Part shown: in pieces, positions 1-64,000 of the stretch | Layout: each line of letters opens with the position of its first letter | Numbering within the stretch: position 1 is the stretch's first letter | Assembly: GCF_988243305.1 (NCBI RefSeq) | Contig: NZ_OZ547136.1 | DNA: 64,000 nucleotides | Reading direction: 5' to 3' (one strand) | The notes under the pieces: generated by a model | Told to the model about the DNA's origin: nothing | What the model saw: the letters and a program-made list of their open reading frames with translations, nothing else | Databases searched by the model: none | Translations under genes and position numbers: made by a program

Positions 1-1
1 C

Positions 2-1360
2 TTTATTGAGGGATTAAGCGGATACCGCGATTTCCGCCGCCGGGATGAGAAACCGATGCTCACCCGCTCCGCATGGCAGGAGGTTCTCGTTCAGGCCGGG
101 TTTGCAAACGAGCTGGCGTGGCCCGCGCAGGAATCGTCGCCGCTGCGCCAGCATCTGCTGGTAGCGCGTTCGCCTGGCGTAAATCGCCCGGATAAAAAAG
201 CCGTGAGCCGCTATTTACAGCAGCGCTTTGGCACCGGTCTGCCCATTTTACAGATCCGGCAAAGAGAAGCGTTATTTACGCCGCTGCATGCCCCGTCTGA
301 TGCGCCGACTGAGCCAGCCAAACCCACGCCAGTTGCCGGGGGGAATCCGGCACTGGAAAAACAGGTGGCTGAACTCTGGCAATCGCTGCTGTCTCGCCCC
401 GTGGCAAGGCATCACGACTTTTTCGAACTGGGCGGCGACAGCCTGATGGCGACAAGGATGGTCGCGCAGCTAAACCGGAGAGGGATTGCCAGGGCTAACC
501 TTCAGGATCTGTTCAGCCATTCGACGCTGAGCGACTTCTGCGCCCATCTACAGGCGGCTACGTCAGGAGAGGACAACCCGATACCCCTTTGCCAGGGCGA
601 CGGTGAGGAAACCCTGTTTGTCTTCCACGCTTCAGACGGCGATATCAGCGCCTGGCTGCCGCTCGCTAGCGCGTTGAACAGGCGCGTTTTCGGCCTGCAA
701 GCAAAATCGCCGCAGCGCCTTGCCACGCTCGACCAGATGATCGATGAGTATGTCGGGTGCATCCGTCGTCAGCAGCCTCACGGCCCTTATGTGCTGGCGG
801 GTTGGTCGTATGGCGCGTTTCTTGCGGCGGGCGCCGCACAACGCCTGTACGCCAAAGGCGAGCAGGTTCGGATGGTGTTAATCGATCCCGTGTGCCGACA
901 GGATTTCTGTTGCGAAAACCGGGCGGCCCTGCTGCGCCTGTTAGCCGAAGGACAAACGCCTCTGGCACTGCCCGAACATTTCGACCAGCAGACGCCCGAC
1001 AGCCAGCTTGCCGACTTTATCAGCCTCGCTAAAACGGCCGGTATGGTGTCGCAAAACCTGACGCTGCAAGCGGCAGAAACGTGGCTCGACAACATCGCGC
1101 ATCTGCTGCGTTTACTGACTGAGCATACGCCGGGCGAAAGCGTTCCGGTCCCCTGTCTCATGGTGTATGCCGCCGGGAGACCCGCGCACTGGACGCCAGC
1201 AGAAACCGAGTGGCAGGGCTGGATAAACAACGCCGACGACGCTGTGATTGAAGCCAGCCACTGGCAAATCATGATGGAAGCCCCCCACGTTCAGGCTTGT
1301 GCGCAACACATTACGCGCTGGCTTTGCGCAACCTCAACGCAACCGGAGAACACGTTATGA
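2..1360 (+). CDS. irp1: Yersiniabactin PKS/NRPS HMWP1, C-terminal part (5'-partial, frame open to window start)
   Basis: Frame open from nt 2; carrier-protein motif FFELGGDSLMATRMV and thioesterase GWSYGA; followed in canonical order by ybtU-ybtT-ybtE-fyuA. Confidence 0.8.
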   Translation, partial: FIEGLSGYRDFRRRDEKPMLTRSAWQEVLVQAGFANELAWPAQESSPLRQHLLVARSPGVNRPDKKAVSRYLQQRFGTGLPILQIRQREALFTPLHAPSDAPTEPAKPTPVAGGNPALEKQVAELWQSLLSRPVARHHDFFELGGDSLMATRMVAQLNRRGIARANLQDLFSHSTLSDFCAHLQAATSGEDNPIPLCQGDGEETLFVFHASDGDISAWLPLASALNRRVFGLQAKSPQRLATLDQMIDEYVGCIRRQQPHGPYVLAGWSYGAFLAAGAAQRLYAKGEQVRMVLIDPVCRQDFCCENRAALLRLLAEGQTPLALPEHFDQQTPDSQLADFISLAKTAGMVSQNLTLQAAETWLDNIAHLLRLLTEHTPGESVPVPCLMVYAAGRPAHWTPAETEWQGWINNADDAVIEASHWQIMMEAPHVQACAQHITRWLCATSTQPENTL

Positions 1361-2457
1361 TGCCGTCCGCCTCCCCAAAACAACGCGTACTGATTGTGGG
1401 CGCCAAATTTGGCGAAATGTACCTGAATGCCTTTATGCAGCCCCCGGAGGGGCTGGAACTGGTCGGCCTGCTGGCGCAGGGAAGCGCCCGTTCAAGAGAG
1501 CTGGCTCATGCGTTTGGCATTCCGCTGTATACCTCGCCGGAACAGATAACCAGGATGCCGGATATCGCCTGTATTGTCGTGCGTTCGACCGTCGCCGGAG
1601 GAACCGGTACGCAGCTTGCCAGACACTTTCTGACGCGCGGCGTACACGTCATTCAGGAGCATCCCCTCCACCCGGATGACATCAGTTCCTTACAAACGCT
1701 GGCGCAGGAACAGGGCTGCTGCTATTGGGTAAACACGTTTTATCCGCATACGCGCGCGGGACGCACATGGCTTCGCGATGCGCAGCAGCTGCGTCGCTGT
1801 CTGGCTAAGACGCCGCAGGTGGTCCACGCCACCACCAGCCGACAGTTGCTCTACTCCACTCTGGATTTGTTGTTGCTGGCTCTGGGCGTTGATGCCGTCG
1901 CCGTGGAGTGCGACGTGGTTGGCAGCTTTAGCGATTTTCACTGTCTGAGACTCTTCTGGCCGGAGGGAGAAGCCTGCCTGCTGCTTCAGCGCTATCTCGA
2001 TCCTGACGATCCAGATATGCATAGCCTTATCATGCACCGCCTGCTGCTGGGCTGGCCGGAAGGTCATCTTTCGCTGGAGGCGAGCTACGGCCCCGTCATC
2101 TGGTCATCCAGCCTGTTTGTCGCAGACCATCAGGAGAACGCCCACAGCCTCTACCGCAGACCGGAGATCCTGCGCGATCTGCCGGGTCTGACGCGCAGCG
2201 CGGCGCCCCTGAGCTGGCGCGACTGCTGCGAAACCGTCGGGCCGGAGGGCGTCAGCTGGTTGCTACACCAGTTGCGCAGCCATCTGGCGGGCGAACATCC
2301 ACCAGCGGCCTGCCAAAGCGTACATCAGATCGCGTTATCACGTTTATGGCAGCAGATTTTACGTAAGACCGGCAATGCGGAGATCAGACGCCTGACGCCG
2401 CCGCACCACGACCGGTTAGCCGGTTTCTACAACGATGATGATAAGGAGGCGCTGTGA
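1357..2457 (+). CDS. ybtU: Yersiniabactin thiazolinyl imide reductase YbtU (366 aa)
   Basis: ATG at 1357 overlaps irp1 stop (ATGA); Rossmann-like N-terminus RVLIVGAKFG; position in ybt operon. Track ORF starts 60 nt earlier. Confidence 0.8.
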   Translation: MMPSASPKQRVLIVGAKFGEMYLNAFMQPPEGLELVGLLAQGSARSRELAHAFGIPLYTSPEQITRMPDIACIVVRSTVAGGTGTQLARHFLTRGVHVIQEHPLHPDDISSLQTLAQEQGCCYWVNTFYPHTRAGRTWLRDAQQLRRCLAKTPQVVHATTSRQLLYSTLDLLLLALGVDAVAVECDVVGSFSDFHCLRLFWPEGEACLLLQRYLDPDDPDMHSLIMHRLLLGWPEGHLSLEASYGPVIWSSSLFVADHQENAHSLYRRPEILRDLPGLTRSAAPLSWRDCCETVGPEGVSWLLHQLRSHLAGEHPPAACQSVHQIALSRLWQQILRKTGNAEIRRLTPPHHDRLAGFYNDDDKEAL

Positions 2458-3257
2458 CGCAATCTGCAATGTGCATACCGCTGTGGCCCGCCCGGAACGG
2501 CAATACTGCGCATCTGGTCATGTGCCCTTTCGCTGGCGGCAGCAGTAGCGCGTTTCGCCACTGGCAAGCTGAGCAACTGGCTGATTGCGCGCTTTCTCTG
2601 GTGACCTGGCCGGGGCGCGATCGCCTTCGCCATCTGGAACCGCTCAGAAGCATTACACAACTGGCGGCACTGCTGGCGAACGAGCTGGAAGCATCCGTAT
2701 CGCCTGACACGCCGCTTTTACTCGCCGGGCACAGCATGGGGGCGCAGGTGGCGTTTGAAACCTGCCGACTTCTGGAGCAACGGGGGCTTGCGCCACAAGG
2801 ACTGATTATTTCCGGGTGCCATGCCCCGCATCTGCATTCTGAACGCCAGCTCAGCCATCGCGATGATGCCGACTTTATCGCTGAGCTGATAGACATTGGC
2901 GGATGTTCTCCTGAACTGCGGGAAAACCAGGAATTAATGTCGCTGTTTCTTCCTCTTCTGCGCGCTGATTTTTACGCCACCGAGAGCTATCACTACGACT
3001 CGCCCGACGTCTGTCCGCCGCTGCGCACGCCTGCGCTGTTATTGTGCGGCAGCCACGATCGCGAAGCCTCCTGGCAGCAGGTCGATGCCTGGCGTCAGTG
3101 GCTGAGCCACGTTACAGGCCCGGTGGTGATTGACGGCGATCATTTCTATCCCATTCAACAAGCCCGGTCCTTTTTTACGCAGATTGTCCGCCATTTTCCC
3201 CACGCATTTTCTGCAATGACCGCGTTGCAAAAACAGCCCAGTACTTCAGAAAGGTGA
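2454..3257 (+). CDS. ybtT: Yersiniabactin type II thioesterase YbtT (267 aa)
   Basis: GTG start overlapping ybtU stop; GHSMG serine-hydrolase motif; operon position. Confidence 0.8.
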   Translation: MTQSAMCIPLWPARNGNTAHLVMCPFAGGSSSAFRHWQAEQLADCALSLVTWPGRDRLRHLEPLRSITQLAALLANELEASVSPDTPLLLAGHSMGAQVAFETCRLLEQRGLAPQGLIISGCHAPHLHSERQLSHRDDADFIAELIDIGGCSPELRENQELMSLFLPLLRADFYATESYHYDSPDVCPPLRTPALLLCGSHDREASWQQVDAWRQWLSHVTGPVVIDGDHFYPIQQARSFFTQIVRHFPHAFSAMTALQKQPSTSER

Positions 3258-3260
3258 CGC

Positions 3261-4838
3261 ATGAATTCTTCCTTTGAATCTCTGATTGAACAGTATCCCT
3301 TACCCATTGCCGAACAGTTGCGCCACTGGGCGGCCCGTTATGCCTCGCGAATTGCCGTCGTTGATGCAAAGGGGTCGTTAACCTACAGCGCGCTTGATGC
3401 ACAAGTTGACGAACTTGCCGCAGGTCTGTCATCACTGGGTTTGCGTTCGGGGGAGCATGTAATTGTGCAGCTTCCCAACGACAATGCGTTTGTTACCCTG
3501 CTGTTCGCCTTGTTAAGACTGGGTGTTATCCCCGTGCTGGCGATGCCCTCGCAACGGGCGCTGGATATCGACGCGCTGATTGAGCTGGCGCAACCCGTCG
3601 CTTACGTTATTCACGGGGAAAACCACGCAGAGCTGGCCCGACAGATGGCGCACAAACACGCCTGCTTGCGTCATGTTCTGGTCGCTGGAGAGACCGTGAG
3701 CGACGATTTTACGCCGCTCTTCTCCCTTCACGGTGAGCGACAGGCATGGCCGCAGCCTGATGTTTCCGCCACCGCGTTGTTGTTGCTCTCAGGCGGCACA
3801 ACCGGCACGCCCAAACTCATCCCGCGCCGACATGCCGACTATAGCTATAACTTCAGCGCTTCTGCTGAACTGTGCGGCATCAGCCAACAGAGCGTGTATC
3901 TCGCCGTCCTCCCGGTGGCGCATAACTTTCCGCTGGCCTGCCCCGGTATTCTGGGAACGCTTGCCTGCGGCGGAAAAGTGGTGCTGACCGACAGCGCCAG
4001 CTGTGATGAGGTGATGCCTTTAATCGCGCAGGAAAGAGTGACTCACGTCGCCCTGGTTCCGGCGCTGGCGCAATTATGGGTGCAGGCCAGGGAGTGGGAA
4101 GACAGCGACCTTTCGTCGCTGCGCGTCATTCAGGCAGGCGGCGCCCGGCTCGACCCGACGCTTGCTGAGCAGGTTATCGCCACCTTTGACTGTACCCTGC
4201 AACAGGTTTTCGGTATGGCGGAAGGCCTGCTCTGTTTTACCCGGCTGGACGATCCGCATGCCACCATTCTCCACAGCCAGGGGCGCCCGTTGTCCCCTCT
4301 GGATGAAATCCGCATCGTTGATCAAGACGAGAACGACGTCGCGCCGGGCGAAACCGGGCAATTGTTAACGCGCGGCCCTTATACCATTTCGGGCTATTAC
4401 CGCGCCCCTGCCCACAACGCGCAGGCCTTTACCGCGCAAGGGTTTTACCGCACAGGCGACAATGTCAGGCTGGATGAGGTGGGGAACCTGCACGTTGAGG
4501 GACGCATAAAAGAGCAGATCAACCGCGCCGGAGAAAAAATAGCCGCGGCTGAAGTGGAATCGGCACTGCTGCGTTTAGCGGAAGTGCAAGATTGCGCGGT
4601 GGTCGCCGCGCCGGACACGCTGCTTGGCGAGCGGATTTGCGCGTTTATCATCGCGCAGCAGGTGCCAACTGACTATCAGCAGTTGCGTCAACAACTGACC
4701 CGTATGGGGCTCAGCGCGTGGAAAATTCCTGACCAAATCGAGTTTCTGGACCACTGGCCGCTCACCGCCGTCGGCAAGATAGACAAAAAACGCCTGACGG
4801 CTCTCGCCGTCGACCGTTATCGCCATTCTGCCCAATAA
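3261..4838 (+). CDS. ybtE: Salicyl-AMP ligase YbtE (525 aa)
   Basis: Adenylate-forming enzyme motifs (LLLSGGTTGTPKLIP, YRTGD, GKIDKK); operon position. Confidence 0.85.
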   Translation: MNSSFESLIEQYPLPIAEQLRHWAARYASRIAVVDAKGSLTYSALDAQVDELAAGLSSLGLRSGEHVIVQLPNDNAFVTLLFALLRLGVIPVLAMPSQRALDIDALIELAQPVAYVIHGENHAELARQMAHKHACLRHVLVAGETVSDDFTPLFSLHGERQAWPQPDVSATALLLLSGGTTGTPKLIPRRHADYSYNFSASAELCGISQQSVYLAVLPVAHNFPLACPGILGTLACGGKVVLTDSASCDEVMPLIAQERVTHVALVPALAQLWVQAREWEDSDLSSLRVIQAGGARLDPTLAEQVIATFDCTLQQVFGMAEGLLCFTRLDDPHATILHSQGRPLSPLDEIRIVDQDENDVAPGETGQLLTRGPYTISGYYRAPAHNAQAFTAQGFYRTGDNVRLDEVGNLHVEGRIKEQINRAGEKIAAAEVESALLRLAEVQDCAVVAAPDTLLGERICAFIIAQQVPTDYQQLRQQLTRMGLSAWKIPDQIEFLDHWPLTAVGKIDKKRLTALAVDRYRHSAQ

Positions 4839-4847
4839 GCGCAAACC

Positions 4848-4883
4848 GACCCGAAACAGGTTGAAATAAACCCGTTTCGGGTA
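4848..4883. promoter_or_regulatory. Inverted repeat GACCCGAAAC-N-GTTTCGGGT between ybtE and fyuA; candidate YbtA-binding repeat or ybtE terminator
   Basis: Perfect 9-10 bp inverted repeat read directly; assignment to YbtA is inference from known AraC-type regulation of fyuA. Confidence 0.3.
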
Positions 4884-4894
4884 GCACTACTATT

Positions 4895-4915
4895 AGAAAT
4901 AGTTATCATTTTCAA
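4895..4915 (+). promoter_or_regulatory. Candidate Fur box upstream of fyuA
   Basis: AAATAGTTATCATTTTCAA resembles the Fur consensus GATAATGATAATCATTATC; fyuA is iron-regulated. Confidence 0.35.
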
Positions 4916-4968
4916 TTCACCATTGTCGGTATTTTTGGCGTTTCGCCGTCTTACAGGGACTCACAACA

Positions 4969-6990
4969 ATGAAAATGACACGGCTTTATCCTCTGGCCTT
5001 GGGGGGATTATTGCTCCCCGCCATTGCTAATGCCCAGACTTCACAGCAAGACGAAAGCACGCTGGTGGTTACCGCCAGTAAACAATCTTCCCGCTCGGCA
5101 TCAGCCAACAACGTCTCGTCTACTGTTGTCAGCGCGCCGGAATTAAGCGACGCCGGCGTCACCGCCAGCGACAAACTCCCCAGAGTCTTGCCCGGGCTCA
5201 ATATTGAAAATAGCGGCAACATGCTTTTTTCGACGATCTCGCTACGCGGCGTCTCTTCAGCGCAGGACTTCTATAACCCCGCCGTCACCCTGTATGTCGA
5301 TGGCGTCCCTCAGCTTTCCACCAACACCATCCAGGCGCTTACCGATGTGCAAAGCGTGGAGTTGCTGCGAGGCCCACAGGGAACGTTATATGGCAAAAGC
5401 GCTCAGGGCGGGATCATCAACATCGTCACCCAGCAGCCGGACAGCACGCCGCGCGGCTATATTGAAGGCGGCGTCAGTAGCCGCGACAGTTATCGAAGTA
5501 AGTTCAACCTGAGCGGCCCCATTCAGGATGGCCTGCTGTACGGCAGCGTCACCCTGTTACGCCAGGTTGATGACGGCGACATGATTAACCCCGCGACGGG
5601 AAGCGATGACTTAGGCGGCACCCGCGCCAGCATAGGGAATGTGAAACTGCGTCTGGCGCCGGACGATCAGCCCTGGGAAATGGGCTTTGCCGCCTCACGC
5701 GAATGTACCCGCGCCACCCAGGACGCCTATGTGGGATGGAATGATATTAAGGGCCGTAAGCTGTCGATCAGCGATGGTTCACCAGACCCGTACATGCGGC
5801 GCTGCACTGACAGCCAGACCCTGAGTGGGAAATACACCACCGATGACTGGGTTTTCAACCTGATCAGCGCCTGGCAGCAGCAGCATTATTCGCGCACCTT
5901 CCCTTCCGGTTCGTTAATCGTCAATATGCCTCAGCGCTGGAATCAGGATGTGCAGGAGCTGCGCGCCGCAACCCTGGGCGATGCGCGTACCGTTGATATG
6001 GTGTTTGGGCTGTACCGGCAGAACACCCGCGAGAAGTTAAATTCAGCCTACGACATGCCGACAATGCCTTATTTAAGCAGTACCGGCTATACCACCGCTG
6101 AAACGCTGGCCGCATACAGTGACCTGACCTGGCATTTAACCGATCGTTTTGATATCGGCGGCGGCGTGCGCTTCTCGCATGATAAATCCAGTACACAATA
6201 TCACGGCAGCATGCTCGGCAACCCGTTTGGCGACCAGGGTAAGAGCAATGACGATCAGGTGCTCGGGCAGCTATCCGCAGGCTATATGCTGACCGATGAC
6301 TGGAGAGTGTATACCCGTGTAGCCCAGGGATATAAACCTTCCGGGTACAACATCGTGCCTACTGCGGGTCTTGATGCCAAACCGTTCGTCGCCGAGAAAT
6401 CCATCAACTATGAACTTGGCACCCGCTACGAAACCGCTGACGTCACGCTGCAAGCCGCGACGTTTTATACCCACACCAAAGACATGCAGCTTTACTCTGG
6501 CCCGGTCGAGATGCAGACATTAAGCAATGCGGGTAAAGCCGACGCCACCGGCGTTGAGCTTGAAGCGAAGTGGCGGTTTGCGCCAGGCTGGTCATGGGAT
6601 ATCAATGGCAACGTGATCCGTTCCGAATTCACCAATGACAGTGAGTTGTATCACGGTAACCGGGTGCCGTTCGTACCACGTTATGGCGCGGGAAGCAGCG
6701 TGAACGGCGTGATTGATACGCGCTATGGCGCACTGATGCCCCGACTGGCGGTTAATCTGGTCGGGCCGCATTATTTCGATGGCGACAACCAGTTGCGGCA
6801 AGGCACCTATGCCACCCTGGACAGCAGCCTGGGCTGGCAGGCGACTGAACGGATGAACATTTCCGTCTATGTCGATAACCTGTTCGACCGTCGTTACCGT
6901 ACCTATGGCTACATGAACGGCAGCAGCGCCGTCGCGCAGGTCAATATGGGTCGCACCGTCGGTATCAATACGCGAATTGATTTCTTCTGA
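4969..6990 (+). CDS. fyuA: TonB-dependent yersiniabactin/pesticin outer-membrane receptor FyuA (673 aa)
   Basis: Signal peptide, TonB-box region and C-terminal beta-barrel ending in aromatic residue F; 673 aa as expected. Confidence 0.9.
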   Translation: MKMTRLYPLALGGLLLPAIANAQTSQQDESTLVVTASKQSSRSASANNVSSTVVSAPELSDAGVTASDKLPRVLPGLNIENSGNMLFSTISLRGVSSAQDFYNPAVTLYVDGVPQLSTNTIQALTDVQSVELLRGPQGTLYGKSAQGGIINIVTQQPDSTPRGYIEGGVSSRDSYRSKFNLSGPIQDGLLYGSVTLLRQVDDGDMINPATGSDDLGGTRASIGNVKLRLAPDDQPWEMGFAASRECTRATQDAYVGWNDIKGRKLSISDGSPDPYMRRCTDSQTLSGKYTTDDWVFNLISAWQQQHYSRTFPSGSLIVNMPQRWNQDVQELRAATLGDARTVDMVFGLYRQNTREKLNSAYDMPTMPYLSSTGYTTAETLAAYSDLTWHLTDRFDIGGGVRFSHDKSSTQYHGSMLGNPFGDQGKSNDDQVLGQLSAGYMLTDDWRVYTRVAQGYKPSGYNIVPTAGLDAKPFVAEKSINYELGTRYETADVTLQAATFYTHTKDMQLYSGPVEMQTLSNAGKADATGVELEAKWRFAPGWSWDINGNVIRSEFTNDSELYHGNRVPFVPRYGAGSSVNGVIDTRYGALMPRLAVNLVGPHYFDGDNQLRQGTYATLDSSLGWQATERMNISVYVDNLFDRRYRTYGYMNGSSAVAQVNMGRTVGINTRIDFF

Positions 6991-6996
6991 TTATTG

Positions 6997-7027
6997 TAAA
7001 AGGGATACCGAAAAGGTATCCCTTTTA
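6997..7027 (+). terminator. Rho-independent terminator after fyuA
   Basis: AAAAGGGATACC-GAAA-AGGTATCCCTTTT hairpin directly after the stop codon. Confidence 0.6.
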
Positions 7028-7775
7028 CACCACTAGTTAAAACCAGTAACTCAGCAGAGTCGCAAAAAATATTAATCCATAGTGATTATTTAAACAATGA
7101 AATTGCGATTAGGATAAATAGATTTAACTTTCTCGTTCCTTTCTCTCCTTATACTAAAGAAATAATCATATCAAAATAAAAATTCACAACAGTGCAACAT
7201 TAAAAAATACAACCAACAAACAATCCTATATACAAGGCACATCTCCAGAATATAAAAGCACAGACAAACAACCTAAAAAAAACAACCCCATACATATAAA
7301 TTATTTTATAGGTAAAATAGATTATATATTCTCATAGCTACCACAAACTATACTAGCCTGAACTATATTTATTCTGCTGCAATCAATGCATACATAACAC
7401 AAATATCACTCAGGTACACTACTCAAACCACGCTGGGATTTTTCCTCAAGTTATAATCATCACCCCGAAAATCATTCGGCATTTACTCATTAAATAGTCA
7501 CCCCATAGGCCTGTACATGTTTACTCAGAAATATACATCCTTTTCTCTGTCATAAACCCTCTAATTAATCATAAATAAATACTTGTGACACCAATCTTTT
7601 TCCTTAACGGAACGAATTGTTGTGTAGAAGGAGATAATATTATGTCAAAAAAAATATCAGCCATTGCTTATAACTCATTATATGTCAACATGGGTCACTA
7701 TAACGGAAGCAGTTGAGATCACTACCAAAGCCATAAAACAAAAAAATTACTCCTAGCGATATTTATCGTCATGCC

Positions 7776-10484
7776 TTGAGTGGCAACATCCTACTATCGG
7801 TCTATTTCCAGTCTCCTGTGATACTTAAGAAGATACAAACTTTTAATGGAAAAATAAAATTCAGGCAGTTTGTGGGAGACCTACTTGATAAACTATGCAT
7901 GCTTGACAGGGACGGTTTTATTTATGGTCAAAATTTAAGACTCTGTACAGAAGCTAGATATATTTGTCCTGTGCAACAAATTATAGATACCCCCCTGTTA
8001 CGCAAACTCAACCAGTTTCGTACGTTTGTTCGTAATGTCCGCCCGGGTGATGAACTGGATGTCCCGGCACAAGTTAGTGAAAAAAATTTAACCCCGCCGC
8101 CGGGTAACAGCAGTGGCAACCTTGAGCAACAGATAGCCAGTACTTCACAGCTAATTGGATCTCTGCTCGCCGAAGATATGAACAGCGAGCAAGCGGCAAA
8201 CATAGCACGTGGATGGGCCTCTTCTCAGGCTTCAGGGGTAATGACAGACTGGTTAAGCCGCTTCGGTACCGCAAGAATCACGCTGGGCGTGGATGAAGAT
8301 TTCAGCCTGAAGAACTCCCGTGACGGCAACCCTCGAAAATGGCGATTCGATGCAACAAACAGTGAACTATGTGCCGAACGTCACGAATGCTGAAATCACG
8401 CTGGCAGCCTCGAAGGACCCGGTGATTGCCGACAATAACGATCTCACGACACTAACAGCACCGTCGCTGATACAGAGGGCAATGCGATAGCCAACACTGA
8501 GGTAACATTTACTCTACCGGAAGATGTGAAGGCGAACTTCACGCTGAGCGATGGCGACAAAGCGGTTACTGATGCCGATGGCAAAGCGAAAGTCACGCTG
8601 AAAGGTACAAAAGCAGGCGCTCATACCGTGACAGCATCGATGGTTGGCGGTAAGAGTGAGCAGTTGGTGGTGAACTTTACTGCGGATACGCTCACTACGC
8701 AGGTTAATCTTAACGTTACCGAGGACAATTTCATCGCCAATAACATTGGAATGACCAGGCTACAGGCAACAGTGACTGATGGAAACGGCAACCCAGTAGA
8801 AGGTATAAAAGTTAATTTCCGTGGAACCTCCGTCACGCTAAGCAGCACCAGCGTTGAAACGGATGATCAGGTTTTCGCTGAAATTCTTGTGACAAGCACC
8901 GAGGTCGGACTAAAAACAGTTTCAGCCTCTCTGGCAGATAAACCTACTGAAGTCATCTCGCGATTACTGAATGCCAAGGTAGATGTTAATTCTGCGACGA
9001 TTACCAGTCAGGAGATACCTGAAGGTCAGGTCATGGTCGCACAAGACATAGCAGTTAAAGCTCACGTTAACGACCAGTTTGGCAACCCGGTGACGCATCA
9101 ACCCGCGACATTCAGTGCAGCGCCATCCTCGCAAATGATCATCAGCCAGAATACGGTCTCTACTAATACGCAGGGAGTAGCCGAGGTCACCATGACGCCT
9201 GAAAGAAACGGCTCGTATACTGTAAAAGCATCCCTAGCGAATGGAGCTTCACTTGAGAAACAACTGGAGGCTATTGATGAAAAACTGACACTCACGTCCA
9301 GTCCGCTTATCGGTGTCAATGCTCCTAAAGGCGCTACTCTGACGGCAATGCTAACCTCTGCAAATGGCACTCCAGTGGAGGGTCAGGTCATCAACTTTAG
9401 CGTAACGCTAGAAGGTGCGACGTTAAGTGGCGGAAAAGTGAGAACCAACTCTTCAGGTCAGGCTCCAGTCGTTCTGACCAGCAATAAAGTCGGTACATAT
9501 ACGGTGACTGCATCGTTCCATAACGGCGTCACAATACAGACACAGACAACCGTGAAGGTTACTGGCAACCCAAGCACCGCACATGTTGCTAGCTTTATCG
9601 CTGAACCGTCGACTATCGCCGCCACCAACAGTGATTTAAGTACCTTAAAGGCAACGGTTGAGGATGGCAGTGGTAACCTGATCGAAGGTCTCACTGTGTA
9701 CTTCGCCTTAAAAAACGGCTCCACCACATTAACGTCATTAACAGCGGTGACCGATCAAAACGGAATCGCGACAACAAGCGTGAAAGGAGCGATAACGGGG
9801 AGCGTCACTGTAAGCACAGTCACAAGCGCAGGTGGAATGCAAACAGTAGATATATCGCTAGTGGCAGGCCCAGCAGACGCCTCGCAGTCCATCCTTAAGA
9901 ACAACCAGTCATCACTGAAAGGGGACTTTACCGATAGTGCTGAGCTACATCTTGTTCTGCACGATATATCAGGCAATCCGATCAAAGTTTCTGAAGGGAT
10001 GGAATTTGTGCAATCAGGTACAAACGTGCCCTATATGAAAATTAGCGCAATTGATTACACTCAAAATATCAACGGTGATTACAAAGCTACTGTTACAGGA
10101 GACGGAGAGGGTATCGCAACGCTGATCCCCGTATTGAATGGTGTTCATCAGGCGGGCCTGAGTACCACGATAGAATTCATTAGCGCGGAAACCAGACCAA
10201 TGACGGGTACAGTGTCAGTGAATAGTGCAAACCTACCGACAGCTTCATTCCCTTCGCAGGGATTTACCGGGGCGTATTATCAGTTGAATAATGACAACTT
10301 TGCACCAGGAAAAACGGCGGCTGATTATTCGTTTTCAAGCTCGGCCTCCTGGGTAGGCGTTGATGCTACTGGTAAAGTGACATTCAAAAATGACGGTGAT
10401 AGCAATACAGTAATAATCACAGCGCCCCCAAGATCCGGTGGTGCTATTTACCAAACAGTTCCTCCTGAATCGCGTTCGGTGTGA
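7776..10484 (+). pseudogene. yeeJ: Decayed inverse-autotransporter adhesin gene (yeeJ-like): N-terminal segment fused by a large internal deletion to C-terminal Big-domain repeats, with frameshift and premature stop
   Basis: ORF 7776-8393 has the LysM-linker/beta-domain start (LRKLNQFRTF...DELDVPAQVSEK...ARITLGVDEDFSLKNS); alternate frame at 8355-8460 continues as Big-repeat sequence (MQQTVNYVPNVTNAEITLAASKDP); one-base frameshift near 8459; ORF 8526-10484 is Big-repeat-rich and ends early. Total ~2.7 kb versus ~7 kb for the intact gene. Confidence 0.65.
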
Positions 10485-10611
10485 CTATGATCATTTTCGG
10501 TGAGTATTGCTTTGATCCAAAGGCTGGTTTTCTGTGATGATTGACCAGCCTCAGAGTATTGATGACACCACCGTTCATAACAGATCGGCATTACTATGCA
10601 TAAGTACTGCC

Positions 10612-11664
10612 TCAAATTCTCGCCAAAACACTTTTTAATGCCTTTGCGAATTCATCCAGACTTATATTGTCAATTTTTTGCCCAACGACGACTGACTCCG
10701 AAACATCGGCCATTGCGGGCCATCGCGTTTTGTAATCAGCATAAATTGCAACAACAGGGGTATTATAGGCACTTGCCATATGTAATATTGAGGTGTCAGG
10801 AGTTATTGCAATATAAGCATCTTTTATGATTGCTGCTGAACGTTTAATCGAGGGTGATAAGGATAAACGGTAGACATTATTATAACAATCCACTAATGCC
10901 CTGGCTTTATCTTCCCCTTTGGGTCCATAAACGATCACTATTGGAATATCTGTTTCACTTTGAATTTTTGCTATTAGATTTTCTGCAATCGATAATGAAA
11001 ATGTACGTTCCTGCGAGCTACCGTCTAAATTGAGCGCAATGTAAGATCCTAACGATCGCATTTCCTCGCGTACCTCATCGAGTACATCATCGCTTAATGG
11101 CAATTCATATATTGACCTGACTACCGGAAAACCCGCCTCACGCATCATAAATGCCCATGTCATGGGTACAGGAGTCCGGAGATTCTGATCCATCCGGGAC
11201 GCGTTCTTACACAAAGGGGAATAGCACTTCATGGTTAAACCGACGACCTGGAAATTCGTTTTTGCTTTCAACTGACTGATAAATATCATCGTTTTCAGGT
11301 TCTTTTTACGCATCGCCTCTATACAAAGATCCGGCGTACCGTATTGCAGTGTTATATTCTTCGCTAAATCTTTTATTTCTTTTAATGTTGCGTGATCCTG
11401 CATAGTCATTGTGACTAATGTTAATTTAGTCTGTTCAAGTTTGAGCGCATTAAAGACTTCTAAATTAATTGTCGACGTAACAATTAATAGATGCTTAATT
11501 TTATGCAATTCAAGCGCCCGAATAACAGGAAAGATGGCCATAGCATCGCCAATCTGATCGGGAATATGTATGACAACAAAGTCTGTTTTTTCAATATTAA
11601 AATTATAAGCTTTATAATCGTAGTAACTAAATGCAATACGTCTCAACAATGATACTAAAAACAT
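10612..11664 (-). CDS. yeeL: Putative glycosyltransferase (family 9 heptosyltransferase-like), 350 aa
   Basis: Intact ORF, ATG at 11664 (MFLVSLLRR); conserved position between yeeJ and shiA. Track ORF starts at an upstream TTG. Confidence 0.55.
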   Translation of the reverse strand: MFLVSLLRRIAFSYYDYKAYNFNIEKTDFVVIHIPDQIGDAMAIFPVIRALELHKIKHLLIVTSTINLEVFNALKLEQTKLTLVTMTMQDHATLKEIKDLAKNITLQYGTPDLCIEAMRKKNLKTMIFISQLKAKTNFQVVGLTMKCYSPLCKNASRMDQNLRTPVPMTWAFMMREAGFPVVRSIYELPLSDDVLDEVREEMRSLGSYIALNLDGSSQERTFSLSIAENLIAKIQSETDIPIVIVYGPKGEDKARALVDCYNNVYRLSLSPSIKRSAAIIKDAYIAITPDTSILHMASAYNTPVVAIYADYKTRWPAMADVSESVVVGQKIDNISLDEFAKALKSVLARI

Positions 11665-11978
11665 AACTAACCTCGCCTCCCTACTGGTTATAATGCAATG
11701 CAGTCTATCAGAATCATCAGGGTGCAATTTTGTGCATATGCGGACTTTTATGTTTCATATCTCGAACCTGTGGGCCATCTGCTTAATCCTTAAACAACAC
11801 CAGCAACTCCTGCGCTTTCATCTTCCATCGAATTTTTCATGTTGCCGCTAATCAGCCATAAAATCATTTGCAGATGCGCTCTGTCGAGGTAGTCTCATAA
11901 GGTTCGTTTATAGATCGACGGCAATGTGAGTTACCTTTTCCATACTAATTATAAAAAGACAGTACAAACAGGATCATT

Positions 11979-13295
11979 ATGGACTCCACGCTCATCTCCA
12001 CTCGTCCCGATGAAGGGACGCTTTCGTTAAGTCGCGCCCGACGAGCTGCGTTAGGCAGTTTCGCTGGTGCCGTCGTCGACTGGTATGATTTTTTACTCTA
12101 TGGCATTACCGCCGCACTGGTGTTTAATCGCGAGTTTTTCCCGCAAGTAAGCCCGGCGATGGGAACGCTCGCCGCATTTGCCACCTTTGGTGTCGGCTTC
12201 CTTTTCCGACCGCTCGGCGGTGTCATTTTCGGTCACTTTGGTGACCGACTGGGACGTAAGCGCATGTTAATGCTGACCGTCTGGATGATGGGCATCGCGA
12301 CAGCCTTGATTGGTATTCTTCCTTCATTCTCGACCATTGGGTGGTGGGCACCTATTTTGCTGGTGACACTGCGTGCCATTCAGGGATTTGCCGTCGGCGG
12401 CGAATGGGGAGGCGCAGCGTTGCTTTCCGTTGAAAGTGCGCCGAAAAATAAAAAAGCCTTTTACAGTAGCGGTGTACAAGTTGGCTACGGAGTAGGTTTA
12501 CTGCTTTCAACCGGACTGGTTTCATTGATCAGTATGATGACGACTGACGTACAGTTTTTAAGCTGGGGCTGGCGCATTCCTTTCCTGTTTAGCATCGTAC
12601 TGGTACTGGGAGCATTGTGGGTGCGCAATGGCATGGAGGAGTCCGCGGAATTTGAACAACAGCAACATAATCAAGCGGCCGCGAAAAAACGCATCCCGGT
12701 TATCGAAGCTCTGTTACGACATCCCGGTGCTTTCCTGAAGATTATTGCGCTACGACTGTGCGAGTTGCTGACGATGTACATCGTTACCGCCTTTGCACTT
12801 AATTATTCAACCCAGAATATGGGGTTACCGCGCGAACTTTTCCTTAATATTGGTTTGCTGGTAGGTGGATTAAGCTGCCTGACAATTCCCTGTTTTGCCT
12901 GGCTTGCCGATCGTTTTGGTCGCCGCAGGTTTTATATCACAGGTGCGTTAATCGGAATGTTGAGCGCATTTCCTTTCTTTATGGCGCTTGAAGCACAATC
13001 TATTTTCTGGATAGTTTTCTTCTCCATAATGCTGGCAAACATTGCGCATGACATGGTGGTGTGTGTGCAACAACCGATGTTTACCGAAATGTTTGGTGCC
13101 AGTTATCGCTATAGTGGCGCTGGAGTCGGTTATCAGGTTGCCAGTGTGGTTGGTGGTGGATTTACACCTTTTATTGCCGCTGCACTCATCACTTACTTTG
13201 CCGGGAACTGGCATAGCGTCGCCATTTATTTGCTGGCTGGATGCCTGATTTCCGCAATAACCGCTTTGTTGATGAAAGACAATCAACGCGCTTGA
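11979..13295 (+). CDS. shiA: Shikimate transporter ShiA (MFS, 438 aa)
   Basis: 12-TM MFS protein with GxLaDRxGRR motifs; length and neighbourhood match. Confidence 0.85.
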   Translation: MDSTLISTRPDEGTLSLSRARRAALGSFAGAVVDWYDFLLYGITAALVFNREFFPQVSPAMGTLAAFATFGVGFLFRPLGGVIFGHFGDRLGRKRMLMLTVWMMGIATALIGILPSFSTIGWWAPILLVTLRAIQGFAVGGEWGGAALLSVESAPKNKKAFYSSGVQVGYGVGLLLSTGLVSLISMMTTDVQFLSWGWRIPFLFSIVLVLGALWVRNGMEESAEFEQQQHNQAAAKKRIPVIEALLRHPGAFLKIIALRLCELLTMYIVTAFALNYSTQNMGLPRELFLNIGLLVGGLSCLTIPCFAWLADRFGRRRFYITGALIGMLSAFPFFMALEAQSIFWIVFFSIMLANIAHDMVVCVQQPMFTEMFGASYRYSGAGVGYQVASVVGGGFTPFIAAALITYFAGNWHSVAIYLLAGCLISAITALLMKDNQRA

Positions 13296-13396
13296 TAGCC
13301 TGGCGAAGATCATCCGATCTTCGCCTTACACTTTTGTTTCACATTCCTGTGACATACTATCGGATGTGCGGTAATTGTATGGAACAGGAGACACAC

Positions 13397-14851
13397 ATGA
13401 ATAATAAGGGCTCCGGTCTGACCCCAGCTCAGGCACTGGATAAACTCGACGCGCTGTATGAGCAATCTGTAGTTGCTTTACGCAACGCCATTGGCAACTA
13501 TATTACAAGTGGCGAATTACCTGATGAAAACGCCCGCAAACAAGGTCTTTTTGTCTATCCATCACTGACCGTAACTTGGGATGGTAGCACAACCAATCCC
13601 CCTAAAACGCGCGCATTTGGTCGTTTTACTCACGCAGGCAGCTACACCACCACGATTACTCGCCCTACTCTCTTTCGTTCGTATCTCAATGAACAACTTA
13701 CGTTGCTGTATCAGGATTATGGTGCGCATATCTCGGTGCAACCCTCGCAGCATGAAATCCCTTATCCTTATGTCATTGATGGCTCTGAATTGACACTTGA
13801 TCGCTCAATGAGCGCTGGGTTAACTCGCTATTTCCCGACAACAGAACTGGCGCAAATTGGCGATGAAACTGCAGACGGCATTTATCATCCAACTGAATTC
13901 TCCCCGCTATCGCATTTTGATGCGCGCCGCGTCGATTTTTCCCTCGCGCGGTTGCGCCATTATACCGGTACGCCAGTTGAACATTTTCAGCCGTTCGTCT
14001 TGTTTACCAACTACACACGTTATGTGGATGAATTCGTTCGTTGGGGATGCAGCCAGATCCTCGATCCTGATAGTCCCTACATTGCCCTTTCTTGTGCTGG
14101 CGGGAACTGGATCACCGCCGAAACCGAAGCGCCAGAAGAAGCCATTTCCGACCTTGCATGGAAAAAACACCAGATGCCCGCGTGGCATTTAATTACCGCC
14201 GATGGTCAGGGTATTACTCTGGTGAATATTGGCGTGGGACCGTCAAATGCTAAAACCATCTGCGATCATCTGGCAGTACTACGCCCGGATGTCTGGTTGA
14301 TGATTGGTCACTGTGGTGGCTTACGTGAAAGCCAGGCCATTGGCGATTATGTACTTGCACATGCTTATTTACGCGATGATCACGTTCTTGATGCGGTTCT
14401 GCCGCCCGATATTCCTATTCCAAGCATTGCTGAAGTGCAACGTGCGCTTTATGACGCTACCAAGTTAGTCAGCGGCAGGCCCGGTGAGGAAGTCAAACAG
14501 CGGCTGCGTACAGGTACTGTGGTAACCACAGATGACAGGAACTGGGAATTACGTTACTCAGCTTCTGCACTTCGTTTTAACTTAAGCCGGGCCGTGGCAA
14601 TTGATATGGAAAGTGCAACCATTGCCGCGCAAGGATATCGTTTCCGCGTGCCATACGGGACACTACTGTGTGTTTCAGATAAACCGTTGCATGGCGAGAT
14701 TAAACTTCCCGGCCAGGCTAACCGTTTTTATGAAGGCGCTATTTCCGAACACCTGCAAATTGGCATTCGGGCGATCGATTTGCTGCGCGCAGAAGGCGAC
14801 CGACTGCATTCACGTAAATTACGAACCTTTAATGAGCCGCCGTTCCGATAA
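13397..14851 (+). CDS. amn: AMP nucleosidase (484 aa)
   Basis: ATG at 13397 (MNNKGSGLTPAQALDKLD) gives 484 aa; track ORF from 13241 is an upstream in-frame extension. Confidence 0.85.
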   Translation: MNNKGSGLTPAQALDKLDALYEQSVVALRNAIGNYITSGELPDENARKQGLFVYPSLTVTWDGSTTNPPKTRAFGRFTHAGSYTTTITRPTLFRSYLNEQLTLLYQDYGAHISVQPSQHEIPYPYVIDGSELTLDRSMSAGLTRYFPTTELAQIGDETADGIYHPTEFSPLSHFDARRVDFSLARLRHYTGTPVEHFQPFVLFTNYTRYVDEFVRWGCSQILDPDSPYIALSCAGGNWITAETEAPEEAISDLAWKKHQMPAWHLITADGQGITLVNIGVGPSNAKTICDHLAVLRPDVWLMIGHCGGLRESQAIGDYVLAHAYLRDDHVLDAVLPPDIPIPSIAEVQRALYDATKLVSGRPGEEVKQRLRTGTVVTTDDRNWELRYSASALRFNLSRAVAIDMESATIAAQGYRFRVPYGTLLCVSDKPLHGEIKLPGQANRFYEGAISEHLQIGIRAIDLLRAEGDRLHSRKLRTFNEPPFR

Positions 14852-15193
14852 TAAGTTATGAACCTTCTTATCAGAAATAGATGTGAAGGATTAAGTAAGA
14901 CATCTGGCAAATAGCCTGCAATAAACGCGGGCTGTTTGCTTCCTTGGGCAGATGCGAGTTTTATTATCGTCTTAATGATTTCCACATATTAAAAGCAAGT
15001 ATGCTTTCAAAACACAATTATAAAAAATCCCGCCAACAACATTAGTTTTTATAAAATTAAATATAAGATTATGGCTTTAGAATATTTTTATTTCTAATAG
15101 ACGAGATTTTTCCTGTTATGATATAATATGCTGAATTAACACATGTTAACGATTTACCAGTAATGTAAATAAATTTTCGAGGAGATCATTCCA

Positions 15194-15910
15194 GTGGGAC
15201 GTAAATGGGCCAATATTGTTGCTAAAAAAACGGCTAAAGACGGTGCAACGTCTAAAATTTATGCAAAATTCGGTGTAGAAATCTATGCTGCTGCCAAACA
15301 AGGTGAACCCGATCCAGAATTAAACACATCTTTAAAATTCGTTATTGAACGTGCAAAGCAGGCACAAGTTCCAAAGCACGTTATTGATAAAGCAATTGAT
15401 AAAGCCAAAGGCGGTGGAGATGAAACGTTCGTACAGGGACGTTATGAAGGCTTTGGTCCTAATGGCTCAATGATTATTGCTGAGACATTGACTTCAAATG
15501 TTAACCGTACGATTGCTAACGTTCGCACAATTTTCAATAAAAAAGGCGGCAATATCGGAGCGGCAGGTTCTGTCAGCTATATGTTTGACAATACGGGTGT
15601 GATTGTATTTAAAGGAACAGACCCTGACCATATTTTTGAAATTTTGCTTGAAGCTGAAGTTGATGTTCGTGATGTAACTGAAGAAGAAGGTAATATTGTT
15701 ATTTATACTGAACCTACTGACCTTCATAAAGGAATCGCGGCGCTAAAAGCAGCTGGAATCACTGAGTTCTCAACAACAGAATTAGAAATGATTGCTCAAT
15801 CTGAAGTTGAGCTTTCCCCAGAAGATTTAGAAATCTTTGAAGGGCTTGTTGATGCCCTTGAAGATGACGACGATGTACAAAAAGTTTATCATAACGTCGC
15901 AAATCTCTAA
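15194..15910 (+). CDS. yeeN: YebC/PmpR-family transcriptional regulator (238 aa)
   Basis: GTG start with GGAGA RBS; family-typical N-terminus [12 protein letters not shown]. Confidence 0.8.
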
Positions 15911-15919
15911 TTATATGTT

Positions 15920-15953
15920 AAAGAAATCTGTCTTTATGGCAGATTTCTTTAAT
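15920..15953 (+). terminator. Rho-independent terminator after yeeN
   Basis: AAAGAAATCTG-N9-CAGATTTCTTT hairpin followed by T-rich tract. Confidence 0.5.
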
Positions 15954-16364
15954 CTCATATAATCCTTATAAAAATATAATGTTTAACTCGTCATATTGCT
16001 TATAAAAAATCCCCGTTCCCAGAGAAATAATATTTATTAAAATGGCAGGTCTTCTTTTTCTGATTACCGAAGACAAAGTGGCAATTACGTATAGTTTCCC
16101 GATAAAGACGCGACAGCTACATCCCGCATAAGGCATTTTTCTCTTTATCTTTGTACGGTACTTCATGGAACAGAATTTTTGACCTTGTGAATCGTGATGT
16201 CTGTTGGGGAGGAGCAATTTGCTCACTGAAGCGTGAGACTCGATTAAGCGCACGAAACACAGAAATCAAAAAACCCGGCCACTTTTTTACAAACTGACCG
16301 GGTAAAAATAATTTTTATTTTTTAACTGCCTTGAGACTCATAGAGATGTCTCAAAACTAAAATT

Positions 16365-16440
16365 TGGCTCCTCTGACTGGACTCGAACCAGTGACATACG
16401 GATTAACAGTCCGCCGTTCTACCGACTGAACTACAGAGGA
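16365..16440 (-). tRNA. asnW: tRNA-Asn (GUU)
   Basis: Reverse complement of TCCTCTGTAGTTCAGTCGGTAGAACGGCGGACTGTTAATCCGTATGTCACTGGTTCGAGTCCAGTCAGAGGAGCCA; symbol assigned from gene order. Confidence 0.9.
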
Positions 16441-16540
16441 ATCGTGAGAACGAGGCGAATATTAGCGATGCCCACCCACAATGTCAAAGCCTGTTTTTTA
16501 AATTTGAAATCGTTTGCTGAAATAATCTGCATTTTGTTGT

Positions 16541-18181
16541 TTATTCCGACACAACTGGCTTTTTTTCACACTTTTGCGGTTCGGGTCGAGGGTATTTCCA
16601 TAGCCAACGTCCAGTAACCATTCGCCAGTAAAACAGCACGGCCCGCACAGCCCAGTCGGCAAACATTCCCATCCAGACACCAACCACACCCCAGCCAAGC
16701 ATGATGCCCAGCACATAACCGACGACAACCCGGCAACCCCACATGCTCAACATAGAAACCCACATAGCGTAACGGGCGTCACGAGCCCCCTTAAATCCAG
16801 CGGGTAGCACCCATGAGGCGGACCAAATAGGCATAAATAAAGCATTTAGCCAAATCAGAATCACAACGACATGTTTAACCTGTGGATCCTGGGTGTAAAA
16901 CGATGCCATAACCCCGGCAAAGGGAGCCGTTAGCCAGGCGATGGCCGTTAATCCAAGAGTGGACAGCCAGAAGACATGCCGCAACTGAATCTCTGCTTGC
17001 GCTATCTGCCCTACCCCTAACCTTCGGCCTGTAATGATCGTAGAAGCAGAGCCGAGCGCACTTCCGGGTAAGTTGATAAGAGCCGCAATTGAAAACGCGA
17101 TAAAATTTCCGGCAATAACACTGGTCCCCATCCCGGCAACGAACATTTGGGTTAATAACCGACCACTGGTAAATAACACTGATTCGACACTCGCTGGAAT
17201 ACCAATCCCCATGACTTCCCAGATAATGCTAAAATTCAGCGGTTTAAAATAGCTCTTTAACGAAATCCTTAGCGCAGGATTAAAACCAATCGCCAGCACC
17301 CACAAAATTGCAACTGCGCCAATATAACGAGAAATGGTTAAACCCAACCCAGCCCCGACAAATCCCAGTCCCGGCCAGGAGAAAAGGCCGTAAATCAATA
17401 TGCCGCTAATAATAATATTAAGAATATTCAGGCTACCGTTAATCAGTAGCGGTATTTTCGTATTCCCTGCACCACGAAGTGCCCCGCTACCAATCAAAGT
17501 GATGGCAGCTGCTGGATAACTGAGTACCGTCAGCTCCAGATAAGTCAACGCCAGTGCTTTAACTTCTGTCGTGGCATCACCCGCGACGAAATCAATAATT
17601 TGCTCGCCAAAATGATGAATAAGCGTTGCCAACAGTACGGCAAACAACGTCATGATCACCAATGACTGCCGCGTCGCCACCCTCGCTCGTCGTCGATCCC
17701 GCTTACCGAGACTAAATGCCACAACGACAGTAGTACCAAGATCGATAGCAGCAAAAAAAGCCATAATGACCATATTGAAGCTGTCCGCCAATCCCACGCC
17801 GGCCATCGCATCTTTTCCCAGCCAGCTGACCAGAAAAGTGCTCAGAACCCCCATCAACAGGACACAGGCATTCTCCATGAAGATAGGAACAGCAAGCGGG
17901 GTTATCTCGCGCCAGAACAACACTTTGTAGCTCTTGCGTTTAGCGTGCCAGCGAGTGCCGTGAACAACCTGGCGTAAAGCAGAGGAGATATTCAAAGCCG
18001 ACCTTAATTGCAGAAAGTGAAACCACATTTCAAATAATGAGGGAGAATCAGCAAAGCTGCAAAGATTTTCGCCAACAAATTGTCTGCAAATGCAACAAAC
18101 TGTTGATAGAAACGGCAAACAGTTGGGGAATTTAAAAATCGGGTTTGACAAAAGATTTTTCGCCGTTAAGATGTGCCTCAA
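16541..18181 (-). CDS. yeeO: MATE-family efflux transporter YeeO
   Basis: 12-TM MATE protein; TTG start per track; lies between two tRNA-Asn genes. Confidence 0.8.
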   Translation of the reverse strand: MRHILTAKNLLSNPIFKFPNCLPFLSTVCCICRQFVGENLCSFADSPSLFEMWFHFLQLRSALNISSALRQVVHGTRWHAKRKSYKVLFWREITPLAVPIFMENACVLLMGVLSTFLVSWLGKDAMAGVGLADSFNMVIMAFFAAIDLGTTVVVAFSLGKRDRRRARVATRQSLVIMTLFAVLLATLIHHFGEQIIDFVAGDATTEVKALALTYLELTVLSYPAAAITLIGSGALRGAGNTKIPLLINGSLNILNIIISGILIYGLFSWPGLGFVGAGLGLTISRYIGAVAILWVLAIGFNPALRISLKSYFKPLNFSIIWEVMGIGIPASVESVLFTSGRLLTQMFVAGMGTSVIAGNFIAFSIAALINLPGSALGSASTIITGRRLGVGQIAQAEIQLRHVFWLSTLGLTAIAWLTAPFAGVMASFYTQDPQVKHVVVILIWLNALFMPIWSASWVLPAGFKGARDARYAMWVSMLSMWGCRVVVGYVLGIMLGWGVVGVWMGMFADWAVRAVLFYWRMVTGRWLWKYPRPEPQKCEKKPVVSE

Positions 18182-18188
18182 CAGCGAT

Positions 18189-18264
18189 TCCTCTGTAGTT
18201 CAGTCGGTAGAACGGCGGACTGTTAATCCGTATGTCACTGGTTCGAGTCCAGTCAGAGGAGCCA
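18189..18264 (+). tRNA. asnU: tRNA-Asn (GUU)
   Basis: 76-nt sequence identical to the other two copies, ending CCA; anticodon loop CUGUUAA. Confidence 0.9.
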
Positions 18265-18273
18265 AATTTATGA

Positions 18274-18300
18274 AAAGCCCGCTTTTATAGCGGGCTTTTT
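18274..18300. terminator. Bidirectional hairpin terminator between asnU and cbl
   Basis: AAAAGCCCGCT-TTTAT-AGCGGGCTTTT with flanking T/A tracts. Confidence 0.5.
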
Positions 18301-18301
18301 G

Positions 18302-19252
18302 CTATATCTGATAATCAATTTCCTCTTCACTGTTTTCCATCACCTGGCGCTTGATATCCTCAACTGACAGTCCTGCATTACAAAGTTCCAGAAAGCGCCA
18401 GACATAGTTACGCTGAAGTTGTCCTCGCTTGAGTCCCAACCAGACAGTATTAGCATCGAAAAGATGCCGCGTATCCAGGCGGATTAAATTCTTTTCCTCT
18501 TGTTCACCGCTGGATTGTTCGGCAACTAATCCGATCCCAAGCCCAAGAGCAACATAGGTTTTAATGACATCAGAATCCTGCGCACTTAATACAATATCTG
18601 CCAGCAAACCTTTGCGGGCAAATGCGTCATCAATACGTGAGCGCCCCGTAATCCCCTGTCGGTAAGTGATTAACGGCCACTTCGCTATTGATTCCAGCGT
18701 CAATGGTGTAATTTGCGTCAAGGGATGATCGTGTGGAACAAGCAAACTATGGTGCCAACGAAACCACGGGAAGGCGACGAGCTGCGGGTCATTACTCAAA
18801 CGCTCGCTGGCGATACCAATATCAGCTTCGCCATTTTGCAACAACGTCGCAATTTCCTGTGGCGTACCCTGGATTAGCTCCAGCCGAACCTCCGGGAAAA
18901 GTTCGCGAAAAGCTTTAATGACCTCAGGCAAGCTATAACGTGCCTGAGTATGCGTTGTTGCAATAGTGAGAACGCCAGACGTATCGTTGGTAAACAGGTC
19001 TGCAAGCCGACGAACATTACTGGCTTCATTCAGAATACGTTCTGCAATGACCAGTAATGCTTTGCCCGGTTCAGTCATGCCCAGCAGTCGCTTACCTCGT
19101 CGAACAAATATTTCGATGCCAAGTTCATCCTCCAGTTCCCGAATATGACGGCTGACGCCGGACTGTGAGGTAAAAAGCATATTCGCAACCTCTGTCAGGT
19201 TGTAATCCTGACGTGCAGCCTCGCGGATTATCTTTAGTTGTTGGAAATTCAC
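18302..19252 (-). CDS. cbl: LysR-type regulator Cbl (316 aa)
   Basis: LysR HTH N-terminus; adjacent paralog nac; 316 aa. Confidence 0.8.
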   Translation of the reverse strand: MNFQQLKIIREAARQDYNLTEVANMLFTSQSGVSRHIRELEDELGIEIFVRRGKRLLGMTEPGKALLVIAERILNEASNVRRLADLFTNDTSGVLTIATTHTQARYSLPEVIKAFRELFPEVRLELIQGTPQEIATLLQNGEADIGIASERLSNDPQLVAFPWFRWHHSLLVPHDHPLTQITPLTLESIAKWPLITYRQGITGRSRIDDAFARKGLLADIVLSAQDSDVIKTYVALGLGIGLVAEQSSGEQEEKNLIRLDTRHLFDANTVWLGLKRGQLQRNYVWRFLELCNAGLSVEDIKRQVMENSEEEIDYQI

Positions 19253-19353
19253 GGTAAACTCCGGGCAGTTCAGATTTTCCGTTATTGTTAAAGTCTAATG
19301 CCCGGCATAACAAATAATAAAAACCCGCATCTTATTCCATCCCGATATAACGC

Positions 19354-20271
19354 TTAGCTCACCAATTGCCACTGCCTTTTTTCCATCACTGGAGAACTCA
19401 TCACTGACATTAACAACTCTTTCACTGCCTGTGCCTGTGGTGATAAGTTCGCTCTGGCGGGTAAATTTAATGACAAAGAGAGACTCATGGAAGGTGTGGT
19501 AATGCGTGACATCCACCCGTTTACTGCGCCACATAACGAACGCGCGGCCGATTCGGGTAATACTGCAACGCCCATGCCGCTGGCAATCGCTGCGGTAAGC
19601 GTGGCAATAGACTCAATTTCACCAATGACTTTTGCCGTGAGTCGCCGTAGGGAAAACGCCTCATCAACACGAAGTCTAACAGCGCTGTAATCACTGGGGA
19701 GAAAGAGGTTCATTTGTGCAATAGCATTAACATCAACGCTTTGCCCCGGGCAATCTTGAGTTCCTACCAGGAAAAGATCTTCTTTCAGCAAAGCCTGACT
19801 GGATACCCCAGCCACAGGGGAATGCTCATAAATCACCGCCATATCGAGTTGGTGATTTATCAGTTTTTCGTTAAGCACTGCACCGCTATTTTCATGAAGA
19901 TAGATAACGATCTCCGGGAATTCAGCGCGAACCGCCTGTAATAAGGGCATGGTGATAGATGACGCAGCGGTTCCTGGCGCAAAGCCAATCGAGACTTGCC
20001 CCGATAATGCCTGACCAACGTTATGCACCGCCAGTTGGGCCTGCTCACACTGACGTAAAATGGCCCGCGCATGGGTATAGAGAATTTTTCCGGCGTCTGT
20101 TGGCGTAACGCCCCGTTTTGTGCGAATCAAAAGTTGTTGATTTAACTCACCTTCCAGTGTGGCAACCTGCTGGCTGAGCGCTGGTTGTGCGATATGCAAT
20201 ACTTCAGCAGCCTGAGTCAGGCTACCAATATCTACAATTTTTACGAAGTATTTCAGGCGTCTGAAGTTCAT
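19354..20271 (-). CDS. nac: Nitrogen assimilation control protein Nac (305 aa)
   Basis: ATG giving MNFRRLKYFVKIVDIGSLTQAAEVLHIAQPALSQQ; track ORF is a 10-codon upstream extension. Confidence 0.85.
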   Translation of the reverse strand: MNFRRLKYFVKIVDIGSLTQAAEVLHIAQPALSQQVATLEGELNQQLLIRTKRGVTPTDAGKILYTHARAILRQCEQAQLAVHNVGQALSGQVSIGFAPGTAASSITMPLLQAVRAEFPEIVIYLHENSGAVLNEKLINHQLDMAVIYEHSPVAGVSSQALLKEDLFLVGTQDCPGQSVDVNAIAQMNLFLPSDYSAVRLRVDEAFSLRRLTAKVIGEIESIATLTAAIASGMGVAVLPESAARSLCGAVNGWMSRITTPSMSLSLSLNLPARANLSPQAQAVKELLMSVMSSPVMEKRQWQLVS

Positions 20272-20596
20272 GTTGCCTCCGGTTTTTGAGAATCGGCCCA
20301 AGTGCCGCCATTACTTACAACCAGACTGCAAGATGCTTGCCAGTTTTATTTTGGCGTTGATGTACAAGCTAACCAACTGTCAAATAAGAGATTATGATAG
20401 ATTCGTCATTGGCTCTTTTCACCAGCAGTCGCGTTCCCCTGCCCTATAAAAGGAGGGTATGCACCACGATGGTTCATTACCAATAAGATTGAAATCTCAT
20501 CACTTTGTTGAAATTGGCAGCAAACAAACAAAAAAATGCATTTCACCCTTTGACATCACCATGCACTGCCATTAATATGCGCCCCGTTCACACGAT

Positions 20597-20672
20597 TCCT
20601 CTGTAGTTCAGTCGGTAGAACGGCGGACTGTTAATCCGTATGTCACTGGTTCGAGTCCAGTCAGAGGAGCCA
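20597..20672 (+). tRNA. asnV: tRNA-Asn (GUU)
   Basis: Third identical 76-nt tRNA-Asn copy. Confidence 0.9.
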
Positions 20673-20678
20673 AATTCA

Positions 20679-20706
20679 AAAAAGCCTGCTTTCTAGCAGG
20701 CTTTTT
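20679..20706. terminator. Hairpin terminator between asnV and ldtA
   Basis: AAAAAGCCTGCT-TTC-TAGCAGGCTTTTT. Confidence 0.5.
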
Positions 20707-20727
20707 GCTTTCTAATTACCAACGCTC

Positions 20728-21663
20728 TTAAAACATCTGTCTTGAACCAGAACTAATTTGCACAGGCATTCCCGATCGACGTTGCAACGCAGCATTTGCG
20801 CGATTCACATCAACTTCTTGCCCGTTGATAAACGCCCGCAAAGATGGGGTTACCGGCAATGGCACTTTTCGGTCAGACTCATATTCTGCACGATTGCGCG
20901 ACAGCGGCTCATGAACTTCCAGCCAGTTCGAGCCATCTGGTTCAGTGGTGTATTTTACTGGCTGGTCGATAATTTGCACACGCGTTCCAACAGGAACATT
21001 ATCAAACAGATATTTGATATCGTCATTGCGCAGACGAATACAGCCCTGACTTACCCGAAGTCCAATACCAAAATTGGCATTGGTACCGTGGATGGCATAC
21101 AACCTGCCAATATAAATCGCGTACAGCCCCATGGGATTATCGGGCCCCGCAGGAACAAATGCGGGCAAACTCTCCCCTCGTTTCGCATATTCGCGCCGAG
21201 TGTTCGGCGTTGGCGTCCAGGTTGGAGCTTCTTGTTTACGTTCAACGGTAGTCACCCAGTTACGCGGGGTTTCTCTCCCAGCCTGGCCGATACCAATAGG
21301 AAAGACTTCCACAGTATTACTGTCTGGCGGGTAGTAATAAAGACGCATCTCAGCGACGTTAACCACAATCCCTTTACGAAAAGTGGCGGGCAAAATCAGT
21401 TGCTGCGGAATGGTGAGTTGCGAGCCAGACTTCGGCAAGAAAACATCAGCGCCCGGATTCGCTTCCAGCATGTTACTTAACCCTTGCCCGTATTGTGCGG
21501 CAAAAGTCTCCAGCGGCTGGGTATTGTGATCAGGAACAGTTACAGTAAGCGACTGCCCCACCAAACGGCTACCCTCTGGAGGTAATGGATAAGTTACCGC
21601 CAGGCTAGTATGGCTGGCAAAAAGCAGAGCAAATGAGCAAAGAATATTTACACGACGCATCAT
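20728..21663 (-). CDS. ldtA: L,D-transpeptidase (ErfK/LdtA)
   Basis: Signal peptide plus YkuD-domain motif [20 protein letters not shown] (catalytic Cys). Confidence 0.85.
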
Positions 21664-21724
21664 GTCCCTTTCCTATGTCGCGAAAGCTATCCGTTAAGTA
21701 TAGCTTTTATCAGACTTTTCGTTT

Positions 21725-22804
21725 TTAACTGTTCAAATCAGAAGTCGTATTCCCCGGTAGAACAATATTACTGGCAGCAAGTTCGCCCATGTTGTTATAT
21801 ATCGCACAGGCAGCTTCGATGATGGGCATCGCCAGAGCTGCGCCACTCCCCTCACCTAAACGCATCTCCATATTGAGATAAGGCTCCAGCCCCAAATGCG
21901 ACAGCGCTATACGCGCCCCTTTTTCTGCCGACAGGTGAGAAGGAATGAGATACGGTTTGATTGCAGGAGACATCTGGCAGGCTGCGAGCGCAGCAGCATA
22001 AGAAAGAAATCCATCCAGCAACACGGGTAAACCGCAGGAAGCAGCGCCTAACATCACGCCAGCCATTCCGACCAAATCAAATCCCCCCACTTTTGCCAGA
22101 ACATCAACGCCATCCTGCGGATTTGGTTGATTCAACGTAATCGCCCGGCGCACAACATCAATTTTATTAGCCAGTTTATCTGTCGGCAGGTTTGCGCCAA
22201 TCCCAACCACTTCTTCAGGATCCCGGCCAGTGATTGTGCTGACTATTGCCGCTGCCGGTGTCGTGTTTGCCATCCCCAGTTCACCTACACCAAACAGCGT
22301 GACACCGTTTTTTGCCAGCTCCCGCGTATAACATATGACGTCCAAAAGCAACTTTTCAGCCTGACGGCGACTCATTGCCGGAGCTGAAGCAATATTGCCG
22401 CTACCTCGTGCGACACGCATGTTGATAAGCCCGGGGATAGGCTCAGCACTATCAATACCAACATCAACTACGTGGACGTTAGCGCCCGCTTGTGCTGCCA
22501 GCACACACACGCCGGTTGTTCCGCGGGTCATATTTTCAGCCTGAATGGCTGTCACTTCTTTTGGGGAAATAGCGACCCCTTCCTCCCAGACGCCGTGATC
22601 GGCACACATAACCAGTACCGCTTTTTTGCCCACATGCGGTATGCCATTCAACCCCGGCATTCCCGCCAGTTGTATGGCAAGCGCCTCCAGCCTTCCCAGG
22701 CTACCAACAGGTTTAAGTAACCCGTCAATATGCCGTTGTGCACGCGACATAGCGGCAGGATCGATAGCAGGGATCGTATTCAGTAAATCGGCAAGTGTTT
22801 GCAT
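21725..22804 (-). CDS. cobT: Nicotinate-nucleotide:dimethylbenzimidazole phosphoribosyltransferase CobT (359 aa)
   Basis: Length and sequence family; cobU-cobS-cobT operon order. Confidence 0.9.
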
Positions 22805-22815
22805 GTCACGTCTCT

Positions 22816-23559
22816 TTATAGCAGTGCCAGCAGGAAGACCAGTTCACCAGGCTCTATAGCAGCTCCCAGCGTATCGCCGGTTTGCCCGCCCAGCGTACGT
22901 TTGAGAAGCTGACCGAGGATGAAAATCGCCACCATCGTCACCACCATAGCAGCCACACCATGCATACCCGGCAATAATACGGCAGCAAAAATAGCGGCTA
23001 AGCCGAGTGTGACGCAGGTTTGTCGCCCATCAATTTTGCCAATGAACACATTGCCAAGCCCTTCTTCCCGGGCATAACGATGACGATACATCAATAATGC
23101 GGCAGTCCCGCGGCTGACCGCACATGCTGCCGCCAGCGATGCAAGGATCGGTTCGCCACGCAGAGCCAACTCGCTTAATACCAGAATCTTTGCCAGTACA
23201 ACAAAAATCAATGCCAGACCGCCATGGGTGCCTAAACGGCTATCACGCATGATTTCCAACATGCGATCGCGGCTACGTGCAGAAAATACGCCATCACAGG
23301 TATCGGCGAGGCCGTCCAGATGGAATCCCCCGGTCATCAGCGCCAGCACAAGTACGCTAAACAGTGCCGCCAGTGGTACGCCACACCATGCCTGCAGCAC
23401 CATGAAGACCAGCCCGCTAATCGCGCCAAGCAATAATCCAATTAAAGGAAAAGTAATAATACCGCGAGAATAATGCTCGAAATCCAGTCCCTGGGACCAG
23501 CGACGCGGTACAGGCAGACGCGTAATAAATGAGAGCATCGCCCAAAATAATTTACTCAT
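22816..23559 (-). CDS. cobS: Cobalamin 5'-phosphate synthase CobS (247 aa)
   Basis: ATG at MSKLFWAML overlaps cobU stop (ATGA); polytopic membrane protein. Confidence 0.85.
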
Positions 23560-24101
23560 TTGATTTTTACTCCAATACCCGAAACCACCAGCCATACTTC
23601 ATTTGCCGCAGCGGCCAGCTGCTGATTTACCCGCCCGGCAATATCACGAAAATGTCGTGCCAGACGACTCTCCGGCACAATCCCCATTCCCACTTCGTTA
23701 GTCACTAATACAACCTTTGCGGGGCAACGTTGGCAGGCAGCAATCAACGACTGAATCTCAGCATTAATCGCCTGTTCCATCGCCTGATAATCCCATTCAT
23801 CAGGGTCTTTATCGCCGCCATAATCAAACAACAGATTAGTCACCATTGTGGTAACGCATTCCAGCAACACAGCTTCATGCGGGTTAATGTCTGCATGAAT
23901 TAATTCATCAAGATGTTGCCAACGCTCCACCGTGCGCCAGTGCGCCGGACGGCCTTGCCGATGATGTTCTATCCGTGCAGCCATCTCGTCATCAAGGATT
24001 TGCGAGGTAGCGATATACAGAACCTGTGAAGAGTCCCCAATAAGCGCCTCTGCGTGGCGACTCTTCCCGCTCCGTGCGCCCCCCGTCACCAAAATCATCA
24101 T
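23556..24101 (-). CDS. cobU: Adenosylcobinamide kinase/guanylyltransferase CobU (181 aa)
   Basis: P-loop GGARSGKS; 181 aa. Confidence 0.9.
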
Positions 24102-25307
24102 ACCGACTCCTGATTCAAATGTATGATGGTATTCATTGAACAGAACAATGGATCCCCCACCGTTGCTGACCGCAAAACATTTACGCGATTAATACTGCGC
24201 GTAATATAATTAAAAATCCAGCATTCTCAATCCATTACGAAATAAGATGGCATTACGGAATAGCCAGACTTTCTCGTGTTAACGTCCGACAAAATGCGTC
24301 ATTGACAGCGGTTTCTGTGGATTGACACATTTCATTCAGATAATGAATTAATGCTACTGCCGGACCAACCAGCAAACGGGCATTGTGTTCTGAAATCCAG
24401 GCTATTGATTCAACGTCAGCGACAGATCTGCGCTGTAAAAGAACTTGTAAAACAACGCAATAGAATTATCCGGAATGGTGGCGACTATGCACTAGAACAC
24501 CACAATTTCGCTCTCTCGGTAAGGCACTGTCACAGCATTCAACAGAATGTGACTTGCCAGATTTATTAGCGCCACCAGATGTTTAACCGGGTAACCACGA
24601 CCCAGTCGGGGATATATTCCATCTTCTCGCTGACATCATCAAGAATAAAAAGGTTTATCACACTCAGAGCAACGTTCTTCAGCAGGCGGGATAATTCTTC
24701 AACATTTAGAAGATGTGTTATTAAAGGCATACAAACTGGACGTATTGTATTTTCTTTTGGTGGTTGACCTAAGGTAGCAGTTTATCCTGATGCGCTGAGA
24801 TTTCTGTAATATCTACGTCAACATTCTCCTCGAATAGAAAATGCAGCCCCGGCAAGTGATTCACATTTTTTAACAAAACGTTGTTAGCGTGCCATTTTCA
24901 GAAGCTCTCCAAGAAAGCGAATTCTTTTCTCAAATTCTGCATTCTCAGACACAGCTTTCTACTCCATGGCAATGGCCCAAATACGAAGTTGCTCAGGATC
25001 ATTAGTGGTGCTGAGAAGTTAAATAACCATGCGGAGTACCACTCGTCATCACGTATTTATATATCATGAAGCTATTGTTGTGTTTTGTACATCAGTAGAT
25101 ATATTCTGATATACTCCTTTTGCTAGACATAACCTTTCACCTGCTTGCAAAGCTTCTGTGTTCTGACATTGCCAAATTGTTGCAATTCTGTATCCAGCCT
25201 TCTTTCAGTCATAGCTTCGGGCCGCGATAAGACTCACTGATCTGACCCTGATTCCTCTTGCAGACTTTATAGACCATTTAAAATGCAGTTTCGGTAATGA
25301 CTCCAAC

Positions 25308-25811
25308 TTATTGATAGTGTTTTATGTTCAGATAATGCCCGATGACTTTGTCATGCAGCTCCACCGATTTTGAGAACGACAGCGACTTCCGTCCCAGCCG
25401 TGCCAGGTGCTGCCTCAGATTCAGGTTATGCCGCTCAATTCGCTGCGTATATCGCTTGCTGATTACGTGCAGCTTTCCCTTCAGGCGGGATTCATACAGC
25501 GGCCAGCCATCCGTCATCCATATCACCACGTCAAAGGGTGACAGCAGGCTCATAAGACGCCCCAGCGTCGCCATAGTGCGTTCACCGAATACGTGCGCAA
25601 CAACCGTCTTCCGGAGACTGTCATACGCGTAAAACAGCCAGCGCTGGCGCGATTTAGCCCCGACATAGCCCCACTGTTCGTCCATTTCCGCGCAGACGAT
25701 GACGTCACTGCCCGGCTGTATGCGCGAGGTTACCGACTGCGGCCTGAGTTTTTTAAGTGACGTAAAATCGTGTTGAGGCCAACGCCCATAATGCGGGCAG
25801 TTACCCGGCAT
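25308..25811 (-). CDS. insB: IS1 InsB (made as InsAB' by -1 frameshift)
   Basis: 167-aa IS1 transposase frame overlapping insA 3' end. Confidence 0.85.
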
Positions 25812-26005
25812 CCAACGCCATTCATGGCCATATCAATGATTTTCTGGTGCGTACCGGGTTGAGAAGCGGTGTAAGTGAACTGCAGTTGCCATGTTTTACG
25901 GCAGTGAGAGCAGAGATAGCGCTGATGTCCGGCGGTGCTTTTGCCGTTACGCACCACCCCGTCAGTAGCTGAACAGGAGGGACAGCTGATAGAAACAGAA
26001 GCCAC
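25730..26005 (-). CDS. insA: IS1 InsA (91 aa)
   Basis: [42 protein letters not shown]. Confidence 0.9.
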
Positions 26006-26577
26006 TGGAGCACCTCAAAAACACCATCATACACTAAATCAGTAAGTTGGCAGCATCACCTGCAGTTTCTGCAGGTCAACGTCTGACCATCATTGTCATC
26101 ACTCTGGCCATTAGAGTAACCTTCTGCATTCATCCTTTTGTAAAAAGTTTATATCAGTATCAGCAATTAACCGGACCTGATACTGATATGAGTCTTACCG
26201 CATATACGGTTAATTTCAGCAATTAATTACATTATCCACGCCAAAGTATTTGTCATCACAATGATGGTACCTTCTTTCAGACACCATTTTTTCAACTCCG
26301 TTTTCCACGGACCGCACTCTTATGTCAAGAGTGCGGTCCGTGGATACAACCAGAGACCGACTGACACGAGTCAGAGGAAACGACGGATATGTTCAGTCGT
26401 AAAATATCTATCAAAAAACATGATTAAGGTCAAAAATGTTTGATATTTACAATTTATGAAGATGACAATAATTATAGACACATGAGAACATAAATGAAAA
26501 TAATTATCATTACAGCAATCTGAATCGCCACGGGTTTAACAGACACCTCAGAGTCATTTAAGATGGCTTAAAGAGAG

Positions 26578-26871
26578 GTGCCCATGAGCGGTAAGCGTTA
26601 TCCCGAAGAGTTTAAAACTGAAGCAGTCAAACAGGTTGTTGATCGCGGTTATTCTGTTGCCAGCGTTGCAACACGTCTCGATATCACCACCCACAGCCTT
26701 TATGCCTGGATAAAGAAGTACGGTCCGGATTCTTCCACTAATAAAGAACAGTCAGATGCTCAGGCCGAGATCCGCCGTCTCCAGAAAGAGCTGAAACGGG
26801 TTACCGACGAACGGGACATATTAAAAAAAGCCGCGCTCTTGATGTCAGACTCCCTGAACAGTTCTCGATAA
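26578..26871 (+). CDS. IS3-family transposase OrfA (HTH)
   Basis: [32 protein letters not shown]...; probable ATG at 26584. Confidence 0.8.
26824..26830 (+). promoter_or_regulatory. Programmed -1 ribosomal frameshift heptamer A-AAA-AAG (orfA to orfB)
   Basis: ATTAAAAAAAGCCGCGCTC at the orfA/orfB overlap, as in IS911. Confidence 0.55.
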
Positions 26872-26897
26872 TCGGGAAACTCAGGGCGCGTTATCCT

Positions 26898-27258
26898 GTG
26901 GCCACTCTCTGCCATGTGTTCGGGGTCCATCGCAGCAGCTACAAATACTGGAAAAACCGTCCTGAAAAGCCAGACGGCAGACGGGCTGTATTACGCAGCC
27001 AGGTACTTGAACTACATGGCATCAGCCACGGCTCTGCCGGAGCAAGAAGCATCGCCACAATGGCAACCCAGAGAGACTACCAGATGGGGCGCTGGCTTGC
27101 TGGCAGACTCATGAAAGAGCTGGGGCTGGTCAGCTGTCAGCAGCCGACTTACCGGTATAAACGTGGTGGTCATGAACATGTTGCTATCCCTAACTACCTT
27201 GAACGGCAGTTCGCCGTGACCGAGCCAAATCAGGTGTGGTGCGGTGATGTGACCTATA
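26898..27258 (+). pseudogene. IS3-family transposase OrfB, 5' exon (interrupted by intron)
   Basis: ...[27 protein letters not shown] then frame diverges into intron. Confidence 0.7.
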
Positions 27259-29986
<2,728 letters not shown>

Positions 29987-30249
29987 CTCGGTGGCCAGTT
30001 TTTGTTGACCACTTCACATCGCCATCCGCAAGGTAACTGTAGAAGTGTCTTAAGAGAGTGCATTGCGTTGCCCATAACTTAAAACAGCTTAGATCCTTGT
30101 TCGCCAGAAAGTTTCATCCATTTTCTTCCACCCAGGTTGCGGAAGAACCACTTTTCATCCGTCGTTGACAGATGTGAAGTATGCGGGAGAAAAAGTGAAT
30201 ATCTAACTGTAATAACTCAGACCGGTACGAGTACTCGGAACGTCTACAA

Positions 30250-30768
30250 TCATTCAGGGCAAAGTGCTAAAATTTCTCTATCCCGGGATGCCCCTACCAA
30301 CGCAGCACTCCCGGAGATATCATTACAGCTCTGCAACTGATTTCCGCGACTGAACCGCTCAGTTCCTATCCTTCCAGTTGCCTTCCTGCAGCCCCCCTCC
30401 CTGCTGTATACCCCGGTACCACAACGCGGGCAGCACTTTTCTCCTTCATAATCTTCGTCACACATCACACAAAACCACTTTCTCACCTTCACCGTATAAT
30501 CCGGAACCGTCATACCCTGCAGATGCAAACGACGGGCCTCTTTCTCTGCCGGGTCAAGCCAGGTGCATCGCAGCAGGATTTTCTCAGCGACAGTCATCTG
30601 GTCATGTTCAAACCACGGTGGTTGTCCGTCATTGCCCCGCTGAAGTGTTAACGGGCATCCACAGGACACACAGCACAAAACGTCCTGGCGGTTGTGCTTC
30701 GCTGCTTCTTTCGCCGTAACAAAATGGCCTTTGCTGTCATTCGCCATATAACAGTTCAGAATTCGCAT
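30250..30768 (-). CDS. Cys-rich hypothetical protein A (172 aa from ATG at 30768), paralog of B
   Basis: AGGAGG RBS 5 nt before ATG (MRILNCYMANDSKGHF); motifs CCVSCGC...PWFEH...FCVMCDEDYEGEKCCPRCG; ATG overlaps stop of B (ATGCGAATTCTGA). Confidence 0.45.
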   Translation of the reverse strand: MRILNCYMANDSKGHFVTAKEAAKHNRQDVLCCVSCGCPLTLQRGNDGQPPWFEHDQMTVAEKILLRCTWLDPAEKEARRLHLQGMTVPDYTVKVRKWFCVMCDEDYEGEKCCPRCGTGVYSREGGCRKATGRIGTERFSRGNQLQSCNDISGSAALVGASRDREILALCPE

Positions 30769-31163
30769 ATTTCCTCCTGAGTTGTCCGGGGAATACTGAA
30801 TCCTCCGGTCTGGCAGTGTGTGCAGTACCGCTCCCCATAATAATCGTGGTGACATTGTCTGCAGTGCCAGCTGGCTTTACGCACCACGGGTAAGGCATCC
30901 GGTACGAATTGCTGCAGACGTTTAATCAACTGTATTTCTCTGCGCTCCGGCCTGACATAAGGGCACTGTTGACCGTGCTCTGTCAGCCTGTCGTCAGTGT
31001 GTTCAAACCAGGGAAGTTCAGTGTCGTATTGCGGATGGTATCTGAGTGCACTGCCACACAAGTGGCAGGTGTAGTTAGCATAAGGTGCGGCCTGTGCAGT
31101 ACGGGCGCCCGTCAGACGTCCGTTGCCATCAAGAGCGATAAAGGATTTTGCGTACATAGTCAT
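30756..31163 (-). CDS. Cys-rich hypothetical protein B (135 aa), putative zinc-ribbon protein
   Basis: GAGGA RBS; motifs CHLCGS...PWFEH...WHCRQCHHDYYGERYCTHCQTG; stop overlaps start of downstream paralog. Confidence 0.45.
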   Translation of the reverse strand: MTMYAKSFIALDGNGRLTGARTAQAAPYANYTCHLCGSALRYHPQYDTELPWFEHTDDRLTEHGQQCPYVRPERREIQLIKRLQQFVPDALPVVRKASWHCRQCHHDYYGERYCTHCQTGGFSIPRTTQEEICEF

Positions 31164-31416
31164 ATTCCTCAGCCGCCAGACGACACGCAGGCAACAGCCG
31201 TCCCGGTACGGGCAGCGTGGTCAGGGTGTGAATGGCGGTTCAGTTAAAATCTGGACTGGAGTTTGGGTAAAGCAGGCTGGTTGCTGTTACAGCACTGTGG
31301 TTGTCACACAATGGAACACTGACGTAAAAAACAGTCAGTGGGCGAGTGGATACATCGTTGCCGCCAGACAACAACCCATACTTTTGGTTTGCCGGATATT
31401 GGCGCGCCAGTCGTGC

Positions 31417-31986
31417 TCAACTCCGGCTACAGCCAAAATTGCGCTCACCGGTGCAGTGAGCTTTGGTATGTTCCTTCGCCAGATAGTCAGCACGTTCCAG
31501 CACCTGCTGAAAGCCAGTGTCATCATCGCGTTCCAGCCACACCGCCGGCCAGGCCGGAAAATGCACCAGCGTGGCATGGCACCCGACATCCACTCCCAGG
31601 GCACTGCACCACGCCTGTTTAATCATCCCGGCCAGTGATCCCGGAGCACGGTAATCACCGGCACGACACCAGGTATCCCGGTTAACCAGCAGCATCAGGT
31701 GATAGTGTTTTTTACCTTTGCACTCCCCAAACTCCCGGGCCCAGACGTAATGCAGGGTGGTGGGATGCACGCGTTTACCTTCCCGATGCTTACGTTTCTG
31801 GTAAGCGTCGATTCGGGCTTTCAGGGCATTGATGAAGCGGGATATCACAGCTGCGTCCGTTGCTGCCGGTACATCCGGGAAACGCAGGTCAACCCGCAAT
31901 GCCGTCAGGCGGGGATGAACATTCAGTGCGTGCCGCACCGTCTCACGAATACGTTGCTGCCAGAAGGGGTTGTATTTGTAGGTCAT
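31417..31986 (-). CDS. YfjJ/YagK-like protein (inovirus Gp2-type replication-protein family)
   Basis: MTYKYNPFWQQRIRETVRHALNVHPRLTALRVDLRFPD...; GGAGA RBS before this ATG; track ORF starts at an upstream GTG. Confidence 0.55.
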   Translation of the reverse strand: MTYKYNPFWQQRIRETVRHALNVHPRLTALRVDLRFPDVPAATDAAVISRFINALKARIDAYQKRKHREGKRVHPTTLHYVWAREFGECKGKKHYHLMLLVNRDTWCRAGDYRAPGSLAGMIKQAWCSALGVDVGCHATLVHFPAWPAVWLERDDDTGFQQVLERADYLAKEHTKAHCTGERNFGCSRS

Positions 31987-32184
31987 GGTTAAATCTCCGT
32001 ATGGTTCATACGGAATAGCCACGTCGTAAAAAATGCGCAGAGTCCCTGAAGTGACCTCCGGCAGGACACTGTCTCAGGCACTCTGTGATACCCCAACTAT
32101 CGTCTCCGGACTGACGGTTGAATTTTCAGCGTTGTTTTTTTAATGTAAAAAACCGGTTACGGGTAAGGCTGTGAGGAGGGAGTT

Positions 32185-32382
32185 ATGGTGATACGCAAAA
32201 AGAAGTGCAGGGACTGTGGAAACGCGATTACTCATAATACATGTTGCCCGTATTGTGGTTCTGTCGACCCCTTCGGCTATTACCGGAATACAGACCGTAT
32301 CGTTACCATACTGCTGGCACTGATTATTGTGGTCCTGCTGACTACTGTCAGCGTCAGTGTGTATATACTGTGTAGCTGGTGA
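32185..32382 (+). CDS. Small zinc-ribbon membrane protein (65 aa)
   Basis: Strong AGGAGG RBS; CxxC-N11-CxxC followed by one hydrophobic helix. Confidence 0.4.
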   Translation: MVIRKKKCRDCGNAITHNTCCPYCGSVDPFGYYRNTDRIVTILLALIIVVLLTTVSVSVYILCSW

Positions 32383-33704
32383 GATAACGGTTCATGTATC
32401 CCCTGAGCTGACAGTGTACCGGGTATATTAAGCGTAACCGACAGGTTCTCCTTCATACCATATTAAATTTTTCCAGGTATTGCCGCTGCCTTATTTCGTC
32501 CCATACAGGAAAACTCGTCTGGGTTTCTGACAAATACGCGAAACTCACAGCCCCTCAATATCAACCACACGCTGTAAGCCGGTAATACCTGAAAATCAGC
32601 CCATTACCGCCCACGCCTCCGGCACCATTCCCTTTTGATTTCGAATTCTTTGTTGTCGCTATACCGCTTAACGTTCCCGGTATTATCCTGGTTCCCGACA
32701 ACAGGAACATATTCAGCTTTTAATAACCTGAGAAGAGCCAATAAGAATCACAAAGCGGATAACACCTGGTGCGATGCAGTTGTGATTACCGAACGCTCAG
32801 ATGACATATTTCCAGACTGAAGCGGGAACACGATCGTAAAGCTTGTTCATTGTCAGTTCTGCCAGCCAGTGATCAACCACAGAGTTGAAGGCTTCCAGTT
32901 CCGCAGAGGTAAGTTTATAACGCGTGTGGGAAATCACTTTTTCCAGCGTCTCCCGGGATGAACAACGACGGAACTGCTTTGGTTTTAACTTCCATTAGCC
33001 TCTCATCACTTTATGCTGCAATTAACGTGATACTGTCAGCATACCGCCAGACTGGCATTCTGGTACCCACCCCAAACTCATTACTCCCGAGCCACCACTT
33101 AACCGGTCTCTCAGACTGTCACTCACCAGGTCGGATATGTTTACCGCTCAGACGGATGCTTAATGCACTCTGTTCACGTACATTGCAGATACGTTTTATA
33201 TACGCGGGTTATACGCCAGCTATCAGGGATAGCGCAGTCTGTTGCTACTGCGTTCTCATCATGCCCACTGATCACACTCACCGTGTTTATTTCACATATA
33301 TGAACTCATGTATTTGATCTCATGTGTTTGATCTCTCTTATATATTTATAATACCAATCAGACAGTCTTATCCCATCGGTGATACCTGTCGCCTGCCCAC
33401 CGGACACGGTCTGCCCCATCGTAACCGCCCCGTAAATAACTCTGCAATTATCAGAACGCCAGTTTTCCCCTCTTCCTCACGAAAATCATCCCTTCTTTAT
33501 CGCGCGCGCGTGCGGAAGCATCGTTTCGTAACAACCACCCGGCATACCGGTACGGCTCAACCACCGTAACCTCCCCGTTTATCTCCTGGCGGTCACATTC
33601 CCGATTATTTTTTACGTTTCTCCCCGGTTGTTATGCCGGTGAAGGTGGTGCGTTGTTTTCATGACCACACCGGCTGGTTTAACAACATCCGGAGGAACAT
33701 TCTC

Positions 33705-33911
33705 ATGCTCACCCCAGTTTCACTGATGGATGGCCAGATGGTCGACATGGCATTTATCACTCAACTGACCGGCCTGACCGATAAGTGGTTTTACAAACTC
33801 ATCAAGGATGGTGACTTTCCTGCGCCCATCAAAATGGGCCGCAGCTCCCGATGGCTGAAAAGCGAAGTGGAAGCCTGGCTGCAGGCGCGTATTGCACAGT
33901 CCCGTCCGTAA
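33705..33911 (+). CDS. alpA: AlpA-family transcriptional regulator (about 68 aa)
   Basis: ...ITQLTGLTDKWFYKLIKDGDFPAPIKMGRSSRWLKSEVEAWLQAR (AlpA/MerR-like HTH). Confidence 0.6.
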   Translation: MLTPVSLMDGQMVDMAFITQLTGLTDKWFYKLIKDGDFPAPIKMGRSSRWLKSEVEAWLQARIAQSRP

Positions 33912-33991
33912 TTCTTAACCGTTCATCTGCAACAGACGCAGTCTCCGGCCTGCCGGCGGCGTTCTGCTGCCTGTTATCCCCCGTGAGGAAT

Positions 33992-34600
33992 ATGAAAATG
34001 AAACCACAGTATCAGACCCGTTACGAGCTGCTCCACGAAAGCTACCAGAAATGGCTGACCGGCTTCACCCGGCACGCCGTATCCTGGGGCGTGTGTCATC
34101 CGAATATCTACTACTTCCATAATCTGACGCCCGGGTGGGTGTCATTCAATGGTGAAAAACCGGAGATTGCCATCGTACCCCAGAGTCTGCACCGGCTGAT
34201 TTATGGTCCGGACAAACGGACCACGCCGCCCCTGGATGATGATCTGATAGTGAATTTATGCACCAGTGAACATCTGCTGGTTCATCATCCGATGCTGGAA
34301 GGCATTCTCCTGTCTGAATGTGAACGTCTGAGGCAGCGTTCGCTGGCAAATAAACTGATCATCCTCTTCCGTCAGTTTGGTGGCACGGAGTTGCGCCTCA
34401 AACTGGTCTGGCTTTGCTGGCTTGATTTAATGACCGGAAACTGCCTTGACGACTGGACGGAGAATCTGAAACGGAAATCAGAAAAAGAGCTGGAGGAATG
34501 GATCATCAACCGTCAGAAGCAGAGCGCAGCACTGACGGATCTGATGGATCAGTACGTGCTCCTGGCATACCGCACAACGGTTGACGATAAGCGCACCTGA
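33992..34600 (+). CDS. Hypothetical protein (202 aa)
   Basis: GAGGAA RBS before ATG (MKMKPQYQTRYELLHESYQKWL); no family recognised. Confidence 0.4.
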   Translation: MKMKPQYQTRYELLHESYQKWLTGFTRHAVSWGVCHPNIYYFHNLTPGWVSFNGEKPEIAIVPQSLHRLIYGPDKRTTPPLDDDLIVNLCTSEHLLVHHPMLEGILLSECERLRQRSLANKLIILFRQFGGTELRLKLVWLCWLDLMTGNCLDDWTENLKRKSEKELEEWIINRQKQSAALTDLMDQYVLLAYRTTVDDKRT

Positions 34601-34921
34601 TGCCAGTTGTTTCAGGGAAGCTGGTATCCGGGCAGGGTGCCAGGGCTGACTGAACGGCCTGTCTGCCTGCCGTTTCGCTCTCCGTGCGTTCTGTCACACG
34701 CTGCACCTGAACGCCGGACTGCGGGCACGCAGACAGGAAAGTCGCAGGCTGGAACTTCTGACCGGCGGGTATCAGTTATATGCCTGTTGATTCATCACCA
34801 CCACGCAGCTCCTGAGCTTTAGTTCATCACCGATATTCATACATCTGAATATCGGTGATGAAATCCCCATAATAATCAATCATCTAAGTCTGAAGCATAA
34901 TGGAGAAAAACTGCTCACCGG

Positions 34922-45435: not shown

Positions 45436-45534
45436 ACGTCATTCATTTCACCCATCAGGCCGCGTCTTCTCCGGGAGACGTGGCTTTTTCATTTATTACA
45501 CCAGTAAATCTTAACCACCGATAAGGAGCAAATT

Positions 45535-46353
45535 ATGCGACTAGCCAGTCGTTTTGGTTATGCGAACCAGATACGCCGTGACCGTCCGCTGACACACGAA
45601 GAACTGATGCACTATGTGCCGGGGATTTTCGGGGAAGATAAACACACGTCCCGAAGCCAGAACTATACGTACATCCCCACCATCACCGTACTGGAAAGCC
45701 TGCAGCGGGAAGGCTTTCAGCCATTCTTCGCCTGCCAGACCCGTGTGCGCGACCCGGGCCGCCGGGGATACACAAAACACATGCTGCGTCTGCGGCGGGC
45801 CGGAGAGATAAACGGAGAACATGTCCCTGAAATTATTCTGCTCAACTCTCATGACGGTACCTCCAGCTACCAGATGCTGCCGGGGTACTTCAGGTTCGTC
45901 TGCCAGAACGGCTGCGTCTGTGGTCAGTCTCTGGGGGAAGTACGTGTTCCGCACCGGGGAAATGTGGTGGACAGAGTCATTGAAGGGGCTTACGAGGTGG
46001 TGGGCGTGTTTGACCGGATAGAGGAGAAGCGTGATGCCATGCAGTCGCTGGTCCTGCCGCCACCGGCACGCCAGGCGCTGGCACAGGCGGCGCTGACTTA
46101 CCGTTATGGTGACGAACATCAGCCCGTCACCACCGCCGACATTCTGACACCACGACGCCGGGAGGATTACGGTAAGGACCTGTGGAGTGCTTATCAGACC
46201 ATCCAGGAGAATATGCTGAAAGGCGGGATTTCCGGGCGCAGTGCCAGAGGAAAACGTATCCATACCCGGGCCATTCACAGCATTGATACCGACATTAAGC
46301 TCAACCGCGCATTGTGGGTGATGGCAGAAACGATGCTGGAGAGCCTGCGCTGA
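45535..46353 (+). CDS. DUF932-family protein (YfjQ/YafZ-like), 272 aa
   Basis: Conserved position upstream of the antirestriction gene in CP4-type islands. Confidence 0.5.
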   Translation: MRLASRFGYANQIRRDRPLTHEELMHYVPGIFGEDKHTSRSQNYTYIPTITVLESLQREGFQPFFACQTRVRDPGRRGYTKHMLRLRRAGEINGEHVPEIILLNSHDGTSSYQMLPGYFRFVCQNGCVCGQSLGEVRVPHRGNVVDRVIEGAYEVVGVFDRIEEKRDAMQSLVLPPPARQALAQAALTYRYGDEHQPVTTADILTPRRREDYGKDLWSAYQTIQENMLKGGISGRSARGKRIHTRAIHSIDTDIKLNRALWVMAETMLESLR

Positions 46354-46434
46354 TGCCGTTTCCCTGAGTGAGGGAATCATTCAGCTTTCGTTCCTGAAAA
46401 ACACACATTTATTTGTTATTTAAGGAGTTATCTC

Positions 46435-46914
46435 ATGAAGACCGTTTCTCAGAATACCCCCACAATTTATTCAGCTACAACACCAGAGAATAATCCGCCT
46501 CAGTTGGTTGCCAGCCTCGTCCCTGATGAACAGCGCATCAGCTTCTGGCCGCAGCATTTTGGCCTCATTCCACAGTGGGTGACCCTGGAGCCCCGTGTTT
46601 TCGGCTGGATGGACCGTCTGTGCGAAGACTACTGCGGGGGTATCTGGAATCTGTACACTCTGAACAACGGCGGGGCATTTATGGCCCCCGAACCGGATGA
46701 CGATGATGACGAAACATGGGTACTGTTCAATGCCATGAACGGCAACCGCGCTGAAATGAGCCCGGAAGCCGCCGGCATTGCTGCCTGTCTGATGACGTAC
46801 AGTCATCACGCCTGTCGTACGGAGTGTTATGCCATGACGGTCCACTATTACCGTCTGCGGGATTACGCCCTGCAGCATCCGGAATGCAGCGCCATTATGC
46901 GCATCATCGACTGA
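46435..46914 (+). CDS. Antirestriction protein (ArdB/KlcA family; YfjX/YafX-like)
   Basis: Acidic stretch PEPDDDDDETW; size ~159 aa; followed immediately by RadC-like gene. Confidence 0.65.
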   Translation: MKTVSQNTPTIYSATTPENNPPQLVASLVPDEQRISFWPQHFGLIPQWVTLEPRVFGWMDRLCEDYCGGIWNLYTLNNGGAFMAPEPDDDDDETWVLFNAMNGNRAEMSPEAAGIAACLMTYSHHACRTECYAMTVHYYRLRDYALQHPECSAIMRIID

Positions 46915-47406
46915 ATGGAGGCAGGGACAATGCAGCAGCTTTCCTTTCTGCCCGGAGAAATGACGCCCGGCGAGCGCAGTCTCATTCTGCGGGCTCTGAA
47001 AACCCTGGACCGCCATCTTCATGAACCCGGTGTGGCCTTCACCTCCACCCGTGCGGCACGGGAATGGCTGATTCTGAACATGGCGGGACTGGAGCGTGAA
47101 GAGTTCCGGGTGCTGTATCTGAATAACCAGAATCAGTTGATTGCCGGTGAAACCCTCTTCACCGGCACCATCAACCGCACGGAAGTCCATCCCCGGGAAG
47201 TGATTAAACGCGCCCTGTACCACAATGCCGCTGCCGTGGTGCTGGCGCACAATCACCCGTCCGGTGAAGTCACACCCAGTAAGGCAGACCGGCTTATCAC
47301 CGAACGTCTGGTACAGGCACTGGGTCTGGTGGATATCCGGGTGCCGGACCATCTGATAGTCGGTGGCAACCAGGTTTTCTCCTTTGCCGAACATGGTCTG
47401 CTTTAA
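46915..47406 (+). CDS. yeeS: RadC-like JAB/MPN-domain protein
   Basis: JAMM motif VVLAHNHPSGEVTPSKAD; start overlaps preceding stop. Confidence 0.7.
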   Translation: MEAGTMQQLSFLPGEMTPGERSLILRALKTLDRHLHEPGVAFTSTRAAREWLILNMAGLEREEFRVLYLNNQNQLIAGETLFTGTINRTEVHPREVIKRALYHNAAAVVLAHNHPSGEVTPSKADRLITERLVQALGLVDIRVPDHLIVGGNQVFSFAEHGLL

Positions 47407-47468
47407 CCCGTCACAACCACATCACACCTGTTTTCACTTTTATCTTCTGTCTTCAGAGGTATCCCATT

Positions 47469-47690
47469 ATGAAAATTATCACCCGTGGTGAAGCCATGCG
47501 TATTCACCAACAACATCCGACATCCCGTCTTTTCCCGTTCTGTACCGGCAAATACCGCTGGCACGGCAGCACTGAAGCGTATACCGGTCGTGAAGTGCAG
47601 GATATTCCCGGTGTGCTGGCCGTGTTTGCTGAACGTCGTAAGGACAGTTTTGGCCCGTATGTCCGGCTGATGAGCGTCACCCTGAACTGA
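47469..47690 (+). CDS. yeeT: YeeT-family protein (DUF987), 73 aa
   Basis: MKIITRGEAMRIHQQHPTSRLFPFCTGKYRWHGS...; precedes cbeA. Confidence 0.6.
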   Translation: MKIITRGEAMRIHQQHPTSRLFPFCTGKYRWHGSTEAYTGREVQDIPGVLAVFAERRKDSFGPYVRLMSVTLN

Positions 47691-47852
47691 TGTTCCGTCA
47701 CCCGGAAAACGAGTACGACTGGCTGAGCTCAGACGCCGCTGTGGATGAGGCCCTGCTCATAAACGAATACACCTTTACCGAAGGCGGTCTGCGCGCCGGC
47801 TGACCTGTCATCGTTAAACCATTCTTAACCGATTTTCTGTGAGGATTTTATC

Positions 47853-48221
47853 GTGTCAGACGCACTCTCCGGGATAACTCATCCCGACGACAATCACGAC
47901 CGCCCCTGGTGGGGGCTTCCCTGCACAGTGAGGCCCTGTTTCGGGGCACGTCTGGTGCAGGAGGGTAACCGCCTGCATTACCTTGCCGACCGCGCCGGTA
48001 TCAGAGGCCTGTTCAGCGATGCAGATGCGTACCACCTGGACCAGGCCTTTCCGCTGCTGATGAAACAACTGGAACTCATGCTCACCAGCGGTGAACTGAA
48101 TCCCCGCCATCAGCATACCGTCACGCTGTATGCAAAAGGTCTGACCTGCAAAGCTGACACTCTCGGTAGCGGTGGTTACGTTTATCTGGCTGTTTATCCG
48201 ACGCCCGAAACGAAAAAGTAA
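47853..48221 (+). CDS. cbeA: Type IV antitoxin CbeA (YeeU), 122 aa
   Basis: [49 protein letters not shown]. Confidence 0.8.
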
Positions 48222-48310
48222 ACCACCGGAATAACCTTCTGCTCCGGCCTGGTGCTTTCACCACGCCACTTTTCCATTTTTCATCTCTGCATATCAGGAA
48301 AACCTTCAGT

Positions 48311-48685
48311 ATGAAAACATTACCCGATACACACGTACGGGAGGCATCGAGCTGCCCGTCTCCCGTCACCATCTGGCAGACTCTGCTCTCCCGACTACTG
48401 GGCCAGCATTACGGCCTTACACTGAATGACACACCGTTCGCCGATGAACGTGTGATTGAGCAGCATATTGAGGCAGGCATTTCACTGTGTGATGCGGTGA
48501 ACTTTCTCGTGGAAAAATACGCGCTGGTGCGTACCGACCAGCCGGGATTCAGCGCCTGTACCCGCTCTCAGTTAATAAACAGTATTGATATCCTCCGGGC
48601 ACGCCGGGCAACCGGCCTGATGACCCGCGACAATTACAGAACGGTAAATAACATTACCCTGGGTAAGTATCCGGAGGCGAAATGA
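48311..48685 (+). CDS. cbtA: Type IV toxin CbtA (YeeV), 124 aa
   Basis: [49 protein letters not shown]. Confidence 0.8.
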
Positions 48686-48876
48686 TGACACTGGAAGCCG
48701 ACAGCGTTAACGTACAGGCGCTGGATATGGGGCACATTGTCGTTGACATTGATGGTGTTAATATCACTGAACTGATTAATAAGGCCGCTGAAAACGGTTA
48801 TTCACTCCGCGTGGTGGATGACCGTGACTCTACCGAAACACCGGCAACTTATGCCAGCCCTCACCAGTTGCTGTAA
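48682..48876 (+). CDS. yeeW: YeeW-like small protein (64 aa)
   Basis: Start overlaps cbtA stop; conserved position after toxin gene. Confidence 0.5.
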
Positions 48877-49316
48877 GACAATGCAGTGATACAGGGTATA
48901 GTGCCATTAACCACAGAAACAGCACTGTTGTCCTGTATTAAGCAGGCAAGAGAAGATGTCCTTACCCTGCGCCATCTGCAGCTTCTGCACCAGAACCGGT
49001 GAATCTCACTCAACAGGCTTCATTTCTCCTGACGCCAGCCTGAATACAGCTGGCGTTTTCATTTATAAACAGAAAGGAAAACCGATAATAATGGAATGGA
49101 CGCCCCGACCATGAAGCAACGGTAGGATATTACTGATAAACCTTCCAGTGGAGGTGCGTTATGGCCGTTTTAACGATTAGCATTGACCTGACAAAAAATG
49201 AATTCCAAATCCACGGTCTGGGTAGGAACAGAAAAATCTAAGCTCAGAAAACGGATTAAAGTAAGCGTCAACGGAGCACCGTATTGACGCTTATTTATTG
49301 GTGAGAACTACGTTCC

Positions 49317-49673
49317 ATGGCAGGAGTTCGTCAACACGGTTGGAGGGCCATTCCGGCAGTATGCTCAGAATATGGCGCAGATACGCTTCCGGATCGATAC
49401 CGTTCAGACGGCAGGTGCCTGCTTTTCTGGCAACAAGCAGGAATCTCAGCGCTGAAGCAGGAATTAGAGGTAAAAACGCCCTACCGGGCCATGAATCACC
49501 CGGTCATTGGAGTAGTAACCAAAGCAGATTTAGCCAGCATGGAACAAATATCTTTGGTGAAAAGTTGGTTACGGGAAGCTGGAGCGCACAACGTGTTAGT
49601 AACCAGTGCAGTTAATAACAATGGAGTTACAGAACTTTTTGCCTTGCTGCATACAGAAGAAGGCTGTTGTTAA
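49317..49673 (+). pseudogene. yoeF: EutP/PduV-family GTPase C-terminal fragment (yoeF-like remnant)
   Basis: ...VIGVVTKADLASMEQISLVKSWLREAGAHNVLVTSAVNNNGVTELFALL with no P-loop N-terminus. Confidence 0.5.
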
Positions 49674-49773
49674 TTTCGATTGGTTCTCGGATGAGAATGA
49701 TGACGGTGATACACAGATAAGAATCAATGAGCAATGAGGGTTGCCGGGCAACCCTCATTGAATAAAACGGGAA

Positions 49774-50103
49774 TTACTTCGCTTCGCCGTTTTTCATTTC
49801 GCCCATAGCTTTCAGCTTTTTGGAGATATCGCGGCGTTCTTTGGAGAGCTCGGCATTTTTGATGATGTAATCGTCAACGCGATCTTCATAGTCACCTTTC
49901 ATGCTGGCGATGATGCCCTGGATTGCTTCAACGCTCATCCCCGGCTTGATGTAATCGCTCAGGTTGTCCAGCAGCAGGACGCGCTTCTGGTTGTCACGGA
50001 TCTTTTTCTCAACGTCCTGAATTTCACGTTGCAGTTTGTTCTTACGACGGAACAGACGAACAAATTCCAGTACGTCCTGGAATGAAGGCTTGGTAGTTTC
50101 CAT
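49774..50103 (-). CDS. yeeX: UPF0265/DUF496 protein YeeX (109 aa)
   Basis: ATG at [30 protein letters not shown]; track ORF has upstream extension. Confidence 0.8.
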
Positions 50104-50779
50104 TTTTATACCCCTGATAATGTGAGAGTCGGATTCGTTTAAGCAACCGCTATTCGTTAGGGCCAACATTACTCATAGCTGCCGCAGATGACAATGCTTT
50201 TATCCCTTTTCACTATCATACCCTTTATCCTTGCTGAATCGAAGCAGCAGCAAGATGATTCTGAAGTTCAGGAATTATTTGCGCAAGGCCCGGCAAATCA
50301 GATTCGATAGCAACTCAAGCTGATGCGCCGTTTCCATGTTCAGCCACACATAACCATAGATTGGTGTTTCCACAACCTTCAGGTCATGGTGGTTATTGAG
50401 CAACTGACGCAGCTCTTCCACAGCATCGTTCAATTTTTCCGTATTGGCAAAAACCGGCTGCGGATTACCTTCGTACAGCGCATGAACAAGGCTCAGCAGT
50501 ATTTGCTGCATCATGTGCTGGGTATCACGAAGTTTTTGCGCGTTCAATAACACGAAATGGCTGGGGCGCGTGGCCCAGTATGCATTGATTTGCAACTCCA
50601 GCATACAAACCAGATTGCGGTTAATGGTCTGGATACCTTCATATATCGATTTTGGAATACGGGTTTCTTTGCTGGCGGGCGCAATCAGTCCACGCATTTT
50701 CACGGCATCGGTCAGGAGTTTTTGTAGATGGCTTTCCAGACGTGGGCGTTCGAGTAAGTTCGGTGAGAATGCAGATTGA

Positions 50780-50837
<58 letters not shown>

Positions 50838-50838
50838 G

Positions 50839-52061
<1,223 letters not shown>

Positions 52062-52809
52062 ACCCGATTATACTCGGTCAGACTTTTCGCCAGTTGAATG
52101 CGCCAGTGGATGAACGCCCGTTGTGGCCAGATACCGGTAAACAACATTGCCAGTAAAGAGCCGAGGATCACATCGCCGCTTCGCCATAACGCCGTATCAA
52201 TTTCACCTGTCGGGGAACCCACAACAATTGCCAGCGTCACCCCAATCAATAAACCTTGATACGGTTTCTTGCCCAGCGCCAGCCAACCGCAAAGGAACAT
52301 GGCCGCCGCGCACCAGACTAACATCAGCGGTAACGAGATTAACTCCAGTTGCAGAGCGATAAGACCTAAAATCGAACCCAACACCGTACCGCCAATACGC
52401 TCAAAGGCGCGAGGGACAACGTTACCCCAGAACGAGATTGGCCCCATAATCACCACCATGGTGACCAGCGGCCAGGTGCTTTCCGGGATAGTAAACAGGC
52501 GGATAATGAGAAAAGTGAGCAGGAATGCCAGCGCGACCCGAGTACCATGCACAATGCGGTAATGGCGGTATACCCGGATTTCAAACGGGCTTAATGACTT
52601 ATCGGCACGCACGCAGAAACTCCGTAATGAGATTAAAAGCGCTCATAACTCATCTGTCGGCCAGAAGGCGCGCCTCTGAATTATCCGACGGACAAACCGG
52701 GAACAGTGTAATTTCCCGGCAGGAGCGAAAAAATTGAAAGGCGCATCTTACTCTTTTCGCTTTCAAAAAAAAGAGTGGTCATCGCGTTAACACACCGCCC
52801 TGAGATGAA

Positions 52810-53283
52810 TTAGTGATGTTTTGGCTGCACCGCAACATACATTTCGATATCCCAGTACCCATCTTCCGCGCCATTGTTCAAATAAACCTCGAAGCAGGGC
52901 TTTGGTAACATTTCATAAGCACTGTCCTGCAAGAGACTATTAAAGAACTGATACCAGGGTTTAGCAAAATCATCACCGACTACACGAGCTACCGCCACCG
53001 CATACTGACCACCTGTAATTTCTGTCAGAATGACGCCCTCACTGTTTTCGGGAAGCGTAAAGTAACCCGGCACCGTCACGACGGTGTCGCAGCGTAATTT
53101 TTCGGCGGGTGTTTCATCCGGATTGTCGTAATAGACAGCAACCCACTCCTTCGGCACAATATTTTTGCTATCTACCCACATCATCAACTGCTCAAAGCCT
53201 TTCTTTACCGTCTGTTCCCACGGGCCAACGAGATGGAAACCTGCAACGGTACGTTTCTCTTCCTGCTTAATCTCGTAGTTCAT
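52810..53283 (-). CDS. sbmC: DNA gyrase inhibitor SbmC/GyrI (157 aa)
   Basis: [26 protein letters not shown]...; 157 aa. Confidence 0.9.
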
Positions 53284-53297
53284 GACGCCTCCATTGA

Positions 53298-53317
53298 TAC
53301 TGTTTTTATATACAGTA
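53298..53317. promoter_or_regulatory. LexA (SOS) box upstream of sbmC
   Basis: TACTGTTTTTATATACAGTA = CTGT-N8-ACAG palindrome ~15-35 nt upstream of sbmC start. Confidence 0.55.
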
Positions 53318-53401
53318 TAGTTGCAAAATTAAAACCACAAGGAATGAGTGTTGATTATGCGAGCAGACTCGCACTCCTGCCAGTCTGCTGCAAAAGAAAG
53401 G

Positions 53402-54574
53402 TCAGGCCTTATGGTGGAAATAATCACTCAGGCGAGAAAACATGCTGCCTTCCCCGACAGATTCCAGGGTAACCAGCGGCCAGTGCGCCACCTGTTTATC
53501 ACGGTCGTAAAGTTCAATTTCCCCTACCCGCTGATGGGCGCTAATTGGCGCGGTGAGTTCTTTACCATCAAGGGTATATTTGGCTTTGATATGTGGAATT
53601 TCGGCTTTCGGTAGCACCATCCAGAACTCTTGTTCCGTTCCCAGGTCGATATTTTCTTTATCGCCATACCAGATGCGTTCCGTTCCGACCTTTTTCCCAC
53701 GGTGCAAAATTTGCACCGTAGTAAAGTTTTGTTGCCCCCAACGCAGTAATTTTCTTGCCTCTTCCTCACGACCTTTTGCACTGTCAGCCCCCATTACCAC
53801 TGCAATGAGACGACGCTGCCCATCTACAGCCGAAGCAATGAGATTAAACCCGGCACCAGAAGTATGACCCGTTTTCAGGCCGTCAACATTCATGGTTTTA
53901 TCCCACAACAACCCGTTACGGTTTTGCTGGGTGATACCGTTCCAGGTGAGACTTTTCTCACTGTACATATGATAAAACTCGGGCTCGCCGTGGATGATAG
54001 CACGAGAAAGCACAGCTAAATCATAAGCCGAGCTATGCTGGCCAGGTGCATCCAGACCATGCACTGTTTCAAAATGCGTATCCTTGAGATGCAGCTTCTC
54101 GGCATAGTTGTTCATCATTTCAACAAACTGCCGTTGCCCACCGGCAATATAGTCAGCCAGAGCAACACAAGCGTCATTTCCGGAATCCACAATTAAACCA
54201 CGGCTTAAATCACGTACCGATACGCGATCGCCCTCTTTCAAAAACATCAGTGAAGAACCGACAAACACCGGATTATCTTTCGCCCACGCATCGCGCCCCA
54301 CGGTGACAATATCGTCTGGCGTAATGCGATGACTATCGATAGCGCGATCCACGACATAACCCGTCATCAGCTTTGTCAGGCTGGCGGGATTGCGCTGTTG
54401 ATGCTCATTACCCGCGGTGAGGATCTGACCGGTGGTGTAATCCATCAATACCCAGGACCCGGCATGAATCTCTGGAGGCTGAGGTGAAAAAGGAATGTTT
54501 TCCGCCGCAAAACCAGACGATAAGTTAAAAACGAACAAAGAAGCAGCAATAATAAGACGGCGTTTCAACAGCAA
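53402..54574 (-). CDS. dacD: D-alanyl-D-alanine carboxypeptidase DacD (PBP6b)
   Basis: Signal peptide; SxxK (ASLTKLMT), SGN and KTG motifs. Confidence 0.9.
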   Translation of the reverse strand: MLLKRRLIIAASLFVFNLSSGFAAENIPFSPQPPEIHAGSWVLMDYTTGQILTAGNEHQQRNPASLTKLMTGYVVDRAIDSHRITPDDIVTVGRDAWAKDNPVFVGSSLMFLKEGDRVSVRDLSRGLIVDSGNDACVALADYIAGGQRQFVEMMNNYAEKLHLKDTHFETVHGLDAPGQHSSAYDLAVLSRAIIHGEPEFYHMYSEKSLTWNGITQQNRNGLLWDKTMNVDGLKTGHTSGAGFNLIASAVDGQRRLIAVVMGADSAKGREEEARKLLRWGQQNFTTVQILHRGKKVGTERIWYGDKENIDLGTEQEFWMVLPKAEIPHIKAKYTLDGKELTAPISAHQRVGEIELYDRDKQVAHWPLVTLESVGEGSMFSRLSDYFHHKA

Positions 54575-54776
54575 CCCCTCAGGAGTTTCAAATAGCTGTT
54601 CTTTTTACGGAAATACTTATGAACTGGCTGGAATAAAGTGCAAGAAAATGTGACTACCCTCTCATTTTTATCTGACATGATCTGTTGCCACTCGCTGCCA
54701 AATTGTGGCGCTAAAGCTGATTAGCACGGTGATATTTGATACTCTGGCAGACAGCAGAAATAACGGATTTAACCTA

Positions 54777-56204
54777 ATGATGAATGACGGTAAGCAACAA
54801 TCTACCTTTTTGTTTCACGATTACGAAACCTTTGGCACGCACCCCGCGTTAGATCGCCCTGCACAGTTCGCAGCCATTCGCACCGATAGCGAATTCAATG
54901 TCATCGGCGAACCCGAAGTCTTTTACTGCAAGCCCGCTGATGACTATTTACCCCAGCCAGGAGCCGTATTAATTACCGGTATTACCCCGCAGGAAGCACG
55001 GGCGAAAGGAGAAAACGAAGCCGCGTTTGCCGCCCGTATTCACTCGCTTTTTACCGTACCGAAGACCTGTATTCTGGGCTACAACAATGTGCGTTTCGAC
55101 GACGAAGTCACACGCAACATTTTTTATCGTAATTTCTACGATCCTTACGCCTGGAGCTGGCAGCATGATAACTCGCGCTGGGATTTACTGGATGTTATGC
55201 GTGCCTGTTATGCCCTGCGCCCGGAAGGAATAAACTGGCCTGAAAATGATGACGGTCTACCGAGCTTTCGCCTTGAGCATTTAACCAAAGCGAATGGTAT
55301 TGAACATAGCAACGCCCACGATGCGATGGCTGATGTGTACGCCACTATTGCGATGGCAAAGCTGGTAAAAACGCGTCAGCCACGCCTGTTTGATTATCTC
55401 TTTACCCATCGTAATAAACACAAACTGATGGCGTTGATTGATGTTCCGCAGATGAAACCCCTGGTGCACGTTTCCGGAATGTTTGGAGCATGGCGCGGCA
55501 ATACCAGCTGGGTGGCACCGCTGGCGTGGCATCCTGAAAATCGCAATGCCGTAATTATGGTGGATTTGGCAGGAGACATTTCGCCATTACTGGAACTGGA
55601 TAGCGACACATTGCGCGAGCGTTTATATACCGCAAAAACCGATCTTGGCGATAACGCCGCCGTTCCGGTTAAGCTGGTGCATATCAATAAATGTCCGGTG
55701 CTGGCCCAGGCGAATACGCTACGCCCGGAAGATGCCGACCGACTGGGAATTAATCGTCAGCATTGCCTCGATAACCTGAAAATTCTGCGTGAAAATCCGC
55801 AAGTGCGCGAAAAAGTGGTGGCGATATTCGCGGAAGCCGAACCGTTTACGCCTTCAGATAACGTGGATGCACAGCTTTATAACGGCTTTTTCAGTGACGC
55901 AGATCGTGCAGCAATGAAAATTGTGCTGGAAACCGAGCCGCGTAATTTACCGGCACTGGATATCACTTTTGTTGATAAACGGATTGAAAAGCTGTTGTTC
56001 AATTATCGGGCACGCAACTTCCCGGGGACGCTGGATTATGCCGAGCAGCAACGCTGGCTGGAGCACCGTCGCCAGGTCTTCACGCCAGAGTTTTTGCAGG
56101 GTTATGCTGATGAATTGCAGATGCTGGTACAACAATATGCCGATGACAAAGAGAAAGTGGCGCTGTTAAAAGCACTTTGGCAGTACGCGGAAGAGATTGT
56201 CTAA
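54777..56204 (+). CDS. sbcB: Exodeoxyribonuclease I SbcB (475 aa)
   Basis: ATG at MMNDGKQQSTFLFHDYETFGTHPALDRPAQFA; track ORF has 24-codon upstream extension. Confidence 0.9.
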   Translation: MMNDGKQQSTFLFHDYETFGTHPALDRPAQFAAIRTDSEFNVIGEPEVFYCKPADDYLPQPGAVLITGITPQEARAKGENEAAFAARIHSLFTVPKTCILGYNNVRFDDEVTRNIFYRNFYDPYAWSWQHDNSRWDLLDVMRACYALRPEGINWPENDDGLPSFRLEHLTKANGIEHSNAHDAMADVYATIAMAKLVKTRQPRLFDYLFTHRNKHKLMALIDVPQMKPLVHVSGMFGAWRGNTSWVAPLAWHPENRNAVIMVDLAGDISPLLELDSDTLRERLYTAKTDLGDNAAVPVKLVHINKCPVLAQANTLRPEDADRLGINRQHCLDNLKILRENPQVREKVVAIFAEAEPFTPSDNVDAQLYNGFFSDADRAAMKIVLETEPRNLPALDITFVDKRIEKLLFNYRARNFPGTLDYAEQQRWLEHRRQVFTPEFLQGYADELQMLVQQYADDKEKVALLKALWQYAEEIV

Positions 56205-56246
56205 TTTGAAGCCTCCGCCGCTGGTACGGCGGAGGACAATGTTGAG

Positions 56247-56474
56247 TCAGGCTTTTTGAACGGTGATGCTCCACGCTGCATCGCCAATCTGCTGATAATC
56301 GGTGATGGCATGTCCTTCTTCTGCCGCCCACTGTGGGATTGCTTCAGTTGCCTGGGTGCAATCAAACTCAATCACTAACTCATCGCCGCTGACCATTTCT
56401 GCCAGAGCTGCTTTTGCTTCTATGAGTGGAAACGGACAGACCTGCGTCACCACATCCAGCTTTTTAATCACCAT
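56247..56474 (-). CDS. yeeD: TusA-like sulfur carrier YeeD (75 aa)
   Basis: CPxP motif (VCPFPLIEAK); directly downstream of yeeE. Confidence 0.85.
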   Translation of the reverse strand: MVIKKLDVVTQVCPFPLIEAKAALAEMVSGDELVIEFDCTQATEAIPQWAAEEGHAITDYQQIGDAAWSITVQKA

Positions 56475-56487
56475 CTTTACACCTTAC

Positions 56488-57546
56488 TTAATTTGCCGCA
56501 GCAGTTGCCAGTCGCGCCTTACGCTGCGGTCGAACATACACAAGCCAGGACGCAGTCCAGACTCCGAGAATCATAAATACAAGGCCAATCCAGCCCTGCC
56601 AGGTCATCATTGCAGTCATAACCAGTCCATTACCGATAGAGCAACCACCTGCAATACTGGCACCGAAGCCCATCAGTACACCACCTAACCCGCTACGTAA
56701 TGTTGTTTGTGCATCAGCTGCGCGAACGCGGAACTCACGGCTCGCTTTGGCTGCAATAAATGACCCCACGAAGATCCCTAACACCAGGAAAACGCCCCAG
56801 TTAATGTATTTCATGTCACCCGCGACCAGAAATTGCAGAATATTGGCCGTTGGGGAAGTGATTCCTAACCCAAACATGCGTCCGGTTGCTTCACTCAGGG
56901 GCCAGGCTAAAAGCGCAATCAAACCGATGAGTACAGCTGTGACAAAGGGATGCCAGCGTTTTTCAAACAGAATATGAGCGATCCCGGTTCGGCGCGGCGG
57001 TAAGGTCGCGACTTTGAGTTTTGGCTTCTTCAACTCTTTCATCACCACCCAGAGCGTTATCACCAGCAAAACGGTAACCAACGGCCACACAGACAAATTA
57101 AAAGTCTCAGCAATAGAGTTATGTTCAGTACTGTAGTGCTGCAAGGTTTGATTTAAACCACTGGCATGTGGAGAACGCATCACCGCACTCATCACCATAT
57201 AAGTGAAAAGCGCGATCCAACTGCCGATCAATCCCTCCCCCGCGCGATACCAGGTCCCGGTGGCACATCCACCCGCCAGAACAATTCCCAGCCCGAAGAT
57301 ATACCCACCTATAACAGTACCAAGCCACGGGAACGCCCCGGCTTCGTAAGTCAGTAGGCCCGCCTGAATTAACGCAAAAACCCCCACGCTTTGTACCGAA
57401 ATTGCAATCAGCAGGGCATAAAACATGCGATTATTTTTCGCGATATACATATCGCGAAAACCACCAGTCAGGCAAAAACGCCCACGCTGCATGACAAATC
57501 CCAGCAGAGCACCACAAATTAGCCCGCTTAATATCATTGAAAACAT
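56488..57546 (-). CDS. yeeE: Thiosulfate transporter YeeE/TsuA (352 aa)
   Basis: Polytopic membrane protein with repeated GxxxGxCxxG motifs. Confidence 0.85.
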   Translation of the reverse strand: MFSMILSGLICGALLGFVMQRGRFCLTGGFRDMYIAKNNRMFYALLIAISVQSVGVFALIQAGLLTYEAGAFPWLGTVIGGYIFGLGIVLAGGCATGTWYRAGEGLIGSWIALFTYMVMSAVMRSPHASGLNQTLQHYSTEHNSIAETFNLSVWPLVTVLLVITLWVVMKELKKPKLKVATLPPRRTGIAHILFEKRWHPFVTAVLIGLIALLAWPLSEATGRMFGLGITSPTANILQFLVAGDMKYINWGVFLVLGIFVGSFIAAKASREFRVRAADAQTTLRSGLGGVLMGFGASIAGGCSIGNGLVMTAMMTWQGWIGLVFMILGVWTASWLVYVRPQRKARLATAAAN

Positions 57547-57724
57547 AAATTAATTAACCAGATGAATGTTAATAGGGAAATTATTCATGACTGGTGGAAT
57601 GCAGACCAATAACCAAATTCTCTAAATTAGAACAAATGGTTATTAATGAGGATGTCGATAAAAAAGAATAAAAAAACCGGAGCCCAATATTCATTCGACT
57701 CCGGTTTATTATTACAAAAGATGA

Positions 57725-64000: not shown

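Follow-up and report, generated by a model that had tools for sequence, protein, structure and literature searches.

The fyuA-Side End of the Island

The window (a stretch of 64,000 nucleotides from contig NZ_OZ547136.1, RefSeq assembly GCF_988243305.1) begins within the yersiniabactin island (HPI), the left end of which lies outside it. Two ORFs (3261-4838 and 4969-6990) are annotated as ybtE and fyuA in genome MLI109, which is 100% identical to the window over 6900-11000. The FyuA protein of the window exactly matches the protein that the sources name FyuA, and corresponds to WP_000784549.1, annotated as fyuA in MLI109; its protein cluster lists E. coli, Klebsiella, and Salmonella names and offered no Yersinia member for follow-up. 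In MLI109 the full irp1-irp2-ybtA-ybtPQXS-int set is located farther upstream of ybtE and fyuA, and the island is found at the asnT locus with a tandem element between; the order is mtfA, asnT, an integrase, a second island of ~26 kb, the HPI integrase, and the ybt genes. The features at the fyuA-side border are collected in Table 1.

Table 1. Features at the border between the HPI and the chromosomal backbone (window coordinates)
Feature	Position	Strand	Evidence or remark
fyuA, yersiniabactin/pesticin receptor, last HPI core gene	4969..6990	+	673-aa ORF
AT-rich island DNA, 1007 bp, from the beginning of the conjugative (ICE) section in an ICE-type HPI	6991..7997	+	GC 30-33%; ICE homology
Perfect hairpin directly 3' of the fyuA stop, AAAAGGGATACC / loop GAAAA / GGTATCCCTTTT	6998..7026	+	Read from the sequence; kept in ICE-type loci
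Site of ~220 bp of missing ICE-type spacer, between 7275 and 7276	7264..7288	.	Multiple alignment with L003, L008, and L011
First ICE gene after fyuA, 5' part only (356 nt); the gene of ICE-type HPIs encodes a 308-aa hypothetical protein (WP_000039781.1)	7642..7997	+	Alignments
Longest open frame across junction A, 205 codons, TTG start	7776..8393	+	Starts inside island DNA
Junction A, island DNA to yeeJ nt 276/277	7997..7998	.	Three-way alignment; microhomology of at most 1 bp
yeeJ fragment 1, nt 277-607 (codons 93-202)	7998..8319	+	92.8% identity to K-12 yeeJ
Junction B, internal out-of-frame deletion	8319..8320	.	3692 nt vs K-12, 3989 nt vs Santai
yeeJ fragment 2, K-12 nt ~4300-4775 (Big repeat)	8320..8794	+	94.9% identity to K-12
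1-bp deletion, K-12 GCAACAGTC vs window GCACCGTC	8460..8462	+	Three-way alignment
Open frame, 673 codons, with Big_1, Invasin_D3, and Invasin_D4 domains	8463..10484	+	Pfam; listed as ORF 8526-10484 from the first GTG
Crossover zone of an in-frame 312-bp loss, one Big repeat vs K-12, in the repeated motif AACGGCAACCC	8765..8794	+	Overlapping blast pieces, three-way alignment
Junction D, 3' deletion	10456..10457	.	763 bp vs Santai-type allele (337 nt coding + 426 nt downstream)
Glycosyltransferase family 9 (GT9) gene (yeeL-like), first intact backbone gene after the remnant	10612..11664	-	97.4% identity to K-12 across 10461-11000

The hairpin that follows fyuA is probably its terminator, a predicted function; the terminator scan missed it because the T-run forms part of the stem. 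A 21-nt query taken from the hairpin and compared with genome contigs returned only three Clostridia metagenome-assembled contigs, which are otherwise dissimilar to the window.

GC content falls from 55-60% in fyuA to 30-33% across ~7000-7750 and is ~50% beyond. The segment 6991-7997 has no match in K-12; it is 98.5-99.2% identical to the ICE-type HPI of E. coli 32-4 (L003) and to two further ICE loci (L008 and L011), from contigs or chromosomes of up to 5.3 Mb. Alignment with these ICE-type loci assigns the AT-rich DNA 3' of fyuA to the island. An initial annotation, made from the sequence, had described ~780 bp of AT-rich non-coding DNA here; the composition holds, but the segment is 1007 bp long and carries a piece of an ICE gene. 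The site at which the ICE-type spacer is shortened is bordered by imperfect A-rich direct repeats (AAAAAAACAACCC). The ICE gene fragment is frameshifted, with one extra A in the run at 7647-7654 and another in the run at 7740-7746; one-base indels also toggle this gene between ICEEc1 and ICEEh1 (PMC2801613). Pfam and NCBIfam searches with the 308-aa protein gave no family. An Rfam search of 6991-10484 at the gathering threshold found nothing, and promoter and terminator consensus scans gave fewer sites than shuffled controls; nothing therefore points to a hidden RNA or a regulatory element within the AT-rich DNA.

When the window is aligned to the ICE-type HPI and to intact yeeJ, island homology stops exactly where yeeJ homology starts (junction A). 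Together with the end of fyuA, the drop in GC content, and the division of the yeeJ homology into separate pieces, this bears out the earlier view of an HPI right junction beside a decayed yeeJ. The yeeJ side has lost attR, the spacer between asnT and yeeJ, and yeeJ nt 1-275, and with them the promoter, start codon, and signal peptide; on the island side, all ICE DNA past codon 117 of the first ICE gene is gone. No attR-like copy of the asn-tRNA 3' end (16 nt, up to three mismatches) was found between fyuA and yeeJ, the only matches being the three downstream asn tRNA genes (16.4, 18.2, and 20.6 kb). In other HPI-positive genomes the frame across junction A is intact, in about half of the sampled haplotypes, as a chimera of 249-252 aa (codons 1-117 of the ICE ORF in frame with YeeJ 93-202, plus 24 out-of-frame residues). 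RefSeq names this chimera 'inverse autotransporter beta domain-containing protein'; in MLI109 it is annotated as a frameshifted pseudogene.

The yeeJ Remnant

Alignment to three intact yeeJ genes (K-12-type L002, O157:H16 Santai L021, and MS14387 L022) identifies the copy in the window as a derivative with several deletions and a frameshift, not as an intact allele of another kind. The yeeJ-derived DNA runs from 7998 to 10456, 2.46 kb in total (the ~2.7 kb first proposed was an overestimate), and matches K-12 yeeJ nt 276-607, 4301-4775, and 5058-6734 at 92-95% DNA identity. It bears five lesions: the loss at junction A, a ~3.7-kb deletion, a 1-bp deletion, one missing Big repeat, and a 3' deletion. 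The initial annotation had an N-terminal segment, from ~7776, joined to Big repeats. The join of a yeeJ segment to Big repeats is real, but the yeeJ DNA lacks the true N-terminus: it begins with LRKLNQF inside the LysM region and retains the second half of that region together with the linker and the opening strands of the beta-domain (domain layout, with signal peptide and LysM, from PMC5595812). A 9-bp deletion within this fragment, at ~8032, is polymorphic among HPI-positive strains, the 9 bp being retained in L020 and BCE049.

The deletion at junction B, which had been placed near 8340-8360 and lies 20-40 bp to the left of that position, takes out the beta-barrel and about nine Big repeats. 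Its consequence is evident from the Pfam profile for the inverse autotransporter barrel (PF11924, IAT_beta), which matches K-12 YeeJ over positions 2-279 with 377 bits and the remnant over positions 3-64 of 279 with 30.5 bits; the barrel is missing, as had been suspected. Fragment 2 is in a different frame from fragment 1 up to the 1-bp deletion at ~8461, which restores the frame of fragment 1, although a stop at 8391-8393 intervenes. This one-base frameshift, foreseen near 8459, is common to all eight aligned HPI-positive haplotypes (there is no indel column at that site). The 312-bp loss may reflect repeat copy-number variation rather than decay. Junction D, where the gap relative to K-12 is 453 bp, removes the last ~113 codons, which encode the C-terminal lectin-type region; past the junction the frame reads VPPESRSV and then meets a TGA stop at 10482-10484. 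The premature stop reported at 10484 is therefore present, but it results from a 3' deletion that carries the frame into DNA situated 3' of yeeJ at intact loci, and not from a point nonsense mutation.

The long open frame of the remnant is without start context, signal peptide, or membrane anchor. It contains five Big_1 stretches (8463-10481), compared with 14 in K-12 YeeJ, and these are unlinked to any secretion domain. Among the features that define YeeJ, a passenger of Big_1/invasin-type Ig repeats is present; the signal peptide, complete LysM region, beta-barrel, C-type-lectin-like end, and single reading frame are absent, and what is left is spread over three frames. The region is annotated as two pseudogenes in MLI109.

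Polymorphism among eight HPI-positive haplotypes gives 32 nonsynonymous and 13 synonymous differences in the Big-repeat ORF (pN/pS 0.81; p=0.49 against neutrality), compared with five and 23 in shiA (pN/pS 0.07; Fisher p=1e-5 for the two genes). Further lesions are found in other HPI-positive lineages (stops at 9786, TGA, and 9993, TAA; loss of 1 bp at 10332; and, in BCE049, loss of 468 bp), and among the seven other haplotypes the Big-repeat frame has a premature stop in five and a 1-bp deletion in the remaining two. The remnant is a neutrally drifting, non-functional pseudogene, and its decay is ongoing in HPI-positive lineages; the loss of the secretion parts, the three frames, and the new stops and deletions uphold the initial judgment that the adhesin does not function.

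The neighboring GT9 gene shows a pN/pS of 0.95 among HPI-positive haplotypes and a dN/dS of 0.12-0.30 between old alleles (from genomes with full-length yeeJ). It is conceivable, though quite doubtful, that selection on this intact gene was relaxed by the loss of yeeJ; if so, the GT9 protein would act specifically with YeeJ, perhaps as a heptosyltransferase that glycosylates the adhesin. Aah and TibC glycosylate classical autotransporters. No link between yeeL and yeeJ was found in the literature. A weaker idea still is the possibility that the chimera of ICE ORF and YeeJ, switched by A-tract length, is expressed and has some function.

Linkage to the Island and Competing Explanations

Among 5426 complete E. 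coli genomes, fyuA is present in 2266, junction A in 2070, and junction B in 2056, so that the common-type structure occurs in ~38% of the genomes. The complete 6900-11000 arrangement recurs with 98.8-100% identity in 2040 of the 5426, which indicates that it is not due to chance; in 1978 genomes it is conserved at 99% or more. In the HPI-negative genomes that were sampled, each junction probe (A and B) is only half covered, and neither junction is found in any credible HPI-negative genome. An intermediate in which an intact beta-barrel follows junction A was sought with a synthetic probe, and no such genome turned up among the 5426.

Following up the top matches to the synthetic probe brought out four HPI-negative assemblies, BHUCD01, VE-V11-M, HS-02, and Z1323PEC0010, in which a full-length yeeJ contains segments of the HPI type. 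In these mosaics the change from one allele to the other falls no more than 32 and 16 bp from the deletion junctions; outside the HPI-type segments the gene is identical to K-12 or to a natural allele that is common; and derived stops and deletions are shared with particular HPI-positive sublineages. We read the four as artefacts of reference-guided consensus or polishing. An ancestral, pre-insertion allele was rejected on the ground that the derived stops and deletions tie the HPI-type segments to particular HPI-positive sublineages, and true recombinational loss of the HPI is unlikely given switches 16-32 bp from the junctions and filled segments equal to K-12 or the common allele. If the assemblies are genuine, the linkage between lesions and island is not absolute.

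The right border is very probably the immobilized fyuA-side end of the common E. coli type of HPI, carrying a multi-lesion yeeJ haplotype of single origin that hitch-hikes with the island. It might instead be argued that yeeJ was a pseudogene before the HPI arrived, with only junction A related to the island and the other lesions pre-existing. Frameshifted or truncated yeeJ has been reported at the normal position also (PMC5595812), the intermediate with junction A and an intact barrel is absent among the 5426 genomes, and in the four exceptional assemblies a gene of full length has the 1-bp frameshift. However, junction B is fully covered in no more genomes than junction A, every sampled HPI-negative genome covers just half of the junction B probe, and the exceptional assemblies bear the signature of reference-guided consensus or polishing rather than of an ancestral allele. 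Decay also demonstrably continues after junction A formed, and we consider prior inactivation of yeeJ unlikely.

Two further explanations have a negligible probability. The well-formed Big_1, Invasin_D3, and Invasin_D4 domains of the 652/673-codon open frame, and the strong conservation of the arrangement in 1978 genomes, might suggest an intact shorter yeeJ allele or a functional short Big-repeat protein; such a protein would have no signal peptide, beta-barrel, or C-terminal lectin-type region, its coding sequence is divided over three frames, and its pN/pS does not differ from neutral, while that of the adjacent shiA is 0.07. The stop or 1-bp deletion in each of the seven other haplotypes and the RefSeq annotation as a pseudogene also count against it, and the conservation can be put down to the island having spread recently along with its flanks (PMC2606025). 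Equally improbable is that the deletions are assembly artefacts caused by collapse of near-identical Big repeats. The gene is highly repetitive, mis-assembly has been documented for upaH in CFT073 (cited in PMC5595812), and the 312 bp lost correspond to exactly one repeat. Junctions A, B, and D, though, join non-repeated sequences at clean breakpoints and recur in more than 2000 independently assembled complete genomes, so copy-number variation can account only for the one-repeat difference.

The immobilized border would have formed from an ICE-type island, with its ybt-fyuA cluster, that once lay at asnT beside yeeJ; this progenitor is inferred from ~1 kb of shared DNA. One illegitimate deletion would then have joined the first ICE gene after fyuA to yeeJ codon 93; the island lost everything past codon 117 of that gene, along with attR, and the chromosome lost the spacer between asnT and yeeJ as well as yeeJ nt 1-275. 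The island would be unable to excise because attR was lost, and yeeJ would be dead because its promoter, start codon, and signal peptide were lost. Internal lesions could have arisen before, with, or after the border deletion; their order is left to inference because no genome among the 5426 combines junction A with an intact beta-barrel. The multi-lesion haplotype probably arose once and would since have been carried through E. coli along with the island, by homologous recombination in the flanking DNA, the mode proposed by Schubert et al. (2009), the remnant hitch-hiking with a selected siderophore island.

Relation to Known Islands and Significance

The border structure was already described by Schubert et al. 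(2009) and Martinez-Gil et al. (2017), and is real but ordinary. A deletion at the fyuA border that is unique, removes the direct repeat, and reaches the backbone is found in all ECOR HPI-positive strains except ECOR31 (PMC2606025); truncation of yeeJ has been linked to the HPI at asnT (PMC5595812); and loss of attR hinders excision (bioRxiv 10.1101/2025.09.17.676721). The border shows no essential difference from that of the common E. coli-type HPI (Schubert et al. 1999, 2004, 2009; PMC2606025): both have the ybt-fyuA core with a short piece of AT-rich DNA behind it, both have lost attR, and in both the deletion extends into the adjoining backbone. Nearly all HPI-positive E. coli have this structure, 2070 of the 2266 complete genomes with fyuA. 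Our analysis adds base-level breakpoints (7997|7998, 8319|8320, ~8461, 8765-8794, and 10456|10457) and the in-frame fusion of the ICE gene to yeeJ codon 93.

In ICE-type HPIs (ICEEc1 of ECOR31, ICEKp1 of Klebsiella, and ICEEh1 of Enterobacter hormaechei; PMC2801613), of which the 1007 bp 3' of fyuA represent the start of the ICE part, fyuA is followed by the 308-aa ORF, AlpA, DUF2857, TraR, and a VirB-type secretion module. The window instead passes directly from the 1007 bp to backbone; AlpA, DUF2857, TraR, the VirB-type secretion system, MobC, ArdC, and attR (~27 kb in strain 32-4) are absent. In the chromosome the remnant takes the place of K-12 yeeJ, which encodes an inverse autotransporter (type Ve) adhesin (Martinez-Gil et al. 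2017; PMC5595812), and the GT9 gene and shiA follow downstream. Compared with the K-12 protein, it is without the signal peptide, the 12-stranded beta-barrel, and the C-type-lectin end, has only half of the LysM region, and is about nine Big repeats short; it is a pseudogene derived from the YeeJ family, not a working member.

The practical gain is a limited one and concerns users of genome data: the exact breakpoints can serve as a marker for the common-type HPI. RefSeq entries at this locus named 'inverse autotransporter beta domain-containing protein' or 'Ig-like domain-containing protein' are fragments of a dead gene, and caution is needed with a few 'complete' assemblies that look reference-filled at yeeJ. 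For the biology of E. coli, the border explains two published points. One is that the yersiniabactin island is locked in the chromosome: with attR gone it cannot excise, so that its only route of spread is homologous recombination that takes the flanks along. The other is the absence of the YeeJ biofilm adhesin from HPI-positive, mostly extraintestinal pathogenic strains.

Border between the high-pathogenicity island and yeeJ

The right end of the yersiniabactin high-pathogenicity island (HPI) adjoins a decayed copy of the inverse autotransporter adhesin gene yeeJ, as the initial annotation held; only pieces of intact yeeJ align there. Beyond fyuA, GC content drops from 55-60% to 30-33% across ~7000-7750 and then returns to ~50%. 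Identity to the ICE-type HPI (the form with a conjugative part beyond fyuA) of E. coli 32-4, and to two further ICE loci (L008 and L011), is 98.5-99.2% over 6800-8003; this match indicates that the AT-rich stretch is island DNA, which extends to 7997. ICE-type elements carry, in order, fyuA, a ~870-bp spacer, a 308-aa gene without known function, AlpA, DUF2857, TraR, and a VirB-type secretion module. In the window, the spacer is ~220 bp shorter and the 308-aa gene is cut down to its first 356 nt (7642-7997), so the stretch is AT-rich as described but not simply non-coding. Island homology ends exactly where yeeJ homology starts, with at most one base in common, and the attachment repeat, a copy of the asn-tRNA 3′ end, is absent between fyuA and yeeJ.

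In strain 32-4 (NZ_CP048310.1) the ICE part 3′ of fyuA totals ~27 kb; this ICE-type HPI carries a complete VirB/Mob module as well as a type I restriction-modification system and is inserted at asnV, adjoining ldtA, like that described for ECOR31. A 21-mer of the fyuA hairpin is present in L008 and L011. A scan of species-representative genome contigs with this 21-nt sequence returned only three Clostridia MAG contigs, otherwise dissimilar; either no genome of that set has the island or carriers went undetected in the scan.

Features of the window (positions in nucleotides)
Feature	Position	Strand	Remarks
fyuA	4969-6990		ORF
Perfect hairpin	6998-7026		3′ of fyuA stop codon
Spacer loss, ~220 bp	7264-7288		relative to ICE-type elements; between imperfect A-rich direct repeats
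Lesion A	7997|7998		island/yeeJ junction; yeeJ nt 1-275 gone
yeeJ piece	7998-8319		yeeJ nt 277-607
Lesion B	8319|8320		clean out-of-frame deletion, 3692 nt relative to K-12
yeeJ piece	8320-8794		K-12 nt ~4300-4775
Frameshift	~8461		1 base absent
Lesion C			in-frame loss of one 312-bp Big repeat; crossover within repeated motif AACGGCAACCC
yeeJ piece	8765-10456		K-12 nt 5058 onward
Lesion D	10456|10457		clean 3′ deletion, 763 bp relative to Santai-type allele
GT9 (family-9 glycosyltransferase gene)	10612-11664	-	ORF intact in window
asn tRNA gene (asnW by position)	16365-16440	-	
asn tRNA gene	18189-18264	+	
asn tRNA gene	20597-20672	+	
507-aa ORF	within 27915-29528		followed at once by Rfam group II intron match RF00029 (64.9 bits)
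IS102 RNA	within 38612-41955		Rfam match (253 bits); overlaps start of 1091-aa ORF
sRNA STnc240	59230-59304	-	Rfam match
Histidine operon leader	62042-62165	+	Rfam match

The remnant was aligned with three intact references, a K-12-type locus (asnT, a 313-bp spacer, and a 7077-nt yeeJ) and the full-length alleles Santai and MS14387; against each it is a deletion/frameshift derivative matching in pieces only. An N-terminal segment is indeed joined to C-terminal Big repeats, at 8319|8320 rather than at 8340-8360, but this segment itself lacks the start of the gene, with homology beginning at nt 277. The one-base frameshift proposed near 8459 is confirmed. Up to lesion D the window matches Santai-type C-terminal sequence (...RSGGAIYQT), after which eight further codons lead to a stop at 10482-10484; the premature stop is thus real and arises through the 3′ deletion. 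Backbone homology restarts at 10457/10461, in DNA that lies 3′ of the yeeJ stop codon at intact loci.

Pfam analysis left five Big_1 stretches (fourteen in K-12 YeeJ) and only profile positions 3-64 of 279 of the beta-domain, in agreement with the predicted absence of the barrel. The published YeeJ map runs from a signal peptide through LysM, the beta-barrel, and the Big repeats to a C-type lectin end (PMC5595812); compared with it, the remnant keeps only half of LysM and has lost the signal peptide, barrel, and lectin end.

The border deletion also put the ICE gene in frame with yeeJ codon 93. The resulting chimeric ORF (249-252 aa) is intact in four of the seven other HPI-positive genomes fetched (L016, L018, L019, and L020, around 3740-4497); in the window the chimera (7642-8393) is broken by one extra A in each of the runs 7647-7654 and 7740-7746, and A-tract length changes (A7/A8 and A6/A7, respectively) shorten or break it in the remaining HPI-positive genomes. 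By eye, its N-terminal part has the look of an excisionase/AlpA-type helix-turn-helix; a family search gave no match.

Distribution and continuing decay

Among 5426 complete E. coli genomes, the whole arrangement (6900-11000) occurs in 2040 at 98.8-100% identity. The fyuA 3′ end is found in 2266, a 160-bp probe spanning lesion A in 2070, and a probe spanning lesion B in 2056; in the HPI-negative genomes sampled, matches to either probe are limited to the yeeJ half. A synthetic intermediate that joins junction A to an undeleted barrel is covered in none of the 5426. Given the linked counts and the lack of an intermediate, the lesions form one haplotype and may have arisen in any order. About 196 of the 2266 fyuA-positive genomes do not have the common junction and may carry ICE-type HPI or other variants.

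Polymorphism was assessed in an alignment of eight HPI-positive haplotypes (3900-14000). The Big-repeat frame (8463-10484) has 32 nonsynonymous (N) and 13 synonymous (S) changes (pN/pS 0.81; binomial p=0.49 against neutrality), whereas shiA has N=5 and S=23 (pN/pS 0.07; Fisher p=1e-5 versus the Big frame); for fyuA, N=7 and S=7 (pN/pS 0.31). Further inactivating changes in haplotypes other than that of the window include TGA at 9786 (four haplotypes), TAA at 9993 (two aligned haplotypes and BCE049), a 1-bp deletion at 10332 (two haplotypes), and a 468-bp deletion (8300-8767) in BCE049; a 9-bp deletion at ~8032 is polymorphic in HPI-positive strains. The remnant behaves as a still-decaying pseudogene; together with the lost domains, this supports the earlier view that the adhesin is non-functional.

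In four HPI-negative RefSeq "complete" assemblies (BHUCD01, Z1323PEC0010, VE-V11-M, and HS-02), asnT directly precedes a full-length mosaic yeeJ. Where these mosaic genes align with the remnant they are 99-100% HPI-type, with the 1-bp frameshift and lineage-specific stops; segments absent in HPI-positive strains are identical to K-12 or a common natural allele, and the allele switches lie 16-32 bp or less from the deletion junctions. The island could truly have been lost through recombination; on these sequence patterns we read the mosaics as probable products of consensus building guided by a reference, or of polishing with reads that did not match.

In all HPI-positive ECOR strains but ECOR31 the island is at asnT with a fyuA-side border deletion that takes away the direct repeat and extends into the backbone, and it is argued to have spread together with its flanks via homologous recombination (Schubert et al. 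2009, PMC2606025). yeeJ adjoins asnT, and HPI insertion there has been proposed to account for the many truncated-yeeJ strains; CFT073 was classed yeeJ-negative (Martinez-Gil et al. 2017, PMC5595812). ICE variants, including 1-bp indels in the first gene 3′ of fyuA, are also described (Paauw et al. 2010, PMC2801613). The border and remnant were correctly recognized but are a published structure, and, being present in ~38% of complete E. coli genomes, of low interest.

Other features of the window

In strain MLI109, which is 100% identical to the window over 6900-11000, RefSeq places two pseudogenes after fyuA, the first named [quoted passage not shown] and the second "Ig-like domain-containing protein, frameshifted; incomplete"; the family-9 glycosyltransferase gene, shiA, and amn come next. 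The strain has a second, ~26-kb integrative element between asnT and the HPI integrase (NZ_CP117008.1 2066370-2092726), giving two islands in tandem at asnT; the element bears integrase, type III restriction-modification, MobQ relaxase, RepL, and radical SAM genes.

The three asn tRNA genes in the window are directly followed by their usual backbone ORFs (yeeO, cbl/nac, and ldtA/cobT, by position in the annotation of the K-12-type locus and 32-4), so no island occupies these sites; no pks island lies at asnW (by position) within the window. The 507-aa ORF and adjoining RNA match are probably a group II intron with maturase in the variable region that follows the cob genes, and the 1091-aa ORF, judged by position and size, probably encodes an autotransporter of the antigen-43 type within a CP4-44-like element. 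The histidine operon leader places the window's end at the his operon.

The neighboring glycosyltransferase gene

NCBIfam links the GT9 product only to LPS heptosyltransferase I, with a weak match confined to that family's C-terminal half. Across old alleles (window, K-12, Santai, and MS14387) dN/dS of the gene is 0.12-0.30; among the eight HPI-positive haplotypes variation looks neutral (N=17, S=5, pN/pS 0.95, against 0.07 in adjoining shiA). Selection on GT9 may have been relaxed following yeeJ loss, as these few sequences suggest, although K-12 is a counter-case with yeeJ intact and GT9 broken. Such relaxation, if true, would hint at a functional tie between GT9 and YeeJ.

Follow-up and report, generated by a model that had tools for sequence, protein, structure and literature searches.

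The locus downstream of fyuA raises the question of whether a 24-codon ORF, placed behind what looks like a textbook translation start in AT-rich DNA, is a gene in its own right. The window analysed is a stretch of 64,000 nucleotides (contig NZ_OZ547136.1 of assembly GCF_988243305.1), and all features described here are on its + strand. The small ORF (MSKKISAIAYNSLYVNMGHYNGSS) begins with an ATG at 7642-7644 and ends with a TGA at 7716. It is preceded by the Shine-Dalgarno sequence AAGGAG at 7628-7633, the GGAG of which ends 8 nt 5' of the ATG. An initial annotation proposed that this was a leader peptide, a small protein or a chance ORF in otherwise non-coding DNA. Direct reading of the sequence bore out the Shine-Dalgarno motif, the ATG and the 24 codons, with their coordinates. 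The surroundings are also AT-rich, as had been claimed, with a GC content of 28-36% over approximately 7050-7950, compared with 54-57% in fyuA (4969-6990), which ends 650 bp upstream of the small ORF.

The AT-rich spacer is limited on its upstream side by the intrinsic terminator hairpin of fyuA at 6995-7029 (folding energy -24.1 kcal/mol, z = -7.35). This hairpin lies just 3' of the fyuA stop codon and has a symmetric 15 bp stem flanked by an A-run and a T-run; it probably acts as an intrinsic terminator in both directions.

Judged by sequence statistics only, the small ORF is not beyond chance. In the ORF listing there are 73 ORFs of at least 20 amino acids inside 5 kb, and the frame of the small ORF also appears there as a 43-aa ORF with an upstream GTG at 7585. 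The pattern AAGGAG-N5-9-ATG occurs four times in the window against 2.4 expected. This enrichment is non-significant (21 of 100 shuffled sequences reach four), and the motif alone proves nothing.

The start site belongs to a longer gene. In an ICE-type HPI of E. coli (locus L002), the same Shine-Dalgarno sequence and ATG open a 308-codon ORF, here called orf308, whose product is the RefSeq hypothetical protein WP_000039790.1. The same protein is encoded from the same start in a second E. coli locus (L004) and in K. pneumoniae (L059). In the ICE-type HPI and in ICEKp, orf308 comes first after fyuA and has alpA as its immediate downstream neighbour; the order of the L002 island from fyuA onward is alpA, DUF2857, traR and hha. 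The ATG at 7642-7644 is the authentic start codon of the WP_000039790.1 family, since the same position is the annotated start of the 308-aa CDS in these three loci and of a 249-aa CDS in seven others (L003, L005 and L062-L066).

Relatives of the orf308 protein are found across Enterobacterales, with 344 homologues at E ≤ 1e-3, nearly all of them 300-316 aa long and 40-75% identical. All 19 members of one alignment have the initiator methionine, as do at least 90% of the 116 members in another. Among 46 loci from different Enterobacterales species, alpA is directly downstream of orf308 in approximately 38, and the full order orf308-alpA-DUF2857-traR, also present in L002, L004 and L059, is found in approximately 35. 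An AAGGAG-type Shine-Dalgarno sequence (AAGGAG or AAGG) lies 7-9 nt 5' of the start in most of these divergent loci. The suggestion that the AAGGAG and ATG form a translation start was therefore sound, as a family of 308-aa genes has its conserved initiation site here. One cluster of homologues at 99% identity, with 1318 members, is named as Yersinia pestis; a search for contigs encoding its representative gave only a 1.6-kb contig without context.

Comparison of the orf308 protein with Pfam, NCBIfam and PHROGs gave no meaningful family match. The protein (approximately 308 aa) carries an N-terminal excisionase-like winged-helix domain of the MerR/excisionase type, at residues about 17-80. It differs from MerR and excisionase proteins (Xis, AlpA, RdfS, TorI) in that none of these databases matches it to their winged-helix domains, in the lack of a whole-chain structural match, and in having approximately 230 extra residues of unknown fold. 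This likeness is a property of the parent gene and not of the 24-aa ORF. The orf308 protein may bind DNA as an accessory factor or regulator in the excision/transfer module of the ICE, a role that would concern the parent gene and not the stub in the window. The orf308 family is a widespread ICE backbone family that has gone unannotated; its DNA-binding domain is excisionase-like, and the gene is located beside alpA.

In an alignment the window is nearly identical to L002 up to 7997, and two of the differences, each of a single base, are of consequence. The first is in a poly-A tract at 7647-7654 (codons 2-4), which is A8 in the window and A7 in the intact gene; the additional A causes a frameshift. 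Codons 1-4 of the reported ORF at 7642-7716 (MSKK) are real orf308 codons, while codons 5-24 are out of frame until the TGA, and the 24-codon frame exists only because of the extra A after codon 4. In the original frame, orf308 continues as a remnant of codons 5 to approximately 34 at 7655-7745 (YQPLLITHYMSTWVTITEAVEITTKAIKQK), which includes the start of the winged-helix domain. The second difference is in a poly-A tract at 7740-7746, which is A7 in the window and A6 in L002 and nearly all other copies. It causes a second +1 frameshift, and codons approximately 35-118 are recognizable by homology in the third frame at 7746-7997 (ITPSDIYRHALSGNILLSVYFQ...QQIIDTPL). The additional A at 7740-7746 is either nearly private to the lineage of the window or a homopolymer assembly error.

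With the frameshifts corrected, the window copy shows approximately 95% amino acid identity to WP_000039790.1 over codons 1-118, and it has the same Shine-Dalgarno sequence, ATG and first four codons. It differs by the additional A in codons 2-4, the additional A near codon 34 and the absence of codons 119-308. With two frameshifts and the loss of these codons, the window copy is a pseudogene remnant and cannot encode WP_000039790.1. It retains the start that characterizes the family, an AAGGAG-type Shine-Dalgarno sequence with an aligned initiator methionine. It has neither the continuous ORF of approximately 300-316 codons, with its invariant C-terminal block (TPLSRLFWLACKHN...PYKLLSIFEQWA), nor the synteny with alpA-DUF2857-traR, which is deleted in the window and replaced by a yeeJ remnant. 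The description of the surrounding DNA as otherwise non-coding does not hold, since everything from the ATG through 7997 is the remnant of a protein-coding gene. Beneath the small ORF itself, another frame encodes W17, T19, E22 and A23, which are invariant in both the 19- and the 116-member alignments.

Codon 118 of orf308 is the last of the island. A three-way alignment places the junction of HPI and chromosome at 7997/7998, where orf308 codon 118 is joined in frame to yeeJ codon 93 (Leu118 of orf308 followed by Leu93 of YeeJ). HPI homology stops at 7997, and homology to K-12 yeeJ extends over 7997-8319 (yeeJ nt 276-607), with the yeeJ remnant itself at 7998-8319 (nt 277-607; 92.8% identity to K-12 by blastn). 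The window is missing orf308 after codon 118, alpA, attR, the 313-bp asnT-yeeJ spacer and yeeJ codons 1-92. In sequence identical to the window, PGAP labels the yeeJ remnant 'inverse autotransporter beta domain-containing protein, frameshifted'. Homology to the first 1.9 kb of K-12 yeeJ is lost at 8319-8320, where the sequence picks up again in the Ig-like repeat region (ORFs 8320-8490 and 8526-10484). Such a break implies a large deletion inside yeeJ, which would have removed the beta-barrel.

A border of this kind is known. Schubert et al. (2009; PMC2606025) described a 'unique deletion of the fyuA border' in all ECOR HPIs except that of ECOR31. There is no material difference between the common-type E. 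coli HPI described there and the window, where the island likewise extends only a short way past fyuA, the right direct repeat is lost together with adjacent chromosomal sequence, and yeeJ is truncated. Frequent truncation of yeeJ beside asnT has also been reported (PMC5595812), and the fusion in the window fits this. The feature is ordinary, and it is already covered by RefSeq annotation and the border-deletion literature. The exact in-frame junction and a census of tract lengths are what the present analysis adds to PMC2606025.

For this census, positions 7000-8100 were compared by megablast with 5426 complete E. coli genomes, of which 2228 have the region. K-12-type genomes matched only from 7997 onward, inside yeeJ, and the K-12 genomes examined have no HPI. 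Exact versions of each tract were then counted in the 2245 E. coli records that carry the region. At the first tract (7647-7654), the A8 of the window was present in 558 records and the alternative A7 in 1281; approximately 400 records had other variants of the first-tract 77-mer, and the rows sampled from these include A7 with a SNP and A8 with a SNP. At the second tract (7740-7746), the A7 of the window was found in eight records and A6 in 2140. Homopolymer lengths from long reads can be wrong, and some of the A7/A8 calls, as well as the near-private second A7, could be sequencing errors.

A difference of one or two homopolymer bases gives the same start three annotations. For A7/A6 strains, an ST131 isolate among them, RefSeq has a 249-aa chimeric CDS from ATG 7642 (WP_000039780.1 or WP_000039786.1). 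In A8/A6 strains there is a 236-aa CDS from the internal Met14, at window position 7682 (WP_001323489.1). In A8/A7 sequence identical to the window, PGAP calls a frameshifted pseudogene from 7682. All three proteins come from the same locus and the same HPI-yeeJ fusion as in the window, the 249-aa form also sharing its ATG, and each is on at least 1000 contigs. The first 118 residues of the 249-aa chimeric CDS are not YeeJ at all.

Taken with a probability of roughly 0.93, the best explanation is that the small ORF is the 5' stub of the dead gene orf308, thrown out of frame after codon 4, truncated, and fused to the yeeJ remnant. Direct observation covers the homology to orf308, the start that the two have in common, both frameshifts, the junction and the frequencies in the population. 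Slippage in the A7 tract of codons 2-4 presumably added one A to give A8, so that a ribosome starting at ATG 7642 would read MSKK, then 20 out-of-frame codons, and would stop at 7716. The additional A at 7740-7746 is a second lesion. The known deletion of the fyuA-side HPI border took everything after codon 118 and joined orf308 in frame to the yeeJ remnant. On any transcript of the region, the strong Shine-Dalgarno sequence would still load ribosomes and yield a 24-aa nonsense peptide, which is expected to be functionless. Of the proposals made for the ORF, chance comes closest as regards its length and peptide, while its start site is not a product of chance. The textbook-looking Shine-Dalgarno sequence and ATG in supposedly non-coding AT-rich DNA are a fossil start site, which makes the result a clean negative, and the small ORF should therefore stay out of catalogues of small proteins and leader peptides.

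One observation that speaks against a stub is that 558 genomes share the exact A8 allele, which looks like conservation; however, the sampled A8 strains mostly belong to one closely related haplotype group. Six A8 alleles could be placed among the 14 sampled loci, and five of them fall into this group, with no more than 15 differences over 5.2 kb.

It is very unlikely that the extra A of the first tract is a sequencing or assembly artefact and that the start of the gene is really in frame in the strain of the window. Such an error would be of a familiar kind, as homopolymer indels are the commonest long-read error, and the second-tract A7, with eight records in 2245, would suit it. Frameshifts in yeeJ have also been considered possible assembly artefacts (PMC5595812). 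However, the first-tract A8 is found in 558 independent assemblies, which make up a coherent haplotype group. An identical 1.1-kb sequence is present in the RefSeq genome JE86-ST05, which may be the source genome and so is not independent proof. Even with a corrected call, orf308 would stay truncated at codon 118.

Loss of single bases may also have affected this gene elsewhere. Paauw et al. (PMC2801613) reported that the first hypothetical gene after fyuA in ECOR31 is broken by a 1-bp deletion. This gene is likely to be orf308, and its disruption would be a further sign that the homopolymer runs are prone to indels.

It is extremely improbable that the ORF encodes a genuine small protein, or a leader peptide controlling the 7776-8393 ORF or the yeeJ remnant through attenuation or translational coupling. 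The strong Shine-Dalgarno sequence with its ideal spacing and the presence of the exact allele in 558 E. coli records are what such a product would predict, and the 43-aa GTG-extended version has been called 'hypothetical protein', in just two HMP E. coli records. Against this, the reading frame is not conserved in homologous regions, which the initial annotation had itself named as the observation that would speak against a gene. From the same ATG, A7 alleles, the majority of the records, open an ORF of 249 or 308 codons, and divergent homologues one of approximately 308 codons; over the A7 alleles and all divergent homologues the range is 249 to 316 codons. Conserved length is likewise absent, and so is a conserved peptide with synonymous bias in its own frame, as only A8 alleles encode the peptide beyond K4. 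The 24-aa peptide is missing from a collection of 15 billion proteins.

The regulatory form of this proposal fares no better. An Rfam scan of 6800-8300 on both strands gave no leader, riboswitch or other match at E ≤ 1. No terminator-like or attenuator-like site was found in 6900-8100 by a simple terminator scan, which also failed to detect the 6995-7029 hairpin. The one promoter-like site given by a promoter scan of 6900-8100 is weak and lies beyond the small ORF, at 7935-7964. The 'gene' that would be regulated is a pseudogene too, with two disruptions. After the stop at 7716, the next start that could be used is 60 nt away, at 7776, and thus there is no arrangement for coupling.

Substitutions beneath the small ORF number only three in the sampled loci, which makes the comparison of frames weak on its own, and as far as they go they do not appear to favour the small-ORF frame. 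One of them, 7663 A>T, is synonymous in orf308 and changes Ile to Phe in the small ORF. In K. pneumoniae L059, a TCA>TCG change is synonymous in orf308 and interrupts the A-run (TCG-A6). In whole orf308 copies, changes respect the orf308 frame, as in this TCA>TCG change and in a K. pneumoniae copy with a 295-codon ORF from Met14. The exact DNA pattern GTAGAAGGAGATAATATTATGTCAAAAAAA gave 0 matches in a collection of genome contigs. One possible reason is that the representative genomes lack the allele, as L059 has TCG-A6 and K-12 genomes have no HPI.

The presence of two tract lengths in the population raises the idea that the A7/A8 tract is a contingency switch for a chimeric protein containing the orf308 winged-helix domain, with the 24-codon ORF as a by-product of the OFF state or with reinitiation at Met14 (7682); this is highly improbable. 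Even less credible is a slippage switch of a domesticated chimera, consisting of orf308 residues 1-118 and the YeeJ fragment, for which the 24-codon ORF would be the OFF read-out or a launch pad for reinitiation at Met14. Most HPI-positive E. coli, ST131 among them, would carry this chimera. With its place at codons 2-4, the tract is at a typical site for switches, and both of its lengths are common. The ON state leaves 118 codons intact, and these cover the DNA-binding domain. The protein may not need residues 1-13, since a ybt plasmid lineage of K. pneumoniae without the ATG keeps a 295-aa ORF from Met14.

The A8 allele is also present on at least two haplotype backgrounds: L053 has 21-24 differences from the A7 strains L005 and L062, and 39-40 from other A8 strains. 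This suggests either that A8 arose at least twice or that the L053 call, the single case on a second background, is an assembly error. Most sampled A8 strains belong to one related group, which fits a single inherited mutation. Compared with homopolymer contingency loci, a tract of A7-A8 would be short for a high-rate switch. A contingency locus would also be expected to have an intact, selectable gene in its ON phase. Here the ON product is a 249-aa chimera that lacks the conserved C-terminal 190 residues of orf308 and the ICE partners alpA, DUF2857 and traR, and its yeeJ part is also deleted. Moreover, the remnant has accumulated damaging changes: L053 carries M14I and E22G, and the window its second frameshift. 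Neutral decay at a slippage-prone tract accounts for this pattern better than does a phase switch under selection.

The spacer between fyuA and orf308 varies in structure. At 7284/7285, a 220-bp segment of the ICE-type HPI (L002) is missing in the window; it is flanked by imperfect A-rich direct repeats (AAAAAAACAACCC and AAAAAAACCACCCC), and small indels at 7282-7287 vary among strains. In K. pneumoniae L059, ISVsa5 is inserted between fyuA and orf308 (L059 positions 1077-2285).

In the plasmid-borne ybt lineage, seen on a K. pneumoniae IncFIB plasmid (NZ_CP031790.1; L060), an 11-bp deletion at approximately 2830-2871 of that locus removes the orf308 ATG, and the CDS, of 295 aa, starts at Met14. 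A further record labelled as a K. pneumoniae plasmid (NZ_CP079635.1; L061) was considered as an independent A8 event in Klebsiella and was rejected, since it carries the E. coli-type yeeJ junction. This record is 1.04 Mb long with five annotated features, and it is probably mislabelled or contaminated and not a Klebsiella plasmid.

What the first reader, a model, noticed from the sequence alone, without database searches (positions are those of the whole stretch)
10612..11664. yeeL glycosyltransferase appears intact here
A continuous 350-aa frame is present, whereas as I recall the K-12 copy is annotated as a split pseudogene. An intact allele would help assign its function.
Basis: partly seen in the sequence, partly recalled or inferred. 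Interest (0 to 1): 0.25.

Follow-up and report, generated by a model that had tools for sequence, protein, structure and literature searches.

The report
Intact yeeL glycosyltransferase gene, ordinary allele
The window carries an intact copy of yeeL, a family-9 sugar-transferase gene that a single stop codon breaks in laboratory E. coli K-12, but the intact form is the normal, already annotated state in most E. coli, and its substrate is still unknown.

Summary
Window 10612-11664 (minus strand) is an uninterrupted 350-codon ORF with a good ribosome-binding site, lying between a decayed yeeJ and shiA/amn.

The K-12 copy (b4497) has the same length and is 98% identical. Its only lesion is CAA->TAA at codon 235, a nonsense mutation rather than a frameshift.

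Intactness is not special:
- The exact protein occurs on >=1000 public contigs and is annotated "glycosyltransferase family 9 protein".
- Among 5426 complete E. coli genomes, about 4100 carry CAA at codon 235 and 771 carry the K-12 TAA.

The gene looks functional:
- dN/dS is 0.14-0.21.
- The GT9 catalytic and donor-site residues are conserved: D40, R220, D290, H295.

It is not an orthologue of WaaC, WaaF or WaaQ, and it is not TibC-like.

YeeL forms a small, low-GC, patchily distributed subfamily that is usually a solitary gene. Distant members sit beside, or are fused to, O-antigen-ligase-like genes. The best guess is an accessory ADP-heptose-dependent transferase acting on LPS core or another lipid-linked glycan.

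One published TraDIS screen links yeeL disruption to hyper-motility in ST131. The finding is ordinary, and the function remains open.

The parts
10612..11664 (-). yeeL coding sequence, 350 aa plus TGA stop; intact family-9 (GT-B) glycosyltransferase
11671..11681 (-). Shine-Dalgarno-like GGGAGGCGAGG; the GAGG ends 6 nt before the ATG at 11664
   Evidence: Read directly from the sequence. It supports the ATG start that RefSeq uses in near-identical genomes.
10960..10962 (-). Codon 235, CAA (Gln) here; TAA in K-12, which is the only lesion that makes K-12 yeeL a pseudogene
   Evidence: Pairwise DNA alignment and K-12 translation. Allele census.
11545..11547 (-). Codon for Asp40 in the IGD motif; aligns with the catalytic base Asp13 of WaaC
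   Evidence: Invariant in the YeeL family and in WaaC/F/Q/U. Role of Asp13 taken from bioRxiv 10.1101/2021.06.16.448588.
11005..11007 (-). Codon for Arg220; aligns with WaaC Lys192, which contacts the pyrophosphate and heptose
   Evidence: hhalign and MAFFT mapping. Invariant in the family.
10780..10797 (-). Codons 290-295, D-T-S-I-L-H; the GT9 donor-binding motif (WaaC D261, T262, H266)
   Evidence: hhalign against WaaC and WaaF. D290 and H295 are invariant across all 11 aligned sequences.
11074..11085 (-). Twelve bases (about residues 194-197, VLDE) that are present here and absent in common 346-aa E. coli alleles; an in-frame indel polymorphism
   Evidence: Comparison of P0009, P0018 and P0030 with the window protein.
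11665..11978 (.). Divergent yeeL-shiA intergenic region, AT-rich, about 35-39% GC; presumed promoter region, with no strong sigma-70 consensus found
   Evidence: Composition profile. The promoter scan was no better than shuffled sequence.
7683..10484 (+). Context: yeeJ (inverse autotransporter adhesin) remnant, convergent with yeeL; about 3.7 kb internal deletion plus a frameshift
   Evidence: blastn against K-12 and O157 yeeJ. ORF fragmentation. Pfam IAT_beta, Big_1 and Invasin_D3 hits. RefSeq pseudogene flags in near-identical genomes.
11979..13295 (+). Context: shiA shikimate transporter, divergent from yeeL
   Evidence: ORF and annotation of syntenic records.

Best explanation
Window 10612-11664 (minus strand) is the ordinary, intact and probably functional allele of E. 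coli yeeL.

Shown:
- The ORF is uninterrupted.
- K-12 differs by a single nonsense codon (Q235*).
- Intact alleles predominate in the species and evolve under purifying selection.
- The protein is a canonical two-domain GT-B enzyme of CAZy family GT9.

Inferred mechanism:
- YeeL is a soluble or peripherally membrane-associated cytoplasmic inverting glycosyltransferase.
- Its acidic C-terminal domain binds an ADP-heptose-type donor through R220, D290-T291 and H295.
- Asp40 in the basic N-terminal domain deprotonates a hydroxyl of an anionic glycolipid acceptor.
- The acceptor is most likely the LPS core oligosaccharide (or another lipid-linked glycan) at the inner face of the inner membrane, which would receive a non-essential, strain-variable sugar branch.

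YeeL is not WaaC, WaaF or WaaQ. It is a separate, low-GC, horizontally mobile accessory GT9 subfamily. It needs no dedicated partner genes because ADP-heptose is already made for the inner core.
For: Intact and common:
- ORF and K-12 comparison.
- The locus is present in 5286 of 5426 complete genomes.
- The TAA allele is in 771 genomes. The CAA allele is in 3652, plus about 445 of the O157-type allele.
- The exact protein is on >=1000 contigs.

Functional:
- dN/dS is 0.14-0.21 within E. coli and about 0.1 between species.
- The window protein keeps all 56 family-invariant residues.

Fold:
- AF2 pLDDT 92, pTM 0.90.
- Foldseek top hits are 3TOV, WaaF and WaaC.

Catalytic and donor residues:
- D40, R220, D290, T291 and H295 align with WaaC D13, K192, D261, T262 and H266.
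- Their roles are described in 10.1101/2021.06.16.448588.

Acceptor hints:
- The N-domain has pI 9.35 and the C-domain pI 4.9. This fits the basic acceptor-binding loops described for HepI.
- Subfamily members in Carnimonas bestiolae and a related metagenome genome lie beside GT2 and Wzy_C (O-antigen-ligase-like) genes inside glycan clusters.
- One member is a Wzy_C::YeeL-like fusion protein.

Phenotype: Tn5 insertions in yeeL of ST131 EC958 were enriched in hyper-motile cells, logFC 7.46 (PMC5425062). The EC958 protein is 346/350 identical to the window protein and sits in the same locus layout.
Against: - No biochemical data exist. Neither donor nor acceptor is demonstrated.
- In Enterobacterales the gene is nearly always solitary, with no conserved neighbour. 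The LPS link therefore rests on distant relatives at about 34% identity and on one fusion protein.
- Wzy_C proteins also include polymerases and protein O-oligosaccharyltransferases (my own knowledge), so that link is not specific to LPS.
- The gene is repeatedly lost: TAA in 14% of genomes, IS1 insertions, and a deletion fusion. It is therefore dispensable.
- Sequence similarity to the LPS heptosyltransferase models is far below their cut-offs.
- The TraDIS hit was not individually validated, and in my own experience LPS truncation usually lowers rather than raises motility.
- The window allele carries Thr at position 164, where >=90% of family members have Ala.
Confidence: 0.55

Rival explanations
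1. YeeL is a protein heptosyltransferase, analogous to TibC or AAH. It would glycosylate the neighbouring adhesin YeeJ, or another autotransporter such as the Ag43-type protein elsewhere in the window, in the cytoplasm before export.
For: yeeL lies next to yeeJ in E. coli. GT9-like enzymes that heptosylate autotransporters exist (PMC4358343). An AIDA/Ag43-type autotransporter is encoded at 38680-41955.
Against: - None of the BAHT hallmarks are present: no N-terminal beta-barrel, no beta-hairpin thumb, and no four-Cys iron finger. YeeL has Cys only at 114, 147, 152 and 260.
- yeeL and yeeJ are convergent, not an operon.
- Homologues in Pseudocitrobacter, a 72%-identical Escherichia lineage, E. 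albertii, Rosenbergiella, Erwinia and Halomonas have no adjacent adhesin.
- In this window and in EC958, yeeJ is a pseudogene while yeeL is intact.
- In K-12 the reverse holds, and YeeJ is still surface-displayed at its expected size and active (PMC5595812).
- Full-length yeeJ is found in only 40% of genomes, against >=75% with an open yeeL codon 235.
Confidence: 0.07
2. The ORF is intact but functionally cryptic. It would be a silenced, horizontally acquired gene drifting toward loss, so its intactness carries no functional meaning.
For: - GC is 38.5% and GC3 36%, against about 50% in the flanks.
- No convincing promoter was found.
- There are several independent inactivations: TAA in 771 genomes including K-12 and B strains, IS1 insertions, and a deletion fusion on 101 contigs.
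- Many partial Shigella sonnei products are deposited.
Against: - dN/dS is 0.14-0.21 within E. coli and about 0.1 across species.
- All catalytic and family-invariant residues are retained.
- The gene is maintained in about 97% of complete genomes.
- Transposon disruption gave a selectable phenotype in EC958.
Confidence: 0.12
3. YeeL is a prophage-derived 'moron'. Its role would be to alter a surface receptor (for example LPS core) to block superinfecting phages. It would have become fixed in E. coli near the tRNA-Asn integration hotspot.
For: - In Erwinia aphidicola the 60%-identical homologue sits inside a P2-like prophage, between the tail-fibre and sheath genes. It forms a low-GC (about 42%) island in 60-69% GC phage DNA.
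- The protein matches PHROG 27389 over its full length.
- The family has a patchy, mobile distribution.
Against: - There is only one prophage context.
- tblastn found no match in 50,697 GenBank phage records.
- IMG/VR viral contigs hold only remote generic GT9s at 25-31% identity.
- PADLOC gave no hit.
- No phage genes flank yeeL in E. coli.
- This rival concerns origin and selective benefit. It is compatible with the main mechanism rather than excluding it.
Confidence: 0.12

Closest known systems
E. coli K-12 yeeL pseudogene (b4497; formerly two ORFs, from memory b1979/b1980; UniRef name 'Putative uncharacterized protein YeeL')
   Same: Same locus (yeeJ / yeeL / shiA / amn), same 1053-nt length, and 98% nucleotide identity.
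   Different: K-12 has TAA at codon 235 where the window has CAA. There are also 17 amino-acid substitutions. The K-12 allele is the minority state, 771 of 5426 genomes.
RefSeq 'glycosyltransferase family 9 protein' of E. coli (e.g. WP_001551292.1, WP_000480517.1 of EC958, WP_000480501.1 of O157:H7)
   Same: Orthologous intact 350-aa proteins at the same locus, 96-99.7% identical. The exact window sequence is itself in public collections.
   Different: Nothing of substance. These are lineage-specific substitutions only.
LPS inner-core heptosyltransferases WaaC (HepI, PDB 2GT1/2H1F/2H1H/6DFE) and WaaF (HepII, 1PSW); Veillonella GT9 3TOV
   Different: - Only 12-15% identity.
- NCBIfam equivalog scores are far below the cut-offs: 37.9 against 185 for HepI.
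- YeeL has an extra N-terminal helix of about 27 residues and a family-specific conserved insert at about residues 142-170.
- It is encoded outside the waa cluster.
- It is dispensable.
BAHT family (TibC, AAH) autotransporter heptosyltransferases
   Same: A GT9-like catalytic core with an Asp base. In E. coli the gene lies next to an adhesin gene.

Membership tests
CAZy GT9 / Pfam PF01075 Glyco_transf_9 | Profile match above the curated gathering threshold | tested here: met
   PF01075 scores 29.6 bits against a cut-off of 22, E 5.6e-7, but the match covers only residues 232-321. Other subfamily members score 28-52 bits.
CAZy GT9 / Pfam PF01075 Glyco_transf_9 | GT-B fold (two Rossmann-like domains) with GT9 structures as nearest neighbours | tested here: met
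CAZy GT9 / Pfam PF01075 Glyco_transf_9 | Catalytic Asp after strand beta-1 (WaaC Asp13) and donor-site K192/D261/T262/H266 equivalents | tested here: met
   D40, R220, D290, T291 and H295 align with them. They are invariant in 25 family members, and D40, D290 and H295 are invariant across WaaC/F/Q/U.
CAZy GT9 / Pfam PF01075 Glyco_transf_9 | Glycosyl transfer from ADP-heptose (or another nucleotide sugar) demonstrated | not testable with these tools
   Needs an enzyme assay.
LPS heptosyltransferase I/II/III orthologues (WaaC, WaaF, WaaQ; TIGR02193/02195/02201, NF008204, NF008162, NF007742) | Score above the NCBIfam equivalog cut-off | tested here: not met
   37.9 against 185.3, 19.2 against 134.6 and 16.2 against 170.2; the PRK models score 13-14 against 437-569.
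LPS heptosyltransferase I/II/III orthologues | Encoded in the waa (rfa) core-biosynthesis cluster | tested here: not met
   yeeL lies at the yeeJ-shiA locus, about 1.74 Mb from waaF/C/Q/U in K-12.
BAHT (TibC/AAH) autotransporter heptosyltransferases | N-terminal beta-barrel, beta-hairpin thumb and 4-Cys iron finger that build a dodecamer (PMC4358343) | tested here: not met
BAHT (TibC/AAH) autotransporter heptosyltransferases | Genetically coupled to its autotransporter substrate | tested here: not met
   yeeL is convergent with yeeJ. Homologues lack an adhesin neighbour. The intact and pseudogene states of yeeJ and yeeL are uncoupled.
K-12-type yeeL pseudogene | Premature stop at codon 235 (TAA) | tested here: not met
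   The window has CAA at 10960-10962 and an open frame of 350 codons.

The most novel reading that the evidence does not exclude
YeeL is an unrecognised, species-wide accessory heptosyltransferase. It would add a non-stoichiometric sugar to the LPS core (or another envelope glycolipid) of most natural E. coli. It would have escaped study because K-12 and B laboratory strains share the Q235* allele. Its presence or absence would modulate envelope-linked traits such as motility and phage or immune recognition.
Probability: 0.35. Interest if true: 0.45.

Novelty: already known. Interest (0 to 1): 0.15.

Why it matters
As a finding it matters little. The intact allele is the common state and is already annotated, so the window adds no new information.

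The background point has modest value. A conserved, selectively maintained GT9 enzyme is present in most E. coli but is knocked out in K-12 and B strains, and it has no assigned substrate. If it modifies the LPS core, standard descriptions of E. coli core structures would be incomplete for this modification. Those descriptions rest on defined core types and on K-12 genetics. The one reported phenotype (hyper-motility of yeeL insertion mutants in ST131) would then have a mechanistic handle.

Tried and rejected
1. TibC/AAH-like adhesin glycosylation. Rejected on structure, on the missing BAHT modules, and on the lack of a conserved adhesin neighbour.

2. Orthology to WaaC, WaaF or WaaQ. Rejected by NCBIfam scores.

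3. Profile search of PDB sequences. The top hits to AlphaRep designer proteins are spurious summed matches to the short IGDxxAxxPxIxxL motif, with no single stretch significant. The real hits are WaaC (E 2e-3) and WaaF.

4. Phage or defence origin.
- PADLOC gave no hit.
- GenBank phages gave no hit.
- IMG/VR holds only remote GT9s.
- PHROG 27389 matches but has no function.
- The single Erwinia P2-prophage context stays an anecdote.

5. Literature.
- 'yeeL' alone is swamped by author names.
- yeeL+yeeJ papers only list the locus as an engineering integration site.
- No paper holds both yeeJ and heptosyltransferase.
- The only functional mention found is the TraDIS table in PMC5425062.

6. A full census of intactness could not be done because only 60 rows are returned per search. 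I used 55-mers centred on the SNP, so that every 28-base megablast word spans codon 235. About 420 locus-positive genomes remain unclassified, and lesions elsewhere in the gene are not counted.

7. Promoter and terminator scans gave nothing above shuffled expectation.

Full report
**1. Observation**

The minus strand of window 10612-11664 holds an ATG-initiated ORF of 350 codons plus TGA.
- On the coding strand the start is preceded by AACCAGTAGGGAGGCGAGGTTAGTT-ATG, a strong Shine-Dalgarno with 6-nt spacing.
- A TTG 63 nt further upstream would give 371 aa. RefSeq annotates the 1053-nt form in near-identical genomes.
- The neighbours are an Ig-like/invasin ORF ending at 10484 (plus strand), shiA at 11979-13295 and amn. 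This is the yeeJ-yeeL-shiA-amn locus of E. coli.

**2. Comparison with K-12**

In NC_000913.3, yeeL (b4497) is one pseudogene interval of 1053 nt.
- The alignment is gap-free and 98% identical.
- The K-12 frame is broken only by TAA at codon 235, where the window has CAA.
- There are 17 further amino-acid differences.
The 'split' is one nonsense codon.

**3. How unusual is an intact allele? It is not.**

- The locus is found in 5286 of 5426 complete E. coli genomes and is routinely annotated 'glycosyltransferase family 9 protein'.
- I used 55-mers centred on nt 703, so that every 28-base megablast seed must contain the SNP.
  - The K-12 TAA allele is in 771 genomes. These include K-12 and B laboratory derivatives, and also isolates from humans, ducks, pigs, chickens, frogs and river water.
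  - CAA in the window's sequence context is in 3652 genomes.
  - About 445 more carry the O157-type allele, which the window query cannot seed.
- O157:H7, ST2747, HET6 and ST131 EC958 all have intact 350-aa genes.
- The exact window protein is in public collections on >=1000 contigs. Its 90% cluster has 10,923 member sequences.
- Other independent lesions exist:
  - IS1 insertions in B771, and by its annotation in OZ038769, which was not inspected further.
  - A deletion that fuses codon ~172 to the antisense of yeeJ, seen on 101 contigs.
  - Many partial products from Shigella sonnei.
- A 12-nt in-frame indel (346-aa alleles) is also common.

**4. Is it a real, functional gene?**

- Nei-Gojobori dN/dS is 0.14-0.21 between E. 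coli alleles. It is about 0.1 against a 72%-identical Escherichia lineage.
- The window protein keeps all 56 residues that are invariant across 25 family members spanning 36-99% identity.
- It departs from one >=90%-conserved position (A164T).
- The gene has 38.5% GC (GC3 36%) inside about 50% GC flanks. This suggests old horizontal acquisition.

**5. What kind of protein?**

Sequence evidence:
- Pfam GT9 passes its threshold, but only over the C-terminal domain.
- NCBIfam heptosyltransferase I/II/III and RfaC/F/Q models hit far below their cut-offs.

Structural evidence:
- AlphaFold2 run with the family alignment gives a confident model, pLDDT 92 and pTM 0.90. It has an N-terminal helix followed by two Rossmann-like domains.
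- Foldseek ranks the Veillonella GT9 3TOV, WaaF 1PSW and WaaC 2GT1/2H1F/2H1H/6DFE first.

Residue mapping from hhalign and a MAFFT alignment with K-12 WaaC/F/Q/U:

| WaaC residue | YeeL residue |
|---|---|
| D13 | D40 |
| T187/T188 | G215/S216 |
| K192 | R220 |
| D261 | D290 |
| T262 | T291 |
| H266 | H295 |
| R120 | K146 |

- According to the HepI study 10.1101/2021.06.16.448588, these are the catalytic base, the pyrophosphate contacts, the heptose contacts and an acceptor-loop residue.
- The N-domain is basic (pI 9.35) and the C-domain acidic (pI 4.9).

**6. Family and genomic context**

An exhaustive profile search of 1.84 billion representatives finds 36 hits at E<1e-30. It then falls to generic GT9 C-domain matches, 3301 at E<1e-3. 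YeeL is therefore a small discrete subfamily.

Named members come from Escherichia, Pseudocitrobacter, Erwinia, Rosenbergiella, Halomonas and Carnimonas.

In Enterobacterales the gene is a solitary insert at differing sites:
- mtfA/yeeL/shiA without yeeJ in Pseudocitrobacter.
- hchA/yeeL/mtfA in a divergent Escherichia lineage.
- Near yciI/yciA in E. albertii.
- Between maeB and the eut operon in another genome.
- Next to an MFS transporter in Rosenbergiella.
- In Erwinia aphidicola, a low-GC island inside a P2-like prophage between the tail-fibre and sheath genes.

In Halomonadaceae-type genomes the context is different:
- The subfamily member lies beside GT2 and Wzy_C (O-antigen-ligase-like) genes within glycan clusters. 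These clusters also contain GT4 and an initiating phosphoglycosyl transferase. The Carnimonas cluster additionally holds a second GT9.
- One metagenomic protein fuses a Wzy_C domain to a full-length YeeL-like domain.

**7. Mechanism**

Shown: an intact GT9 GT-B enzyme with a complete catalytic and donor site, under purifying selection.

Inferred:
- It is an inverting transferase that uses ADP-heptose. The heptose-contacting K/R, D and H residues are conserved, and the donor is already available in every host.
- The acceptor is an anionic glycolipid, most plausibly the LPS core. This rests on the basic N-domain, the nearest structural relatives, and the Wzy_C association and fusion in distant members.
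- The acceptor assignment is the weak step.

Published phenotype:
- In a TraDIS swimming screen of ST131 EC958, insertions in EC958_2299 (yeeL) were enriched in the hyper-motile pool. The values were logFC 7.46 and P<0.001, without individual validation (PMC5425062).
- EC958 has the same HPI-fyuA-yeeJ remnant-yeeL-shiA layout as the window, and its YeeL is 346/350 identical.

**8. Rivals**

- YeeJ glycosylation, BAHT-like. This is disfavoured:
  - TibC's beta-barrel, hairpin thumb and 4-Cys iron finger (PMC4358343) are absent.
  - The adhesin neighbour is not conserved.
  - In this window yeeJ is a remnant with a ~3.7 kb internal deletion and a frameshift, while yeeL is intact.
  - K-12, which lacks YeeL, still displays functional full-length YeeJ. 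Only 40% of genomes have intact yeeJ (PMC5595812).
- Cryptic decaying gene. This is possible given the low GC and recurrent loss, but dN/dS and the TraDIS hit argue against it.
- Phage moron. This is supported by a single prophage context and a function-less PHROG. There are no hits in phage genomes, IMG/VR or PADLOC.

**9. Verdict**

- The implied significance is low, because the intact allele is the known, annotated, majority state.
- What remains open is the substrate of a conserved accessory GT9 that laboratory E. coli happen to lack.

Noticed in passing
window 7683-10484 (+): yeeJ (inverse autotransporter adhesin) is a remnant here. Window 7997-8319 matches the 5' end of K-12 yeeJ, then the match jumps about 3.7 kb into the gene. 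The reading frame is broken into three ORFs. The same state is annotated in HET6, B771 and ST131 EC958, directly after the yersiniabactin island.
   Followed up: partly
window 56-6990 (+): This is the 3' end of the yersiniabactin High-Pathogenicity Island (irp1 end, ybtU, ybtT, ybtE, fyuA), followed by about 1 kb of 30-35% GC DNA before the yeeJ remnant. The window therefore comes from an HPI-positive lineage whose locus layout matches ST131 EC958.
   Followed up: partly
window 27915-29438 (+): A 507-aa ORF with reverse-transcriptase (RVT_1) and group II intron maturase (GIIM) domains. This is probably a group II intron inside the island downstream of the asn tRNA cluster. The intron RNA boundaries were not examined.
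   Followed up: no
window 38680-41955 (+) and 42070-44592 (+): An Ag43/AIDA-type autotransporter (ESPR, AIDA repeats, autochaperone, beta-domain) is followed by an 840-aa ORF with no Pfam hit. They lie in a CP4-44-like island.
   Followed up: no
window 11074-11085 (-), yeeL residues ~194-197: A common in-frame 12-nt indel polymorphism. Many E. coli alleles are 346 aa and lack VLDE in the inter-domain linker region. The window carries the long form.
   Followed up: partly
L003:9400-11800 (Erwinia aphidicola CP188307.1): The YeeL homologue P0078 is a low-GC (about 42%) cargo gene inside a 60-69% GC P2-like prophage. It is convergent with the tail-fibre gene and overlaps its 3' end by 27 nt. It sits at the position where P2 carries its tail-fibre assembly and Z/fun genes (from memory of the P2 map). 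No tail-fibre chaperone gene is seen there.
   Followed up: partly
L015:1955-4288 (metagenome contig, protein P0133): A 777-aa fusion of a Wzy_C (O-antigen ligase/polymerase family) membrane domain with a full-length YeeL-like GT9 domain. It lies downstream of a GT4/polysaccharide-deacetylase fusion gene. The source organism is unknown.
   Followed up: partly
protein P0100 (207 aa, 101 contigs); corresponds to window ~9755-9860 antisense fused to yeeL codon ~172: A recurrent E. coli deletion removes the 3' half of yeeL and the 3' end of yeeJ. It creates a chimeric ORF whose tail is the antisense translation of yeeJ.
   Followed up: partly
K-12 allele, L001:8600-8654: The Q235* allele is not a K-12 laboratory artefact. 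It is shared by E. coli B derivatives (for example ATCC 11303, B95 delta A) and by wild isolates from several hosts. It is therefore an old lineage polymorphism, probably within phylogroup A.
   Followed up: partly

Follow-up and report, generated by a model that had tools for sequence, protein, structure and literature searches.

asnW, asnU and asnV of E. coli, empty and in K-12 order, downstream of an immobile HPI very probably inserted at asnT

The genes asnT, asnW, asnU and asnV together encode the sole tRNA-Asn species of the E. coli cell, and the 3' end of a tRNA-Asn gene is the attachment site for P4-type tyrosine integrases, such as those of the HPI, the pks/colibactin island, ICEEc1 and others. 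The HPI is located at asnT in nearly all HPI-positive E. coli, where it is fixed, its right direct repeat and the adjoining backbone being deleted (Schubert et al. 2009, PMC2606025). The pks island can use any of asnW, asnU and asnV for its insertion, the asn tRNA copies do not differ from each other in sequence (100% identity), and the species includes a 4309-bp inversion across asnW-asnU-asnV (PMC8209727). We have analysed a stretch of 64 kb (the window) which starts within the HPI and contains a tRNA-Asn array further downstream (Table 1). We are highly confident that this array corresponds to E. coli asnW, asnU and asnV, empty and in K-12 order, downstream of an immobile HPI inserted at an asnT that lies outside the window.

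Table 1. Coordinates of the features discussed, as window positions
Feature	Position	Strand	Basis
HPI right-hand part (yersiniabactin)	1-6990	+	ORFs; names from 99.9%-identical E. coli 042
irp1, 3' end	to 1360	+	ORFs, 042 names
ybtU	1357-2457	+	ORFs, 042 names
ybtT	2454-3257	+	ORFs, 042 names
ybtE	3261-4838	+	ORFs, 042 names
fyuA	4969-6990	+	ORFs, 042 names
AT-rich stretch from fyuA to start of yeeJ homology; truncated right HPI border	6991-7996		K-12 comparison, att search
yeeJ remnant (inverse autotransporter adhesin)	7997-10441	+	042 annotation, K-12 alignment
Two predicted hairpins 3' of asnW	16268-16357	-	Fold prediction, -36.3 kcal/mol, z = -5.8
asnW, tRNA-Asn(GTT), empty site	16365-16440	-	ARAGORN, Rfam, K-12-like yeeN-asnW-yeeO synteny
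Promoter-like site of asnW: TTGACA, 17-nt spacer, TAATAT	16459-16487	-	Consensus match
yeeO, MATE-family FMN/FAD exporter (longest ORF; 042 RefSeq start ~18027)	16541-18181	-	ORFs, 042 annotation, K-12 synteny
Promoter-like site of asnU: TTGACA, 16-nt spacer, TAAGAT	18145-18172	+	Consensus match
asnU, tRNA-Asn(GTT), empty site	18189-18264	+	ARAGORN, Rfam, K-12 synteny
Predicted asnU terminator hairpin, then U run	18272-18300	+	Fold prediction, -19.5 kcal/mol, z = -5.0; repeat family D2
cbl, LysR-type regulator	18302-19252	-	ORFs, 042 annotation
nac, nitrogen assimilation control regulator	19354-20271	-	ORFs, 042 annotation
Promoter-like site of asnV: TTGACA, 17-nt spacer, TAATAT	20550-20578	+	Consensus match
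asnV, tRNA-Asn(GTT), empty site	20597-20672	+	ARAGORN, Rfam, K-12 synteny
Predicted asnV terminator hairpin, then U run	20679-20706	+	Fold prediction, -18.0 kcal/mol, z = -5.3
ldtA (erfK), first gene past asnV, no island between	20728-21663	-	ORFs, 042 annotation, K-12 alignment

An earlier note on this DNA had described three identical tRNA-Asn genes within 4.3 kb, one on the minus and two on the plus strand, separated by yeeO and cbl-nac, and ARAGORN, Rfam and the alignment agree with this description. Exactly three tRNA-Asn genes (anticodon GTT) are detected by ARAGORN in the 64 kb, each scoring 72.6 bits with the Rfam tRNA model RF00005, and the array (16365-20672) spans 4308 bp. Across the three copies 84 columns are invariant, which correspond to the 76-nt gene and 4 flanking nt at each end; between asnW and asnU the identical stretch amounts to 85 nt, over which both are 100% identical to asnW and asnU of K-12, and asnT of E. 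coli 042 has the same sequence as asnU. The 29-nt 3' part of the tRNA is matched three times versus none expected in shuffled sequence, so that the threefold occurrence does not result from chance. The gene order yeeN-asnW(-)-yeeO-asnU(+)-cbl-nac-asnV(+)-ldtA matches that of K-12, and an annotated genome with 99.9% identity has yeeO between asnW and asnU, and cbl plus nac between asnU and asnV. Judged by sequence and synteny, the three copies are the canonical asnW, asnU and asnV of E. coli. Consensus matches and fold predictions suggest that each of them would form a unit by itself, comprising one gene, a sigma-70-type promoter (having a perfect -35 TTGACA) and a terminator made of a hairpin plus a U run. 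The stretches upstream of asnV and asnW are 97% identical (inverted repeat I1, 104 nt). The second hairpin following asnW, CCCGGUCAG...GGCCGGG, precedes a U run and is predicted to resemble an intrinsic terminator, and the asnU and asnV terminators are paralogous, the changes in their stems being compensatory.

The presence of the 3' end of irp1 and of ybtU, ybtT, ybtE and fyuA confirms that the window starts inside the HPI, as had been noted earlier. Homology to K-12 and to HPI-negative genomes starts at position 7997, which corresponds approximately to nt 219 of K-12 yeeJ: the 3' flank of K-12 asnT and the 5' end of yeeJ have no counterpart in the window, and a 17-bp direct repeat was not found on the fyuA side, between fyuA and yeeJ. 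In comparison to K-12 the yeeJ remnant also lacks around 3.7 kb internally, the HSPs skipping from 5545 to 9239 of the K-12 locus. The same HPI-yeeJ junction is observed in 2068 of 5426 complete genomes, and by its sequence the HPI is of the usual fixed E. coli type; as published, the deletion of the fyuA-side direct repeat and of the yeeJ 5' end would render it unable to excise. E. coli 042 matches the first ~25 kb of the window at 99.8-99.9% identity; in this strain mtfA is followed by tRNA-Asn, integrase and ybtS, continuing to fyuA, with asnT and the HPI integrase placed ~23.5 kb before the first base of the window. Within these 25 kb there are 47 mismatches, and the window is thus not strain 042 itself. 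From such near-identical genomes we infer that in the source genome asnT is occupied by the HPI beyond the window start, and the proposal to that effect in the earlier note is in agreement both with the 042 gene order and with PMC2606025. It is very unlikely that the HPI is instead a relocated copy, of the ICE type or other, as that of ECOR31 at asnV. Indeed, ICE-type HPIs at asnV exist (PMC2606025) and asnT falls outside the window; however, asnV is empty here, the run from fyuA into a truncated yeeJ with neither conjugation module nor direct repeat is the signature of the asnT-fixed form (PMC2606025), and asnT-int-ybtS is found upstream in all top-matching genomes, 042 included.

A comparison with K-12 MG1655, which is free of islands at these sites, shows that window positions 10461-24495 align as a single colinear HSP of 14,037 columns, almost gapless and without insertion, no extra DNA being present at asnW, asnU or asnV within this interval. 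Spacings between successive tRNAs amount to 1824 and 2408 nt (1824 and 2409 in K-12), and yeeN, cbl and ldtA, the 3' neighbours of the tRNAs, are found at their K-12 distances. Among the ORFs of the window and in the 042 annotation there is no integrase gene beside any of the three tRNAs, and neither a pks island in the window nor any island at the three sites was found. We have searched for attachment repeats using the 17-bp core CCAGTCAGAGGAGCCAA, in which as many as 3 mismatches were tolerated, the 29-nt 3' part of the gene, blastn-short at word size 7 and exact k-mers: throughout the 64 kb the core is absent outside the three tRNAs at ≤3 mismatches, as are exact tRNA fragments of 12 nt or longer, and the few 10-11-mers correspond to chance level. 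The att-like repeats beside a copy, which the earlier note had set as the sign of a further integration event, were therefore not found in this search, and its claim that the three copies are unoccupied is upheld by the gap-poor K-12 colinearity, the lack of a neighbouring integrase and the lack of att repeats; unoccupied is here meant relative to K-12, so that an ancient, fully decayed insertion common to all E. coli would escape the comparison. Of 5424 genomes, 4858 have an unbroken segment from yeeN to ldtA, the breaks in the rest being at the three tRNA positions.

A small or decayed element integrated at one of the copies could be suspected in the 454-bp spacer between yeeN and asnW, which is long, AT-rich and contains two hairpins, all the more as some genomes (H62) carry a ~2-kb insertion with an integrase gene inside the yeeN-ldtA segment. 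Yet the spacers equal those of K-12 in length and sequence, the yeeN-asnW spacer contains no integrase or other ORF, and the repeat searches described above, for tRNA-derived repeats and for the 17-mer, were negative in the window: we consider this reading highly improbable and close to refuted. The preferred reading is that asnW, asnU and asnV are empty and keep the ancestral order seen in K-12, asnT alone very probably being used, by the HPI.

As they are identical over 84-85 bp and occur in both orientations, the copies are possible substrates for inversion and deletion. That they could mediate such recombination, as anticipated earlier, is borne out across E. coli, both by PMC8209727 and by complete genomes, the window itself being in K-12 order. 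In our survey of 5,426 complete E. coli genomes, the asnW x asnV inversion junction is present in 266, the junction of an inversion of yeeO only (asnW x asnU) in 34 and that of an asnT x asnW inversion in 1. A further junction, yeeO-tRNA-ldtA, occurs in 35 genomes, a number which is an upper bound for cbl-nac deletions (asnU x asnV), at least one genome being such a case: MEI3O-23 has this junction, lacks cbl-nac and retains three tRNA-Asn places in the record, which identifies a clean deletion. Counting all 35 as deletions was rejected, since 2016C-3878 has the same junction but keeps four tRNA-Asn places and bears an island at the neighbouring copy; some of these genomes may thus be compound rearrangements. 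The 34 junctions of the yeeO inversion display 8 identity values (96.6-98.0%), an indication of several haplotypes, so that the inversion may have arisen independently several times. The inverted 4.3-kb configuration was reproduced in PMV-1, and islands occupy tRNA-Asn sites in PMV-1, JE86-ST05 and 2016C-3878. Rearranged genomes are also found among very close relatives of the window, with junction identities of 100% (JE86-ST05) and 99.9% (MEI3O-23).

In O157:H7 WS4202 the loss of yeeN-ldtA is not attributed to tRNA recombination, as its border is at an IS1203 copy in yeeJ, in line with an IS-associated deletion. The junction sequence does not separate a RecA- from an integrase-mediated origin of the inversion, given that integration at asnW with a subsequent attR x asnV exchange leads to the same final sequence as integration at asnV with a subsequent asnW-asnV homologous exchange.

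The occurrence of inversions and deletions between copies in the species, including the close relatives JE86-ST05 and MEI3O-23, raises the question of whether the array of the window has itself been inverted or reshuffled with respect to the ancestral order. This is extremely unlikely, as K-12 has the same order and orientation, like about 90% of complete genomes, and the K-12 flanks are kept at each tRNA. Rather, the array of the window would represent the ancestral K-12 order. We give little credence to the reading that recombination recurs at the array in forms other than the pks-linked 4.3-kb inversion already published. If rearrangements recur or reverse within populations, a small structural switch could result and, were this true, the switch would swap tRNA promoter contexts, change the orientation of yeeO and delete cbl/nac, with the window as its 'ground state'. 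The repeated inversions and a deletion via 84-85-bp tRNA copies illustrate, on a modest scale, how tRNA gene families serve as recombination substrates.

The layout of the locus and the HPI at asnT are already known, and the asnW x asnV inversion is published: the window shows once more an E. coli locus of textbook status together with a well-studied HPI insertion, and matters little by itself. Its value is for annotation, as a genome with three free asn attachment sites, none bearing pks, and an HPI of the immobile type. With the K-12 asnT-asnW-asnU-asnV cluster (b1977, b1984, b1986, b1989) it shares tRNAs that are 100% identical over 84-85 bp, the neighbours yeeN, yeeO, cbl, nac and ldtA, and the orientations and spacings; it differs in a ~2% nucleotide divergence of the flanking genes and in that asnT lies outside the window, the HPI standing between it and yeeJ in this lineage. 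The resemblance to the E. coli-type HPI fixed at asnT (PMC2606025) comprises the ybt/irp/fyuA genes, the lost fyuA-side repeat and the deletion into yeeJ, with no difference detected, the left end (asnT, int) having been compared in near-identical genomes only. With the genomes of the 2021 pks study (PMC8209727) the window has the attachment sites and the 4.3-kb segment in common, whereas it is devoid of pks and of islands at the three sites, and its segment is in the non-inverted configuration.

All tRNA genes in the 64-kb window, exactly three according to ARAGORN, are tRNA-Asn genes with anticodon GTT, and this prediction reproduces exactly the coordinates, strands and 4.3 kb span which the earlier note had given for three identical copies. 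In an alignment including 30-nt flanks, the 76-nt gene and 4 nt on each side are invariant; asnW and asnU run for 85 nt without a difference, and asnW and asnV retain 97% identity across 104 nt because the upstream promoter region is common to both. Upstream, a stretch of about 24 nt with promoter and discriminator sequence is common to asnW, asnV and the fourth E. coli copy, asnT, of K-12 (MG1655), whereas asnU differs. The paralogy reaches past the tRNA genes, into the upstream stretches 16441-16464 (asnW) and 20573-20596 (asnV). A promoter-like site precedes each gene, its -35 being a perfect TTGACA and its -10 either TAATAT or TAAGAT, and a stable hairpin and a U run follow: therefore, asnW, asnU and asnV are monocistronic, and all three encode the only tRNA-Asn species of E. 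coli. The terminators of asnU and asnV are paralogous (77% identity), their stem changes being compensatory (CCCGC/GCGGG versus CCTGC/GCAGG).

Features of the window with their coordinates
Feature	Position	Strand	Evidence or content
asnW, tRNA-Asn(GTT)	16365-16440	-	ARAGORN; Rfam tRNA model, 72.6 bits
asnU, tRNA-Asn(GTT)	18189-18264	+	ARAGORN; Rfam tRNA model, 72.6 bits
asnU terminator (predicted)	18272-18300		
asnV, tRNA-Asn(GTT)	20597-20672	+	ARAGORN; Rfam tRNA model, 72.6 bits
asnV terminator (predicted)	20679-20706		
CP4-44-like cryptic island	~24500-50800		after cobU
Group II intron	27915-29528	+	507-aa ORF with reverse-transcriptase (RVT_1) and group II maturase (GIIM) domains
IS102/IsrC sRNA	38612-38815	+	Rfam; upstream of agn43
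sRNA STnc240	59230-59304	-	Rfam
Histidine operon leader	62042-62165	+	Rfam

Several complete E. coli chromosomes, including that of 042, match the first 24 kb of the window at 99.9% identity, although the 47 mismatches in the first 25 kb indicate that the source is not strain 042 itself. The gene order in 042 is irp1, ybtU, ybtT, ybtE, fyuA, broken yeeJ, a GT9 glycosyltransferase gene (yeeL), shiA, amn, yeeN, tRNA-Asn(-), yeeO, tRNA-Asn(+), cbl, nac, tRNA-Asn(+), ldtA, cobT, cobS and cobU; K-12 has the same order; there the copies are named asnW, asnU and asnV, and asnT precedes yeeJ. In the alignment to K-12 one HSP of 14,037 columns, at 97.8% identity, covers window 10461-24495, with no extra DNA at the three copies and with tRNA spacings of 1824 and 2408 nt, versus 1824 and 2409 in K-12. 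No integrase gene adjoining any of them was found among the window ORFs or in the annotation of 042. Outside the three tRNA genes, CCAGTCAGAGGAGCCAA, the att core of the yersiniabactin high-pathogenicity island (HPI), is absent from the window even at 3 mismatches (chance expectation 0.16), and no tRNA-derived fragment of at least 12 nt turned up elsewhere in it in a sensitive search with short words. The absence of extra DNA, integrase and further att core thus bears out the proposal that the three copies are unoccupied; att-like repeats beside a copy, named beforehand as the contrary sign, were searched for and are absent from the window. The window is the ground state, with the K-12 order and all three sites empty.

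The HPI itself enters the window within irp1, and fyuA ends at 6990. In 042 one has to go back around 23.5 kb from the window's first base to reach the start of the island, where mtfA is followed by asnT, the tyrosine integrase gene and ybtS, and asnT has the same sequence as the other three copies; judging from such near-identical genomes, asnT is probably the occupied site in the source genome as well. At the fyuA-side end, the att core search of the window yielded no direct repeat. K-12 and other HPI-negative genomes match the window only from 7997, about 219 nt into K-12 yeeJ, and nothing in the window corresponds to the K-12 asnT 3' flank or yeeJ 5' end. Of 5426 complete genomes, 2068 carry an identical fyuA-yeeJ junction. 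What is left of yeeJ, which encodes an inverse autotransporter adhesin, is a remnant (7997-10441) whose 5' end has gone with the HPI border deletion; compared with K-12 it has also lost about 3.7 kb from its interior, and it is annotated as frameshifted in relatives.

The suggestion that identical copies may recombine or invert the intervening DNA does not apply to the window, which keeps the K-12 order, but holds for other complete E. coli genomes. We searched 5,426 of these with synthetic junction queries, requiring the full junction. The yeeN-to-ldtA segment is unbroken in 4858 of 5424 genomes, the breaks in the other genomes falling at the asnW, asnU and asnV positions. The asnW x asnV product, a 4.3-kb inversion (yeeN-tRNA-nac), occurs in 266 genomes and was verified in PMV-1, where a pks integrase lies at the right-hand tRNA. 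An inversion of yeeO only (asnW x asnU) occurs in 34, verified in AH65 with neither copy carrying an island; eight identity values at the junction (96.6-98.0%) suggest several haplotypes. The yeeO-tRNA-ldtA junction was found in 35 genomes and verified in MEI3O-23 as a clean cbl-nac deletion with 99.9% identity to the window; some of the others look like compound rearrangements, and therefore 35 is an upper bound for this deletion. A single genome, ET5, has a verified asnT x asnW inversion.

Homologous recombination across the 84-85-bp identity most simply explains the island-free inversions and deletions. For the island-linked inversions an integrase-mediated route is equally possible, and the final sequences, being identical by either route, do not separate the two. 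In JE86-ST05, a pks-negative close relative of the window, the 4.3-kb inversion (junction 100% identical to window sequence) is accompanied by a 13-kb non-pks island (integrase, RepL, CoiA, H-NS), and in ET5 the inverted segment has at its end an island with the same product set (RepL, CoiA, DUF4756, H-NS, DUF6387). Loss of the whole segment in E. coli O157:H7 WS4202 was not counted as tRNA-mediated, the deletion border lying at an IS1203 copy in yeeJ; asnW, asnU and asnV are gone. Only two tRNA-Asn-containing places were found in this record, and therefore a viable culture-collection strain can do with fewer than four copies.

Elsewhere in the window, the CP4-44-like island holds IS remnants, inovirus Gp2-family, YfjI-family and GTPase genes, agn43 (antigen 43), antirestriction genes, yeeS/yeeT and the cbeA/cbtA toxin-antitoxin pair, with no integrase or tRNA at its border. 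The island exceeds the K-12 version in size, 26520-37956 being without K-12 counterpart. Directly after the 507-aa ORF of the group II intron lies a match to Rfam RF00029 (29442-29528). The surroundings of the intron (about 25292-30017) have no counterpart at the same place in 042, and the equivalent position in JE86-ST05 has an IS3 element which is interrupted by an ltrA gene. The three sRNA and leader matches are all expected in this chromosomal region.

Altogether, what the earlier note observed is confirmed and its interpretation supported, and all of it matches biology that was already known. The yeeO-only inversion, the cbl-nac deletion and the asnT x asnW inversion have no mention in PMC2606025 or PMC8209727, and only their counts, which are of genomes and not of independent events, are mildly new. 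That E. coli has a family of four asn tRNA copies is known, and so is the HPI fixed at asnT with its right repeat deleted: Schubert et al. (PMC2606025) found it at asnT in all HPI-positive ECOR strains except one, with a unique fyuA-side border deletion which took away the direct repeat together with part of the neighbouring backbone and fixed the island in place, and the right end in the window agrees with this. It is also known that pks and ICE-type elements can attach at asnW, asnU or asnV alternatively, and that the asnW-asnV segment can invert: in Auvray et al. 2021 (PMC8209727) the asn copies are 100% identical, pks inserts at asnW, asnU or asnV, and the configuration described is the 4.3-kb inversion observed here.

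Follow-up and report, generated by a model that had tools for sequence, protein, structure and literature searches.

A complete IS1 flanked by a 9-bp target-site duplication in decayed intergenic DNA next to cobU in Escherichia coli

Introduction

The window analyzed in this work, a 64-kb stretch (64,000 nucleotides) of Escherichia coli DNA from contig NZ_OZ547136.1 of assembly GCF_988243305.1, contains a copy of the insertion sequence IS1 between cobU and a CP4-44-like island. Its presence there raises two questions: whether the element arrived by a simple transposition event or marks the junction of a rearrangement, and whether the insertion had any consequence for the sequences around it. 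IS1 is defined by a length of 768 bp, imperfect inverted repeats of around 30 bp, the insA and insB genes and a target duplication of 8 or 9 bp; in addition, an A6C motif leads to IS1 frameshifting, and the promoter of the element partly overlaps its left inverted repeat, IRL (PMC12428005).

Results

The structure of the element and its immediate borders was studied in the window. As listed below, a complete IS1 was located on the minus strand, with a copy of the same 9-mer at each side.

25293..26060, minus strand: complete IS1 of 768 bp, an IS1A-type variant with the change A68V in InsA relative to the IS1A of K-12
26038..26060, minus strand: IRL, the left terminal inverted repeat in the orientation of the element, 23 nt, GGTGATGCTGCCAACTTACTGAT, overlapping a promoter-like site
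25293..25315, minus strand: IRR, the right terminal inverted repeat in the orientation of the element, 23 nt
25730..26005, minus strand: insA, from the open reading frame list and its translation, encoding the repressor and DNA-binding protein of 91 aa, with a GTG start
25308..25811, minus strand: insB' reading frame, from the open reading frame list, expressed only as the InsAB' fusion after a -1 frameshift
26005..25308, minus strand: coding sequence of the InsAB' fusion, 232 aa, with a translation uninterrupted by stops
25748..25754, minus strand: AAAAAAC (A6C) programmed -1 frameshift motif, intact, at IS1 positions 307-313
25284..25292, no strand: left copy of the 9-bp target-site duplication, TGCAGTTTC, read from the sequence
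26061..26069, no strand: right copy of the 9-bp target-site duplication, TGCAGTTTC, read from the sequence

The ends of the element in the window are GGTAATGACTCCAACTTATTGAT at one side and ATCAGTAAGTTGGCAGCATCACC at the other. When the arms of the inverted repeat detected by the repeat finder were compared, 18 of the 23 positions matched between IRL and IRR, in such a way that the repeat is imperfect (GGTGATG... in one arm and GGTAATG... in the other). A promoter-like site of the minus strand, CTGCCA-16-TATGAT, was found at 26053-26026, within IRL. The InsAB' fusion scored 241.3 bits (E = 8e-72) against the NCBIfam equivalog model NF033558.1 (transpos_IS1), for which the cutoff is 100. The length, the inverted repeats, the reading frames with their A6C motif, the family model, the target duplication and the near-identity to the reference all place the element within IS1, and its determinants for transposition are all intact, as judged from the sequence. 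No second IS1 sequence was found in the 64-kb window, the copy at 25293-26060 being the sole one.

The comparison with the IS1A of K-12 MG1655 (19796-20563) showed 766 identical bases out of 768, the two mismatches being those of IS1 positions 258 and 262. Of these substitutions, one changes residue 68 of InsA from Ala to Val, and the same change is carried into InsAB'. The copies IS1A and IS1E of K-12, considered as IS1 "consensus" copies, share with the element of the window the length of 768 bp, the ends, the insA/insB' layout and the A6C motif, whereas they differ from it in these two substitutions and in their chromosomal location. Closer still are the copies that bear the annotation "IS1-like element IS1A family" on many plasmids and chromosomes of E. 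coli (e.g., NZ_CP022731.1 and NZ_CP032992.1), which are 100% identical over the 768 bp and differ from the copy of the window solely in their insertion site. Of the 5,426 complete E. coli genomes, 4,970 contain IS1, with a median of 11 locations per genome, and because identical copies are found everywhere, the donor copy is not identifiable.

The original prediction proposed that a perfect 9-bp duplication flanks the 768-bp element, and this was borne out by the position of the two copies of TGCAGTTTC with respect to the IS1. Reading along the window, the order at the junctions is ...CCATTTAAAA TGCAGTTTC / GGTAATGACTCCAACTTATTGAT ... ATCAGTAAGTTGGCAGCATCACC / TGCAGTTTC TGCAGGTCAA..., so both 9-mers directly abut the element. 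The chance of a match in nine of nine bases at two fixed positions is 4^-9, around 4e-6. No further TGCAGTTTC was found on the plus strand of the 64-kb window, and the minus strand has one, at 13865. The duplication alone cannot tell a direct simple insertion from the formation of a cointegrate that was later resolved.

The state of the site before the insertion was investigated with a query of 1,078 nt made of the left flank, one TGCAGTTTC and the right flank, which was compared with the 5,426 complete E. coli genomes. This empty-site query matched at 100% identity, over its full length and in one alignment piece, in five genomes (JE86-ST05, JE86-ST02, OW1E2, B1-56 and AST81), in dozens more at 99.6-99.9%, and in 2,721 of the 5,426 genomes at a coverage of at least 80%. 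The empty site is thus found in B1-56, which is the closest relative regarding the island (99.9% identity over the adjoining 19.9 kb). In the blastn comparison with JE86-ST05, positions 20649-25292 of the window aligned with 21217-25859 of the homologous locus, and positions 26061-38510 with 25851-38301. The flanks are therefore colinear over 4.6 kb on the left and 12.4 kb on the right, and the two intervals of JE86-ST05 share exactly 9 bp. Such colinearity with a 9-bp overlap is what a simple insertion leaves behind when neither a deletion nor an inversion has occurred next to it. The proposal that a simple transposition took place here, not followed by an IS-mediated deletion, had been linked to the expectation that IS1-free alleles contain a single TGCAGTTTC at this position. 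A single copy is what the empty-site genomes have, and both the single-piece matches at 100% and the 9-bp overlap with JE86-ST05 support the proposal.

We also searched for the occupied site, using as query the IS1 with 400 bp of flank at each side, which would match over its full length and in one piece any genome with the same occupancy. None of the 5,426 complete RefSeq E. coli genomes carries an IS1 at exactly the same site. This collection is evidently devoid of the genome from which the window comes, and "strain-specific" means here absent from the collection. In that sense the insertion is strain-specific, as no identically occupied genome was found among the 5,426, and for this reason it is probably recent.

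The nature of the DNA that received the element was then considered. The features that delimit it are the following.

23556-24101, minus strand: cobU, with its start at 24101
~24405-24593: IS4-family remnant, located just beyond the cbiP remnant and cobU
24594..26520, no strand: non-coding target stretch (IS1 excluded), the region that in other alleles lies upstream of a TonB-dependent receptor gene and that is orphaned here
26521..30016, plus strand: mosaic, partly IS911-like remnant of the IS3 family, split by a group II intron and starting with TGAATCGCC...

The target stretch comprises ~1.9 kb without any annotated feature, with the IS4-family remnant on one side and the IS3-family remnant on the other, and the GC content around the insertion site is 39-41%, compared with 50.5% for the window. 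No annotated feature was found at the insertion site in the empty-site genomes. A "hypothetical protein" that seemed to lie under the empty site in some of them was discarded, as it corresponds to an ORF of 54 aa around 550 bp to the left. An Rfam scan of positions 22000-32000 (E <= 0.1) gave a single match, the group II intron domain at 29442-29528, and none where the IS1 is inserted. The insertion of IS1 interrupts no coding sequence.

In alleles that bear an intact TonB-dependent receptor gene, such as that of AVS0247, the homology to the window ends at 26520, 30 bp before the ATG of the receptor. The yoeA-like receptor gene has thus been lost from the strain, and the IS1 sits in the orphaned regulatory DNA of this gene, around 460 bp upstream. 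A cluster of Fur-box-like sequences, with 14-15 of 19 positions matching GATAATGATAATCATTATC, was detected at 26458-26514 and accounts for four of the seven such matches in the window; the segment 26458-26520 would seem to be an iron-regulated promoter region left without its gene. Two further structures were observed in this part of the stretch. A perfect hairpin at 26304-26344 is formed by a stem of 18 bp (TCCACGGACCGCACTCTT / AAGAGTGCGGTCCGTGGA) and a loop of 5 nt, with no T-tract on either strand, and nested inverted repeats occupy 26086-26268, with arms of 17 nt at 26086 and 26252 and arms of 13 nt at 26151 and 26177. In strain DX6 the homology to the window breaks at 26337, within this hairpin and beside an IS3-family pseudogene.

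On the other side of the insertion, the IS3-family element starts at 26521, 460 bp from the end of the IS1, in good agreement with the ~450 bp estimated at first. Its description as "IS911-like" stood only in part. It is correct for positions ~26831-27258 and 29529-30016, which are 94-98% identical to copies of the IS911/ISEc52 family, but not for the left 314 nt (26521-26834), which match a different transposase fragment, from another member of the IS3 family; furthermore, a group II intron divides the element. Of 2,270 bp (27259-29528, GTGTG...CTAC), this intron interrupts the IS911-like orfB at ...GACCTATA|TCTGGACGGG..., encodes ltrA at ~27930-29438 and contains a domain V/VI with a match of 64.9 bits to RF00029 at 29442-29528. 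The gene order is cobU, the cbiP remnant, the IS4 remnant, the IS1, the IS3-family remnants with the group II intron, and then the CP4-44-like island, which carries Ag43, yeeS, yeeT and cbtA beyond the intron-split element. From cobU to the CP4-44-like island, this order confirms that, as proposed, ISs cluster at the border of the island nearest to cobU.

Regarding the surrounding region, the identity with JE86-ST05 drops from 99.8-99.9% to 96.6-96.9% over positions 38770-49852 of the window, from the Ag43 gene onwards, and that with B1-56 holds at 99.9% to at least 46000. This pattern suggests recombinational mosaicism within the island. Three tRNA-Asn genes were also located, at 16365 (minus strand), 18189 (plus strand) and 20597 (plus strand); the segment 16365-20676, bounded by the outer two, is inverted with respect to JE86-ST05. 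At a tRNA-Asn, this last strain has in addition an island of 13.5 kb with an integrase, which is absent from the window.

The same spacer has received IS1 in other strains. Six of them (SHP24, AVS0247, EcPF7, DX6, E14 and SCPM-O-B-12142) contain independent insertions in the same AT-rich non-coding stretch of ~1.5 kb. As in the window, these are flanked by 9-bp duplications (8-bp in AVS0247), whereas their positions are different, some of the elements are divergent variants with 94-96% identity, and both orientations occur in the spacer. The duplicated insertions of other strains, in coordinates equivalent to those of the window, are the following.

24709: IS1 with the duplication GAAGATGTG
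24757: IS1 with the duplication TTGGTGGTT
24904: IS1 with the duplication GCTCTCCAA
24931: IS1 with the duplication CAAATTCT, of 8 bp
25114: IS1 with the duplication CTCCTTTTG
25263: IS1 with the duplication GACTTTATA

The identity of the IS1 variants in the spacer of other strains to the copy of the window ranges from 94% to 99.7%. Moreover, one-sided IS1 junctions without duplication were detected at the window-equivalent positions 24974, 25072, 25077 and 26180, and in these four loci the right flank consists of unrelated DNA or of DNA from deep in the island (e.g., beside cbtA or a DUF932 gene). To judge from these flanks, the one-sided junctions indicate IS1-associated deletions or rearrangements that would have removed parts of the CP4-like island. 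Altogether, the IS1 copies of this spacer occupy no fewer than 10 distinct sites in ~1.5 kb; the genomes with such a copy number at least 39, and both orientations are represented.

Discussion

Our main conclusion, to which we assign a probability of about 0.96, is that an intact IS1 inserted by transposition into the AT-rich, non-coding DNA that separates the cobUST operon from the CP4-44-like island, and that no rearrangement came after. The chemistry of IS1 transposition is established, and from it we infer the course of events at this site. A rare -1 ribosomal frameshift at AAAAAAC would produce the InsAB' transposase, which would bind IRL and IRR and join the ends of the IS1 to staggered target cuts 9 bp apart, and the repair of the two single-stranded gaps would generate the direct repeats of TGCAGTTTC. 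As the element entered already decayed DNA, where annotation is missing, its insertion was most likely selectively neutral.

Other explanations were weighed against this one. The 9-mers could be residual or coincide by chance, the IS1 marking in fact the junction of a rearrangement produced by IS1-mediated deletion, by inversion or by recombination between IS1 copies, and strains YZ22MPE54, MSI001, LT2-3 and PSS-11 actually have an IS1 here without duplication and with a different right-hand context. However, in the empty-site genomes the flanks are contiguous and hold exactly one 9-mer, the small chance of coincidence calculated above also argues against it, and we regard a rearrangement junction as refuted by the empty-site alignment, with a negligible probability. 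A second alternative is that transposition took place in another strain, the cobU-island segment having then been acquired from it with the insertion already in place, either by horizontal transfer or by homologous recombination. In agreement with this, the region is mosaic, with the drop in identity to JE86-ST05 beyond 38770 and with a closest relative that differs between segments. Nevertheless, with none of the 5,426 genomes carrying the insertion no donor allele is known, and an empty site on an identical flanking haplotype, as expected in close relatives if the IS1 was inserted in this lineage, is already seen in part with B1-56 and JE86-ST05, so that we consider this transfer unlikely; in any case, it would affect only the place where the transposition occurred and not the nature of the feature.

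A simple insertion could still have had a regulatory effect. The cbiP remnant and the IS4 remnant stand between the IS1 and cobU, and many strains tolerate an IS1 here, at varied positions and in both orientations, in what looks like neutral accumulation. It is consequently very improbable that the element alters the expression of cobUST, be it by read-through, by polarity or by the disruption of a silenced AT-rich region, even if the target is AT-rich and the IS1, located on the minus strand like cobU and 1.2 kb upstream of it, is transcribed in the direction of cobUST. In favor of such an effect, IS1 insertions that activate or inactivate genes are on record (PMC12428005).

The simple insertion that we favor is an ordinary, textbook case of IS1 in decayed intergenic DNA and poses no new question for biology. 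With it, the decayed DNA that joins cobUST to the CP4-44-like island has gained a further IS, and the lineage has a clean, strain-specific marker by which it could be typed or dated. Later deletions or inversions mediated by IS1, comparable to the one-sided junctions of other strains, could also start from this intact copy.

The accumulation of IS1 in this spacer could be taken as a preference of the element. The AT-rich, orphaned region with its Fur-box-like sequences might be a preferred landing pad, with insertions clustering through bent or nucleoid-protein-bound DNA and not by neutral tolerance alone, an idea that we find rather doubtful. With a median of 11 IS1 per genome of ~5 Mb, a census span of ~3 kb and ~3,900 genomes with the segment, a uniform density would give ~26 occupied genomes versus the at least 39 observed, a rough estimate, uncorrected for clonal relatedness, and with such a small excess the claim of a hot spot was dropped. 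A bias in orientation was also discarded. The first 11 insertions mapped all had the orientation of the window, an artefact of a search that joins pieces on one strand only; with the IS1 flipped in the query, 27 genomes with the opposite orientation were found, compared with 12 with the same orientation.

Follow-up and report, generated by a model that had tools for sequence, protein, structure and literature searches.

Dead gene fragments and a probable cobUST promoter between cobU and IS1 at the left end of a CP4-44-type island

The 1.2 kb between cobU and an IS1 element at positions 24102-25292 of the window, by which we mean the whole 64,000-nucleotide stretch of DNA analyzed here, is very probably a stack of dead gene fragments that holds one element still likely to be live. 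Relics of cbiG and, probably, of cbiP lie next to cobU and are followed by IS debris. Apart from one probable promoter, the segment consists of unremarkable pseudogene and IS remains; it is widely shared, vertically inherited and already annotated for the most part. It is bounded exactly by the start codon of cobU, which ends at 24101, and by the IS1 end at 25293, and the debris actually reaches ~26520, beyond IS1. The homologies, junction positions, population frequencies and IS1 duplication reported here were observed directly. The features of the region are listed below.

23556-24101, minus strand: cobU, intact, encoding a 181-aa adenosylcobinamide kinase/guanylyltransferase, first gene of cobUST (ORF and RefSeq annotation of identical DNA)
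24102-24336, minus strand: probable decayed 3' end of cbiP, ~last 79 codons, now the upstream region and putative 5' UTR of cobU (colinear nucleotide alignment)
24230-24203, minus strand: sigma-70 promoter-like site TTGAGA-16-TATATT facing cobU (10/12 in a consensus scan)
24337-24397, minus strand: truncated cbiG fragment, ~CbiG aa 100-119 (translation matches the C-terminal third of a 144-145-aa Escherichia ORF)
24392-24398, no strand: border at which near-universal DNA gives way to the island, with an ambiguity of 5 bp (pairwise alignment with island-free H7, L005)
24405-24593, minus strand: part of the interior of an IS4-family transposase (aa 166-228 out of 445), interrupted by one stop codon (K-12 yeeH and the tail of yoeG)
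24587-25148, minus strand: IS66-family remnant, comprising TnpC aa 1-151 (24587-25030) and the tnpB-tnpC spacer with ~the last 27 tnpB codons (25031-25148)
25144-25292, continuing at 26070-26186, minus strand: DNA belonging with the IS110-family remnant past IS1 (IS1-spliced homology)
25284-25292 and 26061-26069, no strand: target-site duplication of IS1, 9 bp, TGCAGTTTC, in perfect copies
25293-26060, minus strand: IS1, 768 bp, insA/insB, with the terminal repeat GGTAATGACTCCAACTTA at 25293 (terminal repeats, duplication and ORFs)
26176-26337, minus strand: C-terminal 54 codons of an IS110-family transposase (K-12 yoeH; tblastn E 2e-9), with its 3' flank at 26072-26175
49491-49673, plus strand: distal island flank, the last 60 codons of pduV (K-12 yoeF region) and then tmaR (homology to L005 resumes)

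The first-pass annotation had seen no convincing ORF or RNA gene in the segment, and this was confirmed. The longest ORFs within 24102-25292 are 72, 62, 62 and 54 aa, ARAGORN found no tRNA, and Rfam searches of the segment and of its IS1-free homologue (E≤1) returned no credible family but only noise (mir-5444, snoR60). Pfam searches in six frames of the IS1-spliced segment matched no family; the IS fragments were missed as well, making this a weak test when taken alone. When the individual fragments were searched, PduV was the sole family matched. The gene-free stretch measures ~1.2 kb, or 1.65 kb with IS1 removed, which is long for E. coli, and its cause is pseudogene debris and not chance. 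The G+C content falls from ~0.50 in cobU to 0.38-0.45 in the segment. The same annotation had described this DNA as unassigned, which proved incorrect: RefSeq marks two pseudogenes in it, a 'cobalamin biosynthesis protein' at 24253-24396 and an 'IS4 family transposase' at 24405-24593, and K-12 names pieces of it yeeH and yoeG. A 54-aa 'hypothetical protein' at 24566-24730 is also called in some RefSeq records. With the features listed above, the whole segment is assigned except for 7 bp (24398-24404).

The distribution of this DNA was examined among 5426 complete E. coli genomes, with 80-bp probes used for the junction counts. At least part of the segment was matched in 5403 genomes and at least 80% of it in 3078; the shortest matches sampled, from 128 bp, all begin at the cobU end. 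The junction seen in the window is present in 4026 genomes. Another 842 are contiguous through the border point, and pocR-side DNA, the ancestral pdu+ state, is retained in 645 of these. The first-pass annotation had named conserved core intergenic sequence as the finding that would count against its own reading, and by these numbers the description applies to the first 296 bp and largely to the rest.

The core part of the segment (24102-24397) probably consists of two joined relics. In nucleotide alignments, the ~235 bp before cobU run colinear with the 3' end of cbiP, the gene for cobyric acid synthase, as found in Citrobacter youngae, Salmonella diarizonae and Klebsiella michiganensis. Among the blocks conserved are TTACGCGCAGTAT, which corresponds to HYAQY of CbiP, TACCATCAT, and the RBS and start of cobU, and the spacing to the cobU ATG has been kept. 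The cbiP gene of Citrobacter overlaps the start of cobU. The cbiP tail in the window has two in-frame stops in its old frame. When tblastn was conducted with CbiP aa 428/458-474/478, weak matches were obtained in Escherichia relatives (E 0.001-0.01 in a very small search space), and the window's own copy gave no match at E≤0.1.

The adjoining piece derives from cbiG, the gene for cobalt-precorrin-5A hydrolase. A protein search with the longer ORF of island-free strains found the 144-145-aa 'cobalamin biosynthesis protein' in Escherichia only. This ORF is CbiG 1-119, as tblastn with Citrobacter youngae CbiG gave E values of 3e-24 to 4e-21. NCBIfam NF004463 matched the 145-aa ORF over positions 1-126 of 351 (E 1.7e-21) with 76.8 bits, short of a full-length match and below the curated cut-off of 546. 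The 47-aa piece in the window matched nothing when searched alone. The RefSeq pseudogene at 24253-24396 continues from the cbiG piece out of frame into the cbiP tail. Its identification as the C-terminus of CbiP was considered and ruled out by the NCBIfam and tblastn results, which give CbiG 1-119 followed by cbiP-tail sequence read in another frame. In E. albertii, E. marmotae, E. whittamii and pdu+ E. coli, the 144-145-aa ORF lies between pocR plus a cobalamin riboswitch and cobU, with pduF/pduA on the other side. For E. albertii and E. marmotae the riboswitch (RF00174) reaches 105-113 bits, and pdu+ E. coli has it as an annotated feature; an Rfam search did not find this aptamer in the window. 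The core part serves solely as the upstream region of cobU.

The first-pass annotation had suggested that the segment may hold the proximal end of an accessory island and had placed the border of that island at IS1. Alignment with island-free E. coli, the check it had proposed, upheld the former and located the boundary elsewhere. Homology to H7 (L005) stops at 24392-24397, which puts the border 296 bp from cobU, and starts again at 49491. The island between these points (24398-49490) is ~25.1 kb long and of the CP4-44 type, with genes for an AlpA-like regulator, YfjI, a YeeP-type GTPase, Ag43, YeeS/T, CbeA/CbtA and YeeW. The window lacks 280 bp of the empty site (L005 8306-8585), namely what else survives of the truncated cbiG' together with the beginning of a pduV remnant; the L005 copy of this remnant matches Pfam PduV-EutP at E 1.2e-26. 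The junction is a deletion or illegitimate-recombination scar, because it lies internally in both of the fragments that it connects, cbiG and IS4-family transposase, and because 280 bp present at the empty site have been lost.

A second island-free form, exemplified by R1 and ET650, joins 24289 to 49500 and occurs in at most 401 genomes, a figure that is an upper bound only because joined two-piece hits contaminate it. We considered this junction as a secondary deletion of the island and rejected the idea, since SNPs in the flanks group it with the H7/pdu+ haplotype and away from the island-bearing one. On the left flank, island-free haplotypes show 5-7 differences from the window in 188 bases, and on the right they differ by 7%. 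Either the island replaced an H7-like scar or it was trimmed independently from a pdu+ ancestor. When the relic flanks (24102-24397 and 49500-49700) were compared with the island-free haplotype (L004, L005, L011), identities were ~92% for cbiG' and 93% for pduV', compared to ~98% for the nearby cob genes. This divergence fits neutral decay since an old split, or the arrival of the flanks with the island by recombination.

On the island side, the debris comes from three IS families. The IS4-family fragment was identified by tblastn (E 6e-24, 73% identity over 63 aa), which also found it in 184 plasmid records. With 63 of 445 codons the copy is incomplete, and as an internal piece it can have no element ends. 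The IS66-family remnant shows 71% nucleotide identity over 570-577 bp to plasmid-borne IS66-family elements in blastn. Its TnpC portion (aa 1-151) matched in tblastn with E 3e-24 and 47% amino acid identity and contains stops and frameshifts; TnpC 152-511, tnpA and most of tnpB were not found in the remnant by tblastn. K-12 yoeG begins at the TnpC Met (25030), and the 54-aa 'hypothetical protein' is one open frame of the broken TnpC. With IS1 spliced out, the DNA from 25144 to 26186 matches plasmids of Shigella and E. coli straight through the IS1 site, with 72-74% identity over ~270 bp, and plasmid fragments are the only matches to 25144-25292 alone. Judged by these matches, this piece would be either the long 3' non-coding end of an IS110-family element or the conserved or habitual target of one. 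The IS110-family remnant has 78% identity to an intact IS110-family element in blastn. A bridge-RNA-like element in its 3' end was considered and dropped: no Rfam family matched, and the copy is truncated and split by IS1. All three IS fragments are truncated within genes, short of any element end. The joints cbiG'/IS4' and IS4'/IS66' must be deletion or illegitimate-recombination scars. The island part of the segment, 24398-25292, has no function of its own.

Two further observations were made in the debris past IS1. The first is a perfect inverted repeat at 26304-26344, with 18-nt arms and a 5-nt loop (TCCACGGACCGCACTCTT / AAGAGTGCGGTCCGTGGA), exactly at the truncation of the IS110-family transposase. 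Transposase coding sequence forms one arm and an inverted copy of it forms the other. The repeat is also conserved in K-12 and resembles the scar of a snap-back or hairpin rearrangement. Farther along, an IS3-family element at ~26521-27260 (orfA 26578-26871; ISEc52-like by RefSeq naming in OW1E2) interrupts the DNA just upstream of the position that the TonB-dependent receptor pseudogene yoeA has in K-12 and CFSAN004176.

The IS1 element is a recent simple insertion private to the window lineage and not the island border. This follows from its 9-bp target-site duplication, from the contiguous flanks of IS1-free strains and from its absence at this junction in all 5426 complete E. coli genomes. 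In IS1-free OW1E2, CFSAN004176 and K-12 (L001-L003), the flanks are joined with a single copy of the 9 bp, and the same DNA runs on to 26520. Six probe hits with at least 80% coverage were discounted in the count as 88%-identity chance extensions at other loci. The segment does end exactly where IS1 begins, as would be expected if IS1 marked the island border and 24102-25292 were ordinary core intergenic DNA. We give that explanation next to no credence: the target duplication is perfect, identical DNA continues past IS1 at 26061-26520, no other complete genome has IS1 at the site, and island-free genomes lose homology at 24397 and not at 25292. The first-pass annotation had itself guessed at a former att site or an integrase remnant, with the segment as the decayed proximal end of the island. 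The border does fall inside the segment, and the island is of the CP4-44 type by gene content, a type whose relatives normally start with a P4-type integrase beside a tRNA gene. The guess found no support in the translated search proposed with it, in which three frames compared with a P4-type integrase pseudogene (from L004) gave nothing better than a 13-aa match (E 0.99). Six-frame Pfam searches, which are insensitive on broken frames, returned no integrase family, and the segment lacks a tRNA. Moreover, all but 7 bp of it belong to other elements, the junction lies within cbiG and IS4-family transposase fragments away from any element end, and the shortfall of 280 bp at the empty site means that the insertion was not clean. 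A comparison by eye saw no direct repeat common to both island borders. We regard an att or integrase origin as highly improbable.

The view that the whole segment is a conserved regulatory leader of cobUST, such as a riboswitch or attenuator, or that it hides an sRNA or small protein, is very unlikely, though several observations speak for it. Nearly all genomes retain the first 296 bp, IS1-mediated truncations still leave at least 128 bp of them, and the ancestral arrangement had a cobalamin riboswitch upstream. In addition, the 54-aa protein is called in some RefSeq records, and a K-12 list includes RNA polymerase binding sites before yoeG and yoeH (PMC3946193). However, Rfam matched nothing in the window or in its IS1-free homologue, and the riboswitch sat in DNA that has been deleted from the window lineage. 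The 54-aa ORF is a single frame of the broken IS66-family TnpC. DNA past 24397 is missing in about a quarter of genomes and is interrupted variously by IS5, IS1 and others, with cobUST kept. We favor a stack of dead fragments with one live element, a candidate promoter, in its core part.

This promoter-like site is identical across the island-bearing, H7-type, R1-type and pdu+ E. coli haplotypes, and no such consensus occurs at the corresponding place in the intact cbiP genes of Citrobacter, Salmonella and Klebsiella. The promoter scan found 2 sites against a mean of 3.5 in shuffles, and the scan alone says little. The same motif was reported as the constitutive promoter of cobUST, in the cobU/insH-6 spacer of K-12, by in-vitro genomic SELEX with RpoD holoenzyme (Shimada et al., PMC3946193). 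Since the riboswitch-controlled promoter is deleted in the window lineage, the sigma-70 site within the decayed cbiP tail most likely drives cobUST now; from its position, transcription is predicted to start at ~24196 with a 5' UTR of ~95 nt. More tentatively, and in our view somewhat less likely than not, the promoter that serves cobUST in island-bearing E. coli, where the riboswitch-controlled one is lost, may have been born by sequence decay inside the dead cbiP tail, and the AT-rich IS debris upstream might modulate it. If true, this would be a case of promoter birth from pseudogene DNA that rescued a salvage operon. Lawrence and Roth reportedly described several promoters for E. coli cobUST in 1995. 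Separately, strains 129130 (L012 4001-4200) and SLDY13 (L013 4001-4150) have independent IS1 copies 140 and 128 bp upstream of cobU, respectively, with the adjoining DNA deleted; in SLDY13 the putative promoter has thereby lost base 1 of its -35 hexamer.

We propose the following history, in which the order of events and the use of the promoter in vivo are what we infer. The ancestor of Escherichia would have carried a cbi-cob operon of the kind found in Citrobacter or Salmonella. A single ancient internal deletion may then have fused codon ~119 of cbiG to codon ~428 of cbiP out of frame, which would have left pocR, the B12 riboswitch, cbiG'::cbiP' and cobUST beside the pdu operon. Some 12% of complete E. 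coli genomes keep the pocR-riboswitch-cbiG'::cbiP'-cobUST arrangement, as do E. albertii, E. marmotae and E. whittamii. The window lineage lacks everything from codon ~100 of cbiG' to the middle of pduV and has the 25-kb CP4-44-type island (24398-49490) in its place. The left end of the island is made up of IS4-family, IS66-family and IS110-family-associated debris, split later by the recent IS1. With the riboswitch-controlled promoter deleted, the sigma-70 site in the cbiP tail would have taken over cobUST.

Comparison with known systems places each part of the region. The left end of the cryptic prophage CP4-44 in K-12, with yeeH, yoeG and yoeH, is the same DNA at 98.6-99.8% identity; on the window, yeeH maps to ~24406-24492, yoeG to ~24498-25030 and yoeH to ~26176-26334. 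K-12 differs in having an IS5 at 24492-24495 and no IS1. The K-12 record gives no product names for these three genes, whereas they are fragments of IS4-, IS66- and IS110-family transposases here, and it draws the CP4-44 border ~40 bp inside what the empty-site comparison gives as cbiG' DNA. Our literature search on yeeH, yoeG and yoeH found no description beyond their use as landmarks. As in the cbiA-cbiP-cobUST operons of Salmonella, Citrobacter and Klebsiella with their divergent pocR-pduF-pdu, DNA resembling the 3' end of cbiP precedes cobU in the window, and a pduV remnant remains ahead of tmaR at the distal end of the island. Relative to those operons, the window retains ~79 decayed codons of cbiP and ~20 of cbiG, and the riboswitch, pocR and the pdu operon are absent. 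The IS66-family remnant keeps the order of tnpA-tnpB-tnpC elements, with a tnpB tail leading to the start of tnpC, but unlike mobile members of the family it is truncated on both sides, carries stops and frameshifts and has no ends. The cargo of the island is of the same type as in integrase- and tRNA-linked islands of the P4 type such as CP4-57 and CP4-6 (AlpA-like regulator, YfjI, YeeP GTPase, Ag43, YeeS/T, CbeA/CbtA). Unlike those islands, however, the border in the window has a deletion scar in place of an integrase, a tRNA and att repeats.

This analysis adds the exact left border of a CP4-44-type island at 24392-24397 and not at IS1, the family identities of K-12 yeeH, yoeG and yoeH (IS4, IS66 and IS110), and the recognition of the upstream region of cobU as the probable relic of a cbiG::cbiP deletion. 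This relic is molecular evidence that genes for de novo B12 synthesis were once present in Escherichia and then lost. The 54-aa RefSeq 'hypothetical protein' is a warning for annotation, as it is a frame of a broken transposase. Beyond tidier annotation, the importance of the segment is small.

A last observation concerns the longer form of the cbiG relic outside the window. The cbiG' ORF is still open, at 144-145 aa, in five pdu+ Escherichia lineages, where it lies directly 3' of the cobalamin riboswitch (L014 8001-8435, L017 8001-8435, L019 9443-9877, L021 9432-9866 and L099 5194-5631). The probability of the frame remaining open under random change was 3-16% per lineage. Its dN/dS ratio was 0.32-0.43 in four bootstrapped pairs, with intervals that exclude 1, and 0.30-0.64 over ten pairs, while that of cobU was 0.10-0.18. 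From these sequence comparisons, the cbiG' ORF may have remained translated or under selection, whether it acts as a small protein or serves as a coupling ORF for cobUST.

Follow-up and report, generated by a model that had tools for sequence, protein, structure and literature searches.

We consider it likely, taking its parts together, that the 460-bp spacer between the IS1 copy and the IS911-like element of this stretch of DNA (positions 26061-26520 of the 64,000 nucleotides analysed, here called the window) is a mosaic of two relics, namely the 3' end of a dead IS1111-type element and the cut-off promoter region of a heme receptor gene, and that the two strong inverted repeats which it contains have separate origins, the shorter one as a hairpin inherited from the IS family and the longer one as an imperfect palindrome of the coding sequence that was perfected after the gene had died. 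The initial annotation had singled out these two repeats, and a repeat search confirmed their sequences, their coordinates and their perfect arms. The 18-bp palindrome (26304-26321 and 26327-26344) encloses a 5-nt loop and the 13-bp repeat (26151-26163 and 26177-26189, read here on the minus strand) a 13-nt loop, with 100% complementarity in both cases. Both are unique within the window: the 18-mer finds only its own two arms in the 64 kb when up to 3 mismatches are allowed (0.04 matches expected), and a census of the whole window ranks the palindrome as its longest perfect close-spaced inverted repeat. Folding yields -38.5 kcal/mol on the plus strand and -43.7 on the minus strand for the palindrome (z about -8 against shuffled sequence), and -20.3/-18.1 kcal/mol for the 13-bp repeat (z of -5.6/-4.2). 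By our own arithmetic, 64 kb should contain about 2e-5 perfect hairpins of 18 bp and about 0.02 of 13 bp when loops of at most 20 nt are counted; both repeats are far beyond chance.

The window belongs to the E. coli chromosome, where tRNA-Asn, ldtA, cobT, cobS and cobU are followed by the left end of a CP4-44-type island. The IS1 copy (25293-26060, with its insA and insB ORFs on the minus strand) is inserted into the IS1111-type remnant and is flanked by the 9-bp target duplication TGCAGTTTC at 25284-25292 and 26061-26069, so that 26061-26520 continues 24100-25292. Genomes free of this IS1 are collinear across the insertion site and, together with the insertion itself, they identify the spacer as the right-hand piece of a longer unannotated stretch; the 460 bp that the initial annotation treated as a unit are therefore not a natural one. 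The other border is formed by the left end and orfA of the IS911-like element of the IS3 family (26522-26871, plus strand), which carries the RefSeq annotation "transposase" in L001 and L002 and replaces the 5' UTR of the receptor gene; the divergence between the window and strain NU14 starts just past ...acagcaatc. Among 5426 complete E. coli genomes, 3558 carry the spacer locus at 95-100% identity and about 1870 are without the region altogether. It is single copy (median 1, maximum 2 places per genome), and a repeat of the REP, BIME, ERIC or MITE type was rejected on that count. PGAP places no annotated feature beneath the spacer in the genomes among the matches listed, and in K-12 its counterpart is 2,068,146-2,068,605, which overlaps the pseudogene yoeH on the minus strand. 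An Rfam scan of 24000-31000 returned only a group II intron and unrelated weak matches, and between 24000 and 27000 no covariance model matched at E <= 1.

The left 60% of the spacer is what decay has left of an IS1111-type (IS110 family) element at its 3' end, as several searches show. Distant blastn against plasmids aligns 26072-26325 with annotated IS110-family transposase genes, for example that of ISEc66, at 66-78% identity. With the transposases of two intact relatives (L008 and L010) as queries, tblastn recovers residues 284-337 at 26337->26176 on the minus strand (46-48% identity, E=3e-9). After removal of IS1 from the window, a DNA profile built from 15 intact elements of Enterobacterales and Burkholderiales genomes matches the minus strand at 26344->26070 and 25292->25143, corresponding to profile positions 982-1427 of 1448 (nhmmer, E=1.7e-46). 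Judged by these alignments, the remnant comprises the transposase gene's last ~55 codons, followed by the 3' non-coding region (NCR, ~280 nt), of an element of the ISEc11/ISEc66 type. Its coding part (26170-26337, minus strand; residues ~284-337 of 339) is interrupted by in-frame stops and is the K-12 pseudogene yoeH, which coordinate mapping and the K-12 annotation place at 26176-26334. On the same strand, the proximal part of the NCR runs from the stop codon to the IS1 insertion point (26166 to 26070), and its distal part (25292 to 25134) continues to the decayed right end, the nhmmer alignment stopping at 25143 and its envelope at 25134. At the other limit, homology ends with the nhmmer alignment at 26344 and the envelope at 26358. 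An extension from 26345 to about 26400 suggested by MAFFT was not retained, since the envelope stops short of it.

The intact relatives give the plan of the complete element. They measure ~1.43-1.45 kb and consist of ~140 nt of 5' non-coding DNA, a gene for a 339-aa transposase and ~280 nt of 3' non-coding DNA that leads to the right end. The transposase of L008, 81% identical to TnpEc11, contains PF01548 and PF02371 and matches the NCBIfam model NF033542, "IS110 family RNA-guided transposase". Perfect 13-bp sub-terminal repeats are present in L008 and L010; in the IS1111 family such inverted repeats measure 7-17 bp and occur at both ends, and insertion is site-specific, directed by pairing of the seekRNA with its target, and leaves no target duplication. 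The domains of L008, its sub-terminal repeats and its long 3' NCR are hallmarks of the IS1111 family. For ISEc11 it has been shown that the 3' NCR (bp 1170-1374) is essential and that it encodes an 82-nt seekRNA, mapped to bp 1253-1334 and made from the same transcript as the transposase, beside which a "long seekRNA" of 154 nt is described (Siddiquee et al., PMC11187229), and the bridge RNA of IS1111-group elements has likewise been located in the right end (Durrant et al., PMC11208160). Among 16 intact relatives, RNAalifold finds a ~75-nt consensus hairpin with internal loops whose position coincides with that of the mapped seekRNA. No Rfam family matched the NCRs of L008, L009 and L010 at E <= 1, and thus no bridge RNA or seekRNA family. 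Mapped through L008, with approximate coordinates, the main part of the seekRNA homologue in the window is 25220-25292 (minus strand) and its first ~9 nt are 26078-26070, with IS1 lying between both pieces.

Compared with the clade of ISEc11, ISEc66 and ISSso1, whose members share this layout and are RNA-guided elements with DEDD transposases and a seekRNA or bridge RNA, the remnant is alike in the coding end, in the whole NCR, in a hairpin at the stop codon and in the homologue of the seekRNA hairpin, but it represents only the 3' third. Because no transposase homology was found upstream of residue ~280-284 in the window by tblastn or nhmmer, whereas intact L008 possesses the N-terminal DEDD (RuvC-like) domain PF01548, the copy in the window is a fragment and not a complete member of the family: the N-terminal ~283 codons, with the DEDD and SG-motif domains, are gone together with the left end. 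PF02371 covers residues 210-285 in L008, where the motif GL-P----S/TG takes the form GLVPRQTGSG; this motif is lost, as the remnant begins at about residue 280-284. The 53-aa translation of the remnant has no Pfam match because it sits C-terminal to the Pfam domains. The right-end sub-terminal repeat, expected near 25134-25150, is degenerate and too decayed to align. Decay also shows in the RNA: of the 39 pairs in the NCR consensus of the 16 intact relatives, the window keeps 26, a loss of a third, while every intact copy keeps 37-39. With its in-frame stops, its lost pairs and an IS1 inside its seekRNA homologue, the remnant is dead. It is also old: in the 5426 E. coli genomes, matches are either at least 95% identical (the same locus) or 60-80% identical, with none between 80% and 95%, and no intact copy is closer than 80%, so that the remnant is a relic diverged by more than 20% from any intact E. 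coli copy. The suggestion of the initial annotation that the repeats mark the end of a decayed mobile element thus holds for the DNA around them, but neither repeat is a terminal inverted repeat, one being an internal stop-codon hairpin and the other part of the coding remnant; for the same reason, the description of their surroundings as non-coding DNA needs to be replaced by a transposase pseudogene with its IS remnant.

The 13-bp repeat is an inherited, family-conserved hairpin, since the same hairpin occurs with compensatory changes in intact relatives. On the minus strand, its 5' arm is formed by the last transposase codons H-I-S-I-R (CAT ATC AGT ATC AG), its loop by the two codons that close the gene together with the TAA stop (26169-26167), and its 3' arm begins 3 nt past the stop. 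A repeat search recovered this hairpin in intact L008 and L010 with a loop of equal length (13 nt), and the independent minimum free energy folds of nearly all 21 relatives contain a helix that encloses the stop codon; in the relatives from Burkholderiales, the arm sequences differ and support for the hairpin is weaker, with z near 0. Compensatory changes are seen within the Enterobacterales set, for example GUCAGUA/UACUGAC in L014 against GUCAGCG/CGCUGAC in L018. In a small sample, an alignment of 12 sequences, 76.9% of the alignment cells are paired against at most 49% in slid controls, and 3 pairs are changed on both sides; this amounts to 4 cells changed on both sides, a number that only 1 of 500 shuffles reaches. 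The perfection over 13 bp is a matter of the window's own lineage: a C has become U, 4 nt have been deleted, and a further change is polymorphic, being absent from NU14 (phylogroup B2). Here the hairpin is only a fossil, made perfect by a few lineage-specific changes. In living elements, it probably insulates the transposase mRNA from the downstream seekRNA or marks the boundary between them: as both RNAs share a transcript, a hairpin at the stop codon is well placed to separate the mRNA from the RNA fold downstream or to mark processing. The seekRNA paper makes no mention of this hairpin, and its delta-NCR deletion of ISEc11 (1170-1374) removes far more than the hairpin's 3' arm (PMC11187229). 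The small structured RNA proposed in the initial annotation is justified by proximity only, the seekRNA region beginning ~90 nt downstream of the hairpin, but this homologue is decayed and split by IS1.

The 18-bp palindrome has a different history. Read on the minus strand, it spans A-L-L-T-*-E-C-G-P-W in the transposase remnant, and alignments show it to be absent from the intact relatives; it is not a feature of the ISEc11 clade, and no function is necessary to explain it. What the relatives possess at the same site is a quasi-palindrome, in which the codons F-I-H-G (..TTATTCATGG) and G-P-W-I (CCATGGATAA) are nearly complementary by coding coincidence (..TTCAYGG against CCRTGGAT). Their folds bring TTATTCATGG and CCATGGATAA together over ~35 nt, with energies of -15 to -21 kcal/mol, compared with about -40 for the stem of the window. 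In the window, the Pro codon (CCN) now reads TGC and exactly complements the Ala codon (GCA) of the opposite arm, and the outer 10 nt are now perfectly complementary. The profile alignment of nhmmer requires deletions of 7 and 3 nt inside the palindrome arm, a gap placement at the outer arm that differs from that of MAFFT, which prefers a 16-nt insertion. Inferred from relatives at most ~78% identical, the palindrome was most likely perfected by quasipalindrome template-switch mutation after gene death. The starting point would have been the quasi-palindrome arising from coding coincidence in the transposase gene; once the gene was dead, an internal loss of ~10 nt and clustered substitutions would have rendered the arms perfectly complementary by template switch. 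This reading is preferred because the clustered changes each copy the opposite arm.

Such mutations have been documented in E. coli with thyA and lacZ reporters and follow the Ripley model (PMC7202029), and, according to a proposal for bacterial genomes as a whole, template switching keeps their inverted repeats perfect (PMC5941160). Our case resembles these systems in that the repeat is imperfect in the ancestor-like sequences and perfect here, with changes that match the opposite arm, and in that a variant within the species has changed both arms together. That variant is found in the near-identical strains BY63 and BY68 (GGACC->GGAGC and GGTCC->GCTCC), with no intermediate form seen, and reflects a recent template switch or, alternatively, a sequencing artefact due to basecalling at the GGWCC motif. 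The difference is one of scale: the events reported usually mend a single base or a few in short quasi-palindromes, whereas an 18-bp stem and a loss of ~10 nt are concerned here, probably through several events.

The right third of the spacer, about 26372-26520, has another source. In NU14, an intact gene lies 30 bp past the spacer and encodes a TonB-dependent receptor of 715 aa that matches the families of heme/hemoglobin receptors best; in K-12, its counterpart is yoeA, broken by IS2. As the gene is absent from the window and the IS911-like element starts at 26522, this third is an orphaned promoter region. Fur-consensus and promoter scans place Fur-box-like sites and promoter-like hexamers of an orphaned heme-receptor regulatory region (hma/yoeA type) at 26458-26514 on the plus strand. 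The best Fur-consensus match of the whole window (15/19) is at 26496, where NU14 reaches 16/19, and four of the seven Fur-like sites of the window that score at least 14/19 lie within 26458-26514, overlapping the hexamers. The segment is therefore a putative Fur-regulated promoter beside the position of an iron-uptake gene. It resembles the promoters of Fur-regulated heme and siderophore receptors by its overlapping Fur-box-like 19-mers (14-15/19, and 16/19 in NU14) upstream of a receptor, and differs from them by the missing gene and by Fur sites that are predictions from sequence. We take the NU14 gene to be hma (c2482) of uropathogenic strains. The name hma designates c2482 of CFT073 (PMC2736566), and we found no literature that links yoeA and hma by name. 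A search of plasmids at near identity gave five matches, mostly chromosomal DNA mis-assigned to plasmids. On one genuine plasmid, the receptor promoter is present from 26372 onward; as an IS abuts it at that point, this copy was rejected as a marker of the junction between IS remnant and promoter.

A second promoter of this region points leftward. The scan finds a sigma-70-like promoter, TTTTCA-18-TATAAT, at 26471-26500 on the minus strand, 130 nt upstream of the palindrome and directed into it and into yoeH; the same hexamers were reported as the constitutive "yoeH" promoter by genomic SELEX (PMC3946193). In K-12, northern blots revealed an RNA of ~150-200 nt antisense to yoeH (iRAP#6850), which is Rho-terminated, sensitive to RNase III and visible only when RNase III is absent (PMC6847712). 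In K-12, transcription thus covers both strands of this region. The initial annotation would have taken single-copy occurrence without transcript or conservation to speak against its proposals; the locus is indeed single copy, but it is conserved within E. coli and transcribed (PMC6847712, PMC3946193). yoeH has been described as a non-functional transposase pseudogene (PMC12363166). The locus of these K-12 studies is the same as that of the remnant, and the three papers (PMC6847712, PMC3946193, PMC12363166) mention neither a placement in IS1111, nor the hairpins, nor the adjacent remnant of a seekRNA region. The window differs from K-12 in that IS1 splits the locus and the IS911-like element takes the place of the receptor gene.

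Other explanations of the hairpins were weighed against inheritance and template switching. The palindrome could have arisen at once when a double-strand break, by which the transposase gene was truncated, underwent fold-back (snap-back) repair: the 3' end would have folded on the quasi-palindrome, primed synthesis and been joined to the DNA now found at the right. The coincidence of the palindrome's outer edge (26344) with the limit of detectable IS homology agrees with this scenario, as do the lack of tblastn matches upstream of residue 284 and the right arm's outer 10 nt, an exact inverted copy of the G-P-W codons. However, the inner 8 nt of the same arm have kept the A-L-L codons in the reading frame of the family, a weak similarity may continue to about 26360-26400, and the Pro-to-Cys codon change was templated in the opposite direction, which makes a simple one-way fold-back copy a misfit; we regard such an origin as quite unlikely. 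Far less probable still is that the hairpins act as Rho-independent terminators or delimit a miniature inverted-repeat element; a terminator and the end of a miniature element had been among the suggestions of the initial annotation. Both stems lie between mobile elements and a U5 run occurs 4 nt past the 13-bp stem on the minus strand, but no T-run directly follows either hairpin on either strand and a terminator scan of 26061-26520 found none. The palindrome is flanked by TACAACC on the plus strand and AAAACGG on the minus strand; the 13-bp stem is AT-rich, and stopping transcription there would block the co-transcribed seekRNA in living relatives (PMC11187229). As for a miniature element, both repeats are single copy in the window and per genome (median 1 place) and have no flanking target duplications.

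A function of the palindrome today, as an RNase III or stability hairpin in divergent transcripts, or as a protein-binding or cruciform site that insulates the receptor promoter from IS debris, would fit with several properties of the locus. A perfect stem is retained by 2147 of the 2760 matching E. coli genomes, phylogroup B2 included, and thus by most lineages; the arms of BY63 and BY68 changed compensatorily, and the common variant of the JJ2434 type (433 genomes), a single uncompensated G-to-A, leaves a tolerated G-U pair on the minus-strand RNA. The minus-strand promoter (PMC3946193), together with sense and antisense yoeH RNAs of which the latter appears only without RNase III (PMC6847712), would supply the transcripts. 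Nevertheless, the palindrome sits in a pseudogene and is absent from every intact relative, and as E. coli divergence is only 1-2% here, little weight attaches to the conservation of 41 nt. An IS3-family insertion interrupts the right arm in about 550 genomes and ~1870 lack the region, template switching keeps palindromes perfect without selection (PMC5941160), and the published RNase III sensitivity was ascribed to pairing of sense and antisense RNAs rather than to a hairpin (PMC6847712). A functional palindrome is therefore unlikely in our opinion, although a present-day role keeps a low but real probability because the perfect stem could contribute to the RNase III sensitivity of this doubly transcribed region. 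A broader proposal would make the stop-codon hairpin a working module of living ISEc11-clade elements (for boundary, processing or insulation) and let the palindrome, kept perfect by template switching, serve as the structure sensitive to RNase III in the RNAs from the divergent heme-receptor and yoeH promoter region; as a whole we hold it to be doubtful. The preferred reading is still that of an inherited stop-codon hairpin and a palindrome perfected by template switching in a dead gene.

The object is thus a fossil fragment of a known kind of element, the RNA-guided IS1111/IS110 type, joined to an orphaned, putatively iron-regulated promoter; the finding is an ordinary one and carries little weight for biology at large. 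Its value is more local. A conserved and unannotated stretch of 1.2 kb beside cobU is now explained, and the K-12 pseudogene yoeH is linked to the RNA-guided IS1111 family, with a fossil seekRNA region adjoining it. For annotation, the lesson is that where strong hairpins lie between IS copies, a third and older IS may have left them behind. The palindrome offers a clean natural example of how an imperfect coding palindrome may turn into a perfect 18-bp one after gene death. Finally, those working on bridge RNAs and seekRNAs may take an interest in the conserved and covarying hairpin at the stop codon, which in living elements of the ISEc11 type lies a short way upstream of the seekRNA.

Intact relatives of the IS1111-type remnant have a predicted RNA fold in common, which lies downstream of their transposase gene. 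Among L008-L026, our retrieved relatives, a 39-pair consensus fold of this 3' non-coding region is common to sixteen intact ISEc11-type elements, which come from both Enterobacterales and Burkholderiales and each keep 95-100% of the pairs; the hairpin of the seekRNA, the guide RNA encoded there, is enclosed by a long-range helix (AGGUUGC...GCAACCU) which forms part of the fold. No Rfam family matching this 3' non-coding fold was found. Two intact elements were compared at their 13-bp sub-terminal inverted repeats, located at 2329-2341/3738-3750 in L008 and at 2331-2343/3748-3760 in L010. The repeats differ at a single position (..GCG.. versus ..GTG..), where each arm carries the corresponding change; the two ends therefore co-vary from one element to the other.

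Matching changes in both arms were also observed for the 18-bp palindrome. In strains BY63 and BY68 (sequence L047), GGACC is changed to GGAGC and GGTCC to GCTCC, at the equivalents of window positions 26312 and 26336, and the stem is still perfect. Because this variant is confined to these two near-identical genomes, it stems either from template switching in the recent past or from a basecalling artefact where a GGWCC motif occurs. The window contains further perfect, close-spaced inverted repeats of 17 bp (34823-34862), 15 bp (6995-7029), 14 bp (49732-49760) and 13 bp (15918-15952).

From cobU to the right end of the IS1111-type remnant, window 24100-25130 (K-12 yeeH, the IS5H insertion site and yoeG) holds fragments of a cbiP-like "cobalamin biosynthesis protein" and of an IS4-family transposase, together with the pseudogene yoeG, which is heavily decayed. 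The IS5 of K-12 is inserted at the equivalent of window position ~24492-24495. At 26458-26520 (4400-4490 in the retrieved sequence L006) lies the promoter of a TonB-dependent heme receptor gene of hma/yoeA type; it contains Fur-box-like sites and is orphaned in the window. In E. coli NU14 the receptor gene directly follows this promoter, and in the window its place is taken by the IS911-like element, which starts at 26522. The orfB of this element is interrupted by a group II intron (27270-29530) with a reverse-transcriptase ORF at 27915-29438 and an Rfam Intron_gpII match covering domains V/VI at 29442-29528 (64.9 bits).

In about 550 E. coli genomes the right arm of the 18-bp palindrome carries an IS3-family insertion (seen in the retrieved sequences L004, at 4277-4320, and L048), situated after window position 26337, with the element end reading TGATCCTACCCACG... 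In the ISEc11-like non-coding region of Brenneria (L012), a similar IS3-type end likewise lies inside a hairpin. Both cases may come from this IS preferring hairpins as insertion sites.

Follow-up and report, generated by a model that had tools for sequence, protein, structure and literature searches.

On the evidence of conserved gene order, a pair of overlapping zinc-finger genes that a preliminary description had placed in the variable cargo of a genomic island is part of the island backbone and not cargo, belonging to the Gp2-like (YfjJ)-AlpA module of CP4-57/CP4-44-type Enterobacterales islands. The two genes, ORF-A and ORF-B (A and B below), lie in a 64,000-nt stretch of contig NZ_OZ547136.1 (assembly GCF_988243305.1), the whole of which is referred to as the window. 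The pair itself comprises the following features:

30756..31163, minus strand: ORF-A, longest ORF 135 aa, a clade A ('MYAKSF') DUF7828 + Zn_ribbon_11 protein
30250..30768, minus strand: ORF-B, 172 aa as read, a clade B ('MRILNCY') DUF7828 + Zn_ribbon_11 protein
30756..30768, minus strand: A/B overlap ATGCGAATTCTGA, 13 nt, with the B start inside the A end
30773-30778, minus strand: Shine-Dalgarno sequence of B, AGGAGG, 4 nt 5´ of the B ATG
31166..31170, minus strand: Shine-Dalgarno sequence of A, GAGGA, read from the sequence
30392..30397, minus strand: homopolymer run within B, six G on the coding strand, seven G in intact alleles

The coordinates first given for two minus-strand ORFs of 135 and 172 aa stood, and both lengths had to be revised. 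Each gene has its own Shine-Dalgarno sequence, as had been claimed, and the upstream stop does overlap the downstream start, the B ATG lying 10 nt ahead of the A TGA. The GAGGA of ORF-A is 2 nt from the ATG at 31163 and 8 nt from the ATG at 31157, and MYAKSF is the start both in homologues and in the PGAP annotation (WP_000270974.1, 'putative zinc ribbon protein'). Because the spacing and these starts favor the ATG at 31157, ORF-A probably begins there and encodes 133 aa.

For ORF-B, comparison of alleles indicates that the 172-aa form is an artefact of a -1 frameshift with out-of-frame read-through, and that native B has 136 aa. Over the 914 nt of the pair, a single G is the only difference between strain THO-010 and the window (seven G in THO-010 versus six in the window, at 30392-30397). 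The B protein of THO-010, WP_001221617.1, has 136 aa and ends in ...GGLQEGNWKDRN (...SREGGLQEGNWKDRN), the corresponding stop being the TGA at 30361-30359 of the window, and PGAP labels the window allele, found with identical sequence in strain cq9, 'zinc-ribbon domain-containing protein, frameshifted'. The length is thus ascribed to read-through because B alleles are alike as far as about residue 124, where the zinc ribbon ends, and then diverge, the tail beyond being out of frame in the window. Both B domains are intact, since the frameshift falls after the last of them. Intact alleles of 136 aa or 144 aa, known from strains THO-010 and DEC5A, prevail in the protein clusters, the large database clusters of B having 144 aa and 135 aa.

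The proteins had been described as Cys-rich, zinc-ribbon-like and of unstudied function, which holds, as no paper was found for the family under its names, accessions or Pfam ids. They had also been called members of a family that was not recognized, which is superseded: ORF-A matches DUF7828 (PF25165) at 2.8e-31 and Zn_ribbon_11 (PF11682) at 1.3e-9, ORF-B matches the same two models at 1.5e-30 and 1.5e-16, and each protein matches both HMMs at full length. Both domains are present in all 37 diverse members that were aligned, and A and B are plain members of this two-domain family, differing from it only in the frameshifted B tail of the window. Zn_ribbon_11 was earlier named DUF3279, and family proteins go by 'putative zinc ribbon protein' in PGAP, by 'Ybl85' in UniProt and, in database entries, also by 'DUF3279'. 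The UniProt label 'RNA polymerase beta subunit', carried by some entries, is backed by no search result. Identical proteins of the family occur in thousands of E. coli genomes.

A and B are 31% identical (BLASTP, E 1e-15) and carry the same two Pfam domains, so that the earlier view of them as tandem paralogues is borne out by their sequences. The CxxC, the PWFEH motif and a C-terminal cluster are common to both, as had been noted; the spacings x4 and x first given within the cluster are in fact x2 and x2, and the motif reads W-x-C-x2-C-x2-DY-x-GE-x2-C-x2-C. Across the 37 members, C33, C36, F53, H55, W99, C101, C104, C114 and C117 (A numbering) are invariant, and C67, G110 and G120 are nearly so. 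In both proteins the ligand pattern is C-x2-C-x18-H-x11-C and W-x-C-x2-C-x9-C-x2-C, which predicts a C2HC site in the N-terminal domain (C33, C36, H55, C67) and a C4 site in the C-terminal ribbon (C101, C104, C114, C117). These ligands are kept across members of 25-30% identity.

Neither protein has a catalytic domain in Pfam, and in an AlphaFold2 model of A (135 aa; pLDDT 81, pTM 0.68) the chain is wholly filled by finger, linker helix and ribbon. The stand-alone size of family members, about 120-160 aa, fits A (133-135 aa) and native B (136 aa). The family is small: 282 clusters were returned at E <= 0.001 by a profile search of 1.84 billion representatives, and those inspected among the best 150 of the 282 (sequences of 110-250 aa) are short stand-alone proteins or fragments, except P0178, a 238-aa form with an additional N-terminal domain copy. 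Database proteins that look like Gp2-ZnR or A-B fusions were rejected as natural fusions, being rare singleton deletion products. The 50 matches listed by Foldseek against AFDB50 all belong to the DUF7828/Zn_ribbon_11 family itself and were thus uninformative. Among PDB sequences the sole match was to a ribosomal protein at E 0.87, which we put down to chance.

The window holds a CP4-44-type island beside cobU, with the gene order IS and group II intron debris | B < A < YfjJ-like | small ORF > ... AlpA > 200-aa protein > | < YfjI | GTPase > Ag43 > ... The neighbors of the pair that matter here are:

31417..32022, minus strand: YfjJ/YagK-type 'inovirus Gp2 family' gene, PGAP-equivalent start 31986
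32122..32149, minus strand: promoter-like site TTTACA-16-GAAAAT upstream of the YfjJ-like gene, from a consensus scan whose sites were no more frequent than in shuffled sequence
33705..33911, plus strand: AlpA-family (P4 Vis-like) regulator/excisionase gene, Phage_AlpA E 1.3e-8, here on the opposite strand to A/B
33998..34600, plus strand: 200-aa protein with no Pfam match (WP_000804452.1), downstream of AlpA

The YfjJ-like gene is directly upstream of A/B and co-directional with them, and its product matches YagK_YfjJ_C at E 1e-47 and, more weakly, REP_ORF2-G2P at E 5e-5. Between this gene and ORF-A the consensus scan found no promoter-like or minus-strand terminator-like site. The spacer contains a 14-nt direct repeat, whose 10-nt core GTCTGGCGGC occurs only in E. 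coli loci; the repeat was dropped as a conserved site for this reason.

Loci elsewhere were collected from one genome per species by means of a degenerate DNA pattern (WFEH...WxCxxC...CxxC). The pattern matched both window ORFs and 0 of 100 shuffles, and it yielded 54 loci among the species representatives, all in Enterobacterales except for two 'Collinsella' MAG contigs, which bear E. coli-like sequence. By these matches the family does not extend beyond Enterobacterales. In 43 of the 54 loci an AlpA-like or YfjJ/Gp2-like gene lies within 1.5 kb, and every one of these neighbors (65/65) is co-directional with the zinc-finger gene. Most of the other 11 loci either break off close to the gene or have an AlpA-like gene at a distance of 1.6-2.8 kb. 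AlpA homologues flank the family in 34 of the 54, and the gene is often sandwiched between the AlpA and YfjJ backbone genes. The orders YfjJ>AlpA>ZnR(>ZnR)(>YfjJ') and (YfjJ'>)AlpA>200-aa>ZnR>YfjJ recur in many genera, the gene for the 200-aa protein lying between AlpA and the zinc-finger gene in genera other than that of the window, and YfjJ>AlpA>A>B>YfjJ' is also found on Klebsiella IncFIB/IncHI1B (IncF/IncHI1B) plasmids. Within complete E. coli genomes, the contiguous trio YfjJ-A-B was present in 3238 of 5426 (about 60-70%), often in several copies, with up to 7 copies in one genome. We place the genes in the backbone because of this adjacency, which is always co-directional and often puts them between AlpA and YfjJ; its persistence through several rearrangements argues for a functional linkage with the module. 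The assignment to variable cargo was thus withdrawn. At the same time, the K-12 islands CP4-57, CP4-6 and CP4-44 have YfjJ/YagK and AlpA and lack the family, and therefore the zinc-finger proteins would be accessory, and not essential, to the module.

Some of the same observations could be read as pointing to a self-contained accessory cargo unit, with a function in anti-phage defense, anti-defense or addiction (toxin-antitoxin), as had been suggested at the outset. In related islands, cargo starts at the point that the pair occupies: the anti-phage genes abpBA come immediately after yfjJ in K-12 CP4-57. In one locus (L003), downstream of the zinc-finger gene, there are an HTH gene, a small gene without a Pfam match and then a gene for DUF3375, the JetA family of Wadjet. 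The arrangement of two small genes that overlap also looks like a toxin-antitoxin layout, and some islands do without the family. However, nothing below E 0.07 was found when A and B were scanned against NCBIfam, PADLOC and PHROGs. PADLOC-DB 2.0 gave no model match to a known defense system (its sole match was PDC-S64 at E 0.22), and the pair does not reside in variable cargo or a hotspot; nor was there a toxin-antitoxin family match in Pfam, NCBIfam or PADLOC, or a homologue by tblastn among 50,697 phage records. Enzymatic and membrane-effector domains are missing from both proteins. The two partners of a toxin-antitoxin pair are normally not paralogues sharing one fold, as A and B are; B stands alone in 18 loci, and many genera have the gene between the backbone genes AlpA and YfjJ, outside the variable region. 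We thus consider a cargo function quite unlikely, and the earlier suggestion of defense or addiction finds no support in these searches.

A neighbor-joining tree separates three clades, A ('MYAKSF'), a broad B ('MRxLKCYLAN') and a small C. Clade A is upstream and B or C downstream in all 13 clear pairs, from which we conclude that the A/B duplication is ancient and ordered, A then B. The genes overlap by 13 or 10 nt in six of these pairs, and one more pair overlaps by 23 nt as called; the 13-nt (or 10-nt) overlap is seen in Hafnia, Siccibacter, Superficieibacter, Serratia, Pseudocitrobacter, an uncultured Enterobacteriaceae MAG and a Klebsiella plasmid. Conservation of the pair as a unit in other genomes holds in part: A-then-B is kept in many genera, and the unit is present in 2970 of 5426 complete E. 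coli genomes, but B alone is equally common, occurring in 18 of the 54 loci, with A alone in 2 loci that have no partner remnant. E. coli K-12 has no family member by blastn, tblastn or HMM searches, and all three were likewise negative for yoeG, yoeH and yeeH as remnants of the pair. This fits the absence of E. coli among the species-representative matches, as well as the lack of a y-gene name.

That the frameshifted ORF-B of the window belongs to a decaying relic of a cryptic element, with no present function for either gene at least here, seems highly improbable. The surroundings are indeed eroded by IS elements and a group II intron, and the databases hold many truncated, fused and chimeric versions (P0121, P0015, P0037, P0143 and other chimeras). 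However, dN/dS is 0.10-0.34 in 12 of the 13 computable pairs and 0.5 in the remaining one, thus well below 1 in both clades, which indicates that both genes are under purifying selection. In addition, all eight zinc ligands vary little or not at all from genus to genus, the overlap of start and stop is retained, and the frameshift spares both domains of a gene whose intact alleles predominate.

What kind of zinc finger this is can be approached through CoiA, a PD-(D/E)XK nuclease needed for D-loop resolution in transformation, whose N-terminus is a small putative zinc finger (bioRxiv 10.1101/2024.02.06.579203) and whose nuclease domain begins at residue 56 (PMC1189080). Fold searches return CoiA-type fingers, weak Pfam matches to CoiA_N (PF25164) were seen in 8 of 37 members, and an N-terminal zinc-finger domain is present in A and B. 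Their sequence also agrees with the CoiA pattern, a short beta-hairpin lead-in, CxxC, about 16 residues, aromatic-F-x-H and a further ligand. The differences are substantial. No PD-(D/E)XK nuclease domain and no match to PF06054 was found in A, B or the 37 members, and we place A and B outside the CoiA family because this domain is absent from their sequences. CoiA has 290-430 aa including the nuclease domain, whereas A and B have about 135 aa, with a C4 zinc ribbon in place of the nuclease at their C-terminus; the fourth ligand in A and B is Cys (C2HC), in contrast to the C2H2 described for CoiA; and CoiA acts in competence, whereas A and B lie in a genomic-island module and not in a competence regulon.

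A different comparison is with Ogr of P2 and Delta of P4, small zinc-finger activators of late genes, of which Delta is a tandem duplication of an Ogr-type finger. By analogy, A and B resemble them as small zinc-finger proteins of P4-type elements with a tandem finger duplication, and one could imagine A and B as transcription factors activating genes of the island, of its cargo or of a helper, either in the manner of Ogr and Delta or as RNA-polymerase binders of the TraR/DksA type. The backbone is P4-type, with an AlpA/Vis-like gene and YfjI/DUF3987. The proteins are small, with two predicted metal sites and no enzymatic domain, the duplication would parallel the step from Ogr to Delta, and their near-neutral pI would suit a role in protein binding. 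We nevertheless regard this as unlikely. Neither Ogr_Delta (PF04606) nor zf-dskA_traR was matched in Pfam by A or B, even at E <= 10, or by the 37 members; the C-x2-C-x22-C-x4-C spacing of Ogr/Delta is absent from A and B, which share no sequence or fold similarity with these proteins. The fold searches give CoiA-type fingers and not Ogr or TraR, and the islands have no capsid, late or helper-exploiting genes and no late operons.

Our preferred reading, which we hold tentatively, is that A and B bind zinc and assist the DNA transactions of the island as an accessory factor that is not an enzyme and that binds nucleic acid (or bridges proteins). Each protein would bind two zinc ions and take an accessory part in excision, replication or transfer. 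B, presumably a homo-oligomer when on its own, would be the basic unit and could function without A, and A would be a derived partner acting together with B. The most likely role would be to help either the YfjJ-type, rolling-circle-initiator-like protein or an AlpA-controlled excision step to recognize island DNA. By analogy with the CoiA finger, which lies ahead of its nuclease domain, the finger may guide the adjacent YfjJ-type initiator. Several observations count against this accessory factor. An AlphaFold2 prediction of an A-(GGGGS)6-B fusion, a crude test made with a 14-row paired alignment and this artificial linker, reached a pTM of 0.34 with no confident A-B interface; the calculated pI of the proteins is near neutral (5.5-9.0), whereas many DNA binders are strongly basic; and the K-12 islands are free of the family.

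A bolder version, which we consider improbable, is a split nuclease machine with A and B as its subunits for DNA recognition, in which a CoiA-type finger acting in trans would guide YfjJ to a site on the excised island and thereby start rolling-circle replication or single-strand transfer.

Related modules are known outside the loci collected here. In Pseudomonas islands inserted in the tmRNA gene, an inovirus Gp2-like gene lies beside alpA in an end module that was suggested to be a core function (PNAS 2025, PMC12595487); this class of islands is widespread, carries RadC and defense cargo, and is moved by a jumbo phage (PMC12595487). No zinc-ribbon gene appears in that report, with 0 occurrences of 'zinc' in PMC12595487, in contrast to the module described here, whose zinc-finger family was found only in Enterobacterales. 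Closer to the window, the Shigella flexneri SRL pathogenicity island has, from orf38 to orf47, IS66 genes, orf38 ('no similarity/hypothetical'), orf39 (YfjJ/Gp2) and orf40 (Hha), followed by orf41 (Vis/AlpA), hypotheticals, YeeP and Ag43 (PMC6980539), an order that equals that of the window. Judging solely by its position, orf38 would be a member of the zinc-finger family.

Relative to the literature searched, three aspects appear to be new: the combination of a CoiA-type finger with a ribbon and without any nuclease, the ordered A-then-B duplication, and the placement of a zinc-finger pair inside a Gp2-AlpA module. A backbone of this type bears Ag43, toxin-antitoxin pairs, anti-restriction genes, defense systems, and virulence and resistance cargo. 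The excision, replication and movement of such 'cryptic' islands are poorly understood, and the YfjJ-like proteins, for which our literature search found no experimental work, and the zinc-finger family are both unstudied. The family is very common, and its function is one that we infer; its absence from K-12 is probably why it was neglected. Placement in the backbone takes the pair off the list of candidate defense or addiction systems and, together with the tie to the CoiA finger, offers a concrete handle on the Gp2-AlpA module. If the split-nuclease reading were true, the 'cryptic P4-like prophages' and many pathogenicity islands of E. coli, Shigella, Salmonella and Klebsiella would share an unrecognized active mobility module, Gp2-like - AlpA - ZnR-A - ZnR-B - Gp2-like.

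The tandem zinc-ribbon genes ORF-A and ORF-B lie within the following set of features in the window.

26898-27323 and 29591-29986: two halves of an IS3-family transposase gene, split by a group II intron
27915-29438: reverse transcriptase/maturase ORF of the group II intron (TIGR04416, E 9e-102)
29442-29528: Intron_gpII match (Rfam)
30392-30397: G6/G7 homopolymer in the tail of ORF-B
31172-31185 and 31360-31373: two copies of a 14-nt direct repeat, GCCGCCAGAC(G/A)ACA, in the 253-nt spacer from the YfjJ-like gene to ORF-A
32185-32382, plus strand: 65-aa ORF, divergent from the YfjJ-like gene
33998-34600, plus strand: 200-aa protein, downstream of AlpA

Several observations bear on how the pair varies. 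Across the region of the ORF-B homopolymer, the window is matched at 100% identity by at least 25 complete E. coli genomes (the G6 form); others carry G7. The difference could be slippage-prone variation or, for some assemblies, a homopolymer sequencing error. Rearranged proteins were also found in the databases (P0121, P0015, P0037 and P0143, and further chimeras in a family alignment), namely singleton A-B fusions, a YfjJ-B fusion, and A/B or B/B chimeras whose junctions lie in homologous motifs, for instance WFEH. Such proteins point to deletion and recombination events between the paralogous tandem genes A and B.

The family is also found on plasmids, in 33 of 72,556 plasmid records, a count that includes some chromosome-sized records (1-5 Mb). 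In the Klebsiella pneumoniae plasmid pRWS291.s3 (NZ_CP110517.1, IncFIB/IncHI1B), positions 5753-9151 hold a five-gene block in the order Gp2-like, AlpA, ZnR-A, ZnR-B and Gp2-like', followed by a DUF2913 gene. Two contigs of the metagenome-assembled genome 'Collinsella sp.' Map_57_008, binned as actinobacterial, bear A and B genes. In the tree these genes group tightly with those of E. coli, and the contigs are almost certainly mis-binned Escherichia DNA.

Upstream of the pair, one copy of the direct repeat abuts the Shine-Dalgarno sequence of ORF-A, and the 10-nt repeat core, GTCTGGCGGC, is restricted to E. coli among the family loci compared. The 65-aa ORF, labeled hypothetical by PGAP (WP_001427456.1) and with no match in NCBIfam, encodes a CxxC...CxxC arrangement and, after it, a tail that is hydrophobic and membrane-like (MVIRKKKCRDCGN...CCPYCGS...LLALIIVVLLTTVSVSVYILCSW); strains cq9 and DEC5A both carry a homologous ORF.

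On the downstream side, a metagenome contig (L003, 2763-5760) carries a single B-type gene followed first by an HTH_26 gene, next by a 114-aa gene that matches nothing in Pfam, and finally by a gene for a DUF3375 protein (the JetA family of Wadjet). This arrangement suggests that cargo begins directly after the zinc-finger gene. The 200-aa protein has zero Pfam matches. Its position next to AlpA is conserved across many genera (the protein is also present at loci L005, L009, L010, L021, L034, L038 and L058), and the order AlpA, 200-aa protein, zinc-finger gene recurs in several genera. The 200-aa protein is a further, unstudied backbone protein.

Follow-up and report, generated by a model that had tools for sequence, protein, structure and literature searches.

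Composition and probable origin of the right edge of a CP4-44-type island beside tmaR in Escherichia coli

Where does a CP4-44-type island of E. coli end and the core chromosome resume between yeeW and tmaR (yeeX), and to which of the two do the small frames left between these genes belong? The locus lies in a stretch of 64,000 nucleotides of contig NZ_OZ547136.1 (assembly GCF_988243305.1), referred to here as the window, whose positions are used throughout. A preliminary description had assigned both a decayed IS110-type transposase start and an EutP/PduV fragment to the island, as its distal end. Our analysis instead indicates that positions 48877-49700 are, with high probability, non-functional debris left by successive insertion-sequence (IS) insertions and deletions at the right edge of the island. 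The stretch is ordinary mobile-element wreckage, almost wholly covered by existing K-12 annotation: over 48877-49700 it is 100% identical to E. coli K-12 MG1655, yoeF included, and it shares with the right end of K-12 CP4-44 (yeeW-yoeD (b4642)-yoeF (b4538)-tmaR/yeeX) the same pseudogenes and the same curated border. PGAP calls three features in this interval: part of DUF957, a pseudogene on the minus strand named 'transposase domain-containing', and an EutP/PduV family protein of 60 aa. Two pieces had been missed in the preliminary description, namely an IS66 end fragment (49261-49419, minus strand) and a DUF4942 remnant (49420-49490). Segment by segment, positions 48877-49773 and the adjoining core gene read as follows.

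48910-49002, plus strand: 3' fragment of the island gene DUF957, 'missing N-terminus' in the K-12 PGAP annotation
49003-49089, plus strand: DUF957-DUF4942 intergenic spacer of the island, its 3' end being the 'AT' of the DUF4942 start codon
49090-49260, plus strand: first 171 bp of a decayed IS110-family element, collinear with L003 4551-4721
49161-49241, plus strand: 26-codon open reading frame (ORF), N-terminus of a dead IS110-family transposase by pairwise match to WP_001101446.1
49261-49419, minus strand: terminal 159 bp of an IS66-family (ISEc23-like) element, by Pfam, DNA identity and a junction at the inverted repeat
49291-49419, minus strand: K-12 pseudogene yoeD (b4642), the last 43 TnpC codons plus stop, from the K-12 record
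49420-49490, plus strand: DUF4942 remnant of 71 bp, about codons 38-61, collinear with L003 6033-6103
49491-49673, plus strand: pduV codons 88-147 plus stop, a chromosomal 3' relic, by DNA and protein identity, synteny and Pfam
49317-49673, plus strand: K-12 yoeF (b4538), a chimeric ORF of 118 codons, from K-12 coordinates and the segment map
49732-49760, no strand: GC-rich inverted repeat (gagggttgccgggcaaccctc) lying where the pduV relic and tmaR converge, found as a reverse-strand self-match
49774-50103, minus strand: tmaR (yeeX), the first intact core gene rightward, from K-12 annotation

The IS110-family stub and its insertion site

The short frame preceded by a ribosome-binding site that had been reported at 49161-49241 (MAVLTISIDLTKNEFQIHGLGRNRKI) is present, with GGAGG located 6 nt 5' of its ATG. 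IS110-family elements encode a DEDD transposase with the domains PF01548 and PF02371, and terminal inverted repeats are not expected of them. As reference for the pairwise tests we used WP_001101446.1 (locus L007), an intact transposase of this family carried by E. coli plasmids that itself passes both Pfam domains. The proposed resemblance of the frame to an IS110-family N-terminus is borne out by identity at 15 of 25 positions (E = 8e-6) and by collinearity: its score of 70 was reached by none of 20,000 shuffles (mean 17.7, maximum 43), which amounts to significant similarity to a transposase N-terminus. When residues 1-34 of the reference were searched against the six frames of the 64-kb window, this frame ranked first and the runner-up had E = 0.43. 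The I-x-I-D-L-x-K motif is kept in the 26 codons, including the first catalytic Asp, although it reads ISID in the relic rather than the IGID of the family.

Pfam searches with the 26-aa and 33-aa peptides alone gave no match at E <= 1. Peptides of this length are too short for profile classification, and collinearity was therefore used together with the pairwise test; of the two, we regard collinearity as the decisive evidence for the IS110 identity of the frame. Positions 48559-49260 align, at 95% over a 714-bp block (L003 4008-4721), with the region leading into, and including the start of, an 'IS110 family transposase' pseudogene of other strains, and identity to strains with that pseudogene rises to 99.5% over 49040-49260. 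In Ecol_AZ147 (locus L003) and OkiPb01676 (L004), PGAP annotates a pseudogene of 1029 bp, 'IS110 family (RNA-guided) transposase', that begins at the same ATG as the 49161 frame. By tblastn the L003 pseudogene matches residues 1-333 of WP_001101446.1 in three segments and frames with many stops (E = 2e-69). The long relic is thus collinear with a genuine family member over the full length; it is about 50% identical in amino acids to the reference across the whole transposase and keeps IxIDLxK. Transposase_20 (PF02371) is recognized in the long relic at 42.5 bits (cut-off 21.3, E = 8.7e-11), in the part deleted from the window, and the reconstructed N-terminal half scores 28.0 bits for PF01548 against a cut-off of 29 (E = 2e-6).

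It had also been stated that the resemblance ends where the frame terminates. The frame does stop at 49241, but the homology runs on: the stop codon (49239-49241) comes after a frameshift near 49234 that is common to the window and the long relic, and beyond it the similarity continues in another frame (…KSKLRKRIK) up to 49260. The window thus retains the 71-bp left end of the element and about 33 transposase codons, 171 bp in all, and even the long form is riddled with stops.

With regard to the insertion site, the right end of an intact paralogous island (L008) reads …cbtA – DUF5983 – DUF957 – DUF4942 – parDE – integrase fragment. Positions 48905-48927 and 48920-49089 of the window align to L008 2727-2749 and 2835-3003, respectively, the DUF957 fragment having an internal deletion of 85 bp relative to the intact copy. 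The second block is 81.8% identical and reaches the DUF4942 coding sequence, which starts at L008 3002; on the far side of the element, L003 5920-6111 aligns to L008 from 'TATG' onward. Since 48920-49089 ends at the 'AT' of DUF4942 and L003 resumes at 'TATG', the element went in exactly at the start codon of DUF4942. Unoccupied, the site reads cgattATGtct in L008, and occupied it reads ...gataAT[element]TATGtc, with a short core repeat at both junctions; like members of the IS110 family, the relic has no terminal inverted repeats and a flanking repeat of 2-3 bp. The whole relic spans L003 4551-5919 (1369 bp), ends that rest on the paralogous island, about 80% identical, and are good to a few bases only. 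A search for a second copy of the relic at another locus found none, the candidate H110 being the same locus with an IS100 insertion.

In the long relic, L003 5651-5919 is a non-coding right end of 269 bp, the part in which a guide (bridge/seek) RNA of the IS1111 type would be expected; it is present in long-form strains only and deleted from the window. An Rfam scan of 46000-54000 at E <= 1 gave no match and did not flag the live IS621 there either. That element, 1.1 kb away, belongs to a different IS110 subgroup and is not the same element as the dead relic. It is named IS621 by PGAP and is complete (1276 bp, 50784-52059), with an intact transposase ORF on the minus strand (50888-51868, 326 aa) that passes both IS110-family Pfam domains; it interrupts yeeA relative to K-12, and many further E. 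coli genomes carry the identical insertion.

The IS66 tail and yoeD

The window and L003 are collinear on both sides of a replaced segment: 48559-49260 corresponds to L003 4008-4721 and 49420-50500 to L003 6033-7113, with 159 bp between them in the window vs 1311 bp in L003. The 159 bp begin exactly at a terminal inverted repeat, GTAAGCG... (GTAAGCGTCAACGG...), at base 49261, and the sequence from there (GTAAGCGTCAACGGA) is identical to the end of ISEc23 in locus L009. The piece is 99.4% identical to plasmid copies of IS66-family elements and 96-97% to ISEc23, and it contains DDE_Tnp_IS66_C (PF13817) at 59.2 bits (cut-off 30, E = 4.6e-16). Compared with ISEc23 / IS682 (tnpA-tnpB-tnpC), the last 159 bp are 96-99% identical, GTAAGCG repeat and TnpC C-terminal domain included, whereas tnpA, tnpB, the catalytic domain and the second inverted repeat are missing from the piece; with one end and neither the full gene set nor the second end, this is a fragment and not an element. 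It follows that yoeD (b4642), for which the preliminary description had implicitly taken the IS110 stub, corresponds to the C-terminal end of an IS66-family transposase on the minus strand.

An IS66 insertion followed by a deletion is the simplest reading of this structure. Among the strains searched for a complete IS66 at 49260/49261, none was found; H161, which came closest, carries an unrelated ISEc23 within a prophage.

The DUF4942 remnant at 49420-49490 is too short to score alone, and its identity comes from collinearity with L003 (98.2% over a block of 1081 bp), where the ORF 5921-6103, of 61 codons, is 61% identical to the DUF4942 N-terminus (E = 1e-17). Up to this point the window keeps the order of CP4-type right modules, yeeS-yeeT-cbeA-cbtA-DUF5983(yeeW)-DUF957-DUF4942, in reduced form: the yeeW frame has 64 aa vs 162 aa for DUF5983 in L008, DUF957 is internally deleted and DUF4942 is cut down to 71 bp.

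The pduV relic and the border of the island

The fragment described as a P-loop-less, yoeF-like EutP/PduV piece is indeed identical to K-12 yoeF and matches PF10662 at 49.2 bits (cut-off 21, E = 6e-13), over profile positions 86-142 of 143 only, with the P-loop outside. The RefSeq product name already says EutP/PduV for this piece. Its attribution to the island did not stand, as the piece is orthologous to an intact chromosomal pduV beside tmaR and persists in an island-free strain. In the pdu+ E. coli strains E2348/69 and RM9387, pduT-pduU-pduV come last and are convergent with tmaR. Alignment of the window with pdu+ DNA starts exactly at 49491, which is pduV codon 88, and continues at 98.3% over 710 bp; the 60 relic residues are 95% identical to residues 87-146 of the 147-aa PduV of E2348/69 (E = 3.7e-39). 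Intact PduV carries Walker A (GPSQCGKT, residues 8-15) and DTPGE (residues 42-46), both lost in the window, where codons 88-147 are kept. PduV is a small GTPase of the propanediol-utilisation (pdu) microcompartment operon. The relic shares with PduV of E2348/69 its position as the last gene, convergent with tmaR, but is devoid of codons 1-87 and hence of P-loop and switch regions, and what is left of it is joined to DUF4942 and antisense IS66 sequence. Its location in a microcompartment operon holds by orthology only, the pdu operon being absent from the window.

The pduV relic together with tmaR is found, in single copy, in 5417 of the 5426 complete E. coli genomes. The GC-rich inverted repeat at 49732-49760, which pdu+ strains have too, is probably the native terminator, acting in both directions; a consensus terminator scan of 48800-49800 called none, though two hairpins are visible by eye. 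In CUVET21-1780 (L014) and in L005/L006, which are pdu+, cbiA-P are missing and the cobalamin riboswitch, pocR, pduF and the pdu operon are kept. The operon of these strains ends with pduV (147 aa), and neither pduW nor pduX precedes tmaR.

These data place the true border of the island at a deletion junction, 49490/49491, where DUF4942 codon 61 is fused in frame to pduV codon 88. In line with this, the last base of the CP4-44 feature in EcoCyc is equivalent to position 49490. The earlier claim that the island ends before yeeX/tmaR is thus correct, the last island-derived base being 49490 and tmaR starting (in window coordinates) at 49774. The claim that the decayed IS110 piece and the EutP/PduV fragment together mark its distal end is right for the IS110 stub and wrong for the EutP/PduV fragment; the last island DNA is the 71-bp DUF4942 remnant.

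Could both the stub and the EutP/PduV fragment nevertheless be island DNA and together form its decayed distal end? Both sit between yeeW, the last intact island gene, and tmaR, and one review places yoeF within the CP4-44 region (PMC11551758). However, in pdu+ strains an intact pduV, 98.3% identical from 49491 on, lies beside tmaR; the pduV relic is still found beside cobU in a strain without the island; and intact CP4-type islands end with DUF4942, without an EutP/PduV gene. We consider this reading highly unlikely.

An integration of the island into pduV by site-specific recombination, with 49490/49491 as an attachment-site junction and not a deletion scar, would agree with a junction that is sharp and common to most E. 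coli genomes. On the island side, however, the junction falls in the middle of a gene, at DUF4942 codon 61 of 288, and the intact island extends for about 1.5 kb beyond DUF4942, with ParDE genes and part of an integrase there. The native end of the island therefore cannot be 49490/49491, and we give such an integration almost no chance.

As for the other side of the island, the order to the left of pdu in pdu+ strains is cobUST – cbi remnant – cobalamin riboswitch – pocR – pduF…, and the core is common to these strains and the window until about 24397. The island and IS debris thus occupy the place of the segment from the riboswitch through pocR and pduF… to pduV codon 87. At the left edge (24102-24600) we observed cobU, followed by what is left of a 'cobalamin biosynthesis protein' gene (~24253-24396) and by part of an IS4-family transposase (~24405-24593); pdu+ strains cease to match near 24397, and the island with IS debris covers ~24398-49490. 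The left part of the island contains ORFs typical of IS1 (InsA/InsB-like, minus strand, 25308-26005) and IS3-family ORFs (26578-27323).

STEC308 (L010) is the strain without the island, in which the pduV relic lies 181 bp from cobU. In this strain (L010 3817-4010) the cbi remnant is joined to the pduV relic, from window position 24289 to ~49500-49504, with CCG microhomology, and the breakpoints lie 108 bp and 9-13 bp outside the island borders (~24397 and 49490). As they differ from those borders, STEC308 represents a separate deletion, from either an island-bearing or a pdu+ allele. Its use as an ancestral empty site was considered and rejected as unprovable, given that its breakpoints are not those of the island.

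The relation to K-12 is closest at the right end. Outside 48877-49700, MG1655 differs from the window: identity upstream is 97.7%, the window has IS621 inside yeeA, and the left part of the island is different. The value of 97.7% applies to the block with cbeA/cbtA/yeeW (47818-48876), and the yeeR region of K-12 has no megablast-level match in window positions 45000-56000. The blocks of 100% and 97.7%, together with the missing yeeR match, indicate that the island is a mosaic relative of CP4-44.

yoeF, allele variation and the order of events

Set against the segment map, yoeF is a chimera whose parts are antisense IS66 tnpC (49317-49419), what remains of DUF4942 (49420-49490) and the C-terminal end of PduV (49491-49673). 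The corresponding frame of L003 has 121 codons, DUF4942(1-61)::PduV(88-147). Among the papers listed by a literature search, none links yoeF or CP4-44 to pduV, and the passages on yoeF in the sources consulted are silent on the junction.

One may ask whether yoeF, or the 60-aa version that PGAP starts at the junction ATG, is an expressed and selected P-loop-less PduV C-terminal protein. The frame stays open across the junction in most E. coli, DUF4942 and pduV are joined in frame, and the frame is annotated as a CDS, not as a pseudogene, in NC_000913.3 and by PGAP as well. Yet its N-terminal part is entirely different from allele to allele: it is DUF4942 in L003 and antisense IS66 in K-12, is shortened further by ISEc12 in L011, and is lacking from L012. 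No nucleotide-binding motif ahead of TKxD survives, and the substitutions among shortened alleles are mostly non-synonymous (e.g., 0 synonymous/6 non-synonymous for L003 vs L004), in counts too small for a test. A dN/dS estimate on the 60-codon pduV relic had 2-6 differences per pair to work with, too few to separate relaxed from purifying selection. Taken together, the variable N-terminus, the lost nucleotide-binding motifs and the mostly non-synonymous differences, small as their numbers are, point to yoeF as a scar; a selected product appears very improbable. We see an equally slim prospect that the DUF4942::PduV frame (yoeF) would be a translated small protein with some PduV C-terminal activity where microcompartments are absent. 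The 26-codon ORF, yoeD and yoeF would all be by-products of joins and not working genes, and a functional role for any piece of 48877-49700 is not likely.

Of the 5426 complete genomes, 3164 carry the K-12-type allele of 824 bp at a coverage of at least 80%, and 655 the long IS110 relic. To look at the junction, we drew an evenly spaced sample of 40 matches to 49420-49780, from which frequencies are rough: the DUF4942 piece was present in 30, six began exactly at 49491 (the two of these that were checked were both pdu+), three had other breakpoints and in one the relic was missing. The relic is shortened further by ISEc12 in L011 (1505-3807) and removed by IS1 in L012 (3248-3945), and the DUF4942 remnant carries IS100 in L004 (5988-7789) and L015 (4429-6230). 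The island/pduV junction is a repeated target or a tolerated dump for insertion sequences.

The individual insertions and deletions are seen in the alignments described above; the order in which we place them is one that we infer. An IS110-family element of about 1.37 kb would first have entered DUF4942, last in the gene order of the island, exactly at its start codon, with a 2-3 bp AT/TAT repeat on both sides, and would then have decayed through many stops and frameshifts. A deletion may subsequently have fused DUF4942 codon 61 in frame to pduV codon 88, creating the 49490/49491 border at the cost of the remainder of DUF4942, the former terminus of the island and all DNA from there to the middle of pduV. 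In the K-12-type lineage, which includes the window, an ISEc23-like IS66 element would have been inserted into codon ~33 of the dead IS110 transposase, and a further deletion could have left its last 159 bp while removing the 1311 bp that comprise IS110 relic and the first 37 DUF4942 codons.

What is new here is small: the IS110 relic, 171 bp of a dead element that K-12 gains as one feature previously unannotated, the 26-codon frame having no annotation in either of the two K-12 records examined (PGAP, NC_000913.3); the chimeric make-up of yoeF; and its placement outside the island. The island/chromosome border is fixed to a single phosphodiester bond, 49490/49491; yoeF is a relic of a lost pdu operon fused to island and IS debris, not prophage cargo; and yoeD is an IS66 tail, not an IS110 stub. 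These assignments are of use for pseudogene annotation and for the 'y-ome' lists in which yoeF still appears among uncharacterised prophage genes. Of little importance beyond bookkeeping, the locus offers a worked example of an island edge eroded by IS insertions and deletions.
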